A stretch of 64,000 nucleotides of DNA from Lentisphaerae bacterium GWF2_50_93. Its GTDB lineage: Bacteria > Verrucomicrobiota > Lentisphaeria > Victivallales > GWF2-50-93. The stretch covers positions 28,802 through 92,801 of the forward strand of contig MHBI01000056.1 of NCBI GenBank assembly GCA_001804815.1, read 5' to 3'. Shown piece by piece: positions 1 to 64,000 of the stretch; position 1 is the stretch's first letter; every line of letters begins with the position of its first letter. The notes under the pieces were generated by a model. The model was not told the DNA's origin. It worked only from the letters and a program-made list of their open reading frames with translations, and searched no databases. A program made the position numbers and the translations under genes.

Positions 1-402
1 ATCGCGAAGAAGCTCAGCAAGCCCCTTCTCATACATTGCGTCAGGGCATATCCTGAGCTTATCACCGAGAAAAACAGAAGGGGGAATATGGCTCCATGGA
101 TAGTCCATGGGTACAGGGGGAATGCCGAGACGGCGTCCCAGCTGATCAATCATGGTTTTTATATTTCCTTCGGCGAAGCCCTTCTGGATGACGGAAAGCT
201 CTGCGGACTGCTGCGTGAAATTCCTTGCGGACGGATCTTTCTTGAGACTGATGACAAGGCAATTGGCATAAGGGAAGTATATGAAAAAGCGGCATCGGCA
301 ATGAATCTCAGTTTCGATATGCTTTCCACTAGGATTAGCGAGAACGCCAGTCGGGTGTTCGTGATAAGGGGAAATTCCAAAGAACAGCCCTCACGGGCTT
401 AA
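1..402 (+). CDS. TatD-family metal-dependent hydrolase, C-terminal part (5' end lies outside the window)
   Basis: Frame 1 is open from nt 1 (IAKKLSKPLLIHCVRAYPEL...WIVHGYRGNAETASQLINHGFYISFG...IFLETD). This matches the TatD pattern (hHxR...H.F.G...ETD). The stop codon at 400-402 lies inside a REP copy. Confidence 0.7.
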   Translation: MAKKLSKPLLIHCVRAYPELITEKNRRGNMAPWIVHGYRGNAETASQLINHGFYISFGEALLDDGKLCGLLREIPCGRIFLETDDKAIGIREVYEKAASAMNLSFDMLSTRISENASRVFVIRGNSKEQPSRA

Positions 403-406
403 CTAG
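381..406 (-). repeat. REP hairpin copy (same family as the RAYT-flanking REPs) overlapping the TatD stop codon
   Basis: agaacagccctcacgggcttaactag is near-identical to 15615-15640 (agaacagccattacgggcttaactac). On the reverse strand it reads GTTAAGCCC-GTGA-GGGCTGTTCT. Confidence 0.7.
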
Positions 407-545
407 AGCCTGCTCGAAAAGGGGGTAGCACAGACATTCTTGTCTGTGACGAAAAATTCAATTTGAACCCACAGACAGGAATGTCTGTGTTACTTTTCAA
501 GACAAATTTCATTTCGGGATTACCTTTTCGAGCAACGTTTAACTA
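399..545. mobile_element. MITE-like ~146 bp palindromic repeat element, copy A
   Basis: Its reverse complement aligns along nearly its whole length with 22207-22351. It has terminal inverted repeats gctcgaaaagg/ccttttcgagc and two internal CACAGACAttcyTGTCTGTG hairpins. It is bracketed by TTAACTA at both ends. Confidence 0.75.
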
Positions 546-641
546 ACAAATCCGCAATTGCTTTCCTTGTTTGAACTCAAGGCATGGAATTTGCATCTTC
601 CATTTGCGATTATAAATTAATCCTGTCGCTTTTCCATCTCT

Positions 642-2813
642 TTGTCAACATTTCATCATGGTGGTATTATGGTCATCAAGGGAAAATGTTGCTTGGTACT
701 ATTGTTATTCATAACAGGAGCCTCTTCCATGACATCTCATTCAAATCCTCTTGAAGGGCAGAAAAGCCCGTATCTCCTCCAGCACGCGCATAATCCTGTC
801 AACTGGTATCCATGGAGCGACCAGGCTTTCAAGAAGGCCGCGGATGAAGGCAAGCCGATATTCCTTTCAATCGGTTATGCCACCTGCCACTGGTGCCATG
901 TCATGGAAAAGGAATCGTTTGAAAATGACGAGGTGGCTGCGATCCTCAACAAGTCATTCATAAGCATCAAGGTAGATCGGGAGGAGCGCCCCGACATCGA
1001 CAATGTATACATGAGCGTATGCCAGGCCCTGACCGGTACCGGCGGCTGGCCATTGACAATTATCATGACCCCGGACAAGAAACCATTCTTCGCTGCAACA
1101 TACATTCCCAGGGAGAGCAGGTTCGGTATGACAGGCCTTCTCGAAATACTTCCCAAACTAGCCGATCTCTGGAAGAACAAGAAGGATGATGTCCTGTCGT
1201 CAGCTGAAAAAGTCTCAGCTGCCCTCAAAGGCAATTCAGACAAGACGTTTGCGGCTGATATCGGGGAAGGGCTGTGCAACAAGGCTGCGGATGAGATCTC
1301 CTCTGAGTTCGACAAGAAGGACGGAGGTTTTGGAAATGCACCCAAGTTCCCTTCAGCGCACCGTCTGCTTTTCCTGATAAGGCAGGCCAGGGTTTCCGGC
1401 GACAAGGAAATATTAAGACAGGTTGAATTCACTCTGGATAAAATGAGGGCAGGGGGGATCCATGACCAGCTCGGCGGAGGGTTCCACAGGTATTCTACAG
1501 ATGCGAAGTGGCTGCTCCCCCATTTCGAGAAGATGCTCTACGACCAGGCGATGCTTGTCATGGCTTATGTTGAAGCTTATCAGAACTCCGGAAAAGAGGA
1601 ATATGTGGATACAGCCCGTGATGCGATAGTATACGTCATGCGCGATATGACGTCAAAGGAAGGTGCATTTTATTCGGCGGAGGACGCAGACAGCGAAGGC
1701 GAGGAGGGGAAGTTCTATGTCTGGAAATACGATGAGGTTTTTTCCGCGCTTGAAAAGGATGAGGCGCTTGTTGCAGTAAGATATTTCAACGTTGACGATC
1801 AGGGTAATTACACCGATCCAATACATGGCGGTTCGATGAACAATATCCTGCACCTGGGGAATTCGCACGATAAGCTTGCCGGTGAATTTGACAAGACAGT
1901 TCCAGAAATGAAATCGATGATCTTGAGGATAAGATCGAAGATGCTTGATCACAGGAGCGAAAGAACAAGGCCGTTGCGTGACACGAAGATCCTTGCCGAC
2001 TGGAACGGGCTCATGATCGCCGCGATTGCGAAGTTCGCAGGTGCGGTGAATTCAGAAAGCCATCTGAATGCGGCCACAAGGGCGGCGGATTTCATACTTG
2101 AAAAGATGAGGTATGGCAAAGGAGGTGGTCTCTACCACCGCTATATCGACGGCGAGCTTGCCGTTGAAGGGCAGCTCGACGACTATGCTTTCATGATCTG
2201 GGGGCTTCTCGAACTTTATGAGGCTGGTTCTGATGAAAAATACCTTTCCGCCGCAATGGAACTGGATAAGGTGCTAAGTGACAGCTTCCATGATGTGGCC
2301 AAAGGCGCATATTTCATGACATCCGAAAAGCATGAGAATCTGATCTTCAGGCCGAAGGTGAACTTCGATGGTGCTCTTCCTTCCGGAAATTCCGTGCAGA
2401 TGATGAATCTGCTCAGGCTTTCGGCTTTGACCGGAAATCCGGCTTATGAGGAGAAAGCGTTCAAGATACTCAAGTCAGTCGCGGAACTCGTCAACCGATA
2501 TCCCGGAAGCTTCACGAACTACCTGAGCGCGCTGCTTTATTCTGAGAATTCAACAGAAGTTGTCGTTGTCGGCAAGAAAGATGATCCTGAAGCTGCGAAG
2601 TTCGCAGAGACACTGAGGAAGACATACCAGCCGTTCATGACGCTGATATCTGTTCCTGCCGGCAACAAGAAAGCAGGGATCCTGAAAATTGCGGAATTCG
2701 CAAAGGATTATAAACAGGTTGACGGGAAGACCACCATCTATGTCTGCAGGAAACACAAGTGCAGCCAGCCGGTCACGGACATTGAAGAGGCGCTGAAGAT
2801 GATAGAAAAGTAG
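642..2813 (+). CDS. Thioredoxin-domain protein of the YyaL/DUF255 family (N-terminal thioredoxin-like domain plus a six-hairpin glycosidase-like domain)
   Basis: [45 protein letters not shown] is the hallmark DUF255 motif. The ORF-track start at 642 is TTG; an ATG at 669 (MVIKGK..., signal-like) is an alternative. Confidence 0.8.
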
Positions 2814-2943
2814 GTACGCCCTTTCTGCGTCCGCCATAGCTTCCTTGCGACGGCGGAAGGGTGTACCATTCTTTGTGCGGTCTGCCAGGGATGATTTTCC
2901 ACGCAAGTTGTGTGTTGTCTTTCAACTAACAAAGCGTTAATCT

Positions 2944-3795
2944 ATGAAAAAAATAACAATCATATCAATAGTCCTAATTTGTTCCTTATTCTTATTATTG
3001 TTAAGCTGGCGGGTATACGTCTGTAAAAAAATCTATGATTCATGCTCGACTCTAACAAATTATGCCAGTTCCTCTTTTCCTCGGCAATTCAATCCTTTGA
3101 AAGATGTTCAAGGAGAAACGGTTGATCTCGGATACTGTACTTTCATCCTGCCAGTGAAAAATATTAACAAGATGTTTGTTGGCGGGGATGGATGGATTGT
3201 CGGAATAGAAAGTGACAAGTTTAAACTACAGGCTATTCGTCCAGTCAAAGCTGATCCTGGAGTATTTGAACAATACTTCCTTGGCGATAGGGAAGGTATT
3301 TTAAATGATTCAGAAAAAACTTTGACACGCTTAAAAGAGATGAATATAAATTCCAGCTCAGAAAAGCCTATGCTATCCCTTTTTCAAGATTATAGATGGA
3401 AACAGTTTGTATTGAAAACAAAACCCAAAAGTTTTATTGATCTTTTCTTCTCGTCTCCGTCTGAGCTTGAGCTCTATGCAGTCAAAATGATAACAGGCGG
3501 CAATATATATGGTCAGCGTGGAATTGGCTTGCTAGAAACTAGCTCGACCATGTCTATAATATATTTAGGCTGTTCAGATATTCATGGAAAAGTTACGGCG
3601 GAGACATGGTCTGCAAATGGCAAAATAACACAGGCGATAATTGTTTCTTCCGAATCCTATGAGCTAAGCGAAATGGTCATTAGACATGTTCTTTCTTCTT
3701 ATAAATACACGCTAAGTGAACTTCCTTCAGAAGAGGAAACAAAGAAAATAACAGTGGTGAGTGCAAAGCTTAATGAAAAATATGGGGAGAAATAG
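2944..3795 (+). CDS. Hypothetical protein with an N-terminal membrane anchor or signal sequence
   Basis: 283-aa ORF with a hydrophobic N-terminus (KKITIISIVLICSLFLLLLSW). It is markedly more AT-rich than its neighbours. No motif recognised. Confidence 0.55.
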   Translation: MKKITIISIVLICSLFLLLLSWRVYVCKKIYDSCSTLTNYASSSFPRQFNPLKDVQGETVDLGYCTFILPVKNINKMFVGGDGWIVGIESDKFKLQAIRPVKADPGVFEQYFLGDREGILNDSEKTLTRLKEMNINSSSEKPMLSLFQDYRWKQFVLKTKPKSFIDLFFSSPSELELYAVKMITGGNIYGQRGIGLLETSSTMSIIYLGCSDIHGKVTAETWSANGKITQAIIVSSESYELSEMVIRHVLSSYKYTLSELPSEEETKKITVVSAKLNEKYGEK

Positions 3796-3953
3796 AAAAT
3801 GGGCAAGTCATTCTGCGCTTTGTATTCCGCTGGAAACTGGGGAATAACGGTTCCGCTGTAAAGGCACAGCGGTGACTTCGACACGCGCACTCCATGGTCA
3901 GGCCGGAGCGCCTGACGTAAAATACTCAAGAAAATATTCTGACAGGATTTGCT

Positions 3954-4022
3954 GGATGTAGCGTTGTCTGTCTCAGACAAGAGGAATTAAGACTCTTCGC
4001 CGAGACGGCGAACTCTACATCC
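3954..4022. terminator. Long imperfect hairpin between the convergent genes at 2944-3795 and secA
   Basis: ggatgtagcgttgtctgtctc ... gagacggcgaactctacatcc form imperfect inverted arms. It lies about 45 nt downstream of the secA stop. Confidence 0.4.
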
Positions 4023-4066
4023 AAGAAAGAGATTATAAATTCCTGAGCATGTCGAGGGAATTTATT

Positions 4067-7108
<3,042 letters not shown>

Positions 7109-7132
7109 TGTTGAATGGTCTCTTGGATTTTC

Positions 7133-7699
7133 TTATTTCGAACCTGGCTTTACAAGCGGAGTCTTGTTTGCGCAGAGTGGGCATGCTGCCGGTTCATATG
7201 TGTCAAACTGCAGTTTCAGCAGGCTCTTGAATGGCACGTCGAATTTCACATCGCCTGTCGACCTGTCGACGATCACGGCTATCCCGACGACTTCTGCGCC
7301 CATGCTGCGGGCGAGTTTGACAGTCTGATCTACGCGTCCGCCTTTTGTGACCACGTCTTCAGCGACAAGTATTTTATCACCTTTGGAAATCGTGAAACCG
7401 CGTCTCAAGACGAGATTGTCATTTTCCTTTTCAGCAAAAATAGCCTTGCAGCCGATCCTGCGGCCCACTTCCTGTCCGACAATAAGTCCGCCGAGGGCGG
7501 GGGAGAGGACGGCATCGACCTTGATGCCCTTGAACTTGTCTGCCAATTCGGCGCAGAGTCTTTCAGCGATGTCCGGGTACTGCAGCACCAGTGCGGCCTG
7601 GAAGAAACGGTTGCTGTGGAGGCCGCTTCTGAGCTGGAAATGCCCTTCGAGAAGCGCTCCCGACTTCATGAAATGATCCAATACATCCTTGTCAGTCAT
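7133..7699 (-). CDS. pyrE: Orotate phosphoribosyltransferase
   Basis: 188 aa. GHFQLRSGLHSN plus the PRPP-binding loop ILVAEDVVTKGG. Confidence 0.9.
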   Translation of the reverse strand: MTDKDVLDHFMKSGALLEGHFQLRSGLHSNRFFQAALVLQYPDIAERLCAELADKFKGIKVDAVLSPALGGLIVGQEVGRRIGCKAIFAEKENDNLVLRRGFTISKGDKILVAEDVVTKGGRVDQTVKLARSMGAEVVGIAVIVDRSTGDVKFDVPFKSLLKLQFDTYEPAACPLCANKTPLVKPGSK

Positions 7700-7826
7700 A
7701 TGATAAACTCCATAATTTTGTTTGAGCAGCCGTTACTATAGCCTGAATATTGGAAATTTTAATTGCTTTATTGCAGTAAATCATGTATTTTTATTATTCA
7801 AATAAACTAGAACCGGATGGTTTCCG

Positions 7827-8348
7827 ATGAAAATAACGCTCTCAAGGAAAATTTCTGCTGGAGTTGTGCTTCTGGCGGGACTGTTTATTGCATTCTACGG
7901 GGTGAGCCTCATCCTGGAAGTTTCAAAGTGCAAATCCTGGCCTGTCGCCGAAGGGAAGATAATCCATTCGTTTGCGGTCGATGCAGATGATATCCCGGAG
8001 AACAAGACCAAGGATGTCCTTCGCCCCTATATAGTCTACGAATACATGGTGGGGGAGAAATATTACACCTCAAACAACATAGGCTATCTTGATTTCTTTT
8101 CATGGTTCAACTTCAGCGACACATACTATTCAGGCTCCGAGACCGAAATCCGTGATCTCCTGAAGAAATATCCCGTCGATTCCCCGGTCAAAGTCTATTA
8201 CAACCCTGGGAACATCGAAGTTGCCGTGATCGACTCCGGACTGAAGACCCCGGTCTTCATGCCGTTCATACTCGGTCTCCTGCTTACATATGTGTCATTT
8301 CACGTACTGATATACGGAGCGGTGGGACATCTTGAGGAAAGCGCCTGA
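7827..8348 (+). CDS. DUF3592-family membrane protein
   Basis: TM helix, then W-P-x-x-EGKI, ...YIVYEYMVGEKYY, ...VKVYYNPGN, then a C-terminal TM helix. This is the DUF3592 architecture. Confidence 0.7.
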   Translation: MKITLSRKISAGVVLLAGLFIAFYGVSLILEVSKCKSWPVAEGKIIHSFAVDADDIPENKTKDVLRPYIVYEYMVGEKYYTSNNIGYLDFFSWFNFSDTYYSGSETEIRDLLKKYPVDSPVKVYYNPGNIEVAVIDSGLKTPVFMPFILGLLLTYVSFHVLIYGAVGHLEESA

Positions 8349-8446
8349 GGCATTTGACCCAGGCCCCGCCCGCAACTCAAAATGCTGGATGTCCAATTAA
8401 TGTTTCATGCGATTATAACATAGAACTGTAAAACAAAGACACTGAT

Positions 8447-8842
8447 ATGCTCTGTCCCGCATGCGATACTGAAATGCTCATTCTCGAATTCAACAGAATC
8501 GAGATAGACTTCTGCCATCTCTGCGGGGGCGTCTGGCTCGATGAGGGCGAGCTTGAAATGCTGTTGCAGCCTGACAATACAGGCGCCATGGCCGTTTCCG
8601 GACTTATGGCGGACCTGAAGAAATCCGACAGGCCTGCAGGAAAAAGGAAATGCCCTGTATGCAGGAAAACAATGAATCCAGTGGAACTTTCCATAGAACC
8701 CGTTGTCGAAATAGACAAATGCATATACAACCACGGACTGTGGTTCGACAAGGGGGAGCTTGAACAGATCATGTCTTCCACGGGGGCGGCCGGGAAAATG
8801 TCGGCTTTCCTTAATTCTGTATTTAAAAAGAAATCAAACTAA
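8447..8842 (+). CDS. Zinc-finger protein with two zf-TFIIB-type modules
   Basis: Two modules: CPACDTEM...IDFCHLCGGVWLDEGELEML and CPVCRKTM...IDKCIYNHGLWFDKGELEQI. The CxxC...C.CxGxWxDxGEL pattern is typical of PF13453. Confidence 0.7.
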   Translation: MLCPACDTEMLILEFNRIEIDFCHLCGGVWLDEGELEMLLQPDNTGAMAVSGLMADLKKSDRPAGKRKCPVCRKTMNPVELSIEPVVEIDKCIYNHGLWFDKGELEQIMSSTGAAGKMSAFLNSVFKKKSN

Positions 8843-8857
8843 AAAAAGGAGAATATC

Positions 8858-9430
8858 ATGAGTGGAGCAGTTTTAGGAATAATGGCGATGGTCTTTATTG
8901 GGATAGTGGTAGTAATCGGCCTCTGGTTCCTGATGACCTATAATGGCCTTGTCGCGTTAAGAAACCAGGTGAAGAACGCCTGGGCGCAGATCGATGTCCA
9001 GCTCAAGCGCAGGCACGATCTCATCCCGAATATAGTTGAGACCGTGAAGGGATATGCGAAGCATGAGAGCGGAACCTTCGAAGCAGTCGTGAAGGCCAGG
9101 GCCGCCGCCGTCCAGGCAAGCGGTGTCGCCGCCCAGGCAAAGGCCGAAGGCGAACTCTCGGGCGTCCTCAGCCGCCTGATGGCAGTTGCCGAAGCCTATC
9201 CGGATCTCAAGGCCAACCAGAATTTCCTAGCCCTCCAGGAAGAATTGTCCTCGACTGAGAACAAGATCGCGTTTTCACGCCAGGCATACAATGATCAGGT
9301 GATGATCTACAATACCAGGATACAGGTCATTCCCTCGAACATAGTCGCCAATATCGGCGGATTCACTGCAATGGATCTCTTCGAGCTGAAGGATGAAGCA
9401 CAGCGCCAGGCACCGTCCGTTAAGTTCTAA
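8858..9430 (+). CDS. lemA: LemA family protein
   Basis: N-terminal TM helix followed by YNGLVALRNQVKNAWAQIDVQLKRRHDLIPNIVETVKGYAKHE, the canonical LemA signature. Confidence 0.9.
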   Translation: MSGAVLGIMAMVFIGIVVVIGLWFLMTYNGLVALRNQVKNAWAQIDVQLKRRHDLIPNIVETVKGYAKHESGTFEAVVKARAAAVQASGVAAQAKAEGELSGVLSRLMAVAEAYPDLKANQNFLALQEELSSTENKIAFSRQAYNDQVMIYNTRIQVIPSNIVANIGGFTAMDLFELKDEAQRQAPSVKF

Positions 9431-9435
9431 AAAAA

Positions 9436-9531
9436 GGCACAGAGGCACAGAGGCACAGAGGCACAGAGGCACAGAGGCACAGAGGCACAGAGGCACAAAG
9501 GCACAGAGGCACAGAGGCACAGAGGCACAGA
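9436..9531. repeat. Tandem repeat, 12 copies of the 8-bp unit GGCACAGA (one variant unit GGCACAAA)
   Basis: Read directly from the sequence. It starts 6 nt after the lemA stop and ends about 97 nt before the htpX-like start. Confidence 0.98.
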
Positions 9532-9627
9532 TGGCCATCCTTCTGGATTCCGGTCTTTTTAAATCTTTACATCACAAATCTCTAAATCTCTAAATAAATC
9601 ACTAAATCATTAAATCGTGAAATATTA

Positions 9628-10842
9628 ATGTGGCAGGCGATACAGCAGAACAAGATAAAGTCGGTGATTCTCATAATCTCCATGGGCATCCTGTTGGTCA
9701 TGCTCGGTGCGGCCATCGGAGGTTCGGTCACTGGCAGCCAGGACGGCATCCTCGGCGGAGTGTTCCTCGCCGGACTCGCCTGGTTTTTCCTGACAGTGCT
9801 GGCTGTTCTTGAAGGCAAGAACATACTTCTTTCCCTCTCCGGCGCCCGTGAGGTCTCCCATGACGATGCTCCACAGCTGTATAATATTGTCGAAGAGATG
9901 AGGATTGCGGCTGCGCTTCCGGCGACACCGAAGGTTTTCATAATCGAGAGCCGCGCACCGAACGCCTTTGCCGTCGGGACACCGTCCAATGCGGCGGTTG
10001 CCGTTACGACCGGACTTCTTTCAGTCCTTTCACGCGACGAGCTCCAGGGGGTGATAGCCCATGAGATCGGACATGTCAAAAACCAGGACAGCCGTTTCAT
10101 GACACTTGCCGGAATAATGCTCGGAGTGATTGTTGTCCTGGCGGATGTATATACCAGGAGCATGTTCTATGGAGGGATGGGGAGCCGCCGCTCGAGTTCC
10201 TCGTCAAGAGATGGCGGAGGAAACCAGCTGCAGCTGATTCTTTTCGTGATTGCGATAGTCCTTGCGATACTCGCACCTATTCTTGCAAACCTCCTATACT
10301 TCGCATGTTCGAGAAGCCGTGAATATCTCGCCGATGCTTCTGCCGCTATCTTCACAAGATATCCGGAGGGACTAGCTTCAGCGCTGGAAAAAATCTCAAG
10401 ATCAACCATTCCACTTGAGTCTGCAAACCGCGTCACTGCCCCCATGTACATAATCAACCCGCTCAACAAGGCGAGCGGAAACGCCGTGTTCAGCCTTTTC
10501 AGCACCCATCCGCCTACTGAGGAAAGAATAAAAATACTCAGGACGATGGCCTCCGGAGCAGGACTTGGCGAATACAATAAGGCATATGCCAGCCTTAAGG
10601 GTGGAAACATAGCCGGCGGCAGCGATCTCCGCTCCGCCGAGGAACTCGAACTTCGCGGGATTAAAAGAGAACAGCCGGCGTTCGACAGGAAGCAGCAGAC
10701 GCGTGATGCGAACGACATCCTTCTCCGGGTCAACAAGTTCAATTTCATCGACTGCGCCTGCGGCCTGCGTATTAAAGTCCCTCCGATGTTCTCTGCAAAA
10801 TCCGTGAACTGCCCGCGCTGCGGCGCAAAGCACGAAATCTGA
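9628..10842 (+). CDS. htpX: M48-family zinc metalloprotease (HtpX-like) with a C-terminal zinc-ribbon extension
   Basis: TM helices, HEIGHVKNQD (HExxH motif), and a second TM pair. The tail reads CACGLRIKVP...CPRCGAKHEI (CxxC...CxxC). Confidence 0.85.
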   Translation: MWQAIQQNKIKSVILIISMGILLVMLGAAIGGSVTGSQDGILGGVFLAGLAWFFLTVLAVLEGKNILLSLSGAREVSHDDAPQLYNIVEEMRIAAALPATPKVFIIESRAPNAFAVGTPSNAAVAVTTGLLSVLSRDELQGVIAHEIGHVKNQDSRFMTLAGIMLGVIVVLADVYTRSMFYGGMGSRRSSSSSRDGGGNQLQLILFVIAIVLAILAPILANLLYFACSRSREYLADASAAIFTRYPEGLASALEKISRSTIPLESANRVTAPMYIINPLNKASGNAVFSLFSTHPPTEERIKILRTMASGAGLGEYNKAYASLKGGNIAGGSDLRSAEELELRGIKREQPAFDRKQQTRDANDILLRVNKFNFIDCACGLRIKVPPMFSAKSVNCPRCGAKHEI

Positions 10843-10884
10843 ACCGGAGAATCGGAGAGCCGGTGAAACGGTGTTCGCATTTGA

Positions 10885-10921
10885 AATTTATCGGAGCGCT
10901 GGCGTCCCGCCGGCAATTTGC
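10885..10921 (+). repeat. GC-rich hairpin repeat, second family ('REP-2'), copy 1
   Basis: aaatttatcGGAGCGCTGGCGTCCCGCCGGCAATTTGC is near-identical to 63451-63487 and related to 61738-61770. It lies about 45 nt downstream of the htpX-like stop. Confidence 0.7.
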
Positions 10922-11165
10922 TTAATGATTTGAATTTATCTTTGTTGGAGTTCACAGCGTGAGTCTATTGTTTGTTGCTATTTATGTCCTTTCTTGTCCT
11001 TTTCATCCCCGTACCATAAGTAGGACTTGAAGATATTTCTCAAGCCCGCAAAATGATATTCCATCGTGAAATCCGCCAATCCTCCGCGAAAATATTGAAA
11101 TGTATAGTAGATTATTCCCTTGATAGTGAAAACTTTGTGCATTTGCAGTAAATATAAGGGTAATA

Positions 11166-12557
11166 ATGGATTATAAAATTCCGACAGTAGCAATCGTGGG
11201 ACGTCCGAACGTGGGCAAGTCCTCCCTTTTCAACGCCATACTCAAACGCCGTCTCGCGATCGTCCACGAGGAGAGCGGTGTCACCCGCGACCGCGTCGCC
11301 GCGCCGGCCATATGGAACGACAGGCATTTCCAGATCATAGATACAGGCGGACTCGGAATGTATGGTGGACAGAAGAAGAATATCGGAATATGGGACTCTG
11401 AAATAAAGGAGCAGGTCGATATCGCCATTGACAGCGCGGAAGTGCTGGTGCTTGTCACCGATGTGCAGGCAGGCGCCACTGCCCTGGACATGGATATCGC
11501 CAACAAGCTGCGCACGAGCGGAAAGAAAGTTTTTGTCGTAGTGAACAAGGCGGATAATTCTACCATAGACAACGAGGCTGCGAATTTCGCAAAACTCGGG
11601 TTCGATAAGATATTTCCTGTATCATGTGTCCATAGGAGAGGCATTGACGCCCTCCTCAATGCGGTTGTGGAAGTGATCGACTGGGAGAATGCTGCACCCC
11701 TGGTGGAGCCTGGCCTGAGAATTGCCGTTGTCGGTCGCCCCAACGTCGGTAAATCATCCATTGTCAACAGGCTTGTCGGGCATAAGCGCGTCATGGTCAG
11801 CAATATTCCCGGAACGACCAGGGATTCCGTCGAAGTAAGCTTCGAGCTCCAATGCAAGGAAGGGAAGGTGCCGGCCGTCCTTGTCGATACTGCAGGCCTC
11901 AGGCAGAAGCGCAAGGCGGATACATCAGTTGAAATCTTCAGCGTCATGAGGGCCGAAGAGGCCGTCTCAAAAGCCCAGCTCGTGCTTTTCGTAGTCGAAG
12001 CAAGCATAGATGGCGTAACCGCCCAGGACAAGAAGATCGCGGACATGATTGCACAGTCCGGGAAAGGCTGCATCATTCTCGCGAACAAATGGGATTTGTG
12101 CAGGAAGGCGGTCAAGAGGGAGGACATACAGAGCGAGATACGCTACTGCATGCATTTCATGGATTATGCGCCGGTGGTCTTTATTTCAGCGCTCGACGGT
12201 TCCAATTTTGAAAAGATAACCACGGCGATTGCCGAGGTAAGGGAAAACATGCGCATGCAGATTCCGACTTCGCTGATCAACAAGATACTTACCGATGCAA
12301 CGTCCAAGAATGCACCTTCCGCGATTGGAACTGTGAAGCACCATTTCAAGGTCTATTATGCGACCATGGTGGGGAACGAGCCTCCGAGATTCCTGTTGTT
12401 CGTGAATGACCCCGGTGTCTGCACGTCGAACTATCTGGCATACCTCAAGAATTCATTGAGAAACAGTCTTGGACTTACCGGACTTCCGATACGTATCCAG
12501 CTTCGGGCAAGGGAAAAGACAATCGCTCCGAGACGCAGCGCCCCCAAGAAGCGTTGA
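11166..12557 (+). CDS. der: Ribosome-associated GTPase Der/EngA (tandem GTPase domains plus KH-like domain)
   Basis: Two G1 motifs (GRPNVGKSSLFN and GRPNVGKSSIVN), DTGG/DTAG and NKAD/NKWD. Confidence 0.95.
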   Translation: MDYKIPTVAIVGRPNVGKSSLFNAILKRRLAIVHEESGVTRDRVAAPAIWNDRHFQIIDTGGLGMYGGQKKNIGIWDSEIKEQVDIAIDSAEVLVLVTDVQAGATALDMDIANKLRTSGKKVFVVVNKADNSTIDNEAANFAKLGFDKIFPVSCVHRRGIDALLNAVVEVIDWENAAPLVEPGLRIAVVGRPNVGKSSIVNRLVGHKRVMVSNIPGTTRDSVEVSFELQCKEGKVPAVLVDTAGLRQKRKADTSVEIFSVMRAEEAVSKAQLVLFVVEASIDGVTAQDKKIADMIAQSGKGCIILANKWDLCRKAVKREDIQSEIRYCMHFMDYAPVVFISALDGSNFEKITTAIAEVRENMRMQIPTSLINKILTDATSKNAPSAIGTVKHHFKVYYATMVGNEPPRFLLFVNDPGVCTSNYLAYLKNSLRNSLGLTGLPIRIQLRAREKTIAPRRSAPKKR

Positions 12558-12591
12558 GCAGGTGGATATATTTTTCCTATAGGAAAAATAT

Positions 12592-13317
12592 TTAGAACTT
12601 CAGTACGAAACTCTTCGTGTCCGTATTATATTCTATTTTAGTGAGGGCCTTGAGGATCTTGTCTATGTTTGCGCCTGCCAGGGCGGGATCATATTTTTCG
12701 AGGACCTGCTTCTCCGCGAATTTTATCGGCATATGCCCCATCTTGTATTCCATGGCGTTGAAGCGGACTGAAATTGAGTCCTTCACCTTGTCGCTGTTTA
12801 CTATGGTTCCTGTAATTTCAAACGTGGTCGGGAGCTTGCCACCCAGTTTCGTCTTGAGGATGATATGCGTGAAGCCGACTGAATCGGTGGAGAATATGAG
12901 TTTCTCGATATTGTATGCCGATGAGTCCGTTGGAGCCTTGGCTACAAAAAGTTCATTATAGAGATAGGTCGCTTCCTGGGGGGTGAACGAGTAGCTGTCG
13001 TCGCCGAATCCTGTGTCAGCCTTCTTCAACATCGCATCATATTTGATCTTTGCAGCTTTTAGAGCATCATCACCGGTGAGAGATGGATATACCGATAGAT
13101 CCTGGGGATAGAACATCATCACTATTACGCCTGCGAGTCCGAGGAATATCAGGAATCCTATAAGATTTCTGATAAGGCCGCCAATACCGGATGCTGATCC
13201 TTTGTTTTCCATGACCTTAGGGCGCATTGTTTCTACGTCAAGTTTTTCTCCGCAACCCCTGCAGAAAATTGCTCCAAGCTGGTTGTCGTGCCCGCAGCTG
13301 CCACATTTCATAAGCAT
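12592..13317 (-). CDS. Zinc-ribbon membrane protein (N-terminal CxxC...CxxC, one TM helix, extracytoplasmic domain)
   Basis: MKCGSCGHDNQLGAIFCRGCGEKL followed by the hydrophobic segment LIGFLIFLGLAGVIVMMF. Confidence 0.6.
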   Translation of the reverse strand: MLMKCGSCGHDNQLGAIFCRGCGEKLDVETMRPKVMENKGSASGIGGLIRNLIGFLIFLGLAGVIVMMFYPQDLSVYPSLTGDDALKAAKIKYDAMLKKADTGFGDDSYSFTPQEATYLYNELFVAKAPTDSSAYNIEKLIFSTDSVGFTHIILKTKLGGKLPTTFEITGTIVNSDKVKDSISVRFNAMEYKMGHMPIKFAEKQVLEKYDPALAGANIDKILKALTKIEYNTDTKSFVLKF

Positions 13318-13334
13318 ATTTAGATCTCCTATTA

Positions 13335-13649
13335 TTATTTTGTTGATTTAGCTTCGCTTTTATCACTCTTGGAACTGGAGCTGGTACTGCTGGTGCTGCT
13401 ACTGGTACTGGCACTTGAACTTGATTGAGATGCCGTATCAGCCTTCTGTGCGCTTTTGTAGCTGTCCTTGCGGTAGTCGGTGCAGTAGAATCCGCTGCCC
13501 TTGAAGATGATTCCCGCGCCGGTGCCGATTTTGCGCCGGACAGGCTTCTTCTTGCAGCATATGCATGTTTTCAAAGGTTCGTCTGACATTTTCTGGAAGA
13601 CTTCAAACGTCTTTCCGCATGCTTTGCATTCGTATTCGTAAGTGGGCAT
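13335..13649 (-). CDS. FmdB-family putative regulatory zinc-ribbon protein with a Ser/Thr-rich tail
   Basis: MPTYEYECKACGKTFEVFQKMSD...CICC is the CxxC_CxxC_SSSS signature. GGAGT lies 7 nt upstream of the ATG at 13649. The ORF-track start at 13700 is probably too long. Confidence 0.8.
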   Translation of the reverse strand: MPTYEYECKACGKTFEVFQKMSDEPLKTCICCKKKPVRRKIGTGAGIIFKGSGFYCTDYRKDSYKSAQKADTASQSSSSASTSSSTSSTSSSSKSDKSEAKSTK

Positions 13650-13743
13650 CTGGTCAACTCCAAAGATAATTCTAAAACGCAACGCGTAAAATAGCATCAC
13701 GATTCATTTTCTCAAGAAGAATAATCAAGGTTCCATCATTTTT

Positions 13744-14781
13744 TCAATAAGCCGACGGGTAGGGGATTTTCCGTCCGTTCAAACCTTTATATTTTTCACC
13801 AGCCCTATAGTCAGGCTGCAGGGGGACCTTCCCCCCTCCTTCAGGCAGGTCAATCGCAAAAACAGGCGTGCCAAGGGATGAAAGCCGCGGACGCAGTTTT
13901 CCGATTATCTCCAGACCCTTTTCTATTCCTGTCCGGAAATGCGCATTCCCTTCTGCCGGATCCACATGGAAAAGATAATGTGGCTTGACCTTTATCCTGA
14001 TCAGCCCTCTGAAAAGCTCTTCCAGGATTTCCGTGCTGTCATTTATCCCCTTAAGTAGGACCGTCTGGTTCAAAATAGGAATTCCGGCTTTTATCAACAT
14101 GGAACAGGCCCTCCTGGATTCTTCAGTAATTTCGACCGGATGGTTGAAATGGGTCATGATCCACAGCCCAGGAATCCTGGAAAGCATTGACACAAGCATA
14201 GCATCAATCCTTTTCGGAAGGACAACCGGCATTCTTGTACCTATCCTTATGACATCTACATTCTTTATTTTTAAGATGGAATCAATTATTTTCTTCAGCC
14301 TTGCTGTTTCCAGCATCAGCGGATCCCCTCCTGAAATCAGGACCTCTCTTATTCTGTCATGGCTCTTTATATATTTGCAGGCTTCCTGCAGATATATGTC
14401 ATCGATGTCCTGCTGCCCGTTCCCAGCCCTCCATTTGCGCTTCCGGAAGCAGAAACGGCAGTGGACCGCGCATCTGTTGGTCACAAGCAGGACTACACGG
14501 TCGGAGTAGCGGTGAATAAGTCCGGGGACTGGCATCTGCTTTTCCTCGGAAAGAGGATCTTCTGAAAGCGTGATGCTCCTGATCAGCTCCCCTTTGTCCG
14601 GAAAGCACTGCTTGAAGACCGGATCGTTTTTAAGATCATCGCCGATTAGTCCAAGATAATAGTTTGACGCAAGAAATGGATATAGTTCCGCAGCCTTCCT
14701 CTCACTGCCGGAAAATTTCAATTCTGCGAATTTCGCAAGTGTCTGCAAATGACTGGAGTTTTTTAAACTTCTGCTCTTCAT
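13744..14781 (-). CDS. KamA-family radical SAM enzyme (lysine 2,3-aminomutase / EpmB-like)
   Basis: CAVHCRFCFRKRKW (CxxxCxxC) and the KamA-type context GGDPLML. The first 30 codons of the ORF-track model run through REP repeats, so I start at the ATG at 14781 (MKSRSLK...). Confidence 0.8.
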   Translation of the reverse strand: MKSRSLKNSSHLQTLAKFAELKFSGSERKAAELYPFLASNYYLGLIGDDLKNDPVFKQCFPDKGELIRSITLSEDPLSEEKQMPVPGLIHRYSDRVVLLVTNRCAVHCRFCFRKRKWRAGNGQQDIDDIYLQEACKYIKSHDRIREVLISGGDPLMLETARLKKIIDSILKIKNVDVIRIGTRMPVVLPKRIDAMLVSMLSRIPGLWIMTHFNHPVEITEESRRACSMLIKAGIPILNQTVLLKGINDSTEILEELFRGLIRIKVKPHYLFHVDPAEGNAHFRTGIEKGLEIIGKLRPRLSSLGTPVFAIDLPEGGGKVPLQPDYRAGEKYKGLNGRKIPYPSAY

Positions 14782-14782
14782 G

Positions 14783-15016
14783 TATTCGTATTCGTTCGTA
14801 GTTAAGCCCGTAAGGGCTGTTCTTCTCTTGTCTTTAGTAGTCAAGTCCGTAAACATCTCAATCAAGAACACGTCTTGCGACGTTAACTACAAACGAATCA
14901 ATCTTCGAGAATTTTACTCGTATTCGCTCGTAGTCAAGCCCGTAAGGGCTGTTCTTCTCTTGGTTTTTAATTTCGCATTTGTTAGTAGTCAACGCCAAAA
15001 GGCGTGTCTTCTTCAG
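14783..15016. repeat. Cluster of 5 REP hairpin units downstream of the RAYT gene
   Basis: The units lie at about 14783-14830 (+), 14837-14854 (+, degenerate), 14858-14897 (-), 14914-14962 (+) and 14978-15016 (+). Consensus is TTyGTTnGTAGTyAA-[4-5 nt stem]-loop-[stem']-TGTTCTTCT. Stem/loop variants are GCCC-GTAA-GGGC, CGTC-GCAA-GACG and CGCC-AAAA-GGCG. Confidence 0.85.
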
Positions 15017-15606
15017 TCATCCCATCCATTCCCCATCTTGTCTACAGGAAAGTTTTGTAAGATAAGGGACATTTTTTCTTTTCCAACCTTTTCCTGGAAA
15101 ATATTGAAACTGCTGGTATTCCATTCTGAAGTTATGGATGCATAGCCATGTATCACAGGATTCTTATGAATGTAATTGATAGTAGCCCAGTAATGATTCT
15201 CACTTCTTATATGCCTGTCACTGAATCTGTGCCATACTTTGCGTCCAAGGCAATTGTCTTCACGGTTCCATTGTGTGGCTATCCCATTGTGCAGTTTAGC
15301 TAGAGCTGTTTTGATCGTAGTTAACTCTGCCATGACAAGAATATGGTAGTGATTGGGTAGCACGCTCCAAGCAAAGATGGAAGCTCCCTCAATTGCAGAT
15401 AATCTATTAGTTAGCTTATCTTGAAAATCCATCCTTCTGTCTTCGGAGAGCATTATATGATTATGTTCGTAATTTGCGGCCGTTAAAAGATATGTCTTGA
15501 ACCCGTCTTCAAAATGAGGGGGTGAATGCAAAGGAAGTCCTTGAATCTTCCTGTATGCGACAACATCCTGCTTCTGGATATCATTCATCTTGCGGTAAGT
15601 ATACAT
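15013..15606 (-). CDS. REP-associated tyrosine transposase (RAYT; IS200/IS605 Y1 HUH transposase-like)
   Basis: HUH motif in LPNHYHILV, catalytic Tyr motif ATINYIHKNPV, size of 197 aa, and REP hairpins flanking it on both sides. Confidence 0.85.
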   Translation of the reverse strand: MYTYRKMNDIQKQDVVAYRKIQGLPLHSPPHFEDGFKTYLLTAANYEHNHIMLSEDRRMDFQDKLTNRLSAIEGASIFAWSVLPNHYHILVMAELTTIKTALAKLHNGIATQWNREDNCLGRKVWHRFSDRHIRSENHYWATINYIHKNPVIHGYASITSEWNTSSFNIFQEKVGKEKMSLILQNFPVDKMGNGWDD

Positions 15607-15612
15607 GTAAAT

Positions 15613-15692
15613 TAAGAACAGCCATTACGGGCTTAACTACCAGCGAATTTCAATGTTTTTGTTCGTAGTTAATGCCGTAAGGCATGTGTATC
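15613..15692. repeat. Two REP units upstream of the RAYT gene, one inverted and one direct
   Basis: 15613-15647 reads ttcgctGGTAGTTAAGCCCGTAATGGCTGTTCTTA on the minus strand. 15658-15692 is tttgttcGTAGTTAATGCC-GTAA-GGCATGTG. Confidence 0.85.
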
Positions 15693-15733
15693 TTTTAAAT
15701 TTTCTGTAGTTTTCTCAATTATCCGGTATCGAA

Positions 15734-17338
15734 TTACGAGTTGCTCCTGATATTGTAGATCCAGCCTTTGCCGGAATTCCACTCCCTTGAGATCTTGAAG
15801 CCGGGGAACTTGCGTTTCTTCGAATTCTCCGCGAACTTCGCGAGAAGTCCTGAGACCTCGAGCTCCCTTTCCACAAGACCTGTCTTTGCGCAGAGTTCCT
15901 GCAGTGTGCCCTTGAACTTACCGACCGTGTCAAGCTTGGACTGAAGCTCCGAGATGAGGCTTATGACATCCTTGCTGGCGAGCTTGTAGGCCTGGACGCC
16001 AGGCTGGTGGAAGGCGTTTACGTGGATGAGTTCGGCATAGAATGCAACAGCCCTTTCATAAAGCGCAATGATCATTCCAAGGTTGAATGCGGAGACTTCG
16101 TTGATCTGCATGTCGATCACCTGGCGCCCCTTTGAAAGAAGCGCCTTGGCAAGTCCGGCCTGGAACCCATGCAGGTAGTCGCCCATTGAAATGGTTTCCG
16201 TAATCGGAATGATCATGCTGTCCTTGAGGACTTCTATGAAGGTCACGAAGAAATCGTTGCGCCCGTCGTTCAACTGCTGGATGAATGCATGTGCGTCGGT
16301 TCCACCCTTGTTGCCGAACACGTTCAGCCCCTGGTTTACGGTATTTCCGTCGAGATCCTTCTCCTTGCCGATGCTCTCCATGACAAGCTGCTGGAGATAT
16401 CTCGAGAGCAGGACGAGACGGTCGGAGTAGGGTACTATGACCATGTTCTTGTCGCCGTGGCCATTTCCGGCTATATACCACATTGCCGCAAGGAAATAAG
16501 AGGGGTTCTTCTTCACTTCAGGCTCCCTCGTCAGATTGTCCATCCTGCATGCACCGGCGAGGAAGCTCTTGAAGTCTATTCCGGCGAGGGCTGCAGGGAG
16601 ATGTCCGACAATGCTGGTCTCGCTCGTCCTTCCGCCGATCGATTCGGCCATCGGGAAGATTTTCAGCCAGTTCCTGGACTTTGAATATTTGTCGAGATCG
16701 CTGCCTTCCATCGTGATGGCGCAGGCGTGTTTCGTGAAGTCGAGCTCCTTCTGCTTGTAGAGGATCTCGAATGCGATCATGTTGTTCTTGGTTTCCTGGG
16801 TTCCACCTGACTTTGAGATGCTCAGGATGAGCGTGCTCCTGAGGTCGACTGCGGCCATGACGTCCTTGACGCCGGCGGTGTCGGTGTTGTCCGTAAAATA
16901 GATCTTGAGATAACCTTTTCTCTTTCCGTTGCTGAGCTCGTTCCAGTAGGGGCCGTTTATCGCGAAATTAAGGAGCTGCGGGCCGAGGGCGGATCCGCCG
17001 ATGCCGTTGATGACGACCGAATCAAATTTCTTTCCGGTGCTGCCCTTGATTGTTCCGCTGCGGACATCCTCGACGAATTTCTCGACGTCCGCGAAAAGCT
17101 GGGATGAAGGATAGGCGGTACGGTCGGTGAAGTGGGTCACCTGCCTGTTTTCATCCGGATTTTTTATTGCGCCGGCTTCTATTTTCTTCATTTCCCCATT
17201 GGCTTCTGCGAACTTCGCGGAGAGGTTTTCCAGGTCGGGCTCTGAGAAGTTCATTCCGGCGACATCAAGCGTGAATCCTGTTTCTCCATCAATGAAAGTG
17301 TATTTCATGTTCCGTTCCATCCATATGTTGGTGTTCAT
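15734..17338 (-). CDS. pgi: Glucose-6-phosphate isomerase
   Basis: 534 aa. GIGGSALGPQ, ISKSGGTQET and phosphoglucose-isomerase-type C-terminal motifs. AAGGAAAG lies upstream of the ATG at 17338. Confidence 0.9.
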   Translation of the reverse strand: MNTNIWMERNMKYTFIDGETGFTLDVAGMNFSEPDLENLSAKFAEANGEMKKIEAGAIKNPDENRQVTHFTDRTAYPSSQLFADVEKFVEDVRSGTIKGSTGKKFDSVVINGIGGSALGPQLLNFAINGPYWNELSNGKRKGYLKIYFTDNTDTAGVKDVMAAVDLRSTLILSISKSGGTQETKNNMIAFEILYKQKELDFTKHACAITMEGSDLDKYSKSRNWLKIFPMAESIGGRTSETSIVGHLPAALAGIDFKSFLAGACRMDNLTREPEVKKNPSYFLAAMWYIAGNGHGDKNMVIVPYSDRLVLLSRYLQQLVMESIGKEKDLDGNTVNQGLNVFGNKGGTDAHAFIQQLNDGRNDFFVTFIEVLKDSMIIPITETISMGDYLHGFQAGLAKALLSKGRQVIDMQINEVSAFNLGMIIALYERAVAFYAELIHVNAFHQPGVQAYKLASKDVISLISELQSKLDTVGKFKGTLQELCAKTGLVERELEVSGLLAKFAENSKKRKFPGFKISREWNSGKGWIYNIRSNS

Positions 17339-17357
17339 TTTTCATCTTTCCTTTTTA

Positions 17358-17420
17358 GTAAGACGGGCTTTCCAGCCCGTTGTTTTGTAATTATAAAACA
17401 GGCTGGAAAGCCTGTCTTAC
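17358..17420. terminator. Long palindrome between nifS and pgi (possible terminator or RNA-stabilising hairpin) that contains the nifS stop codon
   Basis: gtaagacgggctttccagcc (17358-17377) pairs with ggctggaaagcctgtcttac (17401-17420) with one mismatch, and the stem is extended by tgtttt/aaaaca. No U-tract follows on the transcribed strand. Confidence 0.5.
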
Positions 17421-18580
17421 TTCTCCTGCCAATACGGTGAGATCTGCCTTAATCTTGCGATTATCGGCGGGAGATTCCTGATTATATACTCCATCTCTTC
17501 TCCAGTATTGAATCTTGAAAGACTGAAGCGGATCGAGCCGTGCGCGGCGGTGTATGGGACTCCCATCGCACGAAGTACATGCGAGGGTTCAAGGCTCCCG
17601 GTCGTGCACGCGCTCCCGCTGGATGCGCAGATGCCCAGCTGGTTCATCAGGAGGAGGATTGCTTCCCCTTCAATGAATTCAAAGCTTATGTTCGTCGTGT
17701 TTGGCAGACGGTTCTCAGGATCGCCGTTTATTCTTGTCTTTGGAACCGCCGACACGAGTTCCCTTTCAAGCCTATCCCTGAGCTCTTTCACCTTGGTGTT
17801 CTCGAGTTTCATGTTCTTTCCAGCGAGTTCCGCAGCCTTGCCGAGAGCGACAATTCCTGTGACATTCTCAGTTCCGCCCCTGCGGCTGCGTTCCTGGTGC
17901 CCCCCGATTATGTATGGACGGAACCTTACTCCGCGTTTCACATAAAGGGCGCCAACGCCCTTTGGCGCATGGAGCTTGTGTCCGGAAAGACTGAGCATGT
18001 CGATGCTTTCCTTTGCAAGGTTCATCGGTATCTTGCCTACGGCCTGTACGGCATCGGTGTGGAAGAGGGCGCCATGCTGGTGGGCGATCTGCGCGATTTC
18101 CCTGACAGGATAGATATTACCGGTTTCATTGTTCGCCCACATCACGGACACGACTGCAGTTTCAGAATTCACTTCCTGCCTGAGCCTGTCCATGTCGAGC
18201 CGTCCCTTGCCGTCGACAGGTATTTCCTCGACCCTGTATCCGCGTCTTACAAGTTCGGAACCAAGATTCTTGACGGCTGGATGTTCGACTTTGCTGATTA
18301 CTATTTTTCTTCTTTCAGGAGTCAGGAAAAGTGCGTTCATGATTCCTGAATTGTCGCTTTCAGTTCCGCAGCTGGTGTAGATTATCTCCGTAGGTTCGCA
18401 GCCGAGAAGCGATGCCAGGGACTCCCTGGCCTTCTTGATATGTCCTGCGACCTGGCCTCCGAACGTATGGATGCTCGAAGGATTCCCGTAGAGATCGCAG
18501 AAGAAGGGTTTTATGGCTTCGAAGACCTCCGGATCAGTCTGTGTAGTCGCGTTATTGTCGACATATACTGTTTTGCTCAT
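17417..18580 (-). CDS. nifS: Cysteine desulfurase NifS (PLP-dependent)
   Basis: VYVDNNATT, SGHKLHAPKGVGALYV (PLP-binding lysine) and SSGSACTTGS (catalytic Cys loop). AAGGA lies 7 nt upstream of the ATG at 18580. Confidence 0.92.
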   Translation of the reverse strand: MSKTVYVDNNATTQTDPEVFEAIKPFFCDLYGNPSSIHTFGGQVAGHIKKARESLASLLGCEPTEIIYTSCGTESDNSGIMNALFLTPERRKIVISKVEHPAVKNLGSELVRRGYRVEEIPVDGKGRLDMDRLRQEVNSETAVVSVMWANNETGNIYPVREIAQIAHQHGALFHTDAVQAVGKIPMNLAKESIDMLSLSGHKLHAPKGVGALYVKRGVRFRPYIIGGHQERSRRGGTENVTGIVALGKAAELAGKNMKLENTKVKELRDRLERELVSAVPKTRINGDPENRLPNTTNISFEFIEGEAILLLMNQLGICASSGSACTTGSLEPSHVLRAMGVPYTAAHGSIRFSLSRFNTGEEMEYIIRNLPPIIARLRQISPYWQEK

Positions 18581-18591
18581 ACAATATTCCT

Positions 18592-19548
18592 TTATATTTC
18601 CTTGCTGTCCGTGCATTTGGATATCTCTATGGTCAAATGGACTATTTCACCATGTGCGCTCAACAGCTGTTTGTAGTATTTCAAATCATGGGGAGTGCTG
18701 GACACCAGGGAAATGATGCAGGCGTATTTGTTCATTCCCACCTTCCAGACATGCAGATCGCTTATGCGGGTGTCGGAATCAGACTCGATGATGCTTTTTA
18801 TCTCTTCGGAAACAGAGCTGCCGACATCTTTGTCGAGAAGGATGACGCCGGTTTCCTCAAGAAGAAGACATGTCCATCTGAGCACCAGCATCGCTCCTGC
18901 TATTCCCATAAGAGGATCAAGCCAGTTCCAGCCCATTAATTTTACGCCGAGAAGTGCGATGATCGCGAATACGGATGTCATCGCATCGGCCATTACATGG
19001 AGATAAGCAGCCTTCAAGTTCAGGTTTTCGTGCCCGTGATGATGTTCGTCATGGGAATGGTCGTCATCGTCATGTCCGTGATGATGGTGGTGGTGTCCGG
19101 GATTGAGCAGCAAAATGCTTATCAGGTTTACTGCAAGTCCGATTACGGCTACCAGAATCGCATCATTATACTTGATCTCCATGGGCTGATAAAGGCGGAC
19201 TATCGACACATATCCCATGAACAAACCAACGAATCCAAGGATTATACCGCTGGTGAATCCTCCGAGGACTTCAAGCTTCCATGTCCCGAAAGTATAGCTC
19301 CTGTCGGTTGCATGCCGGCGTGCGAAAATGAACGCCATGAGCGAAATTGTCAGCGCCAGGGCATGGGTGCTCATATGGCATCCGTCGGCAAACAGCGCCA
19401 TTGAGTGGTATATCCACCCGGTAATGACTTCGACGAACATCATGGAGACCGTAAGGACAACCACCCAGAACGTTTTCGTCTCAGTCTTTTTTTCAGTCAG
19501 ACTGAAAACATGGGAATGCTGATAAGAGGATATGTCTTTTGTATGCAT
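18592..19548 (-). CDS. Cation diffusion facilitator (CDF) family metal efflux transporter with a His-rich loop
   Basis: Six predicted TM segments, the His/Asp loop GHHHHHHGHDDDDHSHDEHHHGHE, and LHVMADAMTSV (TM5 metal site). Confidence 0.85.
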   Translation of the reverse strand: MHTKDISSYQHSHVFSLTEKKTETKTFWVVVLTVSMMFVEVITGWIYHSMALFADGCHMSTHALALTISLMAFIFARRHATDRSYTFGTWKLEVLGGFTSGIILGFVGLFMGYVSIVRLYQPMEIKYNDAILVAVIGLAVNLISILLLNPGHHHHHHGHDDDDHSHDEHHHGHENLNLKAAYLHVMADAMTSVFAIIALLGVKLMGWNWLDPLMGIAGAMLVLRWTCLLLEETGVILLDKDVGSSVSEEIKSIIESDSDTRISDLHVWKVGMNKYACIISLVSSTPHDLKYYKQLLSAHGEIVHLTIEISKCTDSKEI

Positions 19549-19576
19549 TGGAATGTGCTTCTGCTGGTGTTTGAAA

Positions 19577-20431
19577 CTATTTAGCCTCTTCCACTGTCAG
19601 TTCGGGTGATACGAATTCGCGGAGCTTGTCCTCCACCGTGTTCTTCAATGTCACGCCTGATGCCGGGCAGGATGCGCAGCGTCCGCAGAGGCGGACAATG
19701 ACCTTGTCCCCCTGTATGTCTATCAGTTCGATGCTGCCTCCGTCCTTCTCTAGCATGGGCTTGATTTCCTTGTCCATTACTTCCTGTACCTTCATGACCT
19801 TCTGGACCGTCGTGAGTTTCTGGGGCGCCGGTTTTGCCGGCTTGCTGGCTTCCTTCCTCCAGAGTTCATCGAGTATCTGCTGGATGTCGTCGAGACAGCA
19901 TCCGCAACCGCCACCCGCCTTGGTATAGTTCGTGATTTCCTCGGCTTTGTGCAGGTTGTTCTCCTGGGCGACTGCGCGGATCTTAGTATCAGTGACGCCG
20001 AAGCATTTGCATATTACAACGCCATCATCATGGTCAGCCTCGGCCGGAGCTGCGCCTTTTTCACCCTTGTAGTTTGCGATTGCGTCCTGGAGCGCCTCCA
20101 TGCCCATCACCGAGCAGTGCAGCTTCTCCTCGGGAAGTTCGCCGAGTATCTTTACAATATCCTTGTTTGTGACTTTTGATGCCTCTTCAAGCGTCATGCC
20201 TTTGACAAGCTCGGTGAGCGCTGAAGATGAGGCTATTGCGCTGGCGCAGCCGAAAGTCTTGAATTTGACATCGACAATCTTTTCCTTTTTATCGTCCAGC
20301 TTTATGAAAAGCTTTAGGGCATCGCCGCAGCGTATGTTTCCTACTTCTCCGACTGCGTCGGCTTCGGTTATCTCCCCAACATTCTGCGGATGGAGGAAAT
20401 GATCCATTACTTTTTTATTATAGTCCCACAT
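19577..20431 (-). CDS. nifU: Fe-S cluster assembly scaffold NifU (IscU-like N-terminal, BFD-like [2Fe-2S] central and NifU C-terminal domains)
   Basis: GNIRCGDALKLF, FKTFGCASAIASSS, CKCFGV...GGGCGCC and LCGRCASCPAS. GAGGT lies upstream of the ATG at 20431. Confidence 0.92.
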   Translation of the reverse strand: MWDYNKKVMDHFLHPQNVGEITEADAVGEVGNIRCGDALKLFIKLDDKKEKIVDVKFKTFGCASAIASSSALTELVKGMTLEEASKVTNKDIVKILGELPEEKLHCSVMGMEALQDAIANYKGEKGAAPAEADHDDGVVICKCFGVTDTKIRAVAQENNLHKAEEITNYTKAGGGCGCCLDDIQQILDELWRKEASKPAKPAPQKLTTVQKVMKVQEVMDKEIKPMLEKDGGSIELIDIQGDKVIVRLCGRCASCPASGVTLKNTVEDKLREFVSPELTVEEAK

Positions 20432-20554
20432 AAAACACCTCGGATTGTTAGAATTCAAAATTAAGCCAGTACAGCCGTGAATTATACATCCCTGCCCAGT
20501 CTAGTTCAAATAACATCAGGATTTTCATCCGGGGAAGATTGGGATTGAATCCTG

Positions 20555-20583
20555 TTTACAAAACCCATATCATGGGCTATACT
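20555..20583 (+). promoter_or_regulatory. Putative sigma-70 type promoter (TTTACA - 17 nt - TATACT) for the gene at 20629
   Basis: Near-consensus hexamers with a 17-nt spacer, about 45 nt upstream of the ATG. Confidence 0.45.
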
Positions 20584-20628
20584 ACCCGTTGTTTTGTCCG
20601 GCATTAATTTATAGTTTAAGGGGGAATT

Positions 20629-21339
20629 ATGAAAAAGATTGTTCTGCTGGCTGTCTCCATCGCGTTATCCTTCGGTGTTCCTGCCTGGGGTGAAGAGAAG
20701 AAGCCTGATGCCGCAGCGGACCTGAATTCAATAAAGCAACGTTTCGACAAGGAGGCTGTGCCATATTTCACAGGCGATAAAGCCACCACGCTGCTTAAGG
20801 CGGGCGGCGGAGCCCAGTCCGTTGCCGCGTACACCTTGGTTCCGATGCTTGAAGGGATTATCATCTACAAGGGTGCAATATTCAACGGTGCAAAACCCGA
20901 ACTCATCAAGGCTGACGCGATGATAGATGATGTAACGGCAAAGTTCAGGGATGCGGAAGGTGAAGTCGACAAGGCCATGCGGTCCATTGAAGATTCGAAC
21001 AGCAGGATCAAGGGCCTGGAAAATGACATGGATGACCTCGAGCTCAAGATCAAGAAGGAGTCGGATGATAAAACAAGAAAAAGATATACTACAATGCTCT
21101 TTCAGAACAAGAACGATGCCTCAGACCTGAAGAAGGAAATAAGAAAAATTGACAAGGATGTGGACAAGAAGAAGAAGGACGCCCTGGAAATCAAAAACAG
21201 GCTTGCATTGCTGAAAACCACGCTCGCAGCATACATCGCGAAACAGAGGGAACTCGGTGGCGGAGCGAAGAAGGAGGATAGGGAAGAAGACAAGAAGGAC
21301 GATGTCAAGAAGGACCAGCTTGTTGATCCTTTCAAATAG
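20629..21339 (+). CDS. Secreted coiled-coil protein, paralog 1 (function unknown)
   Basis: Signal peptide MKKIVLLAVSIALSFGVPAWG, a conserved ~90-aa N-terminal domain shared with the next gene, a heptad-like K/E/D-rich region, and a tail ending in ...DPFK. Confidence 0.7.
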   Translation: MKKIVLLAVSIALSFGVPAWGEEKKPDAAADLNSIKQRFDKEAVPYFTGDKATTLLKAGGGAQSVAAYTLVPMLEGIIIYKGAIFNGAKPELIKADAMIDDVTAKFRDAEGEVDKAMRSIEDSNSRIKGLENDMDDLELKIKKESDDKTRKRYTTMLFQNKNDASDLKKEIRKIDKDVDKKKKDALEIKNRLALLKTTLAAYIAKQRELGGGAKKEDREEDKKDDVKKDQLVDPFK

Positions 21340-21406
21340 GATGGGGCGCGATGACCTTTGAAACGCCGGTATCATGAGAAAAACATATAATTTGGAGTGG
21401 ATGACC

Positions 21407-22144
21407 ATGAACAAAAAGATTATTTTCGGGCTTATGTTGCTTTCGTTCCTGCCCTTGCTTTCCTTTTCCGCCGATGATGGCAAGAAGTCTCCGGCGGTCG
21501 ACATGAAGGAGCTCGCCCTGCGTTTCGATGCCGAGGCGAAACCATTTTTCACAGTTGACAGGAACACTACTTTTGTAAAGGTTGACGGTGGTTTTACATA
21601 TCTGCCTGCAAACTCAATTGTCCCTGTCCTGGATGGAATCATGAAGGTCAATGGAGTTTTCTGCAGCAAGGCGATGTCGGAGCTCGCCGAAGCCTCCAAG
21701 ATCGTCGAAGCTGCAATGAAAAACTACCAGTCCGCTGCGGCTGAACTTGACGATCTGAAGAACAAGGTTGACGATGCCAAGGGGAACGTTGCCGACCTGG
21801 AAGACGAAATAACTGCTCTCGATAGAAGACTGGCGGATCTCAAGAAGGAGAAGAACGCGAATACCCAGAAGCTCAGTCTTGACCTGGGCAGGAAAAGAAA
21901 TGAGCTGACAGACGCGAAGCGCGACTTCAAGAAGCTCGATAAGGATTTCGACAAGAAGAAGGAAATCCCTGAAGAATTGAAGAAGAAGGCGGATTCGGTG
22001 AAGGCAGTTCTCGACACTTTCCTCGCGAACCAGAAGAAGCTTGCGCAGGTTCCGAAAGACGAGAAGAAAGCCGATGATAAGAAACCGGTCGAACAGAAGC
22101 TGCCGGCAAAACAGGATGATGTGCCCGCCCCTAAATTCAAATGA
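21407..22144 (+). CDS. Secreted coiled-coil protein, paralog 2 (function unknown)
   Basis: Signal peptide MNKKIIFGLMLLSFLPLLSFSA. Its N-terminal domain aligns with paralog 1 (L..RFD.EA.P.FT.D..TT..K..GG.....A...VP.L.GI). GGAGTGG lies 8 nt upstream of the ATG at 21407. Confidence 0.7.
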   Translation: MNKKIIFGLMLLSFLPLLSFSADDGKKSPAVDMKELALRFDAEAKPFFTVDRNTTFVKVDGGFTYLPANSIVPVLDGIMKVNGVFCSKAMSELAEASKIVEAAMKNYQSAAAELDDLKNKVDDAKGNVADLEDEITALDRRLADLKKEKNANTQKLSLDLGRKRNELTDAKRDFKKLDKDFDKKKEIPEELKKKADSVKAVLDTFLANQKKLAQVPKDEKKADDKKPVEQKLPAKQDDVPAPKFK

Positions 22145-22148
22145 AGTA

Positions 22149-22170
22149 GGTACGTGCTTGAGCATGTACC
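22149..22170 (+). terminator. Hairpin immediately after paralog 2 (9-bp stem, 4-nt loop)
   Basis: ggtacgtgc-ttga-gcatgtacc, with one G-U pair. It starts 5 nt after the stop codon. Confidence 0.45.
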
Positions 22171-22206
22171 ATGAATTTAAGAGTGGCACACCCTGAGCGT
22201 ACCTGC

Positions 22207-22351
22207 TTAACTAGACGTTGCTAGAAAAGGTAATCTCAAAATGAAATTTGTCTGAAAAGTAGCACAGACATTCCTGTCTGTGGACTCAAGTTTCATTTCC
22301 AATCGCAGACAGGAATGTCCGCGCTACTCCTTTTCAAGGAGGCCCTAACTA
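22207..22351. mobile_element. MITE-like ~146 bp palindromic repeat element, copy B (inverted relative to copy A)
   Basis: It aligns with the reverse complement of 399-545. It is bracketed by TTAACTA on the left and CTAACTA on the right. The right end supplies the proS stop codon (22349-22351). Confidence 0.75.
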
Positions 22352-24073
22352 TCTGTACTTTTCCTGCTCGGACTTCACTTTTTCTGTGATGAATTCGACT
22401 ATCTTGTCGAGTGGTATCAGCGTGCTTTCCTTCTGTCCGCGGATCTTGAATTCAACCATGTTGTTCGGTAGGTTCTTCGGCGAAGTTATGATCCTGAACG
22501 GAATTCCGAGCAGGTCGGCGTCGGCGAACATGAATCCAGGCTTCTCACCCCTGTCGTCGTATATCACTTCGATTCCACGGGCATTGAGCTCGTTGTAGAT
22601 CCTTTCGGAGACTTGTCCGACATTCGGGTCGTTCTGGGTGATCGCGCAGATATGTACCTGGTATGGCGCGATTGATATCGGCCAAATCGGACCGTAGTCG
22701 TCCGATGACTGTTCGATCACCGACGCCATTGTACGTCCAACGCCGATGCCGTAGCAGCCCATGATCATAGGATTGGTCTTTCCGTTCTGGTCGATGAAGG
22801 TGCAGTTCATGGACTCGGAATATTTTGTCCCGAGCTTGAATATGTTGCCGACTTCGATTCCGCGCTTCAGCAGAAGCGGCTGCCCGGTAACAGGATCAGG
22901 ATCGCCTTCGCGGGCTGTTGCGATGTCGGTGACTTCGGCCTTTGGCAGATCGCGGTCGAAATTGAAATTCTTGAAATGGTGGTCTGCCTCATTTGCTCCG
23001 ACTATGAGATTGGATGAACCGGCAATGGAGTTGTCCACTACTATCCTGATTTTTGCAGGATCAAGGGTGAGTGGTGATGCGAATCCCGGTACGGCCCCGG
23101 ATTTCCTGATTCTCTCGTCATTCGCGAATTTCAGTTCGCCGACCTTCAGGAAATTCTGGAGCTTGCTTTCGTTCACTTCGAAGTCGCCGCGGATCATCGC
23201 GAAGATCAGGTTGTCGCTGTCATCTATGTAGAACACCGCCTTGCCAGTGTTCTCCGGCTTCATGCCGAGGAAGGTGGCGACTTCCTCGATTGTCTTTTTT
23301 TCTGGCGTATGGACCTTTTCCAGTGGGAGGGCAGGGGCCTTCTCGTATTTCCATGCCGCTGCCGCGACTTCGCGGTTGGCCTTGTATGAACCGTCGGGCG
23401 ACAGGAATATGGTGTCTTCCCCGCATTCGGCTATCGCCATGAATTCATGCGAGACGTTTCCACCCATCATTCCGGGGTTTGACTTGATCGATATGCAGTC
23501 CTTCATTCCGACCCTGCGGAAAATGTTCTCATAGGCCTTGTGGGCTTTCTCATAATACTGGTCAAGGCATTCCTGGGAGGTGTGGAAGGAATATGCGTCC
23601 TTCATCGTGAACTCCCGAACCCTGATGAGTCCGGCGCGCGGCCTGGCCTCGTCGCGGTATTTTGTCTGTATCTGGTAGAGCATGACGGGAAGCTGCTTGT
23701 AGCTGTTGACCTCGGTGCGGGTGAGGTGGACGACCGCCTCCTCGTGCGTCATACCGAGCAGCATTCTCTTGTCGTTCCTGTCCTTGAAACGCAGCAGTTC
23801 CGGGCCGACGGTCTTGTATCTTCCTGATTCCTCCCATAATTCCGCTGGCAGGACGACCGGCATCTTGATTTCCTGCCCTTCGATCGCATCCATCTCCTCG
23901 CGGATGATCTTCTCGATCTTCTGGGTGATCCTGAATCCGACAGGCAGCATGGAGTATATTCCAGCTGATACAGGGCGTGCGTAACCGCCGCGTATGATGA
24001 ATTTATGGCTGACGGTTTTTGCATCCTTCGGGGCTTCCTTTATGCGTCTACCGACCAGTTTCGACATTTTCAT
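22349..24073 (-). CDS. proS: Prolyl-tRNA synthetase (bacterial type with an editing insertion)
   Basis: 574 aa. Class II motifs (...RPRAGLIRVREFTMKDAYSF..., ...GCYGIGVGR...) and a C-terminal anticodon-binding domain. Confidence 0.95.
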   Translation of the reverse strand: MKMSKLVGRRIKEAPKDAKTVSHKFIIRGGYARPVSAGIYSMLPVGFRITQKIEKIIREEMDAIEGQEIKMPVVLPAELWEESGRYKTVGPELLRFKDRNDKRMLLGMTHEEAVVHLTRTEVNSYKQLPVMLYQIQTKYRDEARPRAGLIRVREFTMKDAYSFHTSQECLDQYYEKAHKAYENIFRRVGMKDCISIKSNPGMMGGNVSHEFMAIAECGEDTIFLSPDGSYKANREVAAAAWKYEKAPALPLEKVHTPEKKTIEEVATFLGMKPENTGKAVFYIDDSDNLIFAMIRGDFEVNESKLQNFLKVGELKFANDERIRKSGAVPGFASPLTLDPAKIRIVVDNSIAGSSNLIVGANEADHHFKNFNFDRDLPKAEVTDIATAREGDPDPVTGQPLLLKRGIEVGNIFKLGTKYSESMNCTFIDQNGKTNPMIMGCYGIGVGRTMASVIEQSSDDYGPIWPISIAPYQVHICAITQNDPNVGQVSERIYNELNARGIEVIYDDRGEKPGFMFADADLLGIPFRIITSPKNLPNNMVEFKIRGQKESTLIPLDKIVEFITEKVKSEQEKYR

Positions 24074-24324
24074 GTTGTATAATCCTTAAAGTTGGGGCAC
24101 AGAGGCATCCGTCTTCGCCAGGAGGCTACGCCGTGACACGCTAAGGCACAGAGATTTTCAAAGAGTGGAATTTTATACCGGATTCAAATTGTTTCAAGCT
24201 GAGATGCGAATTGAGAGGGAAATCAATTGTTTGAAATAAGTTTGTTTTTCAATTTACAAAGATTAATTTATACGCTTGATTTGAAAAACAACTTAAATCC
24301 AGATTTTCAGGCGGGTAAAAGATT

Positions 24325-24951
24325 ATGGGAAAGACAATTCTGAGTTTTGTGCTTCTTTCAGCGGTTCTTCTGATTTGCTCGGGATGCGGAACCTTTCATT
24401 CGCTGCCTTATGACGGTCACAATACGTACAGGTCGGTAGATTCGAACAACTACGGTTTTACGAAGAACTATCCCAAGTCCTTCACGATCTACCCTTTCAA
24501 GAACACCTCGTGGTACCGCGAGGCGTCCGACAGGGCGAACCAGGCCATGTACCAGGGATTCTCACTCATCGGGCCATGCGCAAGCATTGACGAGACTGAA
24601 AAGATCGCCGTCCAGCCTTACTGCGCAGCCGACGCCCTCAAGGTTGCCCGACAGCAGAACAGCGACGCCGTCGTAGTAGGCGAAGTCACAAGGCAGGATC
24701 ACTTCTGGTTTTTACTGATGGCGTATTCCTCTGTTTCGATCAAGATAAATATTTATGATTCCAAAGACGGAAGGCTTATTTATTCCGGCAATACCTGGGC
24801 GATAGATTCCGACTGGGGGCTTTCAATTGTGTCTCCTATTTCCTCCCTCATAGATCATATCAACTGGTCCAGGTTGACCCAGGGGCTCTATTACAGGATA
24901 GCCATGGACTTCGTGCATGACCTGAGGCAGGATGTGCTCGCGACAAGATAA
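24325..24951 (+). CDS. Lipoprotein, possibly DUF799/GNA1162-like
   Basis: Signal peptide plus lipobox (LLICSGC). Later features are FKNTS...A and VVVGEV... followed by beta-rich repeats. The family call is tentative. Confidence 0.55.
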   Translation: MGKTILSFVLLSAVLLICSGCGTFHSLPYDGHNTYRSVDSNNYGFTKNYPKSFTIYPFKNTSWYREASDRANQAMYQGFSLIGPCASIDETEKIAVQPYCAADALKVARQQNSDAVVVGEVTRQDHFWFLLMAYSSVSIKINIYDSKDGRLIYSGNTWAIDSDWGLSIVSPISSLIDHINWSRLTQGLYYRIAMDFVHDLRQDVLATR

Positions 24952-24986
24952 TAGTTTTCTTTGTACATGTTTTAAAGGGGTTGCCA

Positions 24987-25682
24987 ATGAAAAAATCTTT
25001 CCCTGAACTTGGCGTAGTAGTTGTTGCCGGCGGCGGCGGCTCGAGATTTGGAAAACAGAACAAGCTGCTTGCGAAGCTGGCAGGAATTCCAGTCTTCGTC
25101 CATCCACTGAAAAACTTCCACAAGGTATGTCCCCCCGGAAATCTTGTCCTAGTAGTGAAAAAATCCGAAACTGCGAAGTTCGCAGATGCAATCCACAAGT
25201 ATCTTCCAGGGATCGATATAAGGATCGCCTACGGTGGAAAGACAAGGATGCATTCAGTCGTCAACGGCCTTTCCATCCTGCCGGTTTCCGCGAAGTTCGC
25301 AGCCGTGCATGATGCGGCGCGTCCGCTGGCCACTGCGGAACTTCTGATCTCCGCATACAGGGCCGCGAGGAGGCAGGGAAGCGCGGTAGTTGCAAAAAGG
25401 CTGACCGACACGGTCAAACAGGCGGACAAGAAGTGCGTCGTCACAAAAACTCTTGACCGCAGCAATGTCTGGAGAGTTGAGACTCCGCAGATTTTCCCTC
25501 TCGACAAGCTGTTGCTGGCCTATATCAGGGTCTTTGCCAAGGAACATCTGATGACGGACGATTCGGCCGTCATGGAATATGCGGGCCACAGGCCTTTCCT
25601 TTATGAATACAAGCTGCCCAATACAAAGATCACTTTCCCCGAGGATCTTGCTTTGGCGGAAATGTATTTGAAGAAATCGTAA
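24987..25682 (+). CDS. ispD: 2-C-methyl-D-erythritol 4-phosphate cytidylyltransferase
   Basis: VVVAGGGGSRFG...NKLL...G.PV and HDAARP motifs. AAGGGG lies 6 nt upstream of the ATG at 24987. Confidence 0.88.
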   Translation: MKKSFPELGVVVVAGGGGSRFGKQNKLLAKLAGIPVFVHPLKNFHKVCPPGNLVLVVKKSETAKFADAIHKYLPGIDIRIAYGGKTRMHSVVNGLSILPVSAKFAAVHDAARPLATAELLISAYRAARRQGSAVVAKRLTDTVKQADKKCVVTKTLDRSNVWRVETPQIFPLDKLLLAYIRVFAKEHLMTDDSAVMEYAGHRPFLYEYKLPNTKITFPEDLALAEMYLKKS

Positions 25683-25715
25683 ATATTCACTGTGCCTTAC
25701 AGGGAAGATTTACCT

Positions 25716-26525
25716 TCAGAATGAATTTTCTTTTCCGGGGAACTTGCCGGTACTCACTTCGTTCGCGTAGGCAGTAAACGCCTTCTTGATTTCCTCACCG
25801 AGATTCGCATATCGTTTCGAGTGCTTCGGGACGAAATCCGTGAAGAGTCCGAGGATGTCGTTGACCACTTGGACCTGTCCATCGCACGCCGGACCTGCGC
25901 CGATGCCTATCGTCGGAATTTTAACGGAAGCCGTGATGCGTGCGCTCAGTTCGGCGGGGATGCATTCGAGTACAAGACAGAATGCTCCGGCGTCTTCAAC
26001 GGCTTTTGCATCGTCGATGAGACGCTGTTCATCTTCCTTTGTCTTGCCTGCGACCCTGTATCCGCCCTGGGTGAGGACGTTCTGCGGAAGGAGCCCGATA
26101 TGAGCCATCACTGGAACGCCTGCAGTGACAAGCCTGCCGATCGTCTTTGATATGGTCTTTCCGCCTTCAAGTTTGACGCCGTCGACACCGGCCTCCTGGA
26201 TGTATCTGGCGGCATTTGTCATTGCCGTCTTTACGCTGGGATGGTAGGTCATGAACGGCATGTCGCCGACTATGAATGCGAATTTCGCGCCGCGCGCGAC
26301 TGCCGCGCAATGGTGGAGGGACTGTTCGAGGGTGACCGGTATGGTGCTCTTGTACCCCAGCAGAGCCATGCCCAGGGAATCTCCTACGAGGAGAAGCTCG
26401 ATCCCGCACTCCTCTGCGAGTTTCGCGGTCGGGGCGTCATAGGCTGTCAGCGCAAGTATCTTCTCTCCTTTTTCCTTCTTATGGCGGAAATAGCGGGTAG
26501 TTATTTTTTTCTGTATGTCGTTCAT
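25716..26525 (-). CDS. panB: 3-methyl-2-oxobutanoate hydroxymethyltransferase
   Basis: LTAYDAPTAKLAEECGIELLLVGDSLGM and GDMPF...VKLEGG motifs. Confidence 0.93.
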   Translation of the reverse strand: MNDIQKKITTRYFRHKKEKGEKILALTAYDAPTAKLAEECGIELLLVGDSLGMALLGYKSTIPVTLEQSLHHCAAVARGAKFAFIVGDMPFMTYHPSVKTAMTNAARYIQEAGVDGVKLEGGKTISKTIGRLVTAGVPVMAHIGLLPQNVLTQGGYRVAGKTKEDEQRLIDDAKAVEDAGAFCLVLECIPAELSARITASVKIPTIGIGAGPACDGQVQVVNDILGLFTDFVPKHSKRYANLGEEIKKAFTAYANEVSTGKFPGKENSF

Positions 26526-26630
26526 GGTCTGTTATTCTTTTGAATCCAAGCTTTCAATTAATAGTTTAAGCTATAAAATAAGTTAAGAACCGTTAAATTG
26601 CAAAGAAAGATATGGAAGGATTGTAGTCCT

Positions 26631-28571
26631 ATGGCCAAATGGAAGCATAAGAAGGAAAAACACAGTAAAGCTGATCCGAAGGAGACTTTTGTTGAAGGCA
26701 AGCTGAGTGTTTCCGCCGGCGGACTGGGTTTTGTAACACCTAAGGACGGAACTCAGGACATTTTCATACCACCACGCTTTCTGAGTGATGCAATTGACGG
26801 AGACATTGTTAAGATATCCTTGCTCCGGGAGCAGCGTCCGAACATGAAAGGACCGGCCGGCAGGGTTGCAGAGATAGTCGAACGCTCCAGGAAAACTGTG
26901 GTCGGCGAACTTATCGCCGGAAAAAAGGTCAGACCGCTTTCGAAAAAGCTGCAGGGGGACATCACGGTCAACGGAAGCATCCAGAACGCCAGGAAAGGCG
27001 ACTGGGTCGAGATCGAACTCCAGGCTCATGATGAAAAGCATTCAAGGGAACAGCGTGGTACTCTCAAGTCTACGATTGGGCAGGCTGGCACTGTGGAGTT
27101 CGACATAGCTGCAGTCATAAAGGAATATGGGCTTTGTCCTCCATATTCCGCGGAAGACTGGGATAAGGCCGGTCAGGTCGTGCCGATCGGTGTTGACCGC
27201 GAGGATCTTAAGGAACTCGTAACCATGACGATTGATCCGCCGGACGCGAAAGACTTCGACGATGCGATATCGATAAGGCCGGGTAAAAATAAGAACGAGA
27301 TGGAGCTTGGCGTGCATATTGCGGATGTCGCAGCATGGATATTGCATGGTTCGGAATGGGATGTCAAGGCTAAAAAGAGAAGTTTCACTTCCTATATTCC
27401 AGGCAACACCCTGCCGATGCTTCCAAAGGATATCACCCATACGATGAGCCTTACCCCTGGAAAGACATCATTCTGCCACAGCGTCCTCTTCACTGTCGAC
27501 AAGCATACCGGAAAAATTCTTCATTCAAGAAGAGTGCATAGCCGTGTGACCATAGCCAAGAGGCACACTTTCGACGAGGTGCAGGATTTCATTGATGGAA
27601 AGCCGTGCTCCTGGGAGCCGAGGATTGAAGAACACATGAAGATGCTAGTGGAGCTTACGAGGAAAATGCGGCATTACCGCAAGGGAACAGAACATTTCCT
27701 TGAACTTGCCACTACCGAGATCAGGGTTTTGTGCGACGATATGACTAAGAAGATAAAAGGATTAAGACGGGAAATACAGACTGAATCCGACATGCTCGTC
27801 GAAGAATGCATGCTTGCGGCGAATGTCGAGGTCGCAAAGGAGCTGGTCGCAAGGAACATTCCCGGAATATTCAGGATCCATCCCGAACCCAGCGAGGAGA
27901 AGCTCCAGGAGTTCTCCGGATTCGTCGATGATACCTTTAAAATGAAGACAGGCGACATGAGCAGCCGTATATCCTGCAACAATTTCCTTTCAAAGCTTCC
28001 TGACGATCACAGGAAACAGGTTATCGTAGATGCCTTTCTCCGGTCGCTGCCCCGTGCGTTCTATCTTGACAAGAACCAGCTTCATTACGGGCTGGGCAAG
28101 GGTACGTACTGCCATTTCACAAGTCCGATACGCCGTTACCCCGACCTGCTTGTACACCAGCAGCTCTGGGCGGTGGATTATGCTGGAAATCTAAGGGGCA
28201 AGGATGAGGTCGCCATTACCGCGATGGAATGTTCCGCGAAGGAACAGAACAACGACGAGGCGTATTATGCCGCCAACGACCGGTTGAAACTGCATTATTT
28301 GAAGGAAAAACTCAAGGACACGGACATAGACTGTTTCGAAGGCGTGATAAGGAAGATATCTTCTGCAGGATTGAACATCTTCATTCCGGATCTGGGTATC
28401 CTGTCGTTCATACCAATCGAATATCTTGGGTTCACCTACAAGAAGAAAAAGAGCAAGTTCGTTGCAAGCGAAACCCATTCGAAATACAAGTGCGGTGATT
28501 TCATCTACGTCATGCCGGAACACATTGATCTTATAAAGGGAAGCGCCCTTTTCAGGCCGGTAGCGTACTGA
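26631..28571 (+). CDS. rnr: Ribonuclease R / RNase II-family 3'-5' exoribonuclease
   Basis: RNB domain motifs TIDPPDAKDFDDAIS and HFTSPIRRYPDLLVHQQL, plus an S1-like C-terminus. The ATG at 26631 is preferred over the TTG at 26598. Confidence 0.9.
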   Translation: MAKWKHKKEKHSKADPKETFVEGKLSVSAGGLGFVTPKDGTQDIFIPPRFLSDAIDGDIVKISLLREQRPNMKGPAGRVAEIVERSRKTVVGELIAGKKVRPLSKKLQGDITVNGSIQNARKGDWVEIELQAHDEKHSREQRGTLKSTIGQAGTVEFDIAAVIKEYGLCPPYSAEDWDKAGQVVPIGVDREDLKELVTMTIDPPDAKDFDDAISIRPGKNKNEMELGVHIADVAAWILHGSEWDVKAKKRSFTSYIPGNTLPMLPKDITHTMSLTPGKTSFCHSVLFTVDKHTGKILHSRRVHSRVTIAKRHTFDEVQDFIDGKPCSWEPRIEEHMKMLVELTRKMRHYRKGTEHFLELATTEIRVLCDDMTKKIKGLRREIQTESDMLVEECMLAANVEVAKELVARNIPGIFRIHPEPSEEKLQEFSGFVDDTFKMKTGDMSSRISCNNFLSKLPDDHRKQVIVDAFLRSLPRAFYLDKNQLHYGLGKGTYCHFTSPIRRYPDLLVHQQLWAVDYAGNLRGKDEVAITAMECSAKEQNNDEAYYAANDRLKLHYLKEKLKDTDIDCFEGVIRKISSAGLNIFIPDLGILSFIPIEYLGFTYKKKKSKFVASETHSKYKCGDFIYVMPEHIDLIKGSALFRPVAY

Positions 28572-28985
28572 TAGTTACCAATCGTCTCGAGATAAGTGGA
28601 ATAAAATCATGTCTGTTTTCGATGCGGATTCGGCTTGGCGGGAATAAGGCGATACAGTAGTATCGTTGTTTCCCGGCAGGATGAAGGCCGCGCGGAAAGA
28701 GGCATGACCGCTTTGCGGCGTGAGTCTTTTGGCGTTCAGACCGCCTGTTTGCGCTCGACGATGGCTCAGCATCGCCTCCTCGCAACCAAACGTTCCGACC
28801 ATCCAAAATCCTTCACGTTTTATTTCTGCTTATTTGCGATACATGACACTAGGTTGCGACTACATCGCTCACGGGAGACGTATGTTTTATGGGCATACGG
28901 AAAAAACTGTCTTCAAGTTTATCTACATCTTGAATCCCATAATTAAGTGATAAGTGATTATAGTGGTTATAAAGAGGTGATAAAC

Positions 28986-29120
28986 ATGAACATAAAAGAT
29001 GCCAGGAGCCGTCTTGCACTTACGAGAATCAGGGAGTCAGCTCAAGAATACGGTTCTGACAAGATGAATCTTTCAGATATCAACGGAATTATAAAAAAAC
29101 CCCGTGCCGGAAGGAAATAG
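28986..29120 (+). CDS. Small ORF (44 aa), possibly an orphan antitoxin-like or regulatory peptide
   Basis: AGAGGTG lies 6 nt upstream of the ATG. Translation is MNIKDARSRLALTRIRESAQEYGSDKMNLSDINGIIKKPRAGRK. GTGAT(A/T)-like direct repeats lie upstream. It falls below the ORF-track length cutoff. Confidence 0.3.
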   Translation: MNIKDARSRLALTRIRESAQEYGSDKMNLSDINGIIKKPRAGRK

Positions 29121-29146
29121 ATATAAATTCAGGCTCCTGTCTGAAT

Positions 29147-30190
29147 TTATCTCCACTTGTACGGATTTTCCAGGCTGTGCGGGTCGGTTCCAGGCGGCAG
29201 TTCAGCCGCTTTCTTCCCAGGTTTCATTACACTCGCCTTGAGGTACATGTCCAGGACGTTTGATTTTCCATCACTGCTCAAGAGGGTTGGTCCGAAAAGA
29301 CTCTTGTAGAAGTTCATGTTTGAGCTTACCGCACCGCCTATGTAGATCTTCTGTCCGTCCTGGACGGTCAGCTTTGTCACTATGCTTTCAACCCGCACCG
29401 AAGACTTTGCGCCCTTGCCGTCGATGTAGCTGACCTCGGGGTATATTTCGACTTCTATGAGTCCGTCATCCCTGAGCTTGGGCAGAACCATGAGCTTGGC
29501 TCCAACATCCCGCATGACGAATCCGGGAATAGAGGCTGGAATGATGACCGAGCTGCCACCTCCGACGACGACAGTAGGCGGAAGGAATTTGTAATTGTAC
29601 AGCCAACTGGGATCCGCAATTGTCCTTCCAACAAACAGGCTTGCCGGAAAACCGCTCTTCGTCACAATGAACTGGCTTGTGTTCCTTGTTTCACCCCCGC
29701 TGGTCTTTGAAGCGCTTATATCGATGCTTTTCGGTTTTACCACCTTTCCGTCGACGATGATAACCTGGTTGGGCTGTATTCCTTTTCCATAACCGACCCT
29801 GACGTCCAGGTTTTCGCCGCCGCTTGAACCGGTATTCAGAAAGTCCACGTCTATCCTTATGTTTACCGCGTCTGTGTCGATGTCGCCGAGGAACTTCATT
29901 ATTTTTTCGATATTCTCCGGATAGTCGCCTACAAGTATCGAGCCTCTTTTCTCCTCGAATGTCAGAATTCCGTCCTTTGAGAGAAGAGGTCGGCAGATCT
30001 TGTCGACGATGGCGAAGTCAATGCTTTTCAGCGGGATAAGCTTGTATTTGAATTCGCCTGTAGGCTTGATGACGACCGATTTGGGCTTGGGCTGTTCTGG
30101 CTTGGTGTCTGCCGTGGCCGGAGCGTTTTCCTCTGCGAAAGACAATGACAATACAAGAAGATAGATTGAAAGAAAAGATAGGATTTTCAT
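29147..30190 (-). CDS. Short secretin-family outer-membrane protein (secretin N-domain plus secretin C-domain)
   Basis: Signal peptide; NolW-like N-domain (YKLIPLKSIDFAIVDKICRPLLSKDGILTFEEKRGSILVGDYPENIEKIMKFLGDID); secretin-core-like DVGAKLMVLPKLRDDGLIEVEIYPEVS...TKLTVQDGQKIYIGG. Confidence 0.65.
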   Translation of the reverse strand: MKILSFLSIYLLVLSLSFAEENAPATADTKPEQPKPKSVVIKPTGEFKYKLIPLKSIDFAIVDKICRPLLSKDGILTFEEKRGSILVGDYPENIEKIMKFLGDIDTDAVNIRIDVDFLNTGSSGGENLDVRVGYGKGIQPNQVIIVDGKVVKPKSIDISASKTSGGETRNTSQFIVTKSGFPASLFVGRTIADPSWLYNYKFLPPTVVVGGGSSVIIPASIPGFVMRDVGAKLMVLPKLRDDGLIEVEIYPEVSYIDGKGAKSSVRVESIVTKLTVQDGQKIYIGGAVSSNMNFYKSLFGPTLLSSDGKSNVLDMYLKASVMKPGKKAAELPPGTDPHSLENPYKWR

Positions 30191-30219
30191 GAAACACCTC
30201 CATCATTTAATATATTTAA

Positions 30220-30642
30220 TTACGGTTCAATAATCTTGAAATTGTTGGCTTTGAAATAGGAGATGATTTTCGAGTCGCGGGTTATGAGGCTTGCTCCCAG
30301 GTGTATTGCCGTAGCGGCTATTATCCTGTCGGCAGGATCACCGTGGAAAGCGCCGGGCAGCCTGCAGCTCAGGCAAGCTATCTCAGGACTTATGTTCACG
30401 GAAGAGAAGCCTGGCACTTCCAAAGTCCTGTTTATCCAGTCCAGGCAACTGCTTGTAAAGCTGATTCTCCCTTTGGATTGAAGCATCGCCAGCTCCCACA
30501 TGCTGATTTCGGAAATCCTCAGGGATGAGAGGGAGATGGCATTGCCTATACGTTTGCGCGAGGGAGAATCCGAGAGATTTTTATCGCCCTCAAAGTACCA
30601 TAGGAATATATGGGTGTCTAAAAGTACAAGTTCAGTTCTCAT
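30220..30642 (-). CDS. vapC: PIN-domain toxin (VapC-like) of a type II toxin-antitoxin pair
   Basis: LLDTHIFLWY...; an acidic-residue pattern with D at the N-terminus and ...ADRIIAATAIHLGASLITRDSKI. It overlaps the antitoxin gene by 11 nt. Confidence 0.8.
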   Translation of the reverse strand: MRTELVLLDTHIFLWYFEGDKNLSDSPSRKRIGNAISLSSLRISEISMWELAMLQSKGRISFTSSCLDWINRTLEVPGFSSVNISPEIACLSCRLPGAFHGDPADRIIAATAIHLGASLITRDSKIISYFKANNFKIIEP

Positions 30643-30883
30643 CGGCCTCCCAGGATTCCTCCGGTGATCTCACTATGTCCCCTTTTATCTTTACGGAACC
30701 GCTGAACATGCCGAAAAAATCACCGCGTTTCCTGCTTTTCTCCTGTTCGCAGGGAACAATTTTGGCGACTGGTCTTCCGTGCTTGGTTATGATGATTTCG
30801 TGATGGAACTTGCTTACTTCATCCATAAGGCTGAGGCATCTGGCCTTGAAAGCTCCGGCTGCGATCTGCATATGGTACTCCAT
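30632..30883 (-). CDS. Phd/YefM-family antitoxin
   Basis: FKARCLSLMDEVSKFHHEIIITKHGRPVAKIVP is the Phd/YefM signature. The N-terminal 75 codons of the ORF-track model overlap the tilS 3' region, so I start at the ATG at 30883 (or 30871). Confidence 0.75.
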   Translation of the reverse strand: MEYHMQIAAGAFKARCLSLMDEVSKFHHEIIITKHGRPVAKIVPCEQEKSRKRGDFFGMFSGSVKIKGDIVRSPEESWEADEN

Positions 30884-30929
30884 GTTTAATAAATGTATGA
30901 CCATAATATTATGACCATTATTGGAAAAT

Positions 30930-32354
30930 TCAAGGCTCATATGAAGAAAAATCGCTGTCAAAACTGAAAATGGCAAACCGTTTTGTGTCAGGCCCGATAT
31001 TTGCGAAGTTCGCACGCCTGACTCCCGGGACCCATATGATTTCTCCCGCAGACGTGCATACGACAGGAGTTGAATCCTTGCGTTCCGAGTCCATTTTCCG
31101 GCTTTCAAAAAGCTTCTTCAGGCCCACTTGCGTCACCTTCCCGAAAGGTATCATCCTGTCGCCGTCAAGCCATTGCCTGACTATCAGTCCCTCCGGCATT
31201 TCATCAGCGTCGAAGAAGACATTTTTTTCATCGCGCTTGAAGACTGGCTGCTTGCCGGCGGAAGCAGTATCAGCTTTAATCATGGAGTTGCGCCAGTTGA
31301 TTTTCTTAACAGTCCTCCATTTCCATGCCAGGGCTGGAATTTTTTCGTCTTTGCGGATTTCGCACAGGGACACATGATCAGCTTTGAGCTTCAAGAACAA
31401 TGTATCCCCATTAACGGGAATAAGAGCGGAACTCCTGTCGGTTTTACGGTTCTCAAAAATCTTGTTCATCTCATCCGTGAATCTCGCGATGAAATCGCTG
31501 TCCGGGATATAGTCCGAACCAGTCTGTTCTGAAAGCCAAAGCCGCAGGAACCTGACCAGTATGGCAGGATGCATGGCTTTGAGATACGCAATCTCAATGG
31601 ATTTCCTGCTTTTGACAGCTTTGAAGATGTCTGAAGTGGCAGATTCAATGTAGTCGGCGTCCTGTTCAAGCGCATAAATTGACTTCAGCACGGAAGAACC
31701 GGCATTTGGAAATCGTTCGGAAATCAAAGGTATGACTTTGTTCCTGAAGAAATTCCTCCTGTAGTCCTCTTCGGTGTTTGAGCTGTCTGTGCGCCAGTCG
31801 GAAATCCCTTTTGATCTGAGGAAGTCCTCGATGTCGCCGCGCCTGAATTGCAGGATGGGGCGGATGATAGTGATATTGCCTATTTTCTGGATTTTTCGGA
31901 GGGATGTCAAACCTGAAGAATTAGAACCGCGCAGGAGTCTGAGAAAAACGTTTTCGACCTTGTCGTTGGCGTTATGGCCCAGCGCGACCAGCGAGGGCGT
32001 GTCTTCGGCAAGAACCTTCCATTGCCTTAGGCGGAGCCTTCTGGCCGCGGCCTCGACGCTTTCGCCTGCATGGCGCGAGTTGTTTACATCAAGGCTGATC
32101 CCCATGAAGTCGATGTTGCGGAATTCGCAGAATTTCCGGCACCAGCCTGCATCGGCAACACCTTCTTTTCCACGGAGTCCATGTTCGAAGTGCACGGCTT
32201 TGAGATGGAAACCCAGCCTTTTGGATTCATCGTTGAGGAGTATCAGGAGGGCGGTCGAATCCGGTCCACCGCTGAATCCGGAGTAAATGTTCTTCACTCC
32301 GTTAAGTGGTTCCATGCTGAAGAAGCATTTCAGATCCATAAGCCGGCCATCCAT
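30930..32354 (-). CDS. tilS: tRNA(Ile)-lysidine synthetase
   Basis: PP-loop SGFSGGPDSTALL and a TilS-type substrate-binding C-terminal domain. The true start may be an internal Met (32339 or 32315), because the divergent gene begins only 20-65 nt away. Confidence 0.88.
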   Translation of the reverse strand: MDGRLMDLKCFFSMEPLNGVKNIYSGFSGGPDSTALLILLNDESKRLGFHLKAVHFEHGLRGKEGVADAGWCRKFCEFRNIDFMGISLDVNNSRHAGESVEAAARRLRLRQWKVLAEDTPSLVALGHNANDKVENVFLRLLRGSNSSGLTSLRKIQKIGNITIIRPILQFRRGDIEDFLRSKGISDWRTDSSNTEEDYRRNFFRNKVIPLISERFPNAGSSVLKSIYALEQDADYIESATSDIFKAVKSRKSIEIAYLKAMHPAILVRFLRLWLSEQTGSDYIPDSDFIARFTDEMNKIFENRKTDRSSALIPVNGDTLFLKLKADHVSLCEIRKDEKIPALAWKWRTVKKINWRNSMIKADTASAGKQPVFKRDEKNVFFDADEMPEGLIVRQWLDGDRMIPFGKVTQVGLKKLFESRKMDSERKDSTPVVCTSAGEIIWVPGVRRANFANIGPDTKRFAIFSFDSDFSSYEP

Positions 32355-32419
32355 TATTTACTTTTGCGCGCAATATGCTAGTTTTTAAAGGTTCACTAAA
32401 TTATAAACTGTATTTGATT

Positions 32420-34042
32420 ATGAATATTTCAAACATTACTGGTTCCGATAAGCGATTTTTCATCATAGTGGCGTCCTGTCTCTTGCTTCTTTCCGCCTTC
32501 CTGCATTTCTGGAAGATAGGGGAAGTACCCAACGGATTCTATGCGGACGAGAGCTCAATAGGGTACAATGCATGGTGCATAGCCGAGACCGGAGCTGATG
32601 AATATGAAATAAAATATCCGGTCTTCTTCAAATGCTTCGGCAATTATCATGACCCGGTAATGGTGTATTTCCTTGCGCCGCTGATGAAAATATTCGGGCC
32701 TGAAAAATGGGTTGTCAGGTTCCCAAGTGCATTATTTCATCTTCTTGCCTCGATAGCCTTCTTCTTCCTTGCGGCAAAATATGCGAGTAACAGATGGATA
32801 TGCCTCGCCGGAGCCTTTGTTTTTTCGACGCTTCCATGGATCTTCCCGGTAAGTCGTGTTATGATGTCGGGATATACGGCCATGCTTCTTGGTATAATAG
32901 CAGGCTGGTATTTCCTCATGCAGGCCTTCGGTAAACGATCAGTTGGATTCGCCGTTGCATCAGGAATCAGCTGGGCGTTCGCGATGTATGCGCACAATAT
33001 CGGAAGACCGATGACTGCGGCAATCCTTGTCTGCTTTGTTCTAGCTATGAATGTGCTTCTGATAAGGAGATGGAAGGTATTCCTTGCCTTTCTTGCGGCT
33101 TTTGCAGGAGCTCTTGTACCCATGATTGCCTCGGTGATCAACAATTACGAAAGCATGACGAGCAGGTTTTCGACTTTGAAGGTGTGGGCTGGAAGCAGCG
33201 GGATTCCGGAAACTGCTTCCAGGATGGTTGACAGGTATCTTGAATATTTCAGCCCCGCATTCCTTTTTATCAACGGCGATTCAAATCTCAGGCACAATTC
33301 TGGCGCATCAGGCGAACTGTATGTCTTCATGGCTCCTTTCATAATCGCCGGGTTCTACTGTTTCTACAAGGGGTTCAGGAGGAATCCTTTTTTGAGGTTT
33401 GCACTTTTAGGAATCCTCGTCTACCCTCTGGCGGCCGTACTGACAATTGATCATATGCACAGCATGAGAGCGCTCAATGGGGTTGTATTCTGGAACGTTT
33501 TAGCCGTGATCGGAGCTGGATGCCTGTGGCGAAAACGGAATGTCATTTTCTACAGGATTGTTCTTTATGCGATGCCGGTTGTTTTCATCTTTGAACTGAC
33601 GGCCTACATGTCGGATTATTTTGGAAAATATCCTGAAAGGTCAAGGCTTGCTTTTGCAGCTCCTCTTATCGAGGCATTTGAATATTCATTTAAGAAATTA
33701 GAACCCGGTGAAACGTTGTATGTCTCCGCATCATCGATACCGCAGAAGATAAATGTCGAATTCAAGCCGTTCTGGTATATGTATCTGCTGTTTTTTGGAA
33801 AAGTACCACCTTCAATATACCAGGCCAAGGGGCTTCCCATGGATTATATATGTGCATATCAAGGGCAGCCTTTGAAGAAAGGAATTCTTGTTAGAAACAA
33901 TATTGTCAGCTTTAAAGATGGCAACGGGGTTGTCCACTCGCTATTGAATGACGAGAAAGTCCCTGTGAATGGTGTGTTGATCCAAAAGTTTCCGATCATG
34001 CCAGGAGAAAAAGTGTTTATAGAGGTATATCGCATTAAATGA
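32420..34042 (+). CDS. GT-C fold membrane glycosyltransferase, ArnT/PMT-like (paralog 1 of 3)
   Basis: About 11-13 hydrophobic segments. First-loop motif FYADESSIGYNAWCIAETGADEYEIKYPVFFKCFGNYHDPV (DE motif). C-terminal soluble domain. Clear paralogy to 34952-36559 and 40383-42005. Confidence 0.65.
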   Translation: MNISNITGSDKRFFIIVASCLLLLSAFLHFWKIGEVPNGFYADESSIGYNAWCIAETGADEYEIKYPVFFKCFGNYHDPVMVYFLAPLMKIFGPEKWVVRFPSALFHLLASIAFFFLAAKYASNRWICLAGAFVFSTLPWIFPVSRVMMSGYTAMLLGIIAGWYFLMQAFGKRSVGFAVASGISWAFAMYAHNIGRPMTAAILVCFVLAMNVLLIRRWKVFLAFLAAFAGALVPMIASVINNYESMTSRFSTLKVWAGSSGIPETASRMVDRYLEYFSPAFLFINGDSNLRHNSGASGELYVFMAPFIIAGFYCFYKGFRRNPFLRFALLGILVYPLAAVLTIDHMHSMRALNGVVFWNVLAVIGAGCLWRKRNVIFYRIVLYAMPVVFIFELTAYMSDYFGKYPERSRLAFAAPLIEAFEYSFKKLEPGETLYVSASSIPQKINVEFKPFWYMYLLFFGKVPPSIYQAKGLPMDYICAYQGQPLKKGILVRNNIVSFKDGNGVVHSLLNDEKVPVNGVLIQKFPIMPGEKVFIEVYRIK

Positions 34043-34070
34043 ATTCAGACACAATTGCATAGGCGACAAA

Positions 34071-34853
34071 ATGACATTTCCACATTCAGCTCAGGACAAG
34101 AAGGCAGAAATTGAATTTTTCAACAGCTTTGCAGGACCGCAGGGGTATGATGTGTTTGATGCTGAGAGCAAGGAGAGGCTTGTAGGCGAGTGCCTAAAGG
34201 TCCTCTCTTCGGTCAGGGAGCCGGGGAAGGGTATGATTTTTGCGGATTTGGGATGCGGATCCGGCGTCTTTACTGATATCTTGGAGAAAAGGGGATTCAC
34301 GGTGGTCGGAGTGGACTTGAGCCATAAGATCCTTCAGGCAGGGAAAAAGAGCTATGGTTTTGACTTCGTCAACGGGGATGTCGAATTCCTCCCGTTTAAA
34401 GACTCGAGCATCGACTTCATCATGTTCAGTGGGATGCTCCACCATCTTCCCGAAAAGAGCCTCTGCGCGGCTGAAGCTTTCAGGGTGCTGAAGCCGGGAG
34501 GGGTGTTCGTCGCCTTCGATCCTAACAAGCAGAATCCGTTCATGTGGCTCTACAGGGATATCAGTTCACCTCTCCACAGCCAGAAGGGCGTGACCAGGAA
34601 CGAATGTCCCATCAGTGCAGCTGAAGTCGAGGAAGTCTTTGGCAGGCACGGATTCAAGATGAAGATAGAATATCTGTCGGGCTTGCACTACAAGGCCATA
34701 GCGAGTTCGCTTCTGCGCCCCCTTCTGCCGCTATACAATTTCCTCGATGCGGTGATTTTCAGCTTCAAGTTCATGAGGAAGCGCAGATCCTTTATAATCA
34801 GTGTCGGCCAGAAGCCCTCTAATCTCAAGGCAGTTCCAATAGGTTGCCATTAG
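34071..34853 (+). CDS. Class I SAM-dependent methyltransferase
   Basis: Motif I FADLGCGSGVF, and motif post-I/II VVGVDLS...FIMFSGMLHH...LKPGG. Confidence 0.85.
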   Translation: MTFPHSAQDKKAEIEFFNSFAGPQGYDVFDAESKERLVGECLKVLSSVREPGKGMIFADLGCGSGVFTDILEKRGFTVVGVDLSHKILQAGKKSYGFDFVNGDVEFLPFKDSSIDFIMFSGMLHHLPEKSLCAAEAFRVLKPGGVFVAFDPNKQNPFMWLYRDISSPLHSQKGVTRNECPISAAEVEEVFGRHGFKMKIEYLSGLHYKAIASSLLRPLLPLYNFLDAVIFSFKFMRKRRSFIISVGQKPSNLKAVPIGCH

Positions 34854-34951
34854 GCAGCTGTTTTGACGAAGAGTGCAATTGTTGATTTTCCCTCATCCAC
34901 GTTCTATGTTAAATAAAAAATGGACAGATCAACCAGCTTGCTTATGAAATA

Positions 34952-36559
34952 ATGAGATTTAAAAAAATATATATGTGGACGGCTATTCTTCTATGCCTGC
35001 TGTCAATCGCACTGCATTTTTACAGGATAAGGACAATTCCGCCGGGACTCTCAATCGATGAGGCTGCGGTCCTTTACAACGCTTACTGCATTGCCGAGAC
35101 CGGAGCCGACGAACATGGAAAAATCCTGCCTCTCTACTTCGAATCCTTTGGCGATTATAAAAACCCATTGAAAATATATCTGACAGTACCCGTCTTGAAA
35201 ATCATGGGCTTCTGCAGCGAGGCTCCCAGGATAATCAGCAGCCTATTCCATCTGCTTGCGAGTTTCGCATTTTATTTCCTGCTGAGGTCGCAGTCTAGGA
35301 ATAAATGGATCTGCCTTTCAGGCGCCTTCATTTTCTCCGTGCTCCCATGGGTGCTCCCATTGAGCAGGGTTGGACTGGGATTCACAATAATGCTTTTCAT
35401 GTATATTGCCGGATGGTACTGCCTGAACATGATGTTCCGTGGCAATAAAAACACGTTTGCCATACTTTCCGGTTTCTTCATCGGCATGGCTTTCTATTCT
35501 TCTCATGTCGGGCGGATGGCATCTCCGATGTTCATACTTCTGCTTTTTATATCATACAACCGCCTGCTGATCAAAAGATACAGGCAGATTATCGCTTTTC
35601 TGGCGGCATATTCAATGGTGCTCCTGCCGTTCCTGGTCTCATTTCTTGCAAACACGGAAATGATGAACCGCTTTTACCACGTTAACCTTTTCAGTGCACC
35701 AAACAGCTCCCAGTTCAGCATTTTGGAAATGCCTTCCAGATATCTCTCCTATTTTGGCTATGACTTCCTGTTCTTCACTGGTGATGGCACGTTACGCCAC
35801 AACATTGGCACCGGCGAACTTTTCCTATTCCTAATTCCACTGATATTATTTGGAATATACCAAGTCCTCAGGACGGCAATGAAAAACCCCAATGCTAGGT
35901 TCCTCGCCATTAGTTTTCTCTTCTATCCCATCGCGGCTATTATCACTACAGGTGAAATAAACTGCACAAGGACCATGCAGGGTTCTGTAATATGGATGCT
36001 GATTTCGATGCTCGGGCTGGCCTATCTCTGGTCACATAAAAAGAAATATGAGATTCTTATTGCCATCGTACTGATTTTTGGAACTATCGAGATCCCGTAT
36101 TACTTCTACAATTATTTCTATATCTATCCTGAAAGGCCTGAAACAAGATTTGCCTTTTTTGCTCCATTCACCGATGCTTTCAAAGAGGCCTTTTCCAGCT
36201 TGGGCACCAATGAGACCCTCTATATCTCCAAGACAGTTTCACCTCTGCCTATAAATATCAGAAATTTTAATGAGAAATTCCATGACGACTTCTACATCTA
36301 TTTACTGGTATATGGCAAGCTTGCACCGTCCGCCTATCAGGAAAATGGGATTTCAGGTGATAATTTCAGCATATACGAAGGCCGTATTAAAAAATCAGGC
36401 ATGCTGATCACGTCAGATTCATTTCTCATATTCAAACCAGGTGGGCAATACGAGCTATGCAAAAACATTGAACCCATACCTGACGGCGCCCTATTACTGA
36501 AGGAAATACAAGTTAATCCTTACAAGAAGTTGCTTGTCTATAAGTTGAAGCAGCCATGA
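34952..36559 (+). CDS. GT-C fold membrane glycosyltransferase, ArnT/PMT-like (paralog 2 of 3)
   Basis: LSIDEAAVLYNAYCIAETGADEHGKILPLYFESFGDYKNPL; polytopic; the same architecture as paralogs 1 and 3. Confidence 0.65.
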   Translation: MRFKKIYMWTAILLCLLSIALHFYRIRTIPPGLSIDEAAVLYNAYCIAETGADEHGKILPLYFESFGDYKNPLKIYLTVPVLKIMGFCSEAPRIISSLFHLLASFAFYFLLRSQSRNKWICLSGAFIFSVLPWVLPLSRVGLGFTIMLFMYIAGWYCLNMMFRGNKNTFAILSGFFIGMAFYSSHVGRMASPMFILLLFISYNRLLIKRYRQIIAFLAAYSMVLLPFLVSFLANTEMMNRFYHVNLFSAPNSSQFSILEMPSRYLSYFGYDFLFFTGDGTLRHNIGTGELFLFLIPLILFGIYQVLRTAMKNPNARFLAISFLFYPIAAIITTGEINCTRTMQGSVIWMLISMLGLAYLWSHKKKYEILIAIVLIFGTIEIPYYFYNYFYIYPERPETRFAFFAPFTDAFKEAFSSLGTNETLYISKTVSPLPINIRNFNEKFHDDFYIYLLVYGKLAPSAYQENGISGDNFSIYEGRIKKSGMLITSDSFLIFKPGGQYELCKNIEPIPDGALLLKEIQVNPYKKLLVYKLKQP

Positions 36560-36620
36560 CCGACCATCATTTGCGCCAGCCATTGCCTCGCAGATCTTTG
36601 AAAGTGTCGAGAGGCAAGAC

Positions 36621-36649
36621 TTGACTTAGCATGTATTCCGAATTATGTT
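36621..36649 (+). promoter_or_regulatory. Putative sigma-70 type promoter (TTGACT - 17 nt - TATGTT)
   Basis: The hexamers lie about 55 nt upstream of the ATG at 36703 and are preceded by a ttgcctc...gaggcaa hairpin. Confidence 0.4.
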
Positions 36650-36702
36650 GGCTCTCAGCTGATAAAGGAACCCTCTAACTAAAATTCATCCGACTGGAAC
36701 AC

Positions 36703-38523
36703 ATGGTTGTTATTTTTCTTTTCGCCGGGATTATCCTGGGATTTTTCCTTCCTGGTTATTTCATAAACAGGATACTTGGCGGGAAAAATGATTTCGGAGC
36801 TGACTTCATAGTATCCACTGTCATTCTCTTCACTGTGATATTCTGGGCCGGCATATCGGGATTTAAGCTGAATGTCGTCAACATCGGCCTGCTGCTCCTC
36901 CTGCTCAACGCCCTGCTCTTTGTCTACTGTTCAATAAAAAGAAAAAAGCTTGACATGGAATATCAGGTGTTGCGCCTGGGCAATTTTGAAAGAGTAATTC
37001 TTCTTCCCATAGCGCTGCTTTGCCTGTTGATGCTTTTAAGAAGTTCTTTTTTTCCGCTGCCGATTGGCGATCAGATATTCAGGTGGTATTTCCTTCCCGC
37101 AAGAATGCTTGAGACCGGATCCTTCAGTTATTATCCACCGTTTACGGGTGCTGACTACGAGAAATATTTCTTCACTGATTCATTTCCGCCGATAGTATCA
37201 TTTTCGTATTTCTGGCTCTTCTCCCTTTATGGAAAGGCCGAGGTTCTCCTTGTATGCATACCTGTGACAATTCAGTTTGCACTAATCTTCGTCTTCGGAT
37301 ACAGGCTTGCATCAACCCTGTTCAATTCTGAGAAAGCTGGATTCTTTGCAATCCTCATGATAGGCTCATCAACACTTCTTTTCTATTCCGTACTGCTGTC
37401 ACAGGAAACGGGCATAACAGCCCTCGCAACACTGGCATTAGTTTATTTTCTTGTCAGGAACAGAGAATGCACAACTGGTGATGTGCTACTTGCCGCCTTC
37501 GCCTCCGCGCTCGGAGCCCTCTCCAGGGAATATGGTTGTGTTTTCATACTCTGCGGACTGATCGTAATATTATGGAGGAAAATGCCTCTAAGAATACTTG
37601 TCTGCTATCTCACCCTCTCATTTCTCCTCGTTGGACCTTGGTATATAAGGAACATCATCATAACAGGAAATCCGGTATACAGCAATCCCATAGGCAACAT
37701 TTTCCCGGTAAATCCGGTGCATGTCGGCATCCTTAGTGCATACAGTGACACCATAGGCTTGAAAAGCTATATGAATATCAATGTGTTGAAACCCCTAGCT
37801 GAAGGACTTGTATTCGCTCTTGGAATTCCTTTCTTCATTGGAGTTGCAGCCGTATTGATGATGTTCCGCAAACTTGGATACCTGCTACTCATTTCCATCA
37901 TTTTCCTGTCCCTGTGGATTTATTCGATATTTGTGCCGGCTGGAATTTTCCATTCCATGAGGATACTGACACCTGCGATAGCTCTGCTCTATGTCTGTGC
38001 TGCAAGCATCTTTGATATGCTTTCCGCAAAATACAAAAACTTCTACAGGATCGCAGCCATAGTCCTTTCAGCCTCATGCTTCCTAGCCTTGTTCCTGGAC
38101 ATCTTCGTCCCCTGGAACCCTTTCAGGCTGAGCTTGAAGGAATGGGAGATTGCTTCAGGCATTAAGAAACAGTGGGACATATCCCAAGAGATATATCTTT
38201 TCATCGAACCAATCCCCAACGGCTCGAAAGTCCTTTCGGACTGCGCCAATTTCTATGCAGTCCTTGAAGCCGACAAGGAGAACAGCAAGGACATAAAGCT
38301 TGTTTCAGTATACAGCCCGGATGTCAGATTCCTCTTCGACAAGAACACTTCATTCGAAGAAGGTGCGGCAGGGCTGAAGAAACTGGGGATCAGCTATGTG
38401 CTCATAGGACAGAAGAACAACCTGGACTTCATCTATTTCAGAAAATTTCCGTTCTTTGAGAAATGCAGTTCCTCCGGGCGGCAGATAATAAAGGGATTGC
38501 TGTATGAGCTGCCCTCAGATTGA
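36703..38523 (+). CDS. Large polytopic membrane protein, possibly GT-C-like
   Basis: 606 aa with more than 12 hydrophobic segments and a C-terminal soluble domain. It sits inside the glycosylation island. It shows no clear paralogy to the ArnT-like trio. Confidence 0.5.
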   Translation: MVVIFLFAGIILGFFLPGYFINRILGGKNDFGADFIVSTVILFTVIFWAGISGFKLNVVNIGLLLLLLNALLFVYCSIKRKKLDMEYQVLRLGNFERVILLPIALLCLLMLLRSSFFPLPIGDQIFRWYFLPARMLETGSFSYYPPFTGADYEKYFFTDSFPPIVSFSYFWLFSLYGKAEVLLVCIPVTIQFALIFVFGYRLASTLFNSEKAGFFAILMIGSSTLLFYSVLLSQETGITALATLALVYFLVRNRECTTGDVLLAAFASALGALSREYGCVFILCGLIVILWRKMPLRILVCYLTLSFLLVGPWYIRNIIITGNPVYSNPIGNIFPVNPVHVGILSAYSDTIGLKSYMNINVLKPLAEGLVFALGIPFFIGVAAVLMMFRKLGYLLLISIIFLSLWIYSIFVPAGIFHSMRILTPAIALLYVCAASIFDMLSAKYKNFYRIAAIVLSASCFLALFLDIFVPWNPFRLSLKEWEIASGIKKQWDISQEIYLFIEPIPNGSKVLSDCANFYAVLEADKENSKDIKLVSVYSPDVRFLFDKNTSFEEGAAGLKKLGISYVLIGQKNNLDFIYFRKFPFFEKCSSSGRQIIKGLLYELPSD

Positions 38524-38533
38524 CGGCTGAAAA

Positions 38534-40087
38534 TCATGTGTCAAATATTTTGCGGTAGAAAGAGATAAATAAAGCGCTAAAAGCAATGACGATTAGAAGC
38601 AAGGGGGCAAGGCTCCATAGCCCCTTCAATCCAAGAAGCATTCCCATGTTCCAGGAAGTATATTCCTTTATTGTATCCCAGTCAGGATTGAGCGCCTGGT
38701 ATCTTATGGGGCTTTTGAAGATGCTTAGTTCACCTCTTAAGAAATGCCCGTAGGTCCAGCCGAATAGTGGATTCCTGGTCGTCTCAACGGTGCCAGGGGC
38801 GGCTTTCTCAGCTGATGCACTACGTTCGAAGTTTGCCTTGTCGATAGAGGAATCCAGCGGGACTGTGCATTCCGTGGAAACAGCTGCTATTGCAAGCATG
38901 TTCAATATCGAGCATGAAGCAAGGAGAATTGCCGTATATCTCCAAATCCGTCCATCTGGTATTTTTGCAAGCACGAGAATCCAGAAGGGGATTGAGCATA
39001 TCTGATATCTCATGTAAGTTGATGCACCTCCATGCCAGGCGTTAAAGGACGAATTGACAACGACGATCAGGATGATCGAGCCAGCGCAGAGCCATAAAAG
39101 CCGGTCTTTGCTGTTTGTTTTAAACCATATTAAGAAGCCTGCGGCAGACAAGAGGAGCAATGGTGTTGAAAGAAACATTCCCCGTTCAAGACTGAATAGA
39201 ATCCTGTATATAATATCAATTGAAACTGTTCCTAAGGAACCAAGAAGTTTATTGTCTTCGGTAAATAGGGGGTTGGTCTTTGATATTGACAAATTGACAA
39301 TTGACCCGAAACAGGCATACTGGTAAGCTATCAAGGCAAGAAGAGGGGCCAGTCCGCCGGCAATATAGTGGAAAATCATTTTTTTCTCTGTAGTTAAAAC
39401 ATAAATAAATATGGTCACGGCGAATATTCCGGCAAGATAGTCTGTTATCGTCGCGCACCCAATCCAGAAACCGGACAGAAAATAGTTCTTGTTCTCAGTA
39501 TTTAGGATACTATACAGGGAAAAGACAAGGAATGCCGCTGCAGTTGTGTGACCCCATATCTGGACGGAGTACGGGAAGAGAGGCGTGCAAAAGACTAGAA
39601 ACAGTGAATACATGAGGGATTTCTTTTCCGGACATCCGAAAAAAACGCTGAAAATCCTGAACATCAAGACTGCTGCAAATGCTAAAGGGATGATTGAAAT
39701 AAACAAGTTGATAAGATATGCATCGAAAATTTCAACGAGCGGGTTGTTGCAGTCTATGTCGAATATGTTCTGGACATGAAATATTATGAAATAGACGGGG
39801 ATCCCGAGGAAATGTGTCCCCGGCGCCTTGTTGGAATAAAAGTTGCCATTGTTAAAAGCCCAGTCGTCGGTATTGATGCCTCTGACGGGTGAAACTATGA
39901 ACCGGTTTATTTTGAATGTGTTTGTTTCGCTGAACCCCGTCTCGACAAATGAATAAATGACATCGAGCCTTGAATTCTGGCTCGATCCTCCGTTGGCATA
40001 GAAGTATCCGATGACAACTATAACAAAAAGAAAAATCGTCCATTCCGTCTTGCTTCTGAATTTAAAAATGGGAATTAAGTTATGCAT
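38534..40087 (-). CDS. Large polytopic membrane protein, possibly GT-C-like
   Basis: 517 aa. The first loop, DDWAFNNGNFYSNKAPGTHFLGIPVYF, resembles the D..(Y)..K(P/A)PG loop of GT-C enzymes. It is on the opposite strand to the rest of the island. Confidence 0.5.
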   Translation of the reverse strand: MHNLIPIFKFRSKTEWTIFLFVIVVIGYFYANGGSSQNSRLDVIYSFVETGFSETNTFKINRFIVSPVRGINTDDWAFNNGNFYSNKAPGTHFLGIPVYFIIFHVQNIFDIDCNNPLVEIFDAYLINLFISIIPLAFAAVLMFRIFSVFFGCPEKKSLMYSLFLVFCTPLFPYSVQIWGHTTAAAFLVFSLYSILNTENKNYFLSGFWIGCATITDYLAGIFAVTIFIYVLTTEKKMIFHYIAGGLAPLLALIAYQYACFGSIVNLSISKTNPLFTEDNKLLGSLGTVSIDIIYRILFSLERGMFLSTPLLLLSAAGFLIWFKTNSKDRLLWLCAGSIILIVVVNSSFNAWHGGASTYMRYQICSIPFWILVLAKIPDGRIWRYTAILLASCSILNMLAIAAVSTECTVPLDSSIDKANFERSASAEKAAPGTVETTRNPLFGWTYGHFLRGELSIFKSPIRYQALNPDWDTIKEYTSWNMGMLLGLKGLWSLAPLLLIVIAFSALFISFYRKIFDT

Positions 40088-40382
40088 AGATAATCAGTCA
40101 AACACGGTTCGTCGAAATTATTTAAAGGGCTTATAGATGAAAACGGATGGGGATTGTGATTCCCGTCTTAGTGAATGATAATCCTGAGATGGGGAAGAAT
40201 CAAGGTGTTTCAGCCATAATCAAGCCTTTTTTCATTCCGGTTTCGGAGTCAAACAGCCATGATCCTGATTTGAATCTGTCGTGCTTGATAAACTACTCTC
40301 AAGCGATTAGCTTTTAGGATTGATATTTTTTTTCGAGCATCACGCGTGCCTGATTTGTCAATAAAACCCTGCCGGGATTAAT

Positions 40383-42005
40383 ATGAATGCAAAATCAGTT
40401 GCAATAAGACAAGTTTTAAGGAATCATGTTTTCCTGTATCTTCTTGCAGGCTTTCTGCTGTTTGCAACATGCCTTCTGCATTTCTGGAACCTGGAAAACA
40501 TGCCGGGGGGGGTTCATGTTGACGAGAGTTCAGTTGCATACAACGCCTACTGCATTTATAAGACCGGGGCGGATGAGCATGGAACAAAATATCCATTGTT
40601 CTTCAAATGCTTTGGCAACTACCAGGATCCCGTTATGATATATTCAGCAGTGCCGATGGCAGGTCTTTTCGGACTTGACAAGGCAGCCATTCGTTTCCTA
40701 AGTGCATTATTTCACATCCTAGCTTCTGTTGCGCTGTTCTTCCTCGTTTCGAAACTCATCAGGAATAGAATGATCTGCCTTGTATCAGCTTTCACCTTTT
40801 CGGTTCTCCCTTGGCTTTTTCCCATAAGCAGGACAGGAATAGGGGGGTACATGGCCATGCTTCTGGGGATTATCGGGGGCTGTTATTTCCTATTTGATGC
40901 AATTGGCAGGAAATCAACTGTTTCATCCGTACTTGCAGGAATATTCTGGTCCTTTGCCATGTATTCTCATCATATCGGGAAACCGATGTCGGCCGTGATA
41001 CTGACTTGTTTTGTCCTAGCTTTAAATAAACGGATCATGAAACGTCTTAAAGTTTTCAGCGTTTTCATGGCCAGCTTCGCATTTTTACTTGTTCCAATGG
41101 CCATAAGTTCACTGATCCGGCCCGAAAGCATGACCAGCAGATTCAATAGTATAGCTCTTTGGAGGGAATCTTCGACATGGATTGAAATAGCCACGGGGAT
41201 GCTTCAAAGGTATATTGAATATTTTAGCTTCGACTTCCTTTTCATTGCAGGCGACAGGGATCTTCGCCACAATGTTGGAGCAGGGGAGCTCTACCTGTTT
41301 TTTGTCCCATTGCTTGTCGCAGGCGTTTACGTCATTGTAAAAAACTTCAAGGGAAACCCGTTTTATCGTTTTATTTTCCTCTGCCTTTTGACCTATCCTG
41401 CCGCTGCGGTGTTGACTATAAGCCATTATCATAGTACCCGCTGTATGAATGGTGCTCCGTTCTGGTGCATTGCTGCAGCCATAGGTCTAAACTATTTTTG
41501 CCAGGAAAGGAAGAAATATGCAGTTGTTCTAATAGCGGTGATATTACTTGCCACGTTTGAGATCCCGTCATACATGTCCAGATATTTTGGCAGATACCAG
41601 ATCGATTCAAGGGAGTCTTTCAGCGCGGGTTCCATCGAGGCCATTCAGAAATCAATCGGACATCTTGGGAAGGATGAAACTCTATACATCTCAAGGTATA
41701 TGTTCTTCCCGGAGGAAATGAAGCCTGGATTTAAGCCTGAGTTCTACACCAACATCCTCTTCCTCGCTAAAATCGATCCGGTTGTGTATCAGCGTGAAGG
41801 CCTGCCTAAGGAAAAAGTGCGGCTCTACGATGAGGAATTCGACAGGCCGGGTATTTTCCTCACTCTTGACAGCTTGTATCTGCTGGACGAAAATAATAAC
41901 CTCAGGATTAGCAGGGATTTTGAAAAGCGACCAGGCAAACTGAAACTTATTGAAAGAATTCCTACGCCGTCAGGTATAAATTTCGAGATTTATCGTGTCT
42001 ATTGA
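40383..42005 (+). CDS. GT-C fold membrane glycosyltransferase, ArnT/PMT-like (paralog 3 of 3)
   Basis: VHVDESSVAYNAYCIYKTGADEHGTKYPLFFKCFGNYQDPV. It is collinear with paralog 1 over the whole length. Confidence 0.65.
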   Translation: MNAKSVAIRQVLRNHVFLYLLAGFLLFATCLLHFWNLENMPGGVHVDESSVAYNAYCIYKTGADEHGTKYPLFFKCFGNYQDPVMIYSAVPMAGLFGLDKAAIRFLSALFHILASVALFFLVSKLIRNRMICLVSAFTFSVLPWLFPISRTGIGGYMAMLLGIIGGCYFLFDAIGRKSTVSSVLAGIFWSFAMYSHHIGKPMSAVILTCFVLALNKRIMKRLKVFSVFMASFAFLLVPMAISSLIRPESMTSRFNSIALWRESSTWIEIATGMLQRYIEYFSFDFLFIAGDRDLRHNVGAGELYLFFVPLLVAGVYVIVKNFKGNPFYRFIFLCLLTYPAAAVLTISHYHSTRCMNGAPFWCIAAAIGLNYFCQERKKYAVVLIAVILLATFEIPSYMSRYFGRYQIDSRESFSAGSIEAIQKSIGHLGKDETLYISRYMFFPEEMKPGFKPEFYTNILFLAKIDPVVYQREGLPKEKVRLYDEEFDRPGIFLTLDSLYLLDENNNLRISRDFEKRPGKLKLIERIPTPSGINFEIYRVY

Positions 42006-42067
42006 TGGATCTTTATTCGTTGACGCTTGAGAAATTCAAAACACTAACGTAATAGGACCGCCGAATA

Positions 42068-42787
42068 ATGGCTGATGCATCAAAACGAGTATGTCTGGTT
42101 GTACCGTGCTACAATGAGGCCGACCGGTTGAATATCGGTGAATACAGGAGATTCTCCGGCGGCATACATTTCCTTTTTGTCAACGACGGCTCCTCTGACG
42201 CCACCGGGGAATTGTTGGAAAAGGAAGCCACGGGATTCGCATCGGTCCTGAGTCTGGAAAAAAATTCAGGAAAGGCTGAGGCGGTGCGGATGGGCATGAT
42301 GCATCTTAAAACGATGCCAGTTTTCGAGGAGATTGAGTTCGCCGGATTCTGGGATGCCGACCTCGCCACGCCCTTGGAAGAGCTTGACGGAATGCTTAAA
42401 TTCACTGATGGCATCTGCCCGGCCGCCGATGCAGTCTTTGGAAGCAGGATATACCGTCTGGGAAGCGTCATACAGCGCAGCAGGACACGGCATCTGATAA
42501 GCCGTATTTTTTGTTTCCTGTTCAGGACATTGTACGGAATTGAAACATATGATTCGCAGTGCGGTGCGAAGATTTTCAGGAAGAACGTGCTCGAAAAGGC
42601 CTTTGCCGAACCTTTTATTTCCAGGTGGATCTTTGATGTGGAGATCATCCTGAGGCTGAAAGGCAGTATCCTGGTGGAATATCCTGTAAGCCGCTGGGCC
42701 GACATAAAAGGTTCGAAGGTGATGAAACTTAACAATATCATAGTCATTTCGCGTGATGTTTTCAGGCTGTGGAAGAAATATGTCTAA
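42068..42787 (+). CDS. GT2-family glycosyltransferase of the polyprenyl-phosphate sugar synthase type (GtrB/ArnC/Dpm1-like)
   Basis: VVPCYNEADRL, FVNDGSSDATGELL, and the DAD motif (FWDADLATP) in a 239-aa soluble protein. Confidence 0.75.
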   Translation: MADASKRVCLVVPCYNEADRLNIGEYRRFSGGIHFLFVNDGSSDATGELLEKEATGFASVLSLEKNSGKAEAVRMGMMHLKTMPVFEEIEFAGFWDADLATPLEELDGMLKFTDGICPAADAVFGSRIYRLGSVIQRSRTRHLISRIFCFLFRTLYGIETYDSQCGAKIFRKNVLEKAFAEPFISRWIFDVEIILRLKGSILVEYPVSRWADIKGSKVMKLNNIIVISRDVFRLWKKYV

Positions 42788-44516
42788 AATCAAGATCCCA
42801 ATATTCGCAGACATAGCCGTGATCCTGCTGGTGTCGCTTGCAGCGCTTTCCGGCCTGATCCTGTCAGGCAGCTGGCCCCAGTCGCACGACGGCCTGAGAT
42901 ATCTATGCCATCTCGACCAGTTCAGGGATGCCTTCAATTCCGGAGTCCTGTATCCAAGATGGATGCCGAACTACTATGGTGGCTACGGATATCCGATATT
43001 CCTCTTCTACCAGCCGGGATATTTCTTTCTCTCGCTCCTGTTCACCTTTTTCACCTCGGACATCCTCGCCGCAAGCTATGCTTCAAATGTCGCGATGTTC
43101 TTCATCGGAGGCACTGGCGTCTATCTGCTGGTCATGAAGATAGCCGGCGACCGACTGGCCTCCCTGTTCAGTTCCATCATGTTCCTTCTTACACCATATG
43201 TATATGTCAATCTGTTTGTAAGAGGGGATCTGAGTGAACTCCTCGCCATGTTTGTCGTTCCATGGCCGCTGTATTTCCTGCTTAGGCTGAAAGACAGGAT
43301 AACTGGCAATACGGCATTGGCCCCTTCAATGCTGGTTCTCTCGCTGATGCTTGCGGCGGTTGTGTACAGCCATCCATTCACGGCCATGTTCTTCTATCCT
43401 CTTTTCTGCGTGTTCATGCTTCCAATGTGCCTGGACATGGACAGGAAGCAGGCATTGAAATTCCTAGGGGCAGGTTCAACAGCACTGCTTTGCGCAGTGA
43501 TTTTCAGTTCTCCATACTGGTTCACGGCGTTTCAGATGAAGAAGTACGTTGATTACAATCCTGCGGTGAGCGGATTTTATTCAGCTGAAAACCACATTGT
43601 ATATTTCCAACAGCTCTTTTCCAGGTTCTGGGGATTCCTGGGATCCGAACCAGGAATTTCGGACGGCATGTCCTTTCAGCTGGGCCTGCCCCACTTCATT
43701 CTCGCCGTTGCGGGTTTCTGGCTGAACAGGAGGAGTAAATTCTTCATCACCGCTTTTTCTCTTTATATCTTGTGTATTGTCATGATGACTCCGGCGGCGT
43801 CGCTGCTCTGGAAGAATATTCCTCTCATGAATTTTGTCCAGTTCCCGTGGAGGCTTTTAAGCGTGATAGTGCTTCTGCAGATCCTCTGTATTTCGGGAAT
43901 TTGGAAACTGCGGGGAGTCCTGGAGTCAAATGTGAGATTCTGTTCAGCCCTAGTTGCATTCCTTCTTTTAACCCTCCTCTGGAACGCAAATGAGTTCCAG
44001 TTCATAAGGTTCAAATACGTCATCAGGGATGCGATCGAATTCCACAGGCAACTGCGGCTCGAGAAAATGGAAGTCTATGAATCCTTCAACGAGTTCGTGC
44101 CAAAGACCGCAACATCCTATCTGCCTTCCGCGGCGAGGGGGAACGGTCCGATGCTTTCAGTCAGCGATCCGGCCTGCAGGATCTCCGAGTATCCTGAAAG
44201 CAATCCTCATCACATGCGCTACAGCGTCTCAAGTGAAAGACCACAGGTAATCATGGTCAACCAGCTGTATTTCCCCGGCTGGAAAATAATTCTTGGAGAC
44301 AAGGATATCGATGGCTCCACCCTCCTGGAGGATATTTCAAAGGATGGCAGGATCCAGATTGAAATTCCTGCAGGTGAAAACCAATATCTGGAGGCTTTCT
44401 ATGAAGGTCCTCCGGGATGGTATGCAAGGAATGTATTTATAGGGATTGTCTTCTTGGCCATGCTTGTTGCAATCATGCTAGAGCACAGGAAAATCCTGAA
44501 GGAAACTGGAAGTTGA
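42780..44516 (+). CDS. Large polytopic membrane protein (GT-C-like candidate) with a C-terminal beta-rich domain and a terminal TM helix
   Basis: SHDGLRYLCHLDQFRDAFNSGVLYPRWMPNYYGGYGYPIFLFYQPGYF, then about 12 hydrophobic segments. The ATG at 42780 overlaps the GT2 stop by 8 nt. Confidence 0.55.
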   Translation: MSKIKIPIFADIAVILLVSLAALSGLILSGSWPQSHDGLRYLCHLDQFRDAFNSGVLYPRWMPNYYGGYGYPIFLFYQPGYFFLSLLFTFFTSDILAASYASNVAMFFIGGTGVYLLVMKIAGDRLASLFSSIMFLLTPYVYVNLFVRGDLSELLAMFVVPWPLYFLLRLKDRITGNTALAPSMLVLSLMLAAVVYSHPFTAMFFYPLFCVFMLPMCLDMDRKQALKFLGAGSTALLCAVIFSSPYWFTAFQMKKYVDYNPAVSGFYSAENHIVYFQQLFSRFWGFLGSEPGISDGMSFQLGLPHFILAVAGFWLNRRSKFFITAFSLYILCIVMMTPAASLLWKNIPLMNFVQFPWRLLSVIVLLQILCISGIWKLRGVLESNVRFCSALVAFLLLTLLWNANEFQFIRFKYVIRDAIEFHRQLRLEKMEVYESFNEFVPKTATSYLPSAARGNGPMLSVSDPACRISEYPESNPHHMRYSVSSERPQVIMVNQLYFPGWKIILGDKDIDGSTLLEDISKDGRIQIEIPAGENQYLEAFYEGPPGWYARNVFIGIVFLAMLVAIMLEHRKILKETGS

Positions 44517-44518
44517 AC

Positions 44519-45307
44519 ATGGAACTGTTTGATACGCATTTTCATTATTATCCTGAAGACGCGGCAGTTAAGGATTATGCCGAAAAGGCCCGCAGGGCTG
44601 GGGTGAGGTATCTCCTTGCCACAGGCGCCAATCTCCTGGAAAGCAGGATAGCGAGGGATTTTGCGAACCAGAACGCAGACTGCTGGTTTTCCGCTGGTGT
44701 TCATCCTCACGGGGCGGATGCGTTCAAGGAAGACATTTCAATTTTCCAGGAGTTCATCAAGGAACCGAAAATGCTGGCCATAGGCGAGGTCGGGCTTGAC
44801 TATTTCTATGAGAATTCAGACAGGGTGTCGCAGAAAAAAGTTTTTTCCGCGTTTTCGGAGATGGCGCTTGATAATAAATTTCCTCTGATTGTCCATTGCC
44901 GTGACAAGAATGACAGCGAGGAGGCATATTCGGATTCATACGGCATCCTAGCAGATTTTTCGCGCAAAGGCGGAAGTTTTGTCCTGCATTGTTTTACTGG
45001 AACGGATGAATGGTGCAGGAAATTCCTCGATCTGGGAGCTTTTATAAGTGTAGGAGGTATTGTTACATTTCCAAAGGCGGCTAATGTCAGGCAGCTGCTG
45101 AAGATCATTCCTGATGACAGACTGCTTCTTGAGACGGATTCCCCTTACCTTGCGCCTGTTCCGCACCGAGGCAAGCGGAACCATCCGGAATATCTGGCTG
45201 TCGTGGCAAAATATGTTGCTGGACAGAAGGGCGTCACTGAGGATGAACTGGCAGGATTTACGACTGCGAACGCCTTCAAATTCTTTAAAATAAGACGCGA
45301 TTGCTGA
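44519..45307 (+). CDS. TatD-family metal-dependent hydrolase
   Basis: MELFDTHFHY..., IGEVGLDY, LIVHCRD, HCFTG and LLETDSPYL. It starts 3 nt after the previous stop. Confidence 0.85.
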   Translation: MELFDTHFHYYPEDAAVKDYAEKARRAGVRYLLATGANLLESRIARDFANQNADCWFSAGVHPHGADAFKEDISIFQEFIKEPKMLAIGEVGLDYFYENSDRVSQKKVFSAFSEMALDNKFPLIVHCRDKNDSEEAYSDSYGILADFSRKGGSFVLHCFTGTDEWCRKFLDLGAFISVGGIVTFPKAANVRQLLKIIPDDRLLLETDSPYLAPVPHRGKRNHPEYLAVVAKYVAGQKGVTEDELAGFTTANAFKFFKIRRDC

Positions 45308-46251
45308 TGGATGCAAAGGTAAACAGTTTCAAAATAACAATGAAGGCATGGCTGAATCTCCTCAGGGTGCCGAATTACTTCACCGTTCCAGGCGACGCCG
45401 TATTTGGTTATCTCATCATGAACGGGAAAATAGATTCACCGAATTTGATGTATGTGATCCTGTCAGTGCTGACCTGCTATTCATTCGGACTGATAACCAA
45501 CGACATCGCCGATCTTGAAACTGACAGACGTGAAAGGCCCGACAGGCCTCTCCCCTCAGGACTGATCAAAGTCCCGGCCGCGAAATTCGCAGCGGGTATT
45601 TCCGCTGCGGCCGCTCTTGCATTCGCATTAATGTGCGGGCCCAGGACATTCACGATTGCCATGGTGCTTCTGCTGGTAATAACTGGTTACAATAGCATGT
45701 TCAAGCATGTACAGCTGCTCGGCCCTCTGGTTCTCGCGATGTGCAGGATGCTCGGTCTCATCATGGGAGTTTTTGCGGCTCGCTCGATTGTTCTGGAGTC
45801 ATATATCATCTATCCGGCTCTCTTCTTCCTTGTGATCTATGTCTTCGGTCTTTCCGTCTCCGCCCAGGTTGAAACGCAGGAAGACAGGAAGAATACTGTG
45901 CTGGCGGGCGGATGGATCGTAATGATATCATCTCTCTTATGGATAGGCGTCGGATTTTATCTGTCTTCAAATGTCGACGATATCAGCGTCATGCAGGAGA
46001 TTACGCCGAGCATGTGCTTCGCCATCTGTCTTTCGGCGATACTTTCCCTAAGCTCGCTGAAGAACCTCATTGGGCTGCATTTGAATTACAGTCCATCGAG
46101 AGTTCCTCCTTTCATAGGTGAAAGCATAAGGAATCTAATTCTTTTCCAGGCGTCGGCATGCGCTTTTGCAGGATTCATGAATGCGGCTTTCTATATAGCC
46201 CTGCTGTATATTCCGGCCTGGATCCTTTCAAGGCGCCATTATCAGAGCTGA
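45307..46251 (+). CDS. UbiA-family aromatic/polyprenyl-phosphate prenyltransferase (integral membrane)
   Basis: NDIADLETDRRERPDRPLPSG (NDxxDxxxD motif) and about 8-9 TM segments. Its ATG overlaps the tatD stop (TGATG). Confidence 0.8.
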   Translation: MDAKVNSFKITMKAWLNLLRVPNYFTVPGDAVFGYLIMNGKIDSPNLMYVILSVLTCYSFGLITNDIADLETDRRERPDRPLPSGLIKVPAAKFAAGISAAAALAFALMCGPRTFTIAMVLLLVITGYNSMFKHVQLLGPLVLAMCRMLGLIMGVFAARSIVLESYIIYPALFFLVIYVFGLSVSAQVETQEDRKNTVLAGGWIVMISSLLWIGVGFYLSSNVDDISVMQEITPSMCFAICLSAILSLSSLKNLIGLHLNYSPSRVPPFIGESIRNLILFQASACAFAGFMNAAFYIALLYIPAWILSRRHYQS

Positions 46252-46270
46252 TAATAACGAGGCGGACTTT

Positions 46271-46466
46271 TATTTTGGTAAGCGTTAAGCTGGGTATGTC
46301 AGTCTCATTTACGCAATTAAGTATGGCTCTTTCGCCGAAAGAGCCTCGTGCCGGTTTCGGTCCCGATGTTCATCGGGATAAACATCCACCGGCATATTTT
46401 AACAAAATATGGCCAATTTCCTACGCTCTCAAAAGGCAGCTTAACGCTTACTTATTTTGAGTAAGC
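46271..46466. other. Highly self-complementary ~190-nt element (candidate structured ncRNA or MITE)
   Basis: A perfect 15-bp inverted repeat, gtaagcgttaagctg (46278-46292) and cagcttaacgcttac (46437-46451), encloses the hairpins ggctctttc-gcc-gaaagagcc and tgccgg[...cccgat-gttc-atcggg...]ccggca. It is flanked by the direct repeats tattttgGtaagc and tattttgAgtaagc. Confidence 0.5.
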
Positions 46467-46769
46467 CGAAAGGCTGTTTCGCTCGAGAGCATATGCCCGT
46501 GCACGTGAAGCTGCCTACATCTCAAACGTGTTCGGTTGCAAGGGACAGGAAATAGGCCTGCTTCGGATTAAAGCCTGTCACTGCCTGGAGACCATGCTTG
46601 AGGATGTTTCCCTTGCGAAAGCTAACACTTGTCTGTTTGCCTTCAAATTATCAGTCCGGGACTTCAGGATTCCCCGTCTTGGGCAAAACTTCCTGTGACA
46701 CGGACGAATTTGAGAAATCCGCAATTTGAAGTATATTATTGGTTGTAAGTGAAAACGGAGTAAGATTTC

Positions 46770-46985
46770 ATGAAAAATGCTATGACAATCGATAATGTTC
46801 TTGAGATAGCTCGGAAACTGCCAATCCAGGATCAGGAAGAATGCGTTTATCTCATCTCGAGGAGGATAATTGAAGAGAAACGGAAAAAGCTTTTAGTTGA
46901 GGTTCGCAAGGCTGAAACGGAATACAGTTCAGGAAAAGCAAAACGAGCAACCGTTGACGGAATAATGAAGGAAATTCTTTCTTGA
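46770..46985 (+). CDS. Type II antitoxin (partner of the RelE/ParE-like toxin)
   Basis: 71-aa ORF overlapping the toxin gene by 4 nt (ATGA). It has a charged helical C-terminus. Confidence 0.65.
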   Translation: MKNAMTIDNVLEIARKLPIQDQEECVYLISRRIIEEKRKKLLVEVRKAETEYSSGKAKRATVDGIMKEILS

Positions 46986-47263
46986 AAAGAAATCTCGTAA
47001 ATAGCCCCTCCTTTGTAAGAGCGGCTAAAAAATATATAAAGAAGAATCCGGATAAGACGGAAGATTTTAAAACAGCACTCGAAAAACTCTCCGAAAATGC
47101 ATTTGACCCTTCATTGAAAACACACAAGCTTTCTGGAATTCTTGCTGGCCGCTGGGCTTGTTCGGTCGGATATGATTTGCGGATAATCTTCAAATTCGTG
47201 GAAAGTGATGGCAGGGAAAATATTTTGCTTCTGACCGTTGGAACACATGACGAAGTGTACTGA
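46982..47263 (+). CDS. RelE/ParE-superfamily toxin (type II TA mRNA interferase-like)
   Basis: 93 aa. ...LKTHKLSGILAGRWACSVGYDLRIIFKFVE...ILLLTVGTHDEVY is the typical RelE/ParE C-terminal pattern. Confidence 0.8.
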   Translation: MKRNLVNSPSFVRAAKKYIKKNPDKTEDFKTALEKLSENAFDPSLKTHKLSGILAGRWACSVGYDLRIIFKFVESDGRENILLLTVGTHDEVY

Positions 47264-47954
47264 AGGGGATTTTATTTTGGAAATCTGGGCGGCAATAGAC
47301 CTTTCGGGAAAAGAAGCCTGTTTTTCGGCAGGAGCATATCCTGAAAGACGGCAAATGATCTGCGAATCTTTCGCCATGAAAGGGCGGGATTCCTCGTCCC
47401 TCCTTCCTAAGATTGAAGAATTGCTAAGGACGAATTCTCTATCAGTGAACGATATCTCGAGATGGACCGCAGGTACCGGCCCAGGCAATTATACTGGCCT
47501 CAGGATCGTATCCTCCCTTGTATCCGGGATTGTTTTTGGAAGAGATAGTGTTTTCTGCAGGGGAATCCCTTCTGCCAATGCTATCCTGTCTGACATGGCC
47601 ACATCGGAAAATGAAAATGCCGCGGTGGTCTATCCCTTTGAACCTGGAAAGGTTTTTGTCTTCTGCGGAACCCGCAGGAATGGAAGTATATTTCGGAACA
47701 TGGAGGTAGGCGGAGTTTTTTCCACGGAAGAATTCCTCGAAAAATTATCAGGAATGAAATATGCGGTCCTTGAACGCGATTTACCGGTCCTGTCTGAGCG
47801 CGTGGCGGAAAATGCCGTCAAGGTGTCGGTTTTTCCCGTACAGAATCTTGTTTTCGCATGTCCTGGCAGCTGGGAACGTAATTCCGTGAGGGATTTGATT
47901 TATATGAGGCCAGCCGTTAATGTAGCGCCCATGCAGATACGAACCGAATTATGA
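47238..47954 (+). CDS. tsaB: tRNA t6A37 biosynthesis protein TsaB (YeaZ, M22 peptidase homolog)
   Basis: ILEIWAAIDLS..., ISRWTAGTGPGNYTGLRIVSS. The start is more likely the TTG at 47277, with AAGGGGA 6 nt upstream, which would avoid overlap with the toxin gene. Confidence 0.8.
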   Translation: MEHMTKCTEGDFILEIWAAIDLSGKEACFSAGAYPERRQMICESFAMKGRDSSSLLPKIEELLRTNSLSVNDISRWTAGTGPGNYTGLRIVSSLVSGIVFGRDSVFCRGIPSANAILSDMATSENENAAVVYPFEPGKVFVFCGTRRNGSIFRNMEVGGVFSTEEFLEKLSGMKYAVLERDLPVLSERVAENAVKVSVFPVQNLVFACPGSWERNSVRDLIYMRPAVNVAPMQIRTEL

Positions 47955-47970
47955 AGGAATTTGCCAGATT

Positions 47971-48969
47971 ATGAAGAAAACAATTATTATCTTTGCCTTA
48001 AGCCTCTTTCCGCTGGTCCACGCCGTGCTTTCATCGGCCGACGTCAAGGACAGGCCGAAAGTGGAATTGTTCTATAGTTCGGTGCTGGCGACAGTCAATG
48101 GAGCTCCCGTTACGCTTTATGATGTCATCCTTGAAACGTCGAACGAAGAGCAGAAGCTTGCGATGATCTATAGTGGCGCACAGCTTGTCAAGGAAACCCA
48201 GAAGCTCCGCGCAAAGAAAGTGAAGGAACTTGTCGAAAGAAAGCTTTGTTCTGTCGAGTTCAAGGAGAAGGAATACAAGATTCCCCAGCAGTATGTGGAG
48301 GACATGCTTGACGGTCTTGCGGCGAACATGGCCGGGGGCGACAGGAAGAAGCTTGAGAAGAAAGCGCTTGCAGAAGGACTGACCCTCAATGATCTGAGAA
48401 CGAAGGCGCATGAGAAGTTGGCGGTGGACATCCTTGTTTTTGAATTCTGCTACAGGAATGTATTCATCACCCCCAAGGAGGTGAACGATTATTACCAGAA
48501 GAATGCCTTGGAATTCTCAAAGGCCCCGCAGATTGAACTCCAAGTCCTCCTTCTAAAAAAGGACGGGAAATTCAAGGATGATTTTGATGAGACACTGGGA
48601 AAGATAACTCCAGATGCGGTCAAGGCCGACAAGGAGATATTCACGACTCTTGTCAAACTCTATTCCGAAGGGCCTGATGTCGCAAAGGGCGGAAACATCG
48701 GATGGCTTGAGGAATCAAAGCTCAGGCCTGAATTCGCCGCAGCCATCAAGGATATGGGGAATGCTTCAGTTGCAGGCCCGGTACAGACCAGCGAAGGAGT
48801 TTATTTCATAAGAGTCTGCGACAGGATGGGTGCCAGGTCGAAGGCGTTCGAGGATGTCAGGGACGAGATTTCCGAGAAGCTTACTAAGATTGAAAAAGAG
48901 AAGCGCTATGATTCATATATGAACAGGCTCAAGGAAAAAGCCGTCATCAGATATTTCATAGAAGAATGA
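47971..48969 (+). CDS. Periplasmic peptidyl-prolyl isomerase, SurA/PrsA-like (parvulin domain)
   Basis: Signal peptide, a SurA-N-like helical region, and the parvulin motif GGNIGWLEESKLRPEFAAAI...GPVQTSEGVYFIRV. Confidence 0.8.
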   Translation: MKKTIIIFALSLFPLVHAVLSSADVKDRPKVELFYSSVLATVNGAPVTLYDVILETSNEEQKLAMIYSGAQLVKETQKLRAKKVKELVERKLCSVEFKEKEYKIPQQYVEDMLDGLAANMAGGDRKKLEKKALAEGLTLNDLRTKAHEKLAVDILVFEFCYRNVFITPKEVNDYYQKNALEFSKAPQIELQVLLLKKDGKFKDDFDETLGKITPDAVKADKEIFTTLVKLYSEGPDVAKGGNIGWLEESKLRPEFAAAIKDMGNASVAGPVQTSEGVYFIRVCDRMGARSKAFEDVRDEISEKLTKIEKEKRYDSYMNRLKEKAVIRYFIEE

Positions 48970-48979
48970 AAGGAATTTC

Positions 48980-49933
48980 ATGAACCTGTTGAAAGCACAG
49001 ATAAAAGAATTGGAAAAGCTCAATATACCCTGTTACCGCGAGAAGGATTATGATGCTTTCTGGAAGGGAGTGATGAAGAAAGTTGACTCCCTGCCTCTTA
49101 ATGTCAGAAGCCGGGGAATTGATTATCCGATAGGCAGGATGGACGTCAGGGAACTTACTTTTGAAGGACTTGATGGAACTGAAATTTCGGCCTGGCTTAT
49201 TTTTCCGCCGGAGGCGAGGAAATCCAAAGTCCCTGTGGTAATCCAATACCATGGCGCCGGTGGAAGCAAAGGGGAGCCGGAAAACTACTCGAACTGGATT
49301 CTTCTGGGCGCTGCGGTGATTGCGATAGACTACAGGATGCAGTCCGGAAAGACTGGAACAAAAAGCGGATTTTCAACATGGTCTACAAATGAATGGCTTG
49401 CGATGGGTATCCTCGACAGGGAAGACTCGTATATATACAGGATGATAACCGACTCACTAAGGGCTGTCAAACTGGCGCGCGAAACCAAGGAGATCGATTC
49501 GAAGCGGATTGCAATCACAGGTGGAAGCCAGGGCGGCGGAATGGCGCTTGCCGTAGCCGCATTCGACAATTCAGTCAGGCTCTGCATGGCGGACGTCCCG
49601 TCCAACTGCTGGCTGGAGAAAAGAGTTTTTGCAAGATCCGGAGGTGGAAACCAGATCGCAGAATTCATCAGGAAGCATCCGGAATGCCTTGGACAGGTGA
49701 TGAAGACCCTCAGCTACCTCGACAATCTGAATTCAGCCGAAAGAATAAAGTGCCCTGTCCTGATTTCGTGCGGGCTTAAGGATCCGGTATGCCCTCCTGA
49801 TACGGCATACGCCGTCTACAACAAGATCAGATCCAGCAAGAAGATGATGGCATATCCTTTCAACGAGCATGAAGGCGGCGGGGCCACGCATAGCCGTGAA
49901 AAACTGAAATTCTTCAATCAATACATCAAGTAG
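48980..49933 (+). CDS. Acetylxylan esterase / cephalosporin-C deacetylase family (CE7, AXE1)
   Basis: DYDAFW near the N-terminus, the nucleophile elbow GGSQGGG, and a C-terminal ...HEGG motif. Confidence 0.8.
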   Translation: MNLLKAQIKELEKLNIPCYREKDYDAFWKGVMKKVDSLPLNVRSRGIDYPIGRMDVRELTFEGLDGTEISAWLIFPPEARKSKVPVVIQYHGAGGSKGEPENYSNWILLGAAVIAIDYRMQSGKTGTKSGFSTWSTNEWLAMGILDREDSYIYRMITDSLRAVKLARETKEIDSKRIAITGGSQGGGMALAVAAFDNSVRLCMADVPSNCWLEKRVFARSGGGNQIAEFIRKHPECLGQVMKTLSYLDNLNSAERIKCPVLISCGLKDPVCPPDTAYAVYNKIRSSKKMMAYPFNEHEGGGATHSREKLKFFNQYIK

Positions 49934-49947
49934 GGACGGCATCCCAG

Positions 49948-51591
49948 ATGAAGGTCGAATCCCAGTATACCGTCGGGAAGTATCTCATAAGGCGCCTCCA
50001 GCAGGTAGGGGTGAACCATGTTTTCGGAGTGCCGGGTGACTACGTGCTTTCCTTCTTCAGCATGCTCGAAAAGAGCGAGATAGACCTAGTATGCACCTGC
50101 AATGAGCTCAATGCCGGATATGCAGCAGATGCCTATTCGCGTGTGAATGGAATCGGTGCCGTGTGTGTGACCTATGGGGTCGGAGGCTTCAGCCTTTTGA
50201 ATGCCGTTGTCGGCGCATATGCTGAAAGGGTTCCGATGATCGTCATAAGCGGGGCGCCAAGACTCGCTGAAAGAAGGCATCATCATCTTCTGCATCACAC
50301 CTTCGGAGACATGGACCTGCAGAGCAGGATCTATGAGCAGGCGACAGTTTATTCCGCCGTGCTTTCAAATCCCGCCAGCGCCGGACGCCAGATCGATGAG
50401 GCCATAACCGCGTGCCTGCGAAGCAGACGGCCCGTCTATATTGAAATCCCCATGGACATTGTAAATCTCGCATGCCCCCCGGCCCGGGATATTTCCATTG
50501 ACAGGACGATCCACAGCGATGCCGGCTCTCTTGCAGAGGCCGTGGAGGAGGCGGCGGCAATGATGGACTCCGCGAAGAAACCTGCCATACTCGCAGGAGT
50601 AGAGGTCCACAGGCTGGGGATACGGGATGAACTCCGGAAGTTCATAACGCATGCCGGCATACCTTTCGCCACAAGTCTTCTCGGCAAATCAGTCATCTCC
50701 GAGCGGCATCCGCTTTTCACAGGGATCTACGGAGGGGCCGCAAGCTGGGAGTCCGCGCGTAGGACAGTGCTCGATGCCGACATCCTTTTAAGTCTCGGTG
50801 TCCTGATGACGGACATTGAACTCGGAGGAAGGCGGTCGATCCAGGATCAGTCTAGAATGATTCTTGCCAACTCCGACAATGTGCGGATCAAGCATCACAT
50901 CTATAATCATGTGAGTCTCCAGGATTTCATCAATAGACTTGGACGGAAGATATCCAGGAGGAAAATCACACCTCCGGGAATTAGCTATCCATATGGGAAG
51001 CCGGACAGGAAAATAAATCTTGATGGCTCCGGTCCAATTACGGTCAACGGTTTCTACACCCGGATCAACCGCTTTATCGGGAGGGAGAACATGCTGACGG
51101 CCGATTCCGGCGATTCACTGCTTTCCGCCGCAAATCTTTTCCTGCCTGAAGATGTGATGTTCATCAACCAGTCATTTTACCTTTCAATTGGATATGCCGT
51201 CCCGGCGACGTTGGGAATGTGTCTTGCCATGCCCGGCAAAAGACCGATTGCATTCGTCGGTGACGGGGCTTTCCAGACGACGGCGCAGGAGCTGTCTACA
51301 ATAATAAAGCTTAATCTCAATCCGGTGATTTTCGTCAGCAACAACCAGGGTTATCTCACAGAGAGGCTGCTCAACGAGGATGGGCTTTTCAATGACGTCA
51401 ACGTCTGGAAATACCATAAGCTTGCAGATGTCTTTTCAGGGGGAATCGGGCTCCAGGTCAAGACGAACAGCGAGCTCGAAGATGCGCTTGCTGGAATAAA
51501 ATCCAACCCGGATTCGGCATTTATCGTTGAACTTGTCTTTGACAAATGGGACTGTTCGGAAAATCTGAAACTACTTAAGGAAAGCCTATGA
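49948..51591 (+). CDS. Thiamine-diphosphate-dependent 2-keto-acid decarboxylase (indolepyruvate/phenylpyruvate/pyruvate decarboxylase family)
   Basis: YTVGKYLIRRLQQVGVNHVFGVPGDY, CNELNAGYAADAY, and the ThDP motif GDGAFQTTAQEL...NNQGY. Confidence 0.85.
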   Translation: MKVESQYTVGKYLIRRLQQVGVNHVFGVPGDYVLSFFSMLEKSEIDLVCTCNELNAGYAADAYSRVNGIGAVCVTYGVGGFSLLNAVVGAYAERVPMIVISGAPRLAERRHHHLLHHTFGDMDLQSRIYEQATVYSAVLSNPASAGRQIDEAITACLRSRRPVYIEIPMDIVNLACPPARDISIDRTIHSDAGSLAEAVEEAAAMMDSAKKPAILAGVEVHRLGIRDELRKFITHAGIPFATSLLGKSVISERHPLFTGIYGGAASWESARRTVLDADILLSLGVLMTDIELGGRRSIQDQSRMILANSDNVRIKHHIYNHVSLQDFINRLGRKISRRKITPPGISYPYGKPDRKINLDGSGPITVNGFYTRINRFIGRENMLTADSGDSLLSAANLFLPEDVMFINQSFYLSIGYAVPATLGMCLAMPGKRPIAFVGDGAFQTTAQELSTIIKLNLNPVIFVSNNQGYLTERLLNEDGLFNDVNVWKYHKLADVFSGGIGLQVKTNSELEDALAGIKSNPDSAFIVELVFDKWDCSENLKLLKESL

Positions 51592-52553
51592 TGAAGGAAA
51601 CCATTACTCTGATCGATGCATATTCGCAGATCTACAGGGGGTTCTATGCACTACCGCTGCTTTCGAATTCGAAGGGGCAGTTCACGAATGCAATTTTGGC
51701 AACCGCCAAATTCCTGATTTCGCTGGACAGGGACCATTATTCGCCTTACGGGGCGGTTGTCTTCGACAAGGGCAGGCCCGAGCACCGCATGAAGATAATT
51801 CCTGAGTACAAGGCGCAGCGTCCTCCAATGCCCGAGGAACTCCGGGGGCAGCTGCCGCAGATAAGGGAGCTGGTAGAAGCGTTCGGCTGGAGGATAGTCG
51901 AGAAGGAAGGCCAGGAGGCCGATGACATCATTGCAGCAATAGCCGTGACCTTCAAGGAGAACCAGGTGAGGATCGTAAGTGCCGACAAGGACATAGCCCA
52001 GGTCATCGACGACAGGATAAAGATGCTGATTCCGGACAGGAATGGCGCTGGGGGCTATGTCATCCAGGGGCCTGATGAAGTTCTTGCGAGATTCGCAGTC
52101 AAGCCATCGCAGATCGTGGATTATCTATCGCTCATAGGCGACAGTTCGGACAACATTCCCGGGATTGACGGTGTCGGACCCAAGACTGCGGCCAAGCTCA
52201 TAAGCCAGTTCGGCTCGATAGACAGCCTCCTGTCGAAGCTTGGACAGATAGAAAACGAGAAGCTCCGCGCAAAGATCAGCGGGGCTTCCGAATTCCTGAA
52301 GAAGAACAGACAGATAATCACTCTTGATCTTTCCCTGCCCGACGATTTTCTCAAGGATGTGGAATATTTCCACAAGAGCAAGCCGGATATCGCAAAACTG
52401 AAGGCGATGGCCGACGACCTGGATTTGAAGAGCTTTAAAAAGGAATTGGAGAAAATGGCAGGGGAGGGAAATCAGGTTCCAGCGCCTGCAATTGCGCCTA
52501 AGCCCGCCATGAAGAAAAATGAGGGCATGTTTACGCCTGATCTTTTTGGATGA
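51588..52553 (+). CDS. Stand-alone 5'-3' exonuclease / flap endonuclease (Pol I N-terminal-domain homolog)
   Basis: LIDAYSQIYRGFYAL, EADDIIAA, and the H3TH motif SDNIPGIDGVGPKTAAKLI. There is no polymerase domain. It overlaps the previous gene through ATGA. Confidence 0.85.
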   Translation: MMKETITLIDAYSQIYRGFYALPLLSNSKGQFTNAILATAKFLISLDRDHYSPYGAVVFDKGRPEHRMKIIPEYKAQRPPMPEELRGQLPQIRELVEAFGWRIVEKEGQEADDIIAAIAVTFKENQVRIVSADKDIAQVIDDRIKMLIPDRNGAGGYVIQGPDEVLARFAVKPSQIVDYLSLIGDSSDNIPGIDGVGPKTAAKLISQFGSIDSLLSKLGQIENEKLRAKISGASEFLKKNRQIITLDLSLPDDFLKDVEYFHKSKPDIAKLKAMADDLDLKSFKKELEKMAGEGNQVPAPAIAPKPAMKKNEGMFTPDLFG

Positions 52554-52666
52554 AATCGACGCCTGTCCGATTGAAAAAAAACAGCTGATATTTAATGTAT
52601 TGCAGTCTGGGAATTCCAGCCATCCCGGCGGGGATTTCCAGTTTTCCCCAACAAGAGGATCTTCTT

Positions 52667-53233
52667 ATGAAAAAAATGTTATGCCTATTGATTCTTCTGG
52701 CAGGACTGTTGCTACAGGCTGCCGATCTTCTCCCGGAGCCTCCCAAGGGGTTCATCTGGCGCCAGCTGCCTTTCATAAAGGCTTCCGTCATGATGCCTGA
52801 TGATTGGTTCTTCAGCTTCATTCCGGACAACAAGGAGGAGAAATACATATACCATATTACAAGGGAGAATATTGAGCAGAAGGGGGTTTACGAGTCAGGC
52901 CTGGACTTCAGGGTCATGCGGGGCGTTCCTGTGAAAACCAAAGGCAAGCTGCCTTCCGAATATTCGGCTTCAGCAGTCAGCGAGACCGAGAAAATAGTGA
53001 AGTTCACGAAGAAATGGGAGGAGACAAAAGGCATCTTCAAGGAAATCGGATTCATGTATGTTGCGTCCGATGAAAAAGAGAGTACAACTATCTATAGGCT
53101 ATACATATCGAATGACAAGACCGGTACTGTTTATGTCCTGACTTTTGAAGGACCGACAAAAGTCTGGGACGAACTGTGGAAGAACGTCGGCGAAGTTATC
53201 TTCAAAAACATGTCAATTGATGAAAGTATCTAG
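52667..53233 (+). CDS. Secreted hypothetical protein
   Basis: Signal peptide MKKMLCLLILLAGLLLQAA beginning at the ATG at 52667. No motif recognised. Confidence 0.6.
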   Translation: MKKMLCLLILLAGLLLQAADLLPEPPKGFIWRQLPFIKASVMMPDDWFFSFIPDNKEEKYIYHITRENIEQKGVYESGLDFRVMRGVPVKTKGKLPSEYSASAVSETEKIVKFTKKWEETKGIFKEIGFMYVASDEKESTTIYRLYISNDKTGTVYVLTFEGPTKVWDELWKNVGEVIFKNMSIDESI

Positions 53234-53246
53234 AACACCATAGAAA

Positions 53247-54287
53247 ATGAGTGAAAATATCGACAAGTTCGCTCCTGAAAGCTATCAGGAGGGCCTTCTT
53301 AGGAGTTCCAAGCTTGCCCTGACGTATGATCCTGAAAGGAATTTTGACAACTGGCGTGTTGAAGTGAACCGCAAGTTCAGGGAGCTCCTCGGATTCGATC
53401 TCTTCAAGAAAGTCATTCCCCGCCTGAGGATTGAGCATTCGCAGAACAGGGAATACTTCAAGGAGACGCGTTTCGTCTTTTCCTCAGAAGAGAACGTGGA
53501 TGTCCCGTGCCACCTTCTTGTCCCTTTGAACGGCAAGGCTCCATATCCTCTTGTGATCTGCCTGCAGGGCCATTCAACTGGCATGCATATTTCCCTGGGG
53601 ATTCCGAAATTTGACGGCGACGCCGATAGCATAAGGGGCGACAGGGATTTTGCATTGCAGGCCGTAAGGGAAGGGTATGCCGCACTCGTGATTGAGCAGC
53701 GCTGTTTCGGTGAACGCGGCGACATGCGGCCGAAAGAGAAGAGGGGCATAGGTTCCACATGCCACCATGCGAGCCTGGTCGAGATTCTCCTGGGCAGGAC
53801 CATGGCCGGGGCGAGGATATGGGATGTCTCAAAGGCCATAGACATGATGAAGAACTTTCCTGAGATCGACGCGGACAGGATAGGGTGCATGGGCAATTCG
53901 GGTGGCGGCACAATCACATATTATGCCACCTGCATCGACCCAAGGATTAAAATAGCAATGCCATCATGCTGCTTCTGCACATATGAGGATTCGATCGGTA
54001 AGATCGACCATTGTGCCGATAATTATATACCCGGTATCCTGAAATATTTCGAGATGGCCGATCTTTCATGCCTGATACCAGCCCGTCCGCTCATCATTGT
54101 CGCGGGAAGGAAGGACAATATTTTCCCGTTCGAACACGTTAAGAAGGCATTTGAAAAGGTGCAGGTCATTTATCAGAAGGCCGGAGTCCCGGAAAGATGT
54201 ATTCTTGTCGAAGGAGCTGAAGGGCACCGTTTCTATGCAAAGGAAGCCTGGGCGGAATTCCGCAGGCTTTCCGGCTGGAGCAAGTAA
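53247..54287 (+). CDS. Alpha/beta hydrolase (acetyl-esterase/dienelactone-hydrolase-like)
   Basis: Nucleophile elbow GNSGGG, and later D and H residues (IDHCADNY..., GAEGHRF). Confidence 0.7.
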   Translation: MSENIDKFAPESYQEGLLRSSKLALTYDPERNFDNWRVEVNRKFRELLGFDLFKKVIPRLRIEHSQNREYFKETRFVFSSEENVDVPCHLLVPLNGKAPYPLVICLQGHSTGMHISLGIPKFDGDADSIRGDRDFALQAVREGYAALVIEQRCFGERGDMRPKEKRGIGSTCHHASLVEILLGRTMAGARIWDVSKAIDMMKNFPEIDADRIGCMGNSGGGTITYYATCIDPRIKIAMPSCCFCTYEDSIGKIDHCADNYIPGILKYFEMADLSCLIPARPLIIVAGRKDNIFPFEHVKKAFEKVQVIYQKAGVPERCILVEGAEGHRFYAKEAWAEFRRLSGWSK

Positions 54288-54289
54288 GG

Positions 54290-54316
54290 ACGCCCCCTGG
54301 GCGTAGCAGGATTTTT
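54290..54316 (+). terminator. Weak intrinsic terminator candidate after the hydrolase gene
   Basis: acgccc-cct-gggcgt followed by ...ggattttt. Confidence 0.4.
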
Positions 54317-54520
54317 GCTGTGGAAGATAAATCAAATGAAGCATCAGGAAGTGCTTTTACTGCCAATGCCCATGTTCTCGGATTATTTTCTTACATTGCT
54401 CGGTGCAGTCATGAAAGACAAGAAATACTGCGAGCATCTCAAAACGCAGCATTACGAACTTAACCCCGTATGGCAGGTGAATATTGCTCAGAAGAAATAT
54501 TCTTTCAACAAATTCCTGTC

Positions 54521-54565
54521 CTGATATATTTTCTTCAAGGCGATACGCCTGGAAGAAAATATCAG
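54521..54565. terminator. Strong bulged hairpin (~19 bp) containing the ycfL-like stop codon
   Basis: ctgatatattttcttcaaggcg-ata-cgcctggaagaaaatatcag. No U-tract follows. Confidence 0.45.
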
Positions 54566-54984
54566 TCGATATACTTGGTCATCAGCTTGAAGTCCTTGCA
54601 TCTCTCATTGGGGGAAACCGCTGACAGGAAGAATTCCTCGCCTCCGTAGACATCCTTTTCAATCCAGGTAGTGGCGGCAGTTGCAACTTCCATGCCGGAT
54701 TCATTGAACCATTGGAACCTGTAGGCGAACTTGAAGTCCGACTTGCGCACGTTCTTGAACGTAACCTGCACCTTGAGCAGCCCGCCGGCGATTTCCTGCT
54801 TGTCGACGCTTGTAACCTGCAGCCTGTTGTCCAGTGCTGAATCAGTTATGACTCGCTTGTTCCTTACAAAGTCCTTTTCCATTACTTTGTCGGTGTTCTC
54901 AACCGAATTCACCGGTGAGTTGCATGCGGGAAGAAGAAGCACGAACGCAAGAGCTGGAATCGCTAGAAGTTTCATTGGTTCCAT
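54562..54984 (-). CDS. YcfL/DUF1425-family lipoprotein
   Basis: Lipobox LLLPAC. LQVTSVDKQEIAGGLLKVQVTFKNVRKSDFKFAYRFQWFNESGMEV matches the YcfL beta-sandwich pattern. Confidence 0.7.
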   Translation of the reverse strand: MEPMKLLAIPALAFVLLLPACNSPVNSVENTDKVMEKDFVRNKRVITDSALDNRLQVTSVDKQEIAGGLLKVQVTFKNVRKSDFKFAYRFQWFNESGMEVATAATTWIEKDVYGGEEFFLSAVSPNERCKDFKLMTKYID

Positions 54985-55050
54985 TGGTTCACCTCATATT
55001 TACATGATTTAAGATAATATAATCCAAGCATCGCTCAATATCCAACAGTT

Positions 55051-55087
55051 ATAAATTCCGGCATGGGAACTCCATGCCGGAATTTAT
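55051..55087. terminator. Perfect ~16-bp hairpin between the TPR-lipoprotein gene and the ycfL-like gene; it contains the upstream gene's stop codon
   Basis: ataaattccggcatgg-gaac-tccatgccggaatttat. Confidence 0.45.
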
Positions 55088-56541
55088 TCGAATTCAAAGA
55101 CCCGTACGGTCATGCTTCCCTGTCCGGCATGGCGGACATGGACTATGGCACGTTTCTTTTCGATGGTAATATCGACAGGTTCAGCTGAAACCATGGCGCC
55201 ATCACGGGAGATTGCCTTCAGTTTAAGTTTCCCATCTGATGGGAGCGGCAGCTGCGTGACCTGATATTCACGCGGCAGAGTCTGCCAGCAGCGCGTGTCA
55301 GCGGTATTGAAAGTGTACTTGTAGGCGCTGGTAACAATTACCGTACCCACTACAGCGGCTATGCCTCCGGCTCCATGCACCTGGCTGGCGCCCGCCACTG
55401 CGGCGGCGGTTGCGGCCTCCTTGACTAAAGTCGATATGACCAGTCTGGTTATCATTCCAGGAAATATTTCCTTGTACTCCTGGGATACGACTGAATCCAT
55501 GGCTGAAATCGTGACGGTCTTGAAAGAGTTCCCCGAGGAGTCAGTGATCTGCAGGCTTTCAGTTGAGGTAGGGAAATACTCCAGTTCGGAATATGCTATA
55601 CCGGACACGACAATACTGAATTTGCGCTCCTTGAACGCAGGTGCCAGACCGTTCTCGAAGATTACAAACACTATGTTGGTGTCGAGGGGATAATTGAAGG
55701 GCTTGACTCCTGACAGCTCGTTCGGGATCTTGTTGGCCATATATTGCGAAGTTGTCACATAGTACTGCTGGCTCAGGGGGTTCTCCGTGTCCATCTTGTA
55801 GAGGTTCCTGAAATCGACGTCGGCCTCAGCCATGTTCTTGTTGATGAGATATCGTATTCCTGACATGTAGGTCACGAAGGGGTTCATGAGGTTGCCGTAG
55901 GTCTTGTTGGATTTGCTCTTCATCTCGTCAAATGATTTCTTGAGTTCAGGATGCTCCTTTTCAAGTCCGTCGAAAGTGACCTGTTTGCCGGCCTTCTCGC
56001 CTTCCTTCTTGTTCTCCTCTTCCTGTTTCTTTATCTCGTCCTCGAATCTTTTTTCAGCTTCTTTCTGGCGTTCATATGCCCGGCGCAGCTCCACATTCGC
56101 ATCCGAGGCGTTGCCAAGGGCGAAATAGTCGAGGGCCTTGTAGGTGTTTAGGAGAATCCTGTCATAGTTGAATCCGCTGTAGGGCAGGGCGTTCTGGTTT
56201 GTGAACGCCGAACCTGTCTCCGCACCGGCTTTCCTCGCATTTATGGTGGCGCGATCGTCGAATTCCTTTATGATTGCTTCGCATCTTTCAAATGCCACGA
56301 GGCTTCCCTTGTAGTCTCCGGAGTCAAACTTGATCTTGCCCTGTTCCAGCCTCCACATGAGCTCGTCGCCGGTGTCGGCCCGTTTCTCGGCCATCTTGTC
56401 GGAGATCCTGACTGCCTCCTCCATGTTGCCGGAAGTATAGGCGGTCATCAGCTCCTCCTTCTGCGATCTTGATGTGTAGACAGAGGAGCATCCTGTGGCG
56501 AGGACAAGAAATAGGGCAAATAAATATTTAATCGTTACCAT
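55084..56541 (-). CDS. Lipoprotein with an N-terminal TPR-like region (COG3014-like, function unknown)
   Basis: Lipobox LATGC from the ATG at 56541, TPR-like helices, and a C-terminal beta-rich domain. It overlaps the upstream gene by 7 nt. Confidence 0.6.
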   Translation of the reverse strand: MVTIKYLFALFLVLATGCSSVYTSRSQKEELMTAYTSGNMEEAVRISDKMAEKRADTGDELMWRLEQGKIKFDSGDYKGSLVAFERCEAIIKEFDDRATINARKAGAETGSAFTNQNALPYSGFNYDRILLNTYKALDYFALGNASDANVELRRAYERQKEAEKRFEDEIKKQEEENKKEGEKAGKQVTFDGLEKEHPELKKSFDEMKSKSNKTYGNLMNPFVTYMSGIRYLINKNMAEADVDFRNLYKMDTENPLSQQYYVTTSQYMANKIPNELSGVKPFNYPLDTNIVFVIFENGLAPAFKERKFSIVVSGIAYSELEYFPTSTESLQITDSSGNSFKTVTISAMDSVVSQEYKEIFPGMITRLVISTLVKEAATAAAVAGASQVHGAGGIAAVVGTVIVTSAYKYTFNTADTRCWQTLPREYQVTQLPLPSDGKLKLKAISRDGAMVSAEPVDITIEKKRAIVHVRHAGQGSMTVRVFEFE

Positions 56542-57500
56542 CCCGGTGTAGCGCGCGGAGTGGCCGGTTCGACTTCTTTTTCCTTCTTCTCGATCTGGCG
56601 GCATATCGCGCCGACCGTCAGGACTCCGTCCGATTTGATGATTTTAGCCTTGGAGAATTTCTGCTGGACGGCGGTGACCTCGATGATGCCTATTTTGGTC
56701 TCATCTGTTCCAATGACGTCGCCCGTGTCCGGGTCTTTAACCGCCGCGCCCTGGGCGTAGACTTCATACTGTCCGCCTACCACGAGTCCGGTCCCTTCAC
56801 CGCGGTTCAAAACAAGTTCTTCGCCTTGGACTGATGCTATCTTGACAGGATATACGCCTTCAAGTATGTAGTTTGACGCACATACGGCGCAATCGGTGAA
56901 GAGCCTGTCCCTGTAGTCGCCTCCAGTCATGTTCTTGCGTTCCTGGACCGGGATGTCCCTGCTGTCGAGTTTCCTTGTGATGGTGTTGGCGCAGACTATT
57001 TTTCCGGACTTGGTCTCGACGACCCTGAAATGGACTTTCATGGTGCCCTTGAGCCTTATGGAGGTTTCCTTGGTAATCTCAATGAACTTCTTTTCCAGAT
57101 AGAACTCGACCCTGTCGACATGTCCGACAACAAGGTAGTCGGCTACGAGGAGTTTTCCGATCCTCTGCTCTTCGCCGGGCTTGATGTAGTCTGATTCGGT
57201 AAGCTTGTTCTCTTTCATGATCTTTTCGACGAAGGAGCGTTCAAGTACCGTGAACTTGCGGGATTTGACGAGGTTCTGGAGCAGCTGGTCGGCGAATTCG
57301 CTTTCGACGATCTGGATCTTCATTTCGGTGTCATTCACATTGATCTGGATATTATTGGGTTCCAAGACAAATGGAAGTACTGCAAGCGTGGGCTTTTCAA
57401 GCTTGGCCGGCGCTGCCGCCTCCTTGTCCTGGGCATACAGCCCCGAAGTGGAAATGGCGAAGAGGAAAGCCAGCATGGTGATTCTTGAAAAAGTTTTCAT
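56535..57500 (-). CDS. CsgG/LpoB-like periplasmic protein with a C-terminal beta-barrel-like domain
   Basis: Signal peptide from the ATG at 57500 (GGAGGT upstream). KPTLAVLPFV... matches the N-terminal pattern of CsgG/LpoB-type proteins. The C-terminal VKIASVQGEELVLNRGEGTGLVVGGQYEVY is an SH3/FlgT-C-like motif. Confidence 0.6.
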   Translation of the reverse strand: MKTFSRITMLAFLFAISTSGLYAQDKEAAAPAKLEKPTLAVLPFVLEPNNIQINVNDTEMKIQIVESEFADQLLQNLVKSRKFTVLERSFVEKIMKENKLTESDYIKPGEEQRIGKLLVADYLVVGHVDRVEFYLEKKFIEITKETSIRLKGTMKVHFRVVETKSGKIVCANTITRKLDSRDIPVQERKNMTGGDYRDRLFTDCAVCASNYILEGVYPVKIASVQGEELVLNRGEGTGLVVGGQYEVYAQGAAVKDPDTGDVIGTDETKIGIIEVTAVQQKFSKAKIIKSDGVLTVGAICRQIEKKEKEVEPATPRATPGW

Positions 57501-57597
57501 ATGACCTCCGGTGTTTTTAGTAAATTTGGTGGGGAATATACATCCATCCGGCCTCAATTCAACAGATATGGCCGCATGCGCACGAGGGGGTGTCTTA

Positions 57598-57909
57598 TCA
57601 GAAGTCATCTTCCTTCATAGGCGGTGGTTTTGTTCCGAACTCGAACTTGTCCTTCATGGTCGGGATCATGCCAATGGATGTCCGGGAAAGCCTTACTGTG
57701 CCTTTCGCAATCTTTTCGTCAATTTCGACGCCCGTGATTGTGCCCGTTTCAGTTACGTCGTAGTCCTCGATATGGTCGGGCGTGGGGATCTCAAAAACGA
57801 AATCGCATTCGGCGCACTCCGCAGTCTCCCCTGCAAATTCCAGGGGCACTGAAAATGACGCCTTGCATTTCGGGCATGAAACTTTGAATTCTTTATTATC
57901 CATGTTCAA
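57598..57909 (-). CDS. MJ0042-type zinc-ribbon protein
   Basis: CPKCKASFSVP...AECAECDFVFEIP (CxxC...CxxC). It lies directly upstream of the CsgG/LpoB-like gene. Confidence 0.65.
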   Translation of the reverse strand: MNMDNKEFKVSCPKCKASFSVPLEFAGETAECAECDFVFEIPTPDHIEDYDVTETGTITGVEIDEKIAKGTVRLSRTSIGMIPTMKDKFEFGTKPPPMKEDDF

Positions 57910-58000
57910 TTGTCTTATTTTTAAGTGACCTTTTTAAAAGAGCAGAACTTAATATGTTATTCAGTAATTTCCAGTATTTTCTTCAAAGAAAAAGACTAAA

Positions 58001-58738
58001 TCATGTCCTGAAACATACCAGATGACAATGCTCGTTCGGCGATTTGTAAAGCCGCTCAACATATTTGAAGCCGCTGGCAAGGCCTATCTTCTCCAACGTT
58101 GAAAGTGATTCCGGATGATCGTCCCTCATGGCATGCCAACGCGCCTCCTCTTTCTCGCTGTCTGAAAGTACTTTCCATGTACAGCATATTTTCCACCATC
58201 TTCTCAGATAATTCTCCACGCTTTCATTTTCCTTTAGAAGTGGTTCATAGATAATAACATATCCATGGAAGCCAAGTATGCTTCGGCAGAAAACCAGCAT
58301 TTTCTCCTTCTGGTGCATGGGCAGATGATGGAGGGAAAACCCCAGCCAGACTATGTCGGCTTCAAGCCCGGGACTCTGGACGTAGTTCAGGAAATCGCCG
58401 CATATGAAGTTCTTTTCGCAGTGGAGCTTCTTCAGATTGTTTTCCGCAAGTCGCAATGCCACGGGCGATAGGTCGACCCCGGTATATTTTTCAATGGTTG
58501 ATTCCCTGAGGATCTTCGACATCGCGCCTGTGTCGCCGCATCCCAGATCCATTATTGAAAAGCCCCATATGAAGTTATCCGAGATGAATCTCTGAAGTAT
58601 TGCGGACGATTCCTTCTGGAAGAGGTAGTTGGCGCTGGAAATCTTTTGGTAGCGCTGCCAGTGGGAGAAAAATTCCCCGACATCCTTCGTGTTCTGCTTG
58701 GTCAGGGGCACTGGTCTTGAGTTCTTGCCTTTATCCAT
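58001..58738 (-). CDS. Class I SAM-dependent methyltransferase
   Basis: Motif I IMDLGCGDTGAM, then ...YTGVDLS... and WLGFSLHH. Confidence 0.75.
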   Translation of the reverse strand: MDKGKNSRPVPLTKQNTKDVGEFFSHWQRYQKISSANYLFQKESSAILQRFISDNFIWGFSIMDLGCGDTGAMSKILRESTIEKYTGVDLSPVALRLAENNLKKLHCEKNFICGDFLNYVQSPGLEADIVWLGFSLHHLPMHQKEKMLVFCRSILGFHGYVIIYEPLLKENESVENYLRRWWKICCTWKVLSDSEKEEARWHAMRDDHPESLSTLEKIGLASGFKYVERLYKSPNEHCHLVCFRT

Positions 58739-58889
58739 ATTATAGTCCGCATCCTAATGTTGTAGAGCCTACCATAATCTACTTGTGATACTGTAAATCG
58801 CTAATGCCACGCTTGATTTTAACGCAAATCAGCTTAAGTTTTCGAGCTTGAAGAAATCGCAAATCGCATACTTTTAGGAACTTAAGAAT

Positions 58890-61556
58890 ATGAGCACAAA
58901 TGAAATGCCGAAGGCCTACGAGCCTAATGATGTCGAGAACAAATGGTATCCGCTCTGGGAGGACAGGGGCTGCTTCAAGGGAAATCCTGATTCCGGGAAG
59001 AAGCCGTATTCAATTGTCATACCGCCTCCCAATGTTACAGGCATACTCACGATGGGGCACGTGCTGAACAATACGTTGCAGGACATCCTGATCCGCTGGC
59101 GCAGAATGCAGGGATATGAAGCCTGCTGGTTCCCCGGAACCGACCACGCCGGCATCGCTACCGAGACCCGCGTCGACAAGCAGCTCCGCGAAAATGAAGG
59201 CCATGGACGTGACCATTATGGACGCGAGGAATTCGTCAGGCGCGTCTGGGAGTGGAGGGAACAGTATGGTCACACGATCATCAAGCAGCTCCGCAAGCTT
59301 GGGACTTCCTGCGACTGGGAACGCGAACGCTTTACCATGGACGAAGGCCTCAACAAGGCCGTCATGCTCGTATTCGTAAAGCTTTATGAAAAAGGCTATA
59401 TCTACCGCGGACGCCGCATGATCAACTGGTGTCCGGTGTCAAAGACAGCCCTTTCCGACGAGGAAGTGATCTACAAGGAAGTGCACGGCTACTTCTACCA
59501 TTTCAAATATCCGCTTTCCGACGGATCCGGACATCTGGTGATCGCCACGACACGCCCGGAAACAATGCTCGGAGATTCAGCTGTCGCCGTCAATCCGGCC
59601 GACGAACGATACAAGGACATCATCGGCAAGACAATAGACCTGCCTTTGACATCGAGGAAAATTCCAGTCATCGCGGATGAACACGCCGATCCCCTGTTCG
59701 GAACAGGCTGCGTGAAAATAACTCCCGCCCACGATCCGAACGACTTCGAAGTCGGACTCCGCCACAAGCTGCAGGTCCTGAACGTCATGAACGCCGACGC
59801 CACCATGAACGAGGCCGCAGGCGAGGAATTTGTCGGACTCGACCGATTCGAGTGCCGCGAAAAAATCGTCAAGCTGATGCAGGACGCCAAGCTTGTCGTC
59901 AAGATCGAGGACCACATGCACAGCGTCGGCTATTCCGAACGCGGCGATGTGCCGATCGAACCGCGCGTCAGCGAACAGTGGTTCGTGGACATGAAGGAAC
60001 TTGCGAAACCCGCAATCAGCGCCGTCAAATCCGGCGAGATCAAGTTCTATCCCGACCGCTGGACAAAAACATATTTCCACTGGATGGAGAACATCAAGGA
60101 CTGGTGCATCAGCCGACAGATCTGGTGGGGTCACCGCATTCCCGCATGGTACCATAAGAAGACTGGTAAGATCTTCGTAGGGCTTGAAGCTCCGAAGGAC
60201 ATCGAGAACTGGGTACAGGACGAGGACGTGCTCGACACCTGGTTCAGCTCCTGGCTGTGGCCCTTCTCGATCATGGGCTGGCCTGAGGAGACAAAGGAGC
60301 AGAAGTTCTTCTATCCTACGAGTGACCTTGTGACCGGTCCGGATATCATTTTCTTCTGGGTCGCCAGGATGATTATGGCCGGATATGAGTTCAAGGGCGC
60401 ACTGCCGTTCAGGAACGTATATTTTACGAGCATCATCCGCGATGAGACCGGACGCAAGCTCAGCAAGTCGCTGGGTAATTCGCCGGATCCTCTGGACGTG
60501 ATAAAGACATATGGTGCGGATGCGCTCCGCTTCTCAATAATTTACATCGCGCCGCTCGGCATGGATATCCGATACAGCAACGAGAAATGCGAGATCGGCA
60601 GGAACTTCGCCAACAAGCTCTGGAACGCCTCACGTTTCCGCAGGATGCAGGGAGACATAGTCCCCTTTGATATTAGTTCATTGAAAGCCACGGATCTTTC
60701 ACAGGACGACAAGTGGATGCTGGGCAGGCTCAACCAGGTTGTGATGTCTGTGAACGACTCGCTGGAGAACTTCAGGTTCCATGACGCGGTCCACGGCCTG
60801 TATGAATTTGTCTGGGGCGAATTCTGCGACTGGTACATAGAGGTCTCAAAGGAGAATTTCTTCAACAAGGAGAACACGGAGAAGCGCAACAGGGGCCTCG
60901 GCCTCTTTGATCATGCCATGTTCACGATCCTGAAGCTCCTGCATCCGTTCATGCCGTTCGTAACCGAGGAGCTTGCGCACCAGCTCGGATATCTTGCGGA
61001 CGATGCAAACATCATGCTTGCGGAGTTCCCGAAGCCGTTGGAATCTGCGAAACTCGCAGAACTCGGCATCAGCGACGAACTCATAAAGCGCGTTGTTGCG
61101 AAGTTCGCAATCATCAGCGCCGGAAGAAACCTGCGCGTGAGCTGCAACATTGCGCCATCTCTGAAAATAAAGTATTTCATCAAGCCTGTCGATGCCGGAA
61201 CCGAGAAGTTCCTGCAGGAGCAGAAATCCTCCCTGGAAATGCTGCTCCGCGCCGAAAGCCTTGTGATCGATGCGAACTTCGCGGCTTCAGGCCCGGCCCC
61301 CTCGATCGTCACTGACGCCGGCACGATATTCATGCCGCTCGAAGGGCTTGTCGACGTCGCTGCGGAACTCGCAAAACTCGAGAAGCAGAAGAAGGAGCTG
61401 GACAGCTGGATCGCCGGCACGAAGGCGAAATTGTCAAACGAGCGGTTCGTCAGCAAGGCTCCTCCGAAGGTCATCGAGGATTCAAAGAAGCTCCTCGCCG
61501 AAAACGAGGACAAGCTGTGCCGTGTCGAGGATATGATAGCGGCGTTGCGCCGATAA
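58890..61556 (+). CDS. valS: Valyl-tRNA synthetase
   Basis: HIGH-type motif PPPNVTGILTMGH, the KMSKS variant KLSKSLGN, and a C-terminal coiled coil. Confidence 0.96.
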   Translation: MSTNEMPKAYEPNDVENKWYPLWEDRGCFKGNPDSGKKPYSIVIPPPNVTGILTMGHVLNNTLQDILIRWRRMQGYEACWFPGTDHAGIATETRVDKQLRENEGHGRDHYGREEFVRRVWEWREQYGHTIIKQLRKLGTSCDWERERFTMDEGLNKAVMLVFVKLYEKGYIYRGRRMINWCPVSKTALSDEEVIYKEVHGYFYHFKYPLSDGSGHLVIATTRPETMLGDSAVAVNPADERYKDIIGKTIDLPLTSRKIPVIADEHADPLFGTGCVKITPAHDPNDFEVGLRHKLQVLNVMNADATMNEAAGEEFVGLDRFECREKIVKLMQDAKLVVKIEDHMHSVGYSERGDVPIEPRVSEQWFVDMKELAKPAISAVKSGEIKFYPDRWTKTYFHWMENIKDWCISRQIWWGHRIPAWYHKKTGKIFVGLEAPKDIENWVQDEDVLDTWFSSWLWPFSIMGWPEETKEQKFFYPTSDLVTGPDIIFFWVARMIMAGYEFKGALPFRNVYFTSIIRDETGRKLSKSLGNSPDPLDVIKTYGADALRFSIIYIAPLGMDIRYSNEKCEIGRNFANKLWNASRFRRMQGDIVPFDISSLKATDLSQDDKWMLGRLNQVVMSVNDSLENFRFHDAVHGLYEFVWGEFCDWYIEVSKENFFNKENTEKRNRGLGLFDHAMFTILKLLHPFMPFVTEELAHQLGYLADDANIMLAEFPKPLESAKLAELGISDELIKRVVAKFAIISAGRNLRVSCNIAPSLKIKYFIKPVDAGTEKFLQEQKSSLEMLLRAESLVIDANFAASGPAPSIVTDAGTIFMPLEGLVDVAAELAKLEKQKKELDSWIAGTKAKLSNERFVSKAPPKVIEDSKKLLAENEDKLCRVEDMIAALRR

Positions 61557-61590
61557 AATCCGCTCCGCGTATTTTATATTTTTATTTGAC

Positions 61591-61626
61591 TTGTTTGTAG
61601 TCAATGCCGTAAGGCATGTGAAGAGC
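61591..61626 (+). repeat. Dispersed REP copy of the RAYT-associated family
   Basis: ttgtttGTAGTCAATGCC-GTAA-GGCATGTGaagagc is almost identical to 15658-15692. Confidence 0.8.
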
Positions 61627-61737
61627 AAATGTTGATTTTGTTGAGTCCTCATACCGGAGACGAATCTTTGGAGTATACGGAGTGTATGCACCGCTTTTAA
61701 ATTCAACTTGTAAGGATTCCTTAATAGTTCAATATGA

Positions 61738-61770
61738 GTGAGAGCGTCGGCATCTTGCCGGCAATCTTTG
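61738..61770 (+). repeat. 'REP-2' hairpin repeat, diverged copy
   Basis: gtgaGAGCGTCGGCAtctTGCCGGCAATCTTTG compared with GAGCGCTGGCGtccCGCCGGCAATTTGC at 10894-10921. Confidence 0.55.
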
Positions 61771-61855
61771 TGTTTCGTGTTTTATATCCTTTCTGTGTAA
61801 TCTGTGTGTTCTGTGGTTGAAAATTTATTAGTAAAAAACATAAGAATCTTAAAAA

Positions 61856-63355
61856 ATGAAAAAAACAAAGTCAAATACTGAAATTGAAAAGGCGCTAAGG
61901 GACTTCATCGCCGGCGCCGAGAAGTCCTTCAATGCCGAAAATGCGGCAGAGGAAATAGCCGAGGTCTTGAAACTTGATACCAAGGAGTTAATTCCTGAAG
62001 TGGAAAAGCTTCTTGCCGCTGACAATTCCCTGCTCGACATCACCTGCGAAGGCGAGCTCCGTGAGAACTATATTTCAAGGAGGAAATTCTTCGACAAGGC
62101 GGAGTTCTGCATCTCCCCGACACAGGCGGAACTCGACAAGGGGGTACTTTTTCCCGGACACCGCTTCGTCCCCTTCCTAAATCCTGACATTCCGCCATTC
62201 GATGCAGTCCTCAAGTCGGACGAATCCGGAACAGGATTTGAGATGAAGGCTTTCAAGGATTATTCCATGGACGCCCTCGAACAATATCATTCGCTCCTGG
62301 GAGTGGATTTGACGCTCCGGTATTACGTGCAAAACGACAAGGATAACTCCGAATCGATTGGCGAGTCTCGCGGGAAAAAGGCAAAATTGAATATGAAGGT
62401 CTATGACTTGAAGGAGTTTTATAAGAAGCATTCCTTCAAGATGGGCGACGCGCTGATAGTAAGTGTTGAAGACTCCGACAAGGGCGTCTTCCGATTCAGC
62501 ATCCTGCCAGGTTCTGAGAAACAAAGCCATCTGGCTGACATACAGAATTGGGTTTCACGGATGGAAGATGCGCTCCTGGCTGTTTTCGACGTCTACGGGC
62601 CGGCGATGGACATCAAGTCGCAGCTCGAACAGGCGTTCATATTGAATCCCACGCTCATGGAGAACGTATTCATAAGCTACGGTGAATTCCTGAAGATCAG
62701 CGCCAAGGTGGGCGTCAAGCCCATGGGGAAGCTGAACAGCATCCTATGGCATAAGGAGGAAAATCCCGTCGACAGCGTGGACGTTAAATCACAGATTTCG
62801 ATCTCAGCCGGAAGCGTCGACAGCCTTGAAAAGATACTGCAGGATCTCGGCGTGGGCCTGCTGGTCTACGAGATCGAGGCGTTCATGCGGGATGAACTAT
62901 ACAATGGCAGGCAGTCCATGGATGGCGTCAGGAAACGCTGCTTTGCCGGACGCGAGCTTGTCTTCAAGGACGAGGCGCAGAAGATTGCTTTTGAAAACTT
63001 CCTCGACGAACTCTGGGAGGAGGTTCTTGCCGACTATGACAAATCCGCCGACGAGGAAAACGGAAGGCTCAGGGCGAGGGCGCTTGCGCTGATCGAGGAC
63101 CAGATGTCTTTCCTGCGCCGCCTGGATGCACTGAAGGTCCTCCAGGATCAGATTCCCAAGGAGGAGATGCTTACCTTCTCCGAAATAAGCAATGTCCTCG
63201 GACAGCTCCTCAACGTGCTCAACAATACCGGGAACAATTTCAAGAAGGAAGAAATCGAGACGATGCTCGTGATGCTTGACGAGACAGTCGATACCATCAG
63301 CATCATCAAGGCTTCCATGACAAGCAAGATTCCGGGGCTGGAGCAGGAGGCGTAG
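61856..63355 (+). CDS. Hypothetical cytoplasmic protein (499 aa), no recognisable domain
   Basis: A long intact ORF with an A-rich upstream region, an acidic helical composition and no TM segment. Confidence 0.65.
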   Translation: MKKTKSNTEIEKALRDFIAGAEKSFNAENAAEEIAEVLKLDTKELIPEVEKLLAADNSLLDITCEGELRENYISRRKFFDKAEFCISPTQAELDKGVLFPGHRFVPFLNPDIPPFDAVLKSDESGTGFEMKAFKDYSMDALEQYHSLLGVDLTLRYYVQNDKDNSESIGESRGKKAKLNMKVYDLKEFYKKHSFKMGDALIVSVEDSDKGVFRFSILPGSEKQSHLADIQNWVSRMEDALLAVFDVYGPAMDIKSQLEQAFILNPTLMENVFISYGEFLKISAKVGVKPMGKLNSILWHKEENPVDSVDVKSQISISAGSVDSLEKILQDLGVGLLVYEIEAFMRDELYNGRQSMDGVRKRCFAGRELVFKDEAQKIAFENFLDELWEEVLADYDKSADEENGRLRARALALIEDQMSFLRRLDALKVLQDQIPKEEMLTFSEISNVLGQLLNVLNNTGNNFKKEEIETMLVMLDETVDTISIIKASMTSKIPGLEQEA

Positions 63356-63385
63356 GCTGGAGTAGCGCGTCAGTCTTTATTTCTA

Positions 63386-63443
63386 AAGGTAGGGACGCCT
63401 CGCCGAGGCGTCCGCGGCGCTCTCGGCGAGAGCGCCCTACCTT
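63386..63443. repeat. Y-shaped GC-rich palindromic element (two adjacent palindromes nested in a 9-bp outer stem)
   Basis: aaggtaggg [gacgcctcg-c-cgaggcgtc] cgc [ggcgctctcg-g-cgagagcgcc] ctacctt. Confidence 0.7.
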
Positions 63444-63450
63444 GTAATTA

Positions 63451-63487
63451 AAATTTTATGGAGCACTGGCGTCCCGCCGGTAATTGC
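63451..63487 (+). repeat. 'REP-2' hairpin repeat, copy 2
   Basis: aaattttatGGAGCACTGGCGTCCCGCCGGTAATTGC is near-identical to 10885-10921. Confidence 0.7.
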
Positions 63488-63493
63488 ATAACC

Positions 63494-64000
63494 ATGAAAA
63501 TCATTCTGCCATTGTTGATATTTTTTTCCGCCTTGTTGGGCTTTGCACAGCCTGACGGCGGTAAAAAAATAATAATTGAAGACGTTCCTGCTGTAGTCCA
63601 AAGATCGGATTTCTGCGGCGAGGCATGTGTCGAGATGTATCTGAAAAAACTGGGGTCCGACATCACGCAGGACGAGGTATTCAATGTTTCCGGACTCGAT
63701 CCGGTACAGGGAAAGGGATGCTACACCGGAGATTTGCTGAAGGCCCTTGGAACTCTAGGATTCAATCTCGGAGATTTTTCCAGAATCTGCCCAAAAGTCA
63801 GTCCCTTGAAACCTGAAGAGTCGAATAAGTGCTTCGATGAAATGCTTGCAGATCTGAAAATAGGAATTCCTTCAATAGTCTGCATGCACTACAATGAAGA
63901 CGCTGCTTCGCCTGAACATTTCAGGCTTATCCTCGGATATGATCCGAATACCGATGAGATTGTCTACAACGAACCCGCCGAACAGGACGGCGCCTACAGG
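63494..64000 (+). CDS. Secreted papain-like cysteine peptidase domain protein (C39-like), 3' end outside the window
   Basis: Open frame from the ATG at 63494 to the window end. Signal peptide MKIILPLLIFFSALLGFA, candidate catalytic Cys in SDFCGEACVEMY, and His in PEHFRLILGYD. It is absent from the ORF track because no stop codon lies inside the window. Confidence 0.55.
   Translation, partial: MKIILPLLIFFSALLGFAQPDGGKKIIIEDVPAVVQRSDFCGEACVEMYLKKLGSDITQDEVFNVSGLDPVQGKGCYTGDLLKALGTLGFNLGDFSRICPKVSPLKPEESNKCFDEMLADLKIGIPSIVCMHYNEDAASPEHFRLILGYDPNTDEIVYNEPAEQDGAYR

Follow-up and report, generated by a model that had tools for sequence, protein, structure and literature searches.

The chromosome of Lentisphaerae bacterium GWF2_50_93, an uncultured Victivallales (Lentisphaerota) bacterium, carries a cluster in which six polytopic membrane proteins (A1–A3, B, C and D) are encoded together with a GT2 protein, a methyltransferase (MT), a TatD-type hydrolase and a UbiA-superfamily prenyltransferase. 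The question that this locus raises is whether these proteins could act together on lipid-linked sugars, and which of them would provide the sugar donor. The reading that we favour, with moderate confidence, is that of a polyprenyl-phosphate-sugar-dependent periplasmic glycosylation cluster of the Gtr/Arn/CsbB-YfhO type. On the basis of family assignments and structural models, it most likely acts on the periplasmic side and adds sugars to an envelope molecule.

Gene layout and base composition

The genes are listed in Table 1, with positions referring to the window, that is, the whole 64,000-nucleotide stretch of DNA analysed. The coordinates and reading frames given for them in the first-pass annotation, which was made from the sequence alone, agree with our re-check.

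Table 1. Features of the cluster, with positions in the window and the basis of each assignment.
Feature	Position	Strand	Basis
A1, predicted GT-C glycosyltransferase, PMT_2 type, ~540 aa	32420..34042	+	Pfam PMT_2
MT, predicted class I SAM-dependent methyltransferase, 260 aa	34071..34853	+	Pfam Methyltransf_11
A2, predicted GT-C glycosyltransferase, paralogue 2	34952..36559	+	38% identity to A1; sub-threshold PMT, PMT_2
B, 606-aa polytopic protein, probably GT-C fold	36703..38523	+	sub-threshold PMT_2; hhalign to C family
C, 517-aa predicted GT-C-fold protein	38534..40087	-	AlphaFold2 + Foldseek
A3, predicted GT-C glycosyltransferase, paralogue 3	40383..42005	+	48% identity to A1; PMT_2 24 bits
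GT2, 239 aa, candidate polyprenyl-phosphate sugar synthase	42068..42787	+	PF00535; profile vs PDB
D, 578-aa predicted GT-C glycosyltransferase, PTPS_related (PF10131) family	42780..44516	+	AlphaFold2 + Foldseek
TatD/YcfH-type metal-dependent hydrolase, 262 aa from M35	44519..45307	+	Pfam TatD_DNase, TIGR00010
UbiA-superfamily membrane prenyltransferase	45307..46251	+	Pfam UbiA; profile vs PDB; NJ tree

The cluster comprises at least three transcription units, with one gene (C) on the opposite strand, and A3 opens the run A3-GT2-D-TatD-UbiA. Both overlaps reported earlier in this run are present: GT2 (to 42787) and D (from 42780) have 8 nt in common, and the A of the TatD stop codon TGA (45305–45307) is also the first base of the UbiA ATG (45307–45309) in the sequence TGATG, a 1-nt overlap at 45307. 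The start of TatD is probably M35 of a longer open reading frame (44519), 2 nt past the D stop, and its homologues have 262 aa. The tight packing of D, TatD and UbiA could mean functional coupling.

The island had been described as more AT-rich than the flanking housekeeping genes. This holds for A1, A2, B, C and A3 (GC 0.43–0.45, GC3 0.48–0.53, compared to a GC3 of ~0.60 in the rest of the window), but not for MT, GT2, D and UbiA, which fall within the spread of the remaining genes in the window, while TatD has a normal overall GC (0.48) but matches the low GC3 of the GT-C genes, with a value of 0.50. Family searches found no flippase, polymerase or sugar-nucleotide family in the cluster or the remaining window, in line with the first-pass annotation.

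The polytopic proteins and the methyltransferase

The three collinear proteins of ~540 aa, singled out earlier for a common first-loop motif, are indeed paralogues, with BLASTP identities of 36–48% and E values of 1e-110 to 1e-168. The DE/YNA/TGADE loop motif occurs in A1 (ADESSIGYNAWCIAETGADEY...), A2 (IDEAAVLYNAYCIAETGADEH...) and A3 (VDESSVAYNAYCIYKTGADEH...), and D43 and E44 of this loop are invariant in a 12-sequence alignment of the A family. Against Pfam PMT_2, with a gathering score of 26.1, A1 obtains 34.2 bits, A3 24 bits and B 24.8 bits, and A2 is slightly under the threshold for both PMT and PMT_2. The relatives of A1 number 7333 representatives, and hhalign relates A1 to the D and C families with 90% probability each.

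B, C and D are polytopic, and BLAST finds no similarity among the three or between any of them and the A proteins, as had been stated. B has a weak match to the NCBIfam LIC_10190 family, a hhalign match to the C family (93.9% probability, E 1.6e-7), and homologues in L004 and L006 that also match PMT_2 weakly; from the sub-threshold Pfam and profile-profile scores, it probably has a GT-C fold. The C family has no Pfam model, and C matches the NCBIfam LA_3751/LA_3752 putative GT family weakly; D75 and K87 are invariant in 63 homologues. The AlphaFold2 models of C and D have pLDDT values of 92.2 and 93.4, respectively. In the Foldseek search against the PDB, all 20 top matches of C (ArnT, ALG9, PimE, ALG3, STT3, EmbA/B, PglB, ALG6, AftA, Pmt4) and all 29 of D (AglB, STT3, AftD, PglB, AftA, Emb, Pmt4, ArnT) are GT-C enzymes, with modest scores (E 2e-4 to 4e-2, TM 0.36–0.45). 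D ends in a C-terminal beta-sandwich domain followed by a final membrane helix, and its family matches PF10131, a member of the Pfam GT-C clan (PMC7801869), in 25/40 members and GT-C_AftD in 4/40. The earlier suggestion of up to six GT-C-like enzymes is thus borne out by Pfam PMT_2 for A, the models for C and D, and the hhalign comparison of B with C: all six are GT-C-like, with a glycosyltransferase activity predicted from sequence for A and B and from the models for C and D.

MT follows A1 after 28 bp and scores 84 bits against Methyltransf_11, which confirms the SAM methyltransferase noted previously. It has no hydrophobic segment or membrane helix in its 260 aa and is predicted to be a cytoplasmic, class I enzyme. 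It is the best-conserved protein of the cluster (74–85% identity in L014, L016, L184 and L167), and the A1-MT neighbourhood is retained in relatives.

Proposed donor synthesis and the TatD-UbiA pair

GT2 belongs to PF00535, and two motifs are invariant in its family, DAD (D96-A97-D98) and D..QCG.K.FR. When the family profile is compared with the PDB, the first seven matches are all polyprenyl-phosphate glycosyltransferases and cover the complete catalytic domain, among them DPMS 5mlz (5e-18, full length), ArnC (5e-18 to 1e-16) and GtrB sll0501 (2e-14), while the next matches (7e-9) span the N-terminus only. GT2 groups with the Dpm1/ArnC/GtrB class rather than with soluble-acceptor GT2 enzymes, and this supports its proposed role as a candidate polyprenyl-phosphate sugar synthase. 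The NCBIfam scores for ArnC and PpgS (26 and 24 bits) are far under the cut-offs. No hydrophobic segment or membrane helix was found across the 239 aa, in contrast to GtrB, ArnC and archaeal DPMS, which have membrane helices.

The 8-nt GT2-D overlap recurs in the close relatives L004, L006 and L012. A GT2 orthologue (32–53% identity) adjoins a D homologue at nine distant loci (L024, L025, L038, L042, L047, L048, L050, L053 and L079) from Lentisphaerota, Planctomycetota, Omnitrophota and delta-proteobacterial/Polyangiaceae MAGs, and in L024 a GT2-Methyltransf_11 fusion adjoins the D homologue. The adjacency is not obligatory, since GT2 is missing from the vicinity of most distant D and A homologues. 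The pair resembles the csbB-yfhO bicistron (PMC5836110, PMC7389260).

TatD is a canonical member of TIGR00010 (226.7 bits, cut-off 206; Pfam TatD_DNase 233 bits), a family annotated as exonucleases. UbiA matches Pfam UbiA in its N-terminal half only (74.7 bits); it retains the NDxxDxxxD motif, but only one invariant Glu is left of its second Asp-rich motif.

The first-pass annotation had likened UbiA to DPPR synthase, and we have considered the option that a second lipid-linked donor, used by D or another GT-C enzyme, comes from UbiA together with TatD acting as a 5-phosphatase. The close spacing of D, TatD and UbiA, which stay together in every relative having the island, the preserved NDxxDxxxD motif, the resemblance of D to AftD and AftA together with the GT-C_AftD matches in its family, and the composition of known pentofuranose systems, namely a UbiA-type synthase, a phosphatase and a GT-C enzyme (PMC11127046), are all consistent with this option. 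However, the UbiA family profile matches DGGGP synthase with 4.4e-27 over 267 positions, nearly the full length, and DPPR synthase with 3e-6 over 126 positions, one third. The NCBIfam DPPR synthase models give 19–37 bits with cut-offs of 207–474 (37 bits against 207). By these values, UbiA is not DPPR-synthase-like. Furthermore, UbiA lies in a Lentisphaerota clade (28/30 NJ bootstraps) sister to ebo-linked EboC-type enzymes. TatD is directly 5' of UbiA in 10 of the 12 informative Lentisphaerota loci of this clade, and also in L094, L008 and L009 outside the tree; seven TatD-UbiA loci (L008, L009, L094, L096, L099, L103 and L120) have no GT-C or GT2 gene, and GT2-D pairs without TatD-UbiA occur in other phyla. 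The canonical TatD and the lack of an epimerase and a flippase at the locus also argue against a second donor, which we consider decidedly unlikely.

The mycobacterial arabinan locus (embCAB, aftA/B/D, ubiA Rv3806c, Rv3807c) and the Gram-negative pentofuranose three-component systems (PPPRS, MATE flippase, GT136) likewise have GT-C genes near a UbiA-superfamily gene and a hydrolase. Here, the model of D comes closest to the AglB/STT3/AftD type, UbiA is not DPPR-synthase-like, a canonical TatD takes the place of the PAP2 or HAD phosphatase, DprE1/E2-type epimerases are missing, and UbiA-TatD is conserved independently of the GT-C genes. The Lentisphaerota-wide pairing, the seven loci and the position of the clade near EboC indicate that TatD-UbiA is probably a module separate from the glycosylation genes.

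The gene order resembles that of the ebo cluster (EboA-F; scytonemin precursor export, thallusin biosynthesis), where a TatD-superfamily gene is also directly 5' of a UbiA-family gene. The pair might then be a reduced Ebo-like module making a prenylated small molecule or ether-type lipid with no role in glycosylation, in which TatD would, by analogy with EboB and EboC, be the hydrolase of the pathway. The best NCBIfam matches of UbiA, both full length, are SCO3242 (124 bits, cut-off 260) and EboC (114 bits, cut-off 250), and its nearest solved structure is an O-prenylating lipid synthase. At 14 PVC loci, an ebo-type UbiA is directly 3' of a TatD-superfamily gene of EboB type, with EboF, EboD and EboE near; thallusin synthesis depends on both eboB and eboC, and EboC farnesylates hydroxyquinolines (bioRxiv 10.64898/2026.05.21.724671). 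On the other hand, UbiA is under the EboC cut-off and in its own clade, EboD, EboE and EboF were not found within the window, and the second Asp-rich motif is reduced. TatD is of the YcfH/TIGR00010 type, on which the EboB type scores only 33 bits, and may be a housekeeping nuclease in a shared operon. We regard such an Ebo-like module as very improbable.

Conservation, proposed mechanism and relation to known systems

The whole cluster is retained between TilS and TsaB in L004, L006, L007, L014 and L016. The first-pass annotation had asked whether the UbiA-TatD-GT2-GT-C set travels together; GT2-D does so across phyla, but all nine genes share one site only within a Victivallales subclade and, by these comparisons, form three separable modules rather than one co-conserved unit. 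The A family has 2–4 copies among relatives, and C is carried by some of them only, being absent from L004, L006, L014 and L016, with a PMT-type protein in its place in L004.

This variable gene complement, the presence of several transcription units on two strands, the usually solitary full-length A orthologues of Verrucomicrobiia and Lentisphaera, the D homologues, most of which have no nearby GT2, and the MAG CAZION, where A-MT-C and A-A-GT2-D-TatD-UbiA are on different contigs, would also fit a mostly fortuitous or regulatory clustering, in which the GT-C enzymes serve unrelated pathways with donors from elsewhere and GT2-D is the sole true pair. However, five to six GT-C genes are kept at the TilS-TsaB site in relatives with proteins ~55–70% identical, three of them are local paralogues, and the five variable GT-C genes have a distinct composition in common, making this explanation unlikely.

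In the periplasmic glycosylation mechanism that we favour, GT2, judging from its family, would transfer a sugar from a nucleotide sugar made outside the locus to polyprenyl phosphate on the cytoplasmic face, probably docked on D, its translationally coupled GT-C partner. A flippase encoded outside the locus would then carry the lipid-linked sugar across the membrane, and the six GT-C-fold enzymes would put it on an envelope acceptor, which may be a glycan, lipid or protein, with distinct positions for different enzymes. These enzymes possibly also use other lipid-linked sugars. The probable substrate of MT, whose gene is closely linked to A1, is the sugar, either as such or attached to its carrier. 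TatD-UbiA would be co-transcribed with the run, yet be an older, separately conserved Lentisphaerota pair, with UbiA most likely prenylating a non-sugar acceptor by DGGGPS/EboC-like chemistry.

The locus resembles the Gtr systems and would follow the same donor logic (PMC11127046). As in GtrA/GtrB/GtrX (Shigella, Salmonella), CsbB/GtcA/YfhO (Bacillus, Listeria) and ArnC/ArnEF/ArnT, a synthase-class GT2 is coupled to GT-C; here, however, the locus has no flippase gene, the candidate synthase lacks membrane helices, six GT-C genes take the place of one, a methyltransferase is embedded, and the GT-C families are PTPS_related, the Pfam-less C family and a distant PMT_2 branch. To our knowledge, none of these three families has a characterised member, and we know of no Gtr/Arn/CsbB-like system studied in PVC bacteria, to which the host belongs. 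Mycobacterial PpgS (Rv3631) and Ppm1 have no membrane helices either, and the PpgS/Rv3632/Rv3779 and Ppm1 systems resemble the one proposed here in having a helix-less GT2 that feeds GT-C and needs a membrane partner. With 24 bits, far under the PpgS cut-off of 370, GT2 is not a PpgS orthologue, and there is no small Rv3632-like membrane protein here; D itself would be the partner.

The stable core consists of GT2-D plus MT with A1, and the AT-rich GT-C set (A paralogues, B and C) varies around it, a combination that fits a diversifying surface structure. The three local A paralogues would represent the in-place diversification of one function.

Gene layout and composition of the cluster

According to the ORF listing and translation, ten genes sit between TilS and a small toxin-antitoxin (TA) pair, after which comes TsaB. 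The first-pass annotation had pointed to an 8-nt overlap of GT2 with D and to a TGATG junction between TatD and UbiA, and both are real. Within its long ORF, TatD most likely begins at M35, which lies 2 nt past the stop of D: the Pfam domain begins there and the homologues are 262 aa long.

Genes of the cluster and its TilS border, in window coordinates
Gene	Position	Strand	Remark
TilS	30930-32354	-	borders the cluster
A1	32420-34042	+	polytopic paralogue, ~540 aa
MT	34071-34853	+	SAM methyltransferase, 260 aa
A2	34952-36559	+	polytopic paralogue, ~540 aa
B	36703-38523	+	polytopic protein, 606 aa
C	38534-40087	-	polytopic protein, 517 aa
A3	40383-42005	+	polytopic paralogue, ~540 aa
GT2	42068-42787	+	candidate polyprenyl-phosphate sugar synthase, 239 aa
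D	42780-44516	+	polytopic protein, 578 aa
TatD	44519-45307	+	hydrolase
UbiA	45307-46251	+	prenyltransferase

Flippase, polymerase and sugar-nucleotide genes, noted earlier as missing from the cluster, were found neither there nor in the rest of the 64-kb window. The remaining window genes are housekeeping ones (SecA, Der, PGI, NifS/NifU, ProRS, IspD, an RNase R-like protein, a secretin, TilS, TsaB, a PPIase and a 5'-3' exonuclease). Neither Rfam families nor tRNAs were detected in the window. Between 32000 and 47500, 35 promoter and 20 terminator candidates were obtained, compared to 23.9±5.5 and 16.0±3.9 in shuffled sequence, and neither number is clearly above expectation.

The TA pair between UbiA and TsaB is of the YafQ/ParE type (type II), with a 71-aa antitoxin candidate (46770-46985, +) that has a 4-nt overlap with a 93-aa toxin (46982-47263, +; Pfam YafQ_toxin, 35.5 bits). 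The 1-kb gap 3' of UbiA was checked for a small GtrA-like flippase and contains this pair instead. TsaB probably starts further downstream than its listed ORF, whose start (47238) lies inside the toxin gene. The UbiA-TsaB gap differs in size between the window, two relatives (~70-110 bp in L004 and L006) and a third (about 5 kb in L002), which makes the site look like a hot spot for insertions.

Elsewhere in the window, two ORFs without a Pfam match, 2944-3795 (+) and 15013-15606 (-), have low GC (0.37 and 0.40) and GC3 (0.34 and 0.42), and are possibly foreign or fast-evolving genes. Further ORFs of 200-500 aa lack a Pfam match at E≤1e-4 (55084-56604 on the minus strand, 7115-7741, 12592-13317, 20629-22144 and 24325-24951), and 52595-53233 has no Pfam or NCBIfam match at E≤1e-3.

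The stretch had also been described as an AT-rich island. The window has a GC content of 48.7%. Five genes, A1, A2, B, C and A3, fall to 0.43-0.45, and their GC3 is 0.48-0.53 where other genes have about 0.60. The values of MT, GT2, D and UbiA are normal for the window, while TatD combines a normal overall GC (0.48) with a low GC3 (0.50). The description is thus correct for the five GT-C genes and not for the whole 14 kb: the AT-rich part is the variable GT-C complement. Because only these five genes clearly deviate in composition, the reading of the entire 14-kb stretch as a horizontally acquired island was rejected; the TilS-TsaB site is, moreover, syntenic in relatives.

The polytopic proteins, GT2 and MT

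A1, A2 and A3 are 36-48% identical to each other (BLAST E-values of 1e-110 to 1e-168). The loop motif proposed for them in the first-pass annotation is found in all three alike, and across 12 aligned members of the A family its D-E never varies. No BLAST similarity was detected between B, C and D and A1-A3, or among B, C and D themselves. All six proteins have several hydrophobic segments, in keeping with the polytopic membrane character of GT-C enzymes. A1 scores above the Pfam PMT_2 threshold, with A2, A3 and B just under it. With 7333 representatives at E≤1e-3 and 378 at ≤1e-30, the A family is large; that of C is small (63 hits) and has no Pfam model. D itself has no Pfam match, and of 40 homologues 25 match PTPS_related (PF10131) and four GT-C_AftD. 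PF10131 is an uncharacterised family within the Pfam GT-C clan (PMC7801869).

Searches of PDB chains with the A1 sequence and with the A, C and D family profiles returned nothing meaningful, and the folds were therefore tested by modelling. The AlphaFold2 models of C and D, built on 40-sequence alignments, have pLDDT values of 92.2 and 93.4, respectively, and contain 11-14 long helices. In Foldseek comparisons with the PDB, the best 20 matches of C are all GT-C enzymes (probability about 1.0, TM 0.31-0.45), among them ArnT, ALG9, PimE, ALG3, STT3, EmbA/B, PglB, ALG6, AftA and Pmt4. The same is true for the best 29 matches of D, which include AglB, STT3, AftD, PglB, AftA, EmbC, Pmt4 and ArnT. 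Transporters appear far down in both lists, with probabilities <0.15. Profile-profile alignments with hhalign connect the A family with those of D and C, each at 90% probability, and B with C at 94%. Judged from alignments, D43-E44 is invariant in the A family, about 10 residues past helix 1, D75 is invariant in the C family, and in the D family a nearly invariant H36 is followed by D or E.

On account of the PMT_2 scores, the fold matches of C and D and the hhalign links, we assign all six polytopic proteins as GT-C-like, as had been proposed from the sequence; for C and D the assignment is by modelled fold, for A1-A3 and B by sequence comparison, and B is the least well supported. Two of the families, PTPS_related and the Pfam-less family of C, are functionally uncharacterised, and for the latter the GT-C fold is predicted here by modelling.

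A-type proteins are also multiplied elsewhere. Four A-like GT-C paralogues are arrayed within 20 kb in CPR (Daviesbacteria, Microgenomates, Collierbacteria) and gammaproteobacterial metagenome-assembled genomes (MAGs), and Candidatus Dormibacterota genomes carry many scattered copies (loci L215, L225, L226, L233 and L244). Victivallales are therefore not the only group with a tandem expansion of this family.

The assignment of GT2 to the lipid-sugar synthases is supported at the level of enzyme class. The seven best PDB matches of its family profile are DPMS, ArnC and GtrB (5e-18 to 2e-14, positions 6-237), with Pyrococcus Dol-P-Man synthase, ArnC and GtrB coming first and covering the whole catalytic domain, whereas other GT2 enzymes match only in the N-terminal Rossmann part, at 7e-9 or weaker. 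In the family, D96-A97-D98 (the DAD motif) is invariant and a D..QCG.K.FR motif is conserved. The protein scores under all three curated cut-offs (25.8 bits vs 529 for ArnC, 24.3 vs 370 for PpgS and 16 vs 375 for the archaeal Dol-P-hexose transferase), and it is therefore no orthologue of any named enzyme. No hydrophobic segment was found in its 239 aa, which stop just past the catalytic domain; GT2 is for this reason likened to the helix-less subtypes that need a partner.

Such a partner may be D. The loci with D homologues, 76 in all and from many phyla, include nine in which a GT2 orthologue (32-53% identity) is no more than a few kb away from D (L024, L025, L038, L042, L047, L048, L050, L053 and L079). 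TatD and UbiA are absent from all nine; distant homologues of D and A are mostly solitary. The recurrence of the pair across phyla, together with the overlap of the helix-less GT2 with D, suggests that D is the membrane partner of GT2 and also a user of its product.

MT belongs to the soluble class I SAM methyltransferases. No other protein of the cluster is as conserved (74-85% identity in relatives), and its adjacency to A1 is kept. In the Omnitrophota locus L024, a GT2 relative (32% identity) is fused to Methyltransf_11 in a 495-aa protein (8445-9932), and a D homologue follows after about 120 bp. This fusion hints that GT2, MT and D might act together. Another join occurs beside the D homologue of the Planctomycetota locus L038, where a GT2 segment is in-frame with an N_methyl/SBP_bac_10 (DUF1559) pseudopilin-like protein (6421-8937). 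This may be an ORF-calling artefact or a clue to the acceptor class.

Conservation of the locus and the TatD-UbiA pair

The nearest relatives, by both DNA and protein, are MAGs of Victivallales (Lentisphaerota). The full order, that is, TilS, the GT-C genes with MT, GT2-D-TatD-UbiA, and TsaB-PPIase, is kept in L004, L006, L007, L014 and L016 and in the shorter contigs L012, L015 and L017-L020, with protein identities of about 55-75% to the window. The GT-C genes vary: A is present in two to four copies, B in some relatives only, and C is missing from L004, L006, L014 and L016, a PMT-type protein being in its place in L004. In one MAG, an A-MT-C module and A-A-GT2-D-TatD-UbiA are on separate contigs. 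UbiA, TatD, GT2 and the GT-C genes are thus found together only in a Victivallales subclade, GT2-D and TatD-UbiA also occur apart, and the locus consists of three separable modules: the full arrangement, GT2-D and TatD-UbiA.

TatD scores 226.7 bits against TIGR00010 (cut-off 206; positions 1-252 of 253) and 233 bits against Pfam TatD_DNase, and it may be a housekeeping YcfH orthologue that merely shares the operon. UbiA matches the Pfam UbiA model in its N-terminal half only, and its best NCBIfam matches, SCO3242 and EboC, are both under cut-off (114 bits vs 250 for EboC). The first Asp-rich motif (NDxxDxxxD) is intact, while the second is cut down to one invariant Glu.

The first-pass annotation had drawn a parallel between UbiA and DPPR synthase and had allowed for a second lipid-linked sugar; in the reading that follows from this, UbiA and TatD would make such a donor for the GT-C enzymes. 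Pentofuranose three-component systems are known in which a UbiA-type synthase works with a phosphatase and a GT-C (PMC11127046), which makes the idea reasonable in principle. However, the tests go against it, and we consider it unlikely. The NCBIfam DPPR synthase models give 19-37 bits, with cut-offs of 207-474, and the family profile is far closer to DGGGP synthase (6m31; 4.4e-27 over 267 positions) than to DPPR synthase (8j8j; 3e-6 over 126 positions). Furthermore, the companions of DPPR-type systems, a PAP2 or HAD phosphatase and a flippase, are absent from the 64-kb window. UbiA is thus classed, by profile comparison, as DGGGP synthase/EboC-like and not as DPPR-synthase-like.

When 80 loci with UbiA relatives are compared, the protein joins a Lentisphaerota clade (28 of 30 NJ bootstraps), in which a canonical TatD is directly 5' of UbiA in 10 of the 12 informative members. 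Seven TatD-UbiA pairs stand in unrelated contexts without GT-C or GT2 (L008, L009, L094, L096, L099, L103 and L120). The pair predates the island and does not depend on it. In the clade of the window, TatD-UbiA is predicted from the tight spacing to be co-transcribed with D.

The other PVC relatives of UbiA are solitary or part of true ebo clusters, which have EboE (405 bits), a DHQS-like protein, a phosphodiesterase and a distant EboB-type TatD-like protein. The persistent succession of a canonical TatD and an EboC-sister UbiA across Lentisphaerota mirrors EboB-EboC and hints, by analogy, at a recurring functional pair of a TatD-fold hydrolase and a UbiA prenyltransferase. A reduced Ebo-like function of TatD-UbiA is therefore an alternative that draws on this parallel; eboB and eboC are both needed for thallusin synthesis (bioRxiv 10.64898/2026.05.21.724671). 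Compared to the ebo cluster, the locus has a UbiA under the EboC cut-off and no EboD, EboE or EboF. The genes 3' of UbiA (the TA pair, TsaB, PPIase, an esterase, a TPP decarboxylase and the 5'-3' exonuclease) are of other types and were rejected as the completion of such a cluster.

The 79 PVC loci with a UbiA relative include about 22-24 genuine ebo clusters, with the EboB-type TatD-like gene and EboC present (L104, L107, L109, L115, L118, L122, L136, L141, L147, L155, L157, L161 and others). The ebo cluster is therefore frequent among Verrucomicrobiota, Kiritimatiellia, Planctomycetota and some Lentisphaerota.

Proposed pathway and its meaning

The best-supported reading of these folds and families is a pathway of the Gtr/Arn/CsbB-YfhO type. 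GT2 would load one sugar onto polyprenyl phosphate at the cytoplasmic face, a flippase encoded elsewhere would carry the lipid-linked sugar across the membrane, and the GT-C enzymes would pass it to an envelope acceptor. The sugar is probably methylated by MT, in view of its linkage to A1 and of the GT2-methyltransferase fusion in L024. Local paralogy, variable copy number and low GC3 of the GT-C genes other than D suggest in-place diversification of a surface structure.

The locus fits polyprenyl-phosphate-sugar/GT-C systems at the level of folds, without orthology to any named enzyme. It shares a synthase and a GT-C with the Gtr three-component system, which, however, has a dedicated flippase (GtrA/SMR/MATE); none was detected in the cluster, the 64-kb window, L004 or L006. 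In some known systems the flippase gene is unlinked, as for GtcA (PMC7389260). Particular to the locus are the six GT-C enzymes accompanying a single helix-less synthase, the two GT-C families without a characterised function, the embedded MT, the lack of a linked flippase and the PVC host.

One could also imagine that GT2-D-TatD-UbiA works as one pathway: UbiA, aided by TatD, would yield a carrier or anchor of a new prenyl-linked type, such as a prenylated polyol phosphate or a polyprenyl-phospho-pentose, and the six GT-C enzymes would make a PVC-specific lipoglycan on or from it. We regard this as very unlikely. If true, it would be the Lentisphaerota counterpart of mycobacterial arabinan/LAM assembly, with the TatD-fold enzyme as phosphoesterase.

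Current understanding is not overturned by these findings. To our knowledge, systems for envelope glycosylation have so far not been characterised in any member of Lentisphaerota, and the locus provides a defined syntenic set of one candidate lipid-sugar synthase and six GT-C enzymes. The recurrence of GT2-D across phyla, combined with a variable AT-rich GT-C set, suggests a diversifying surface structure.
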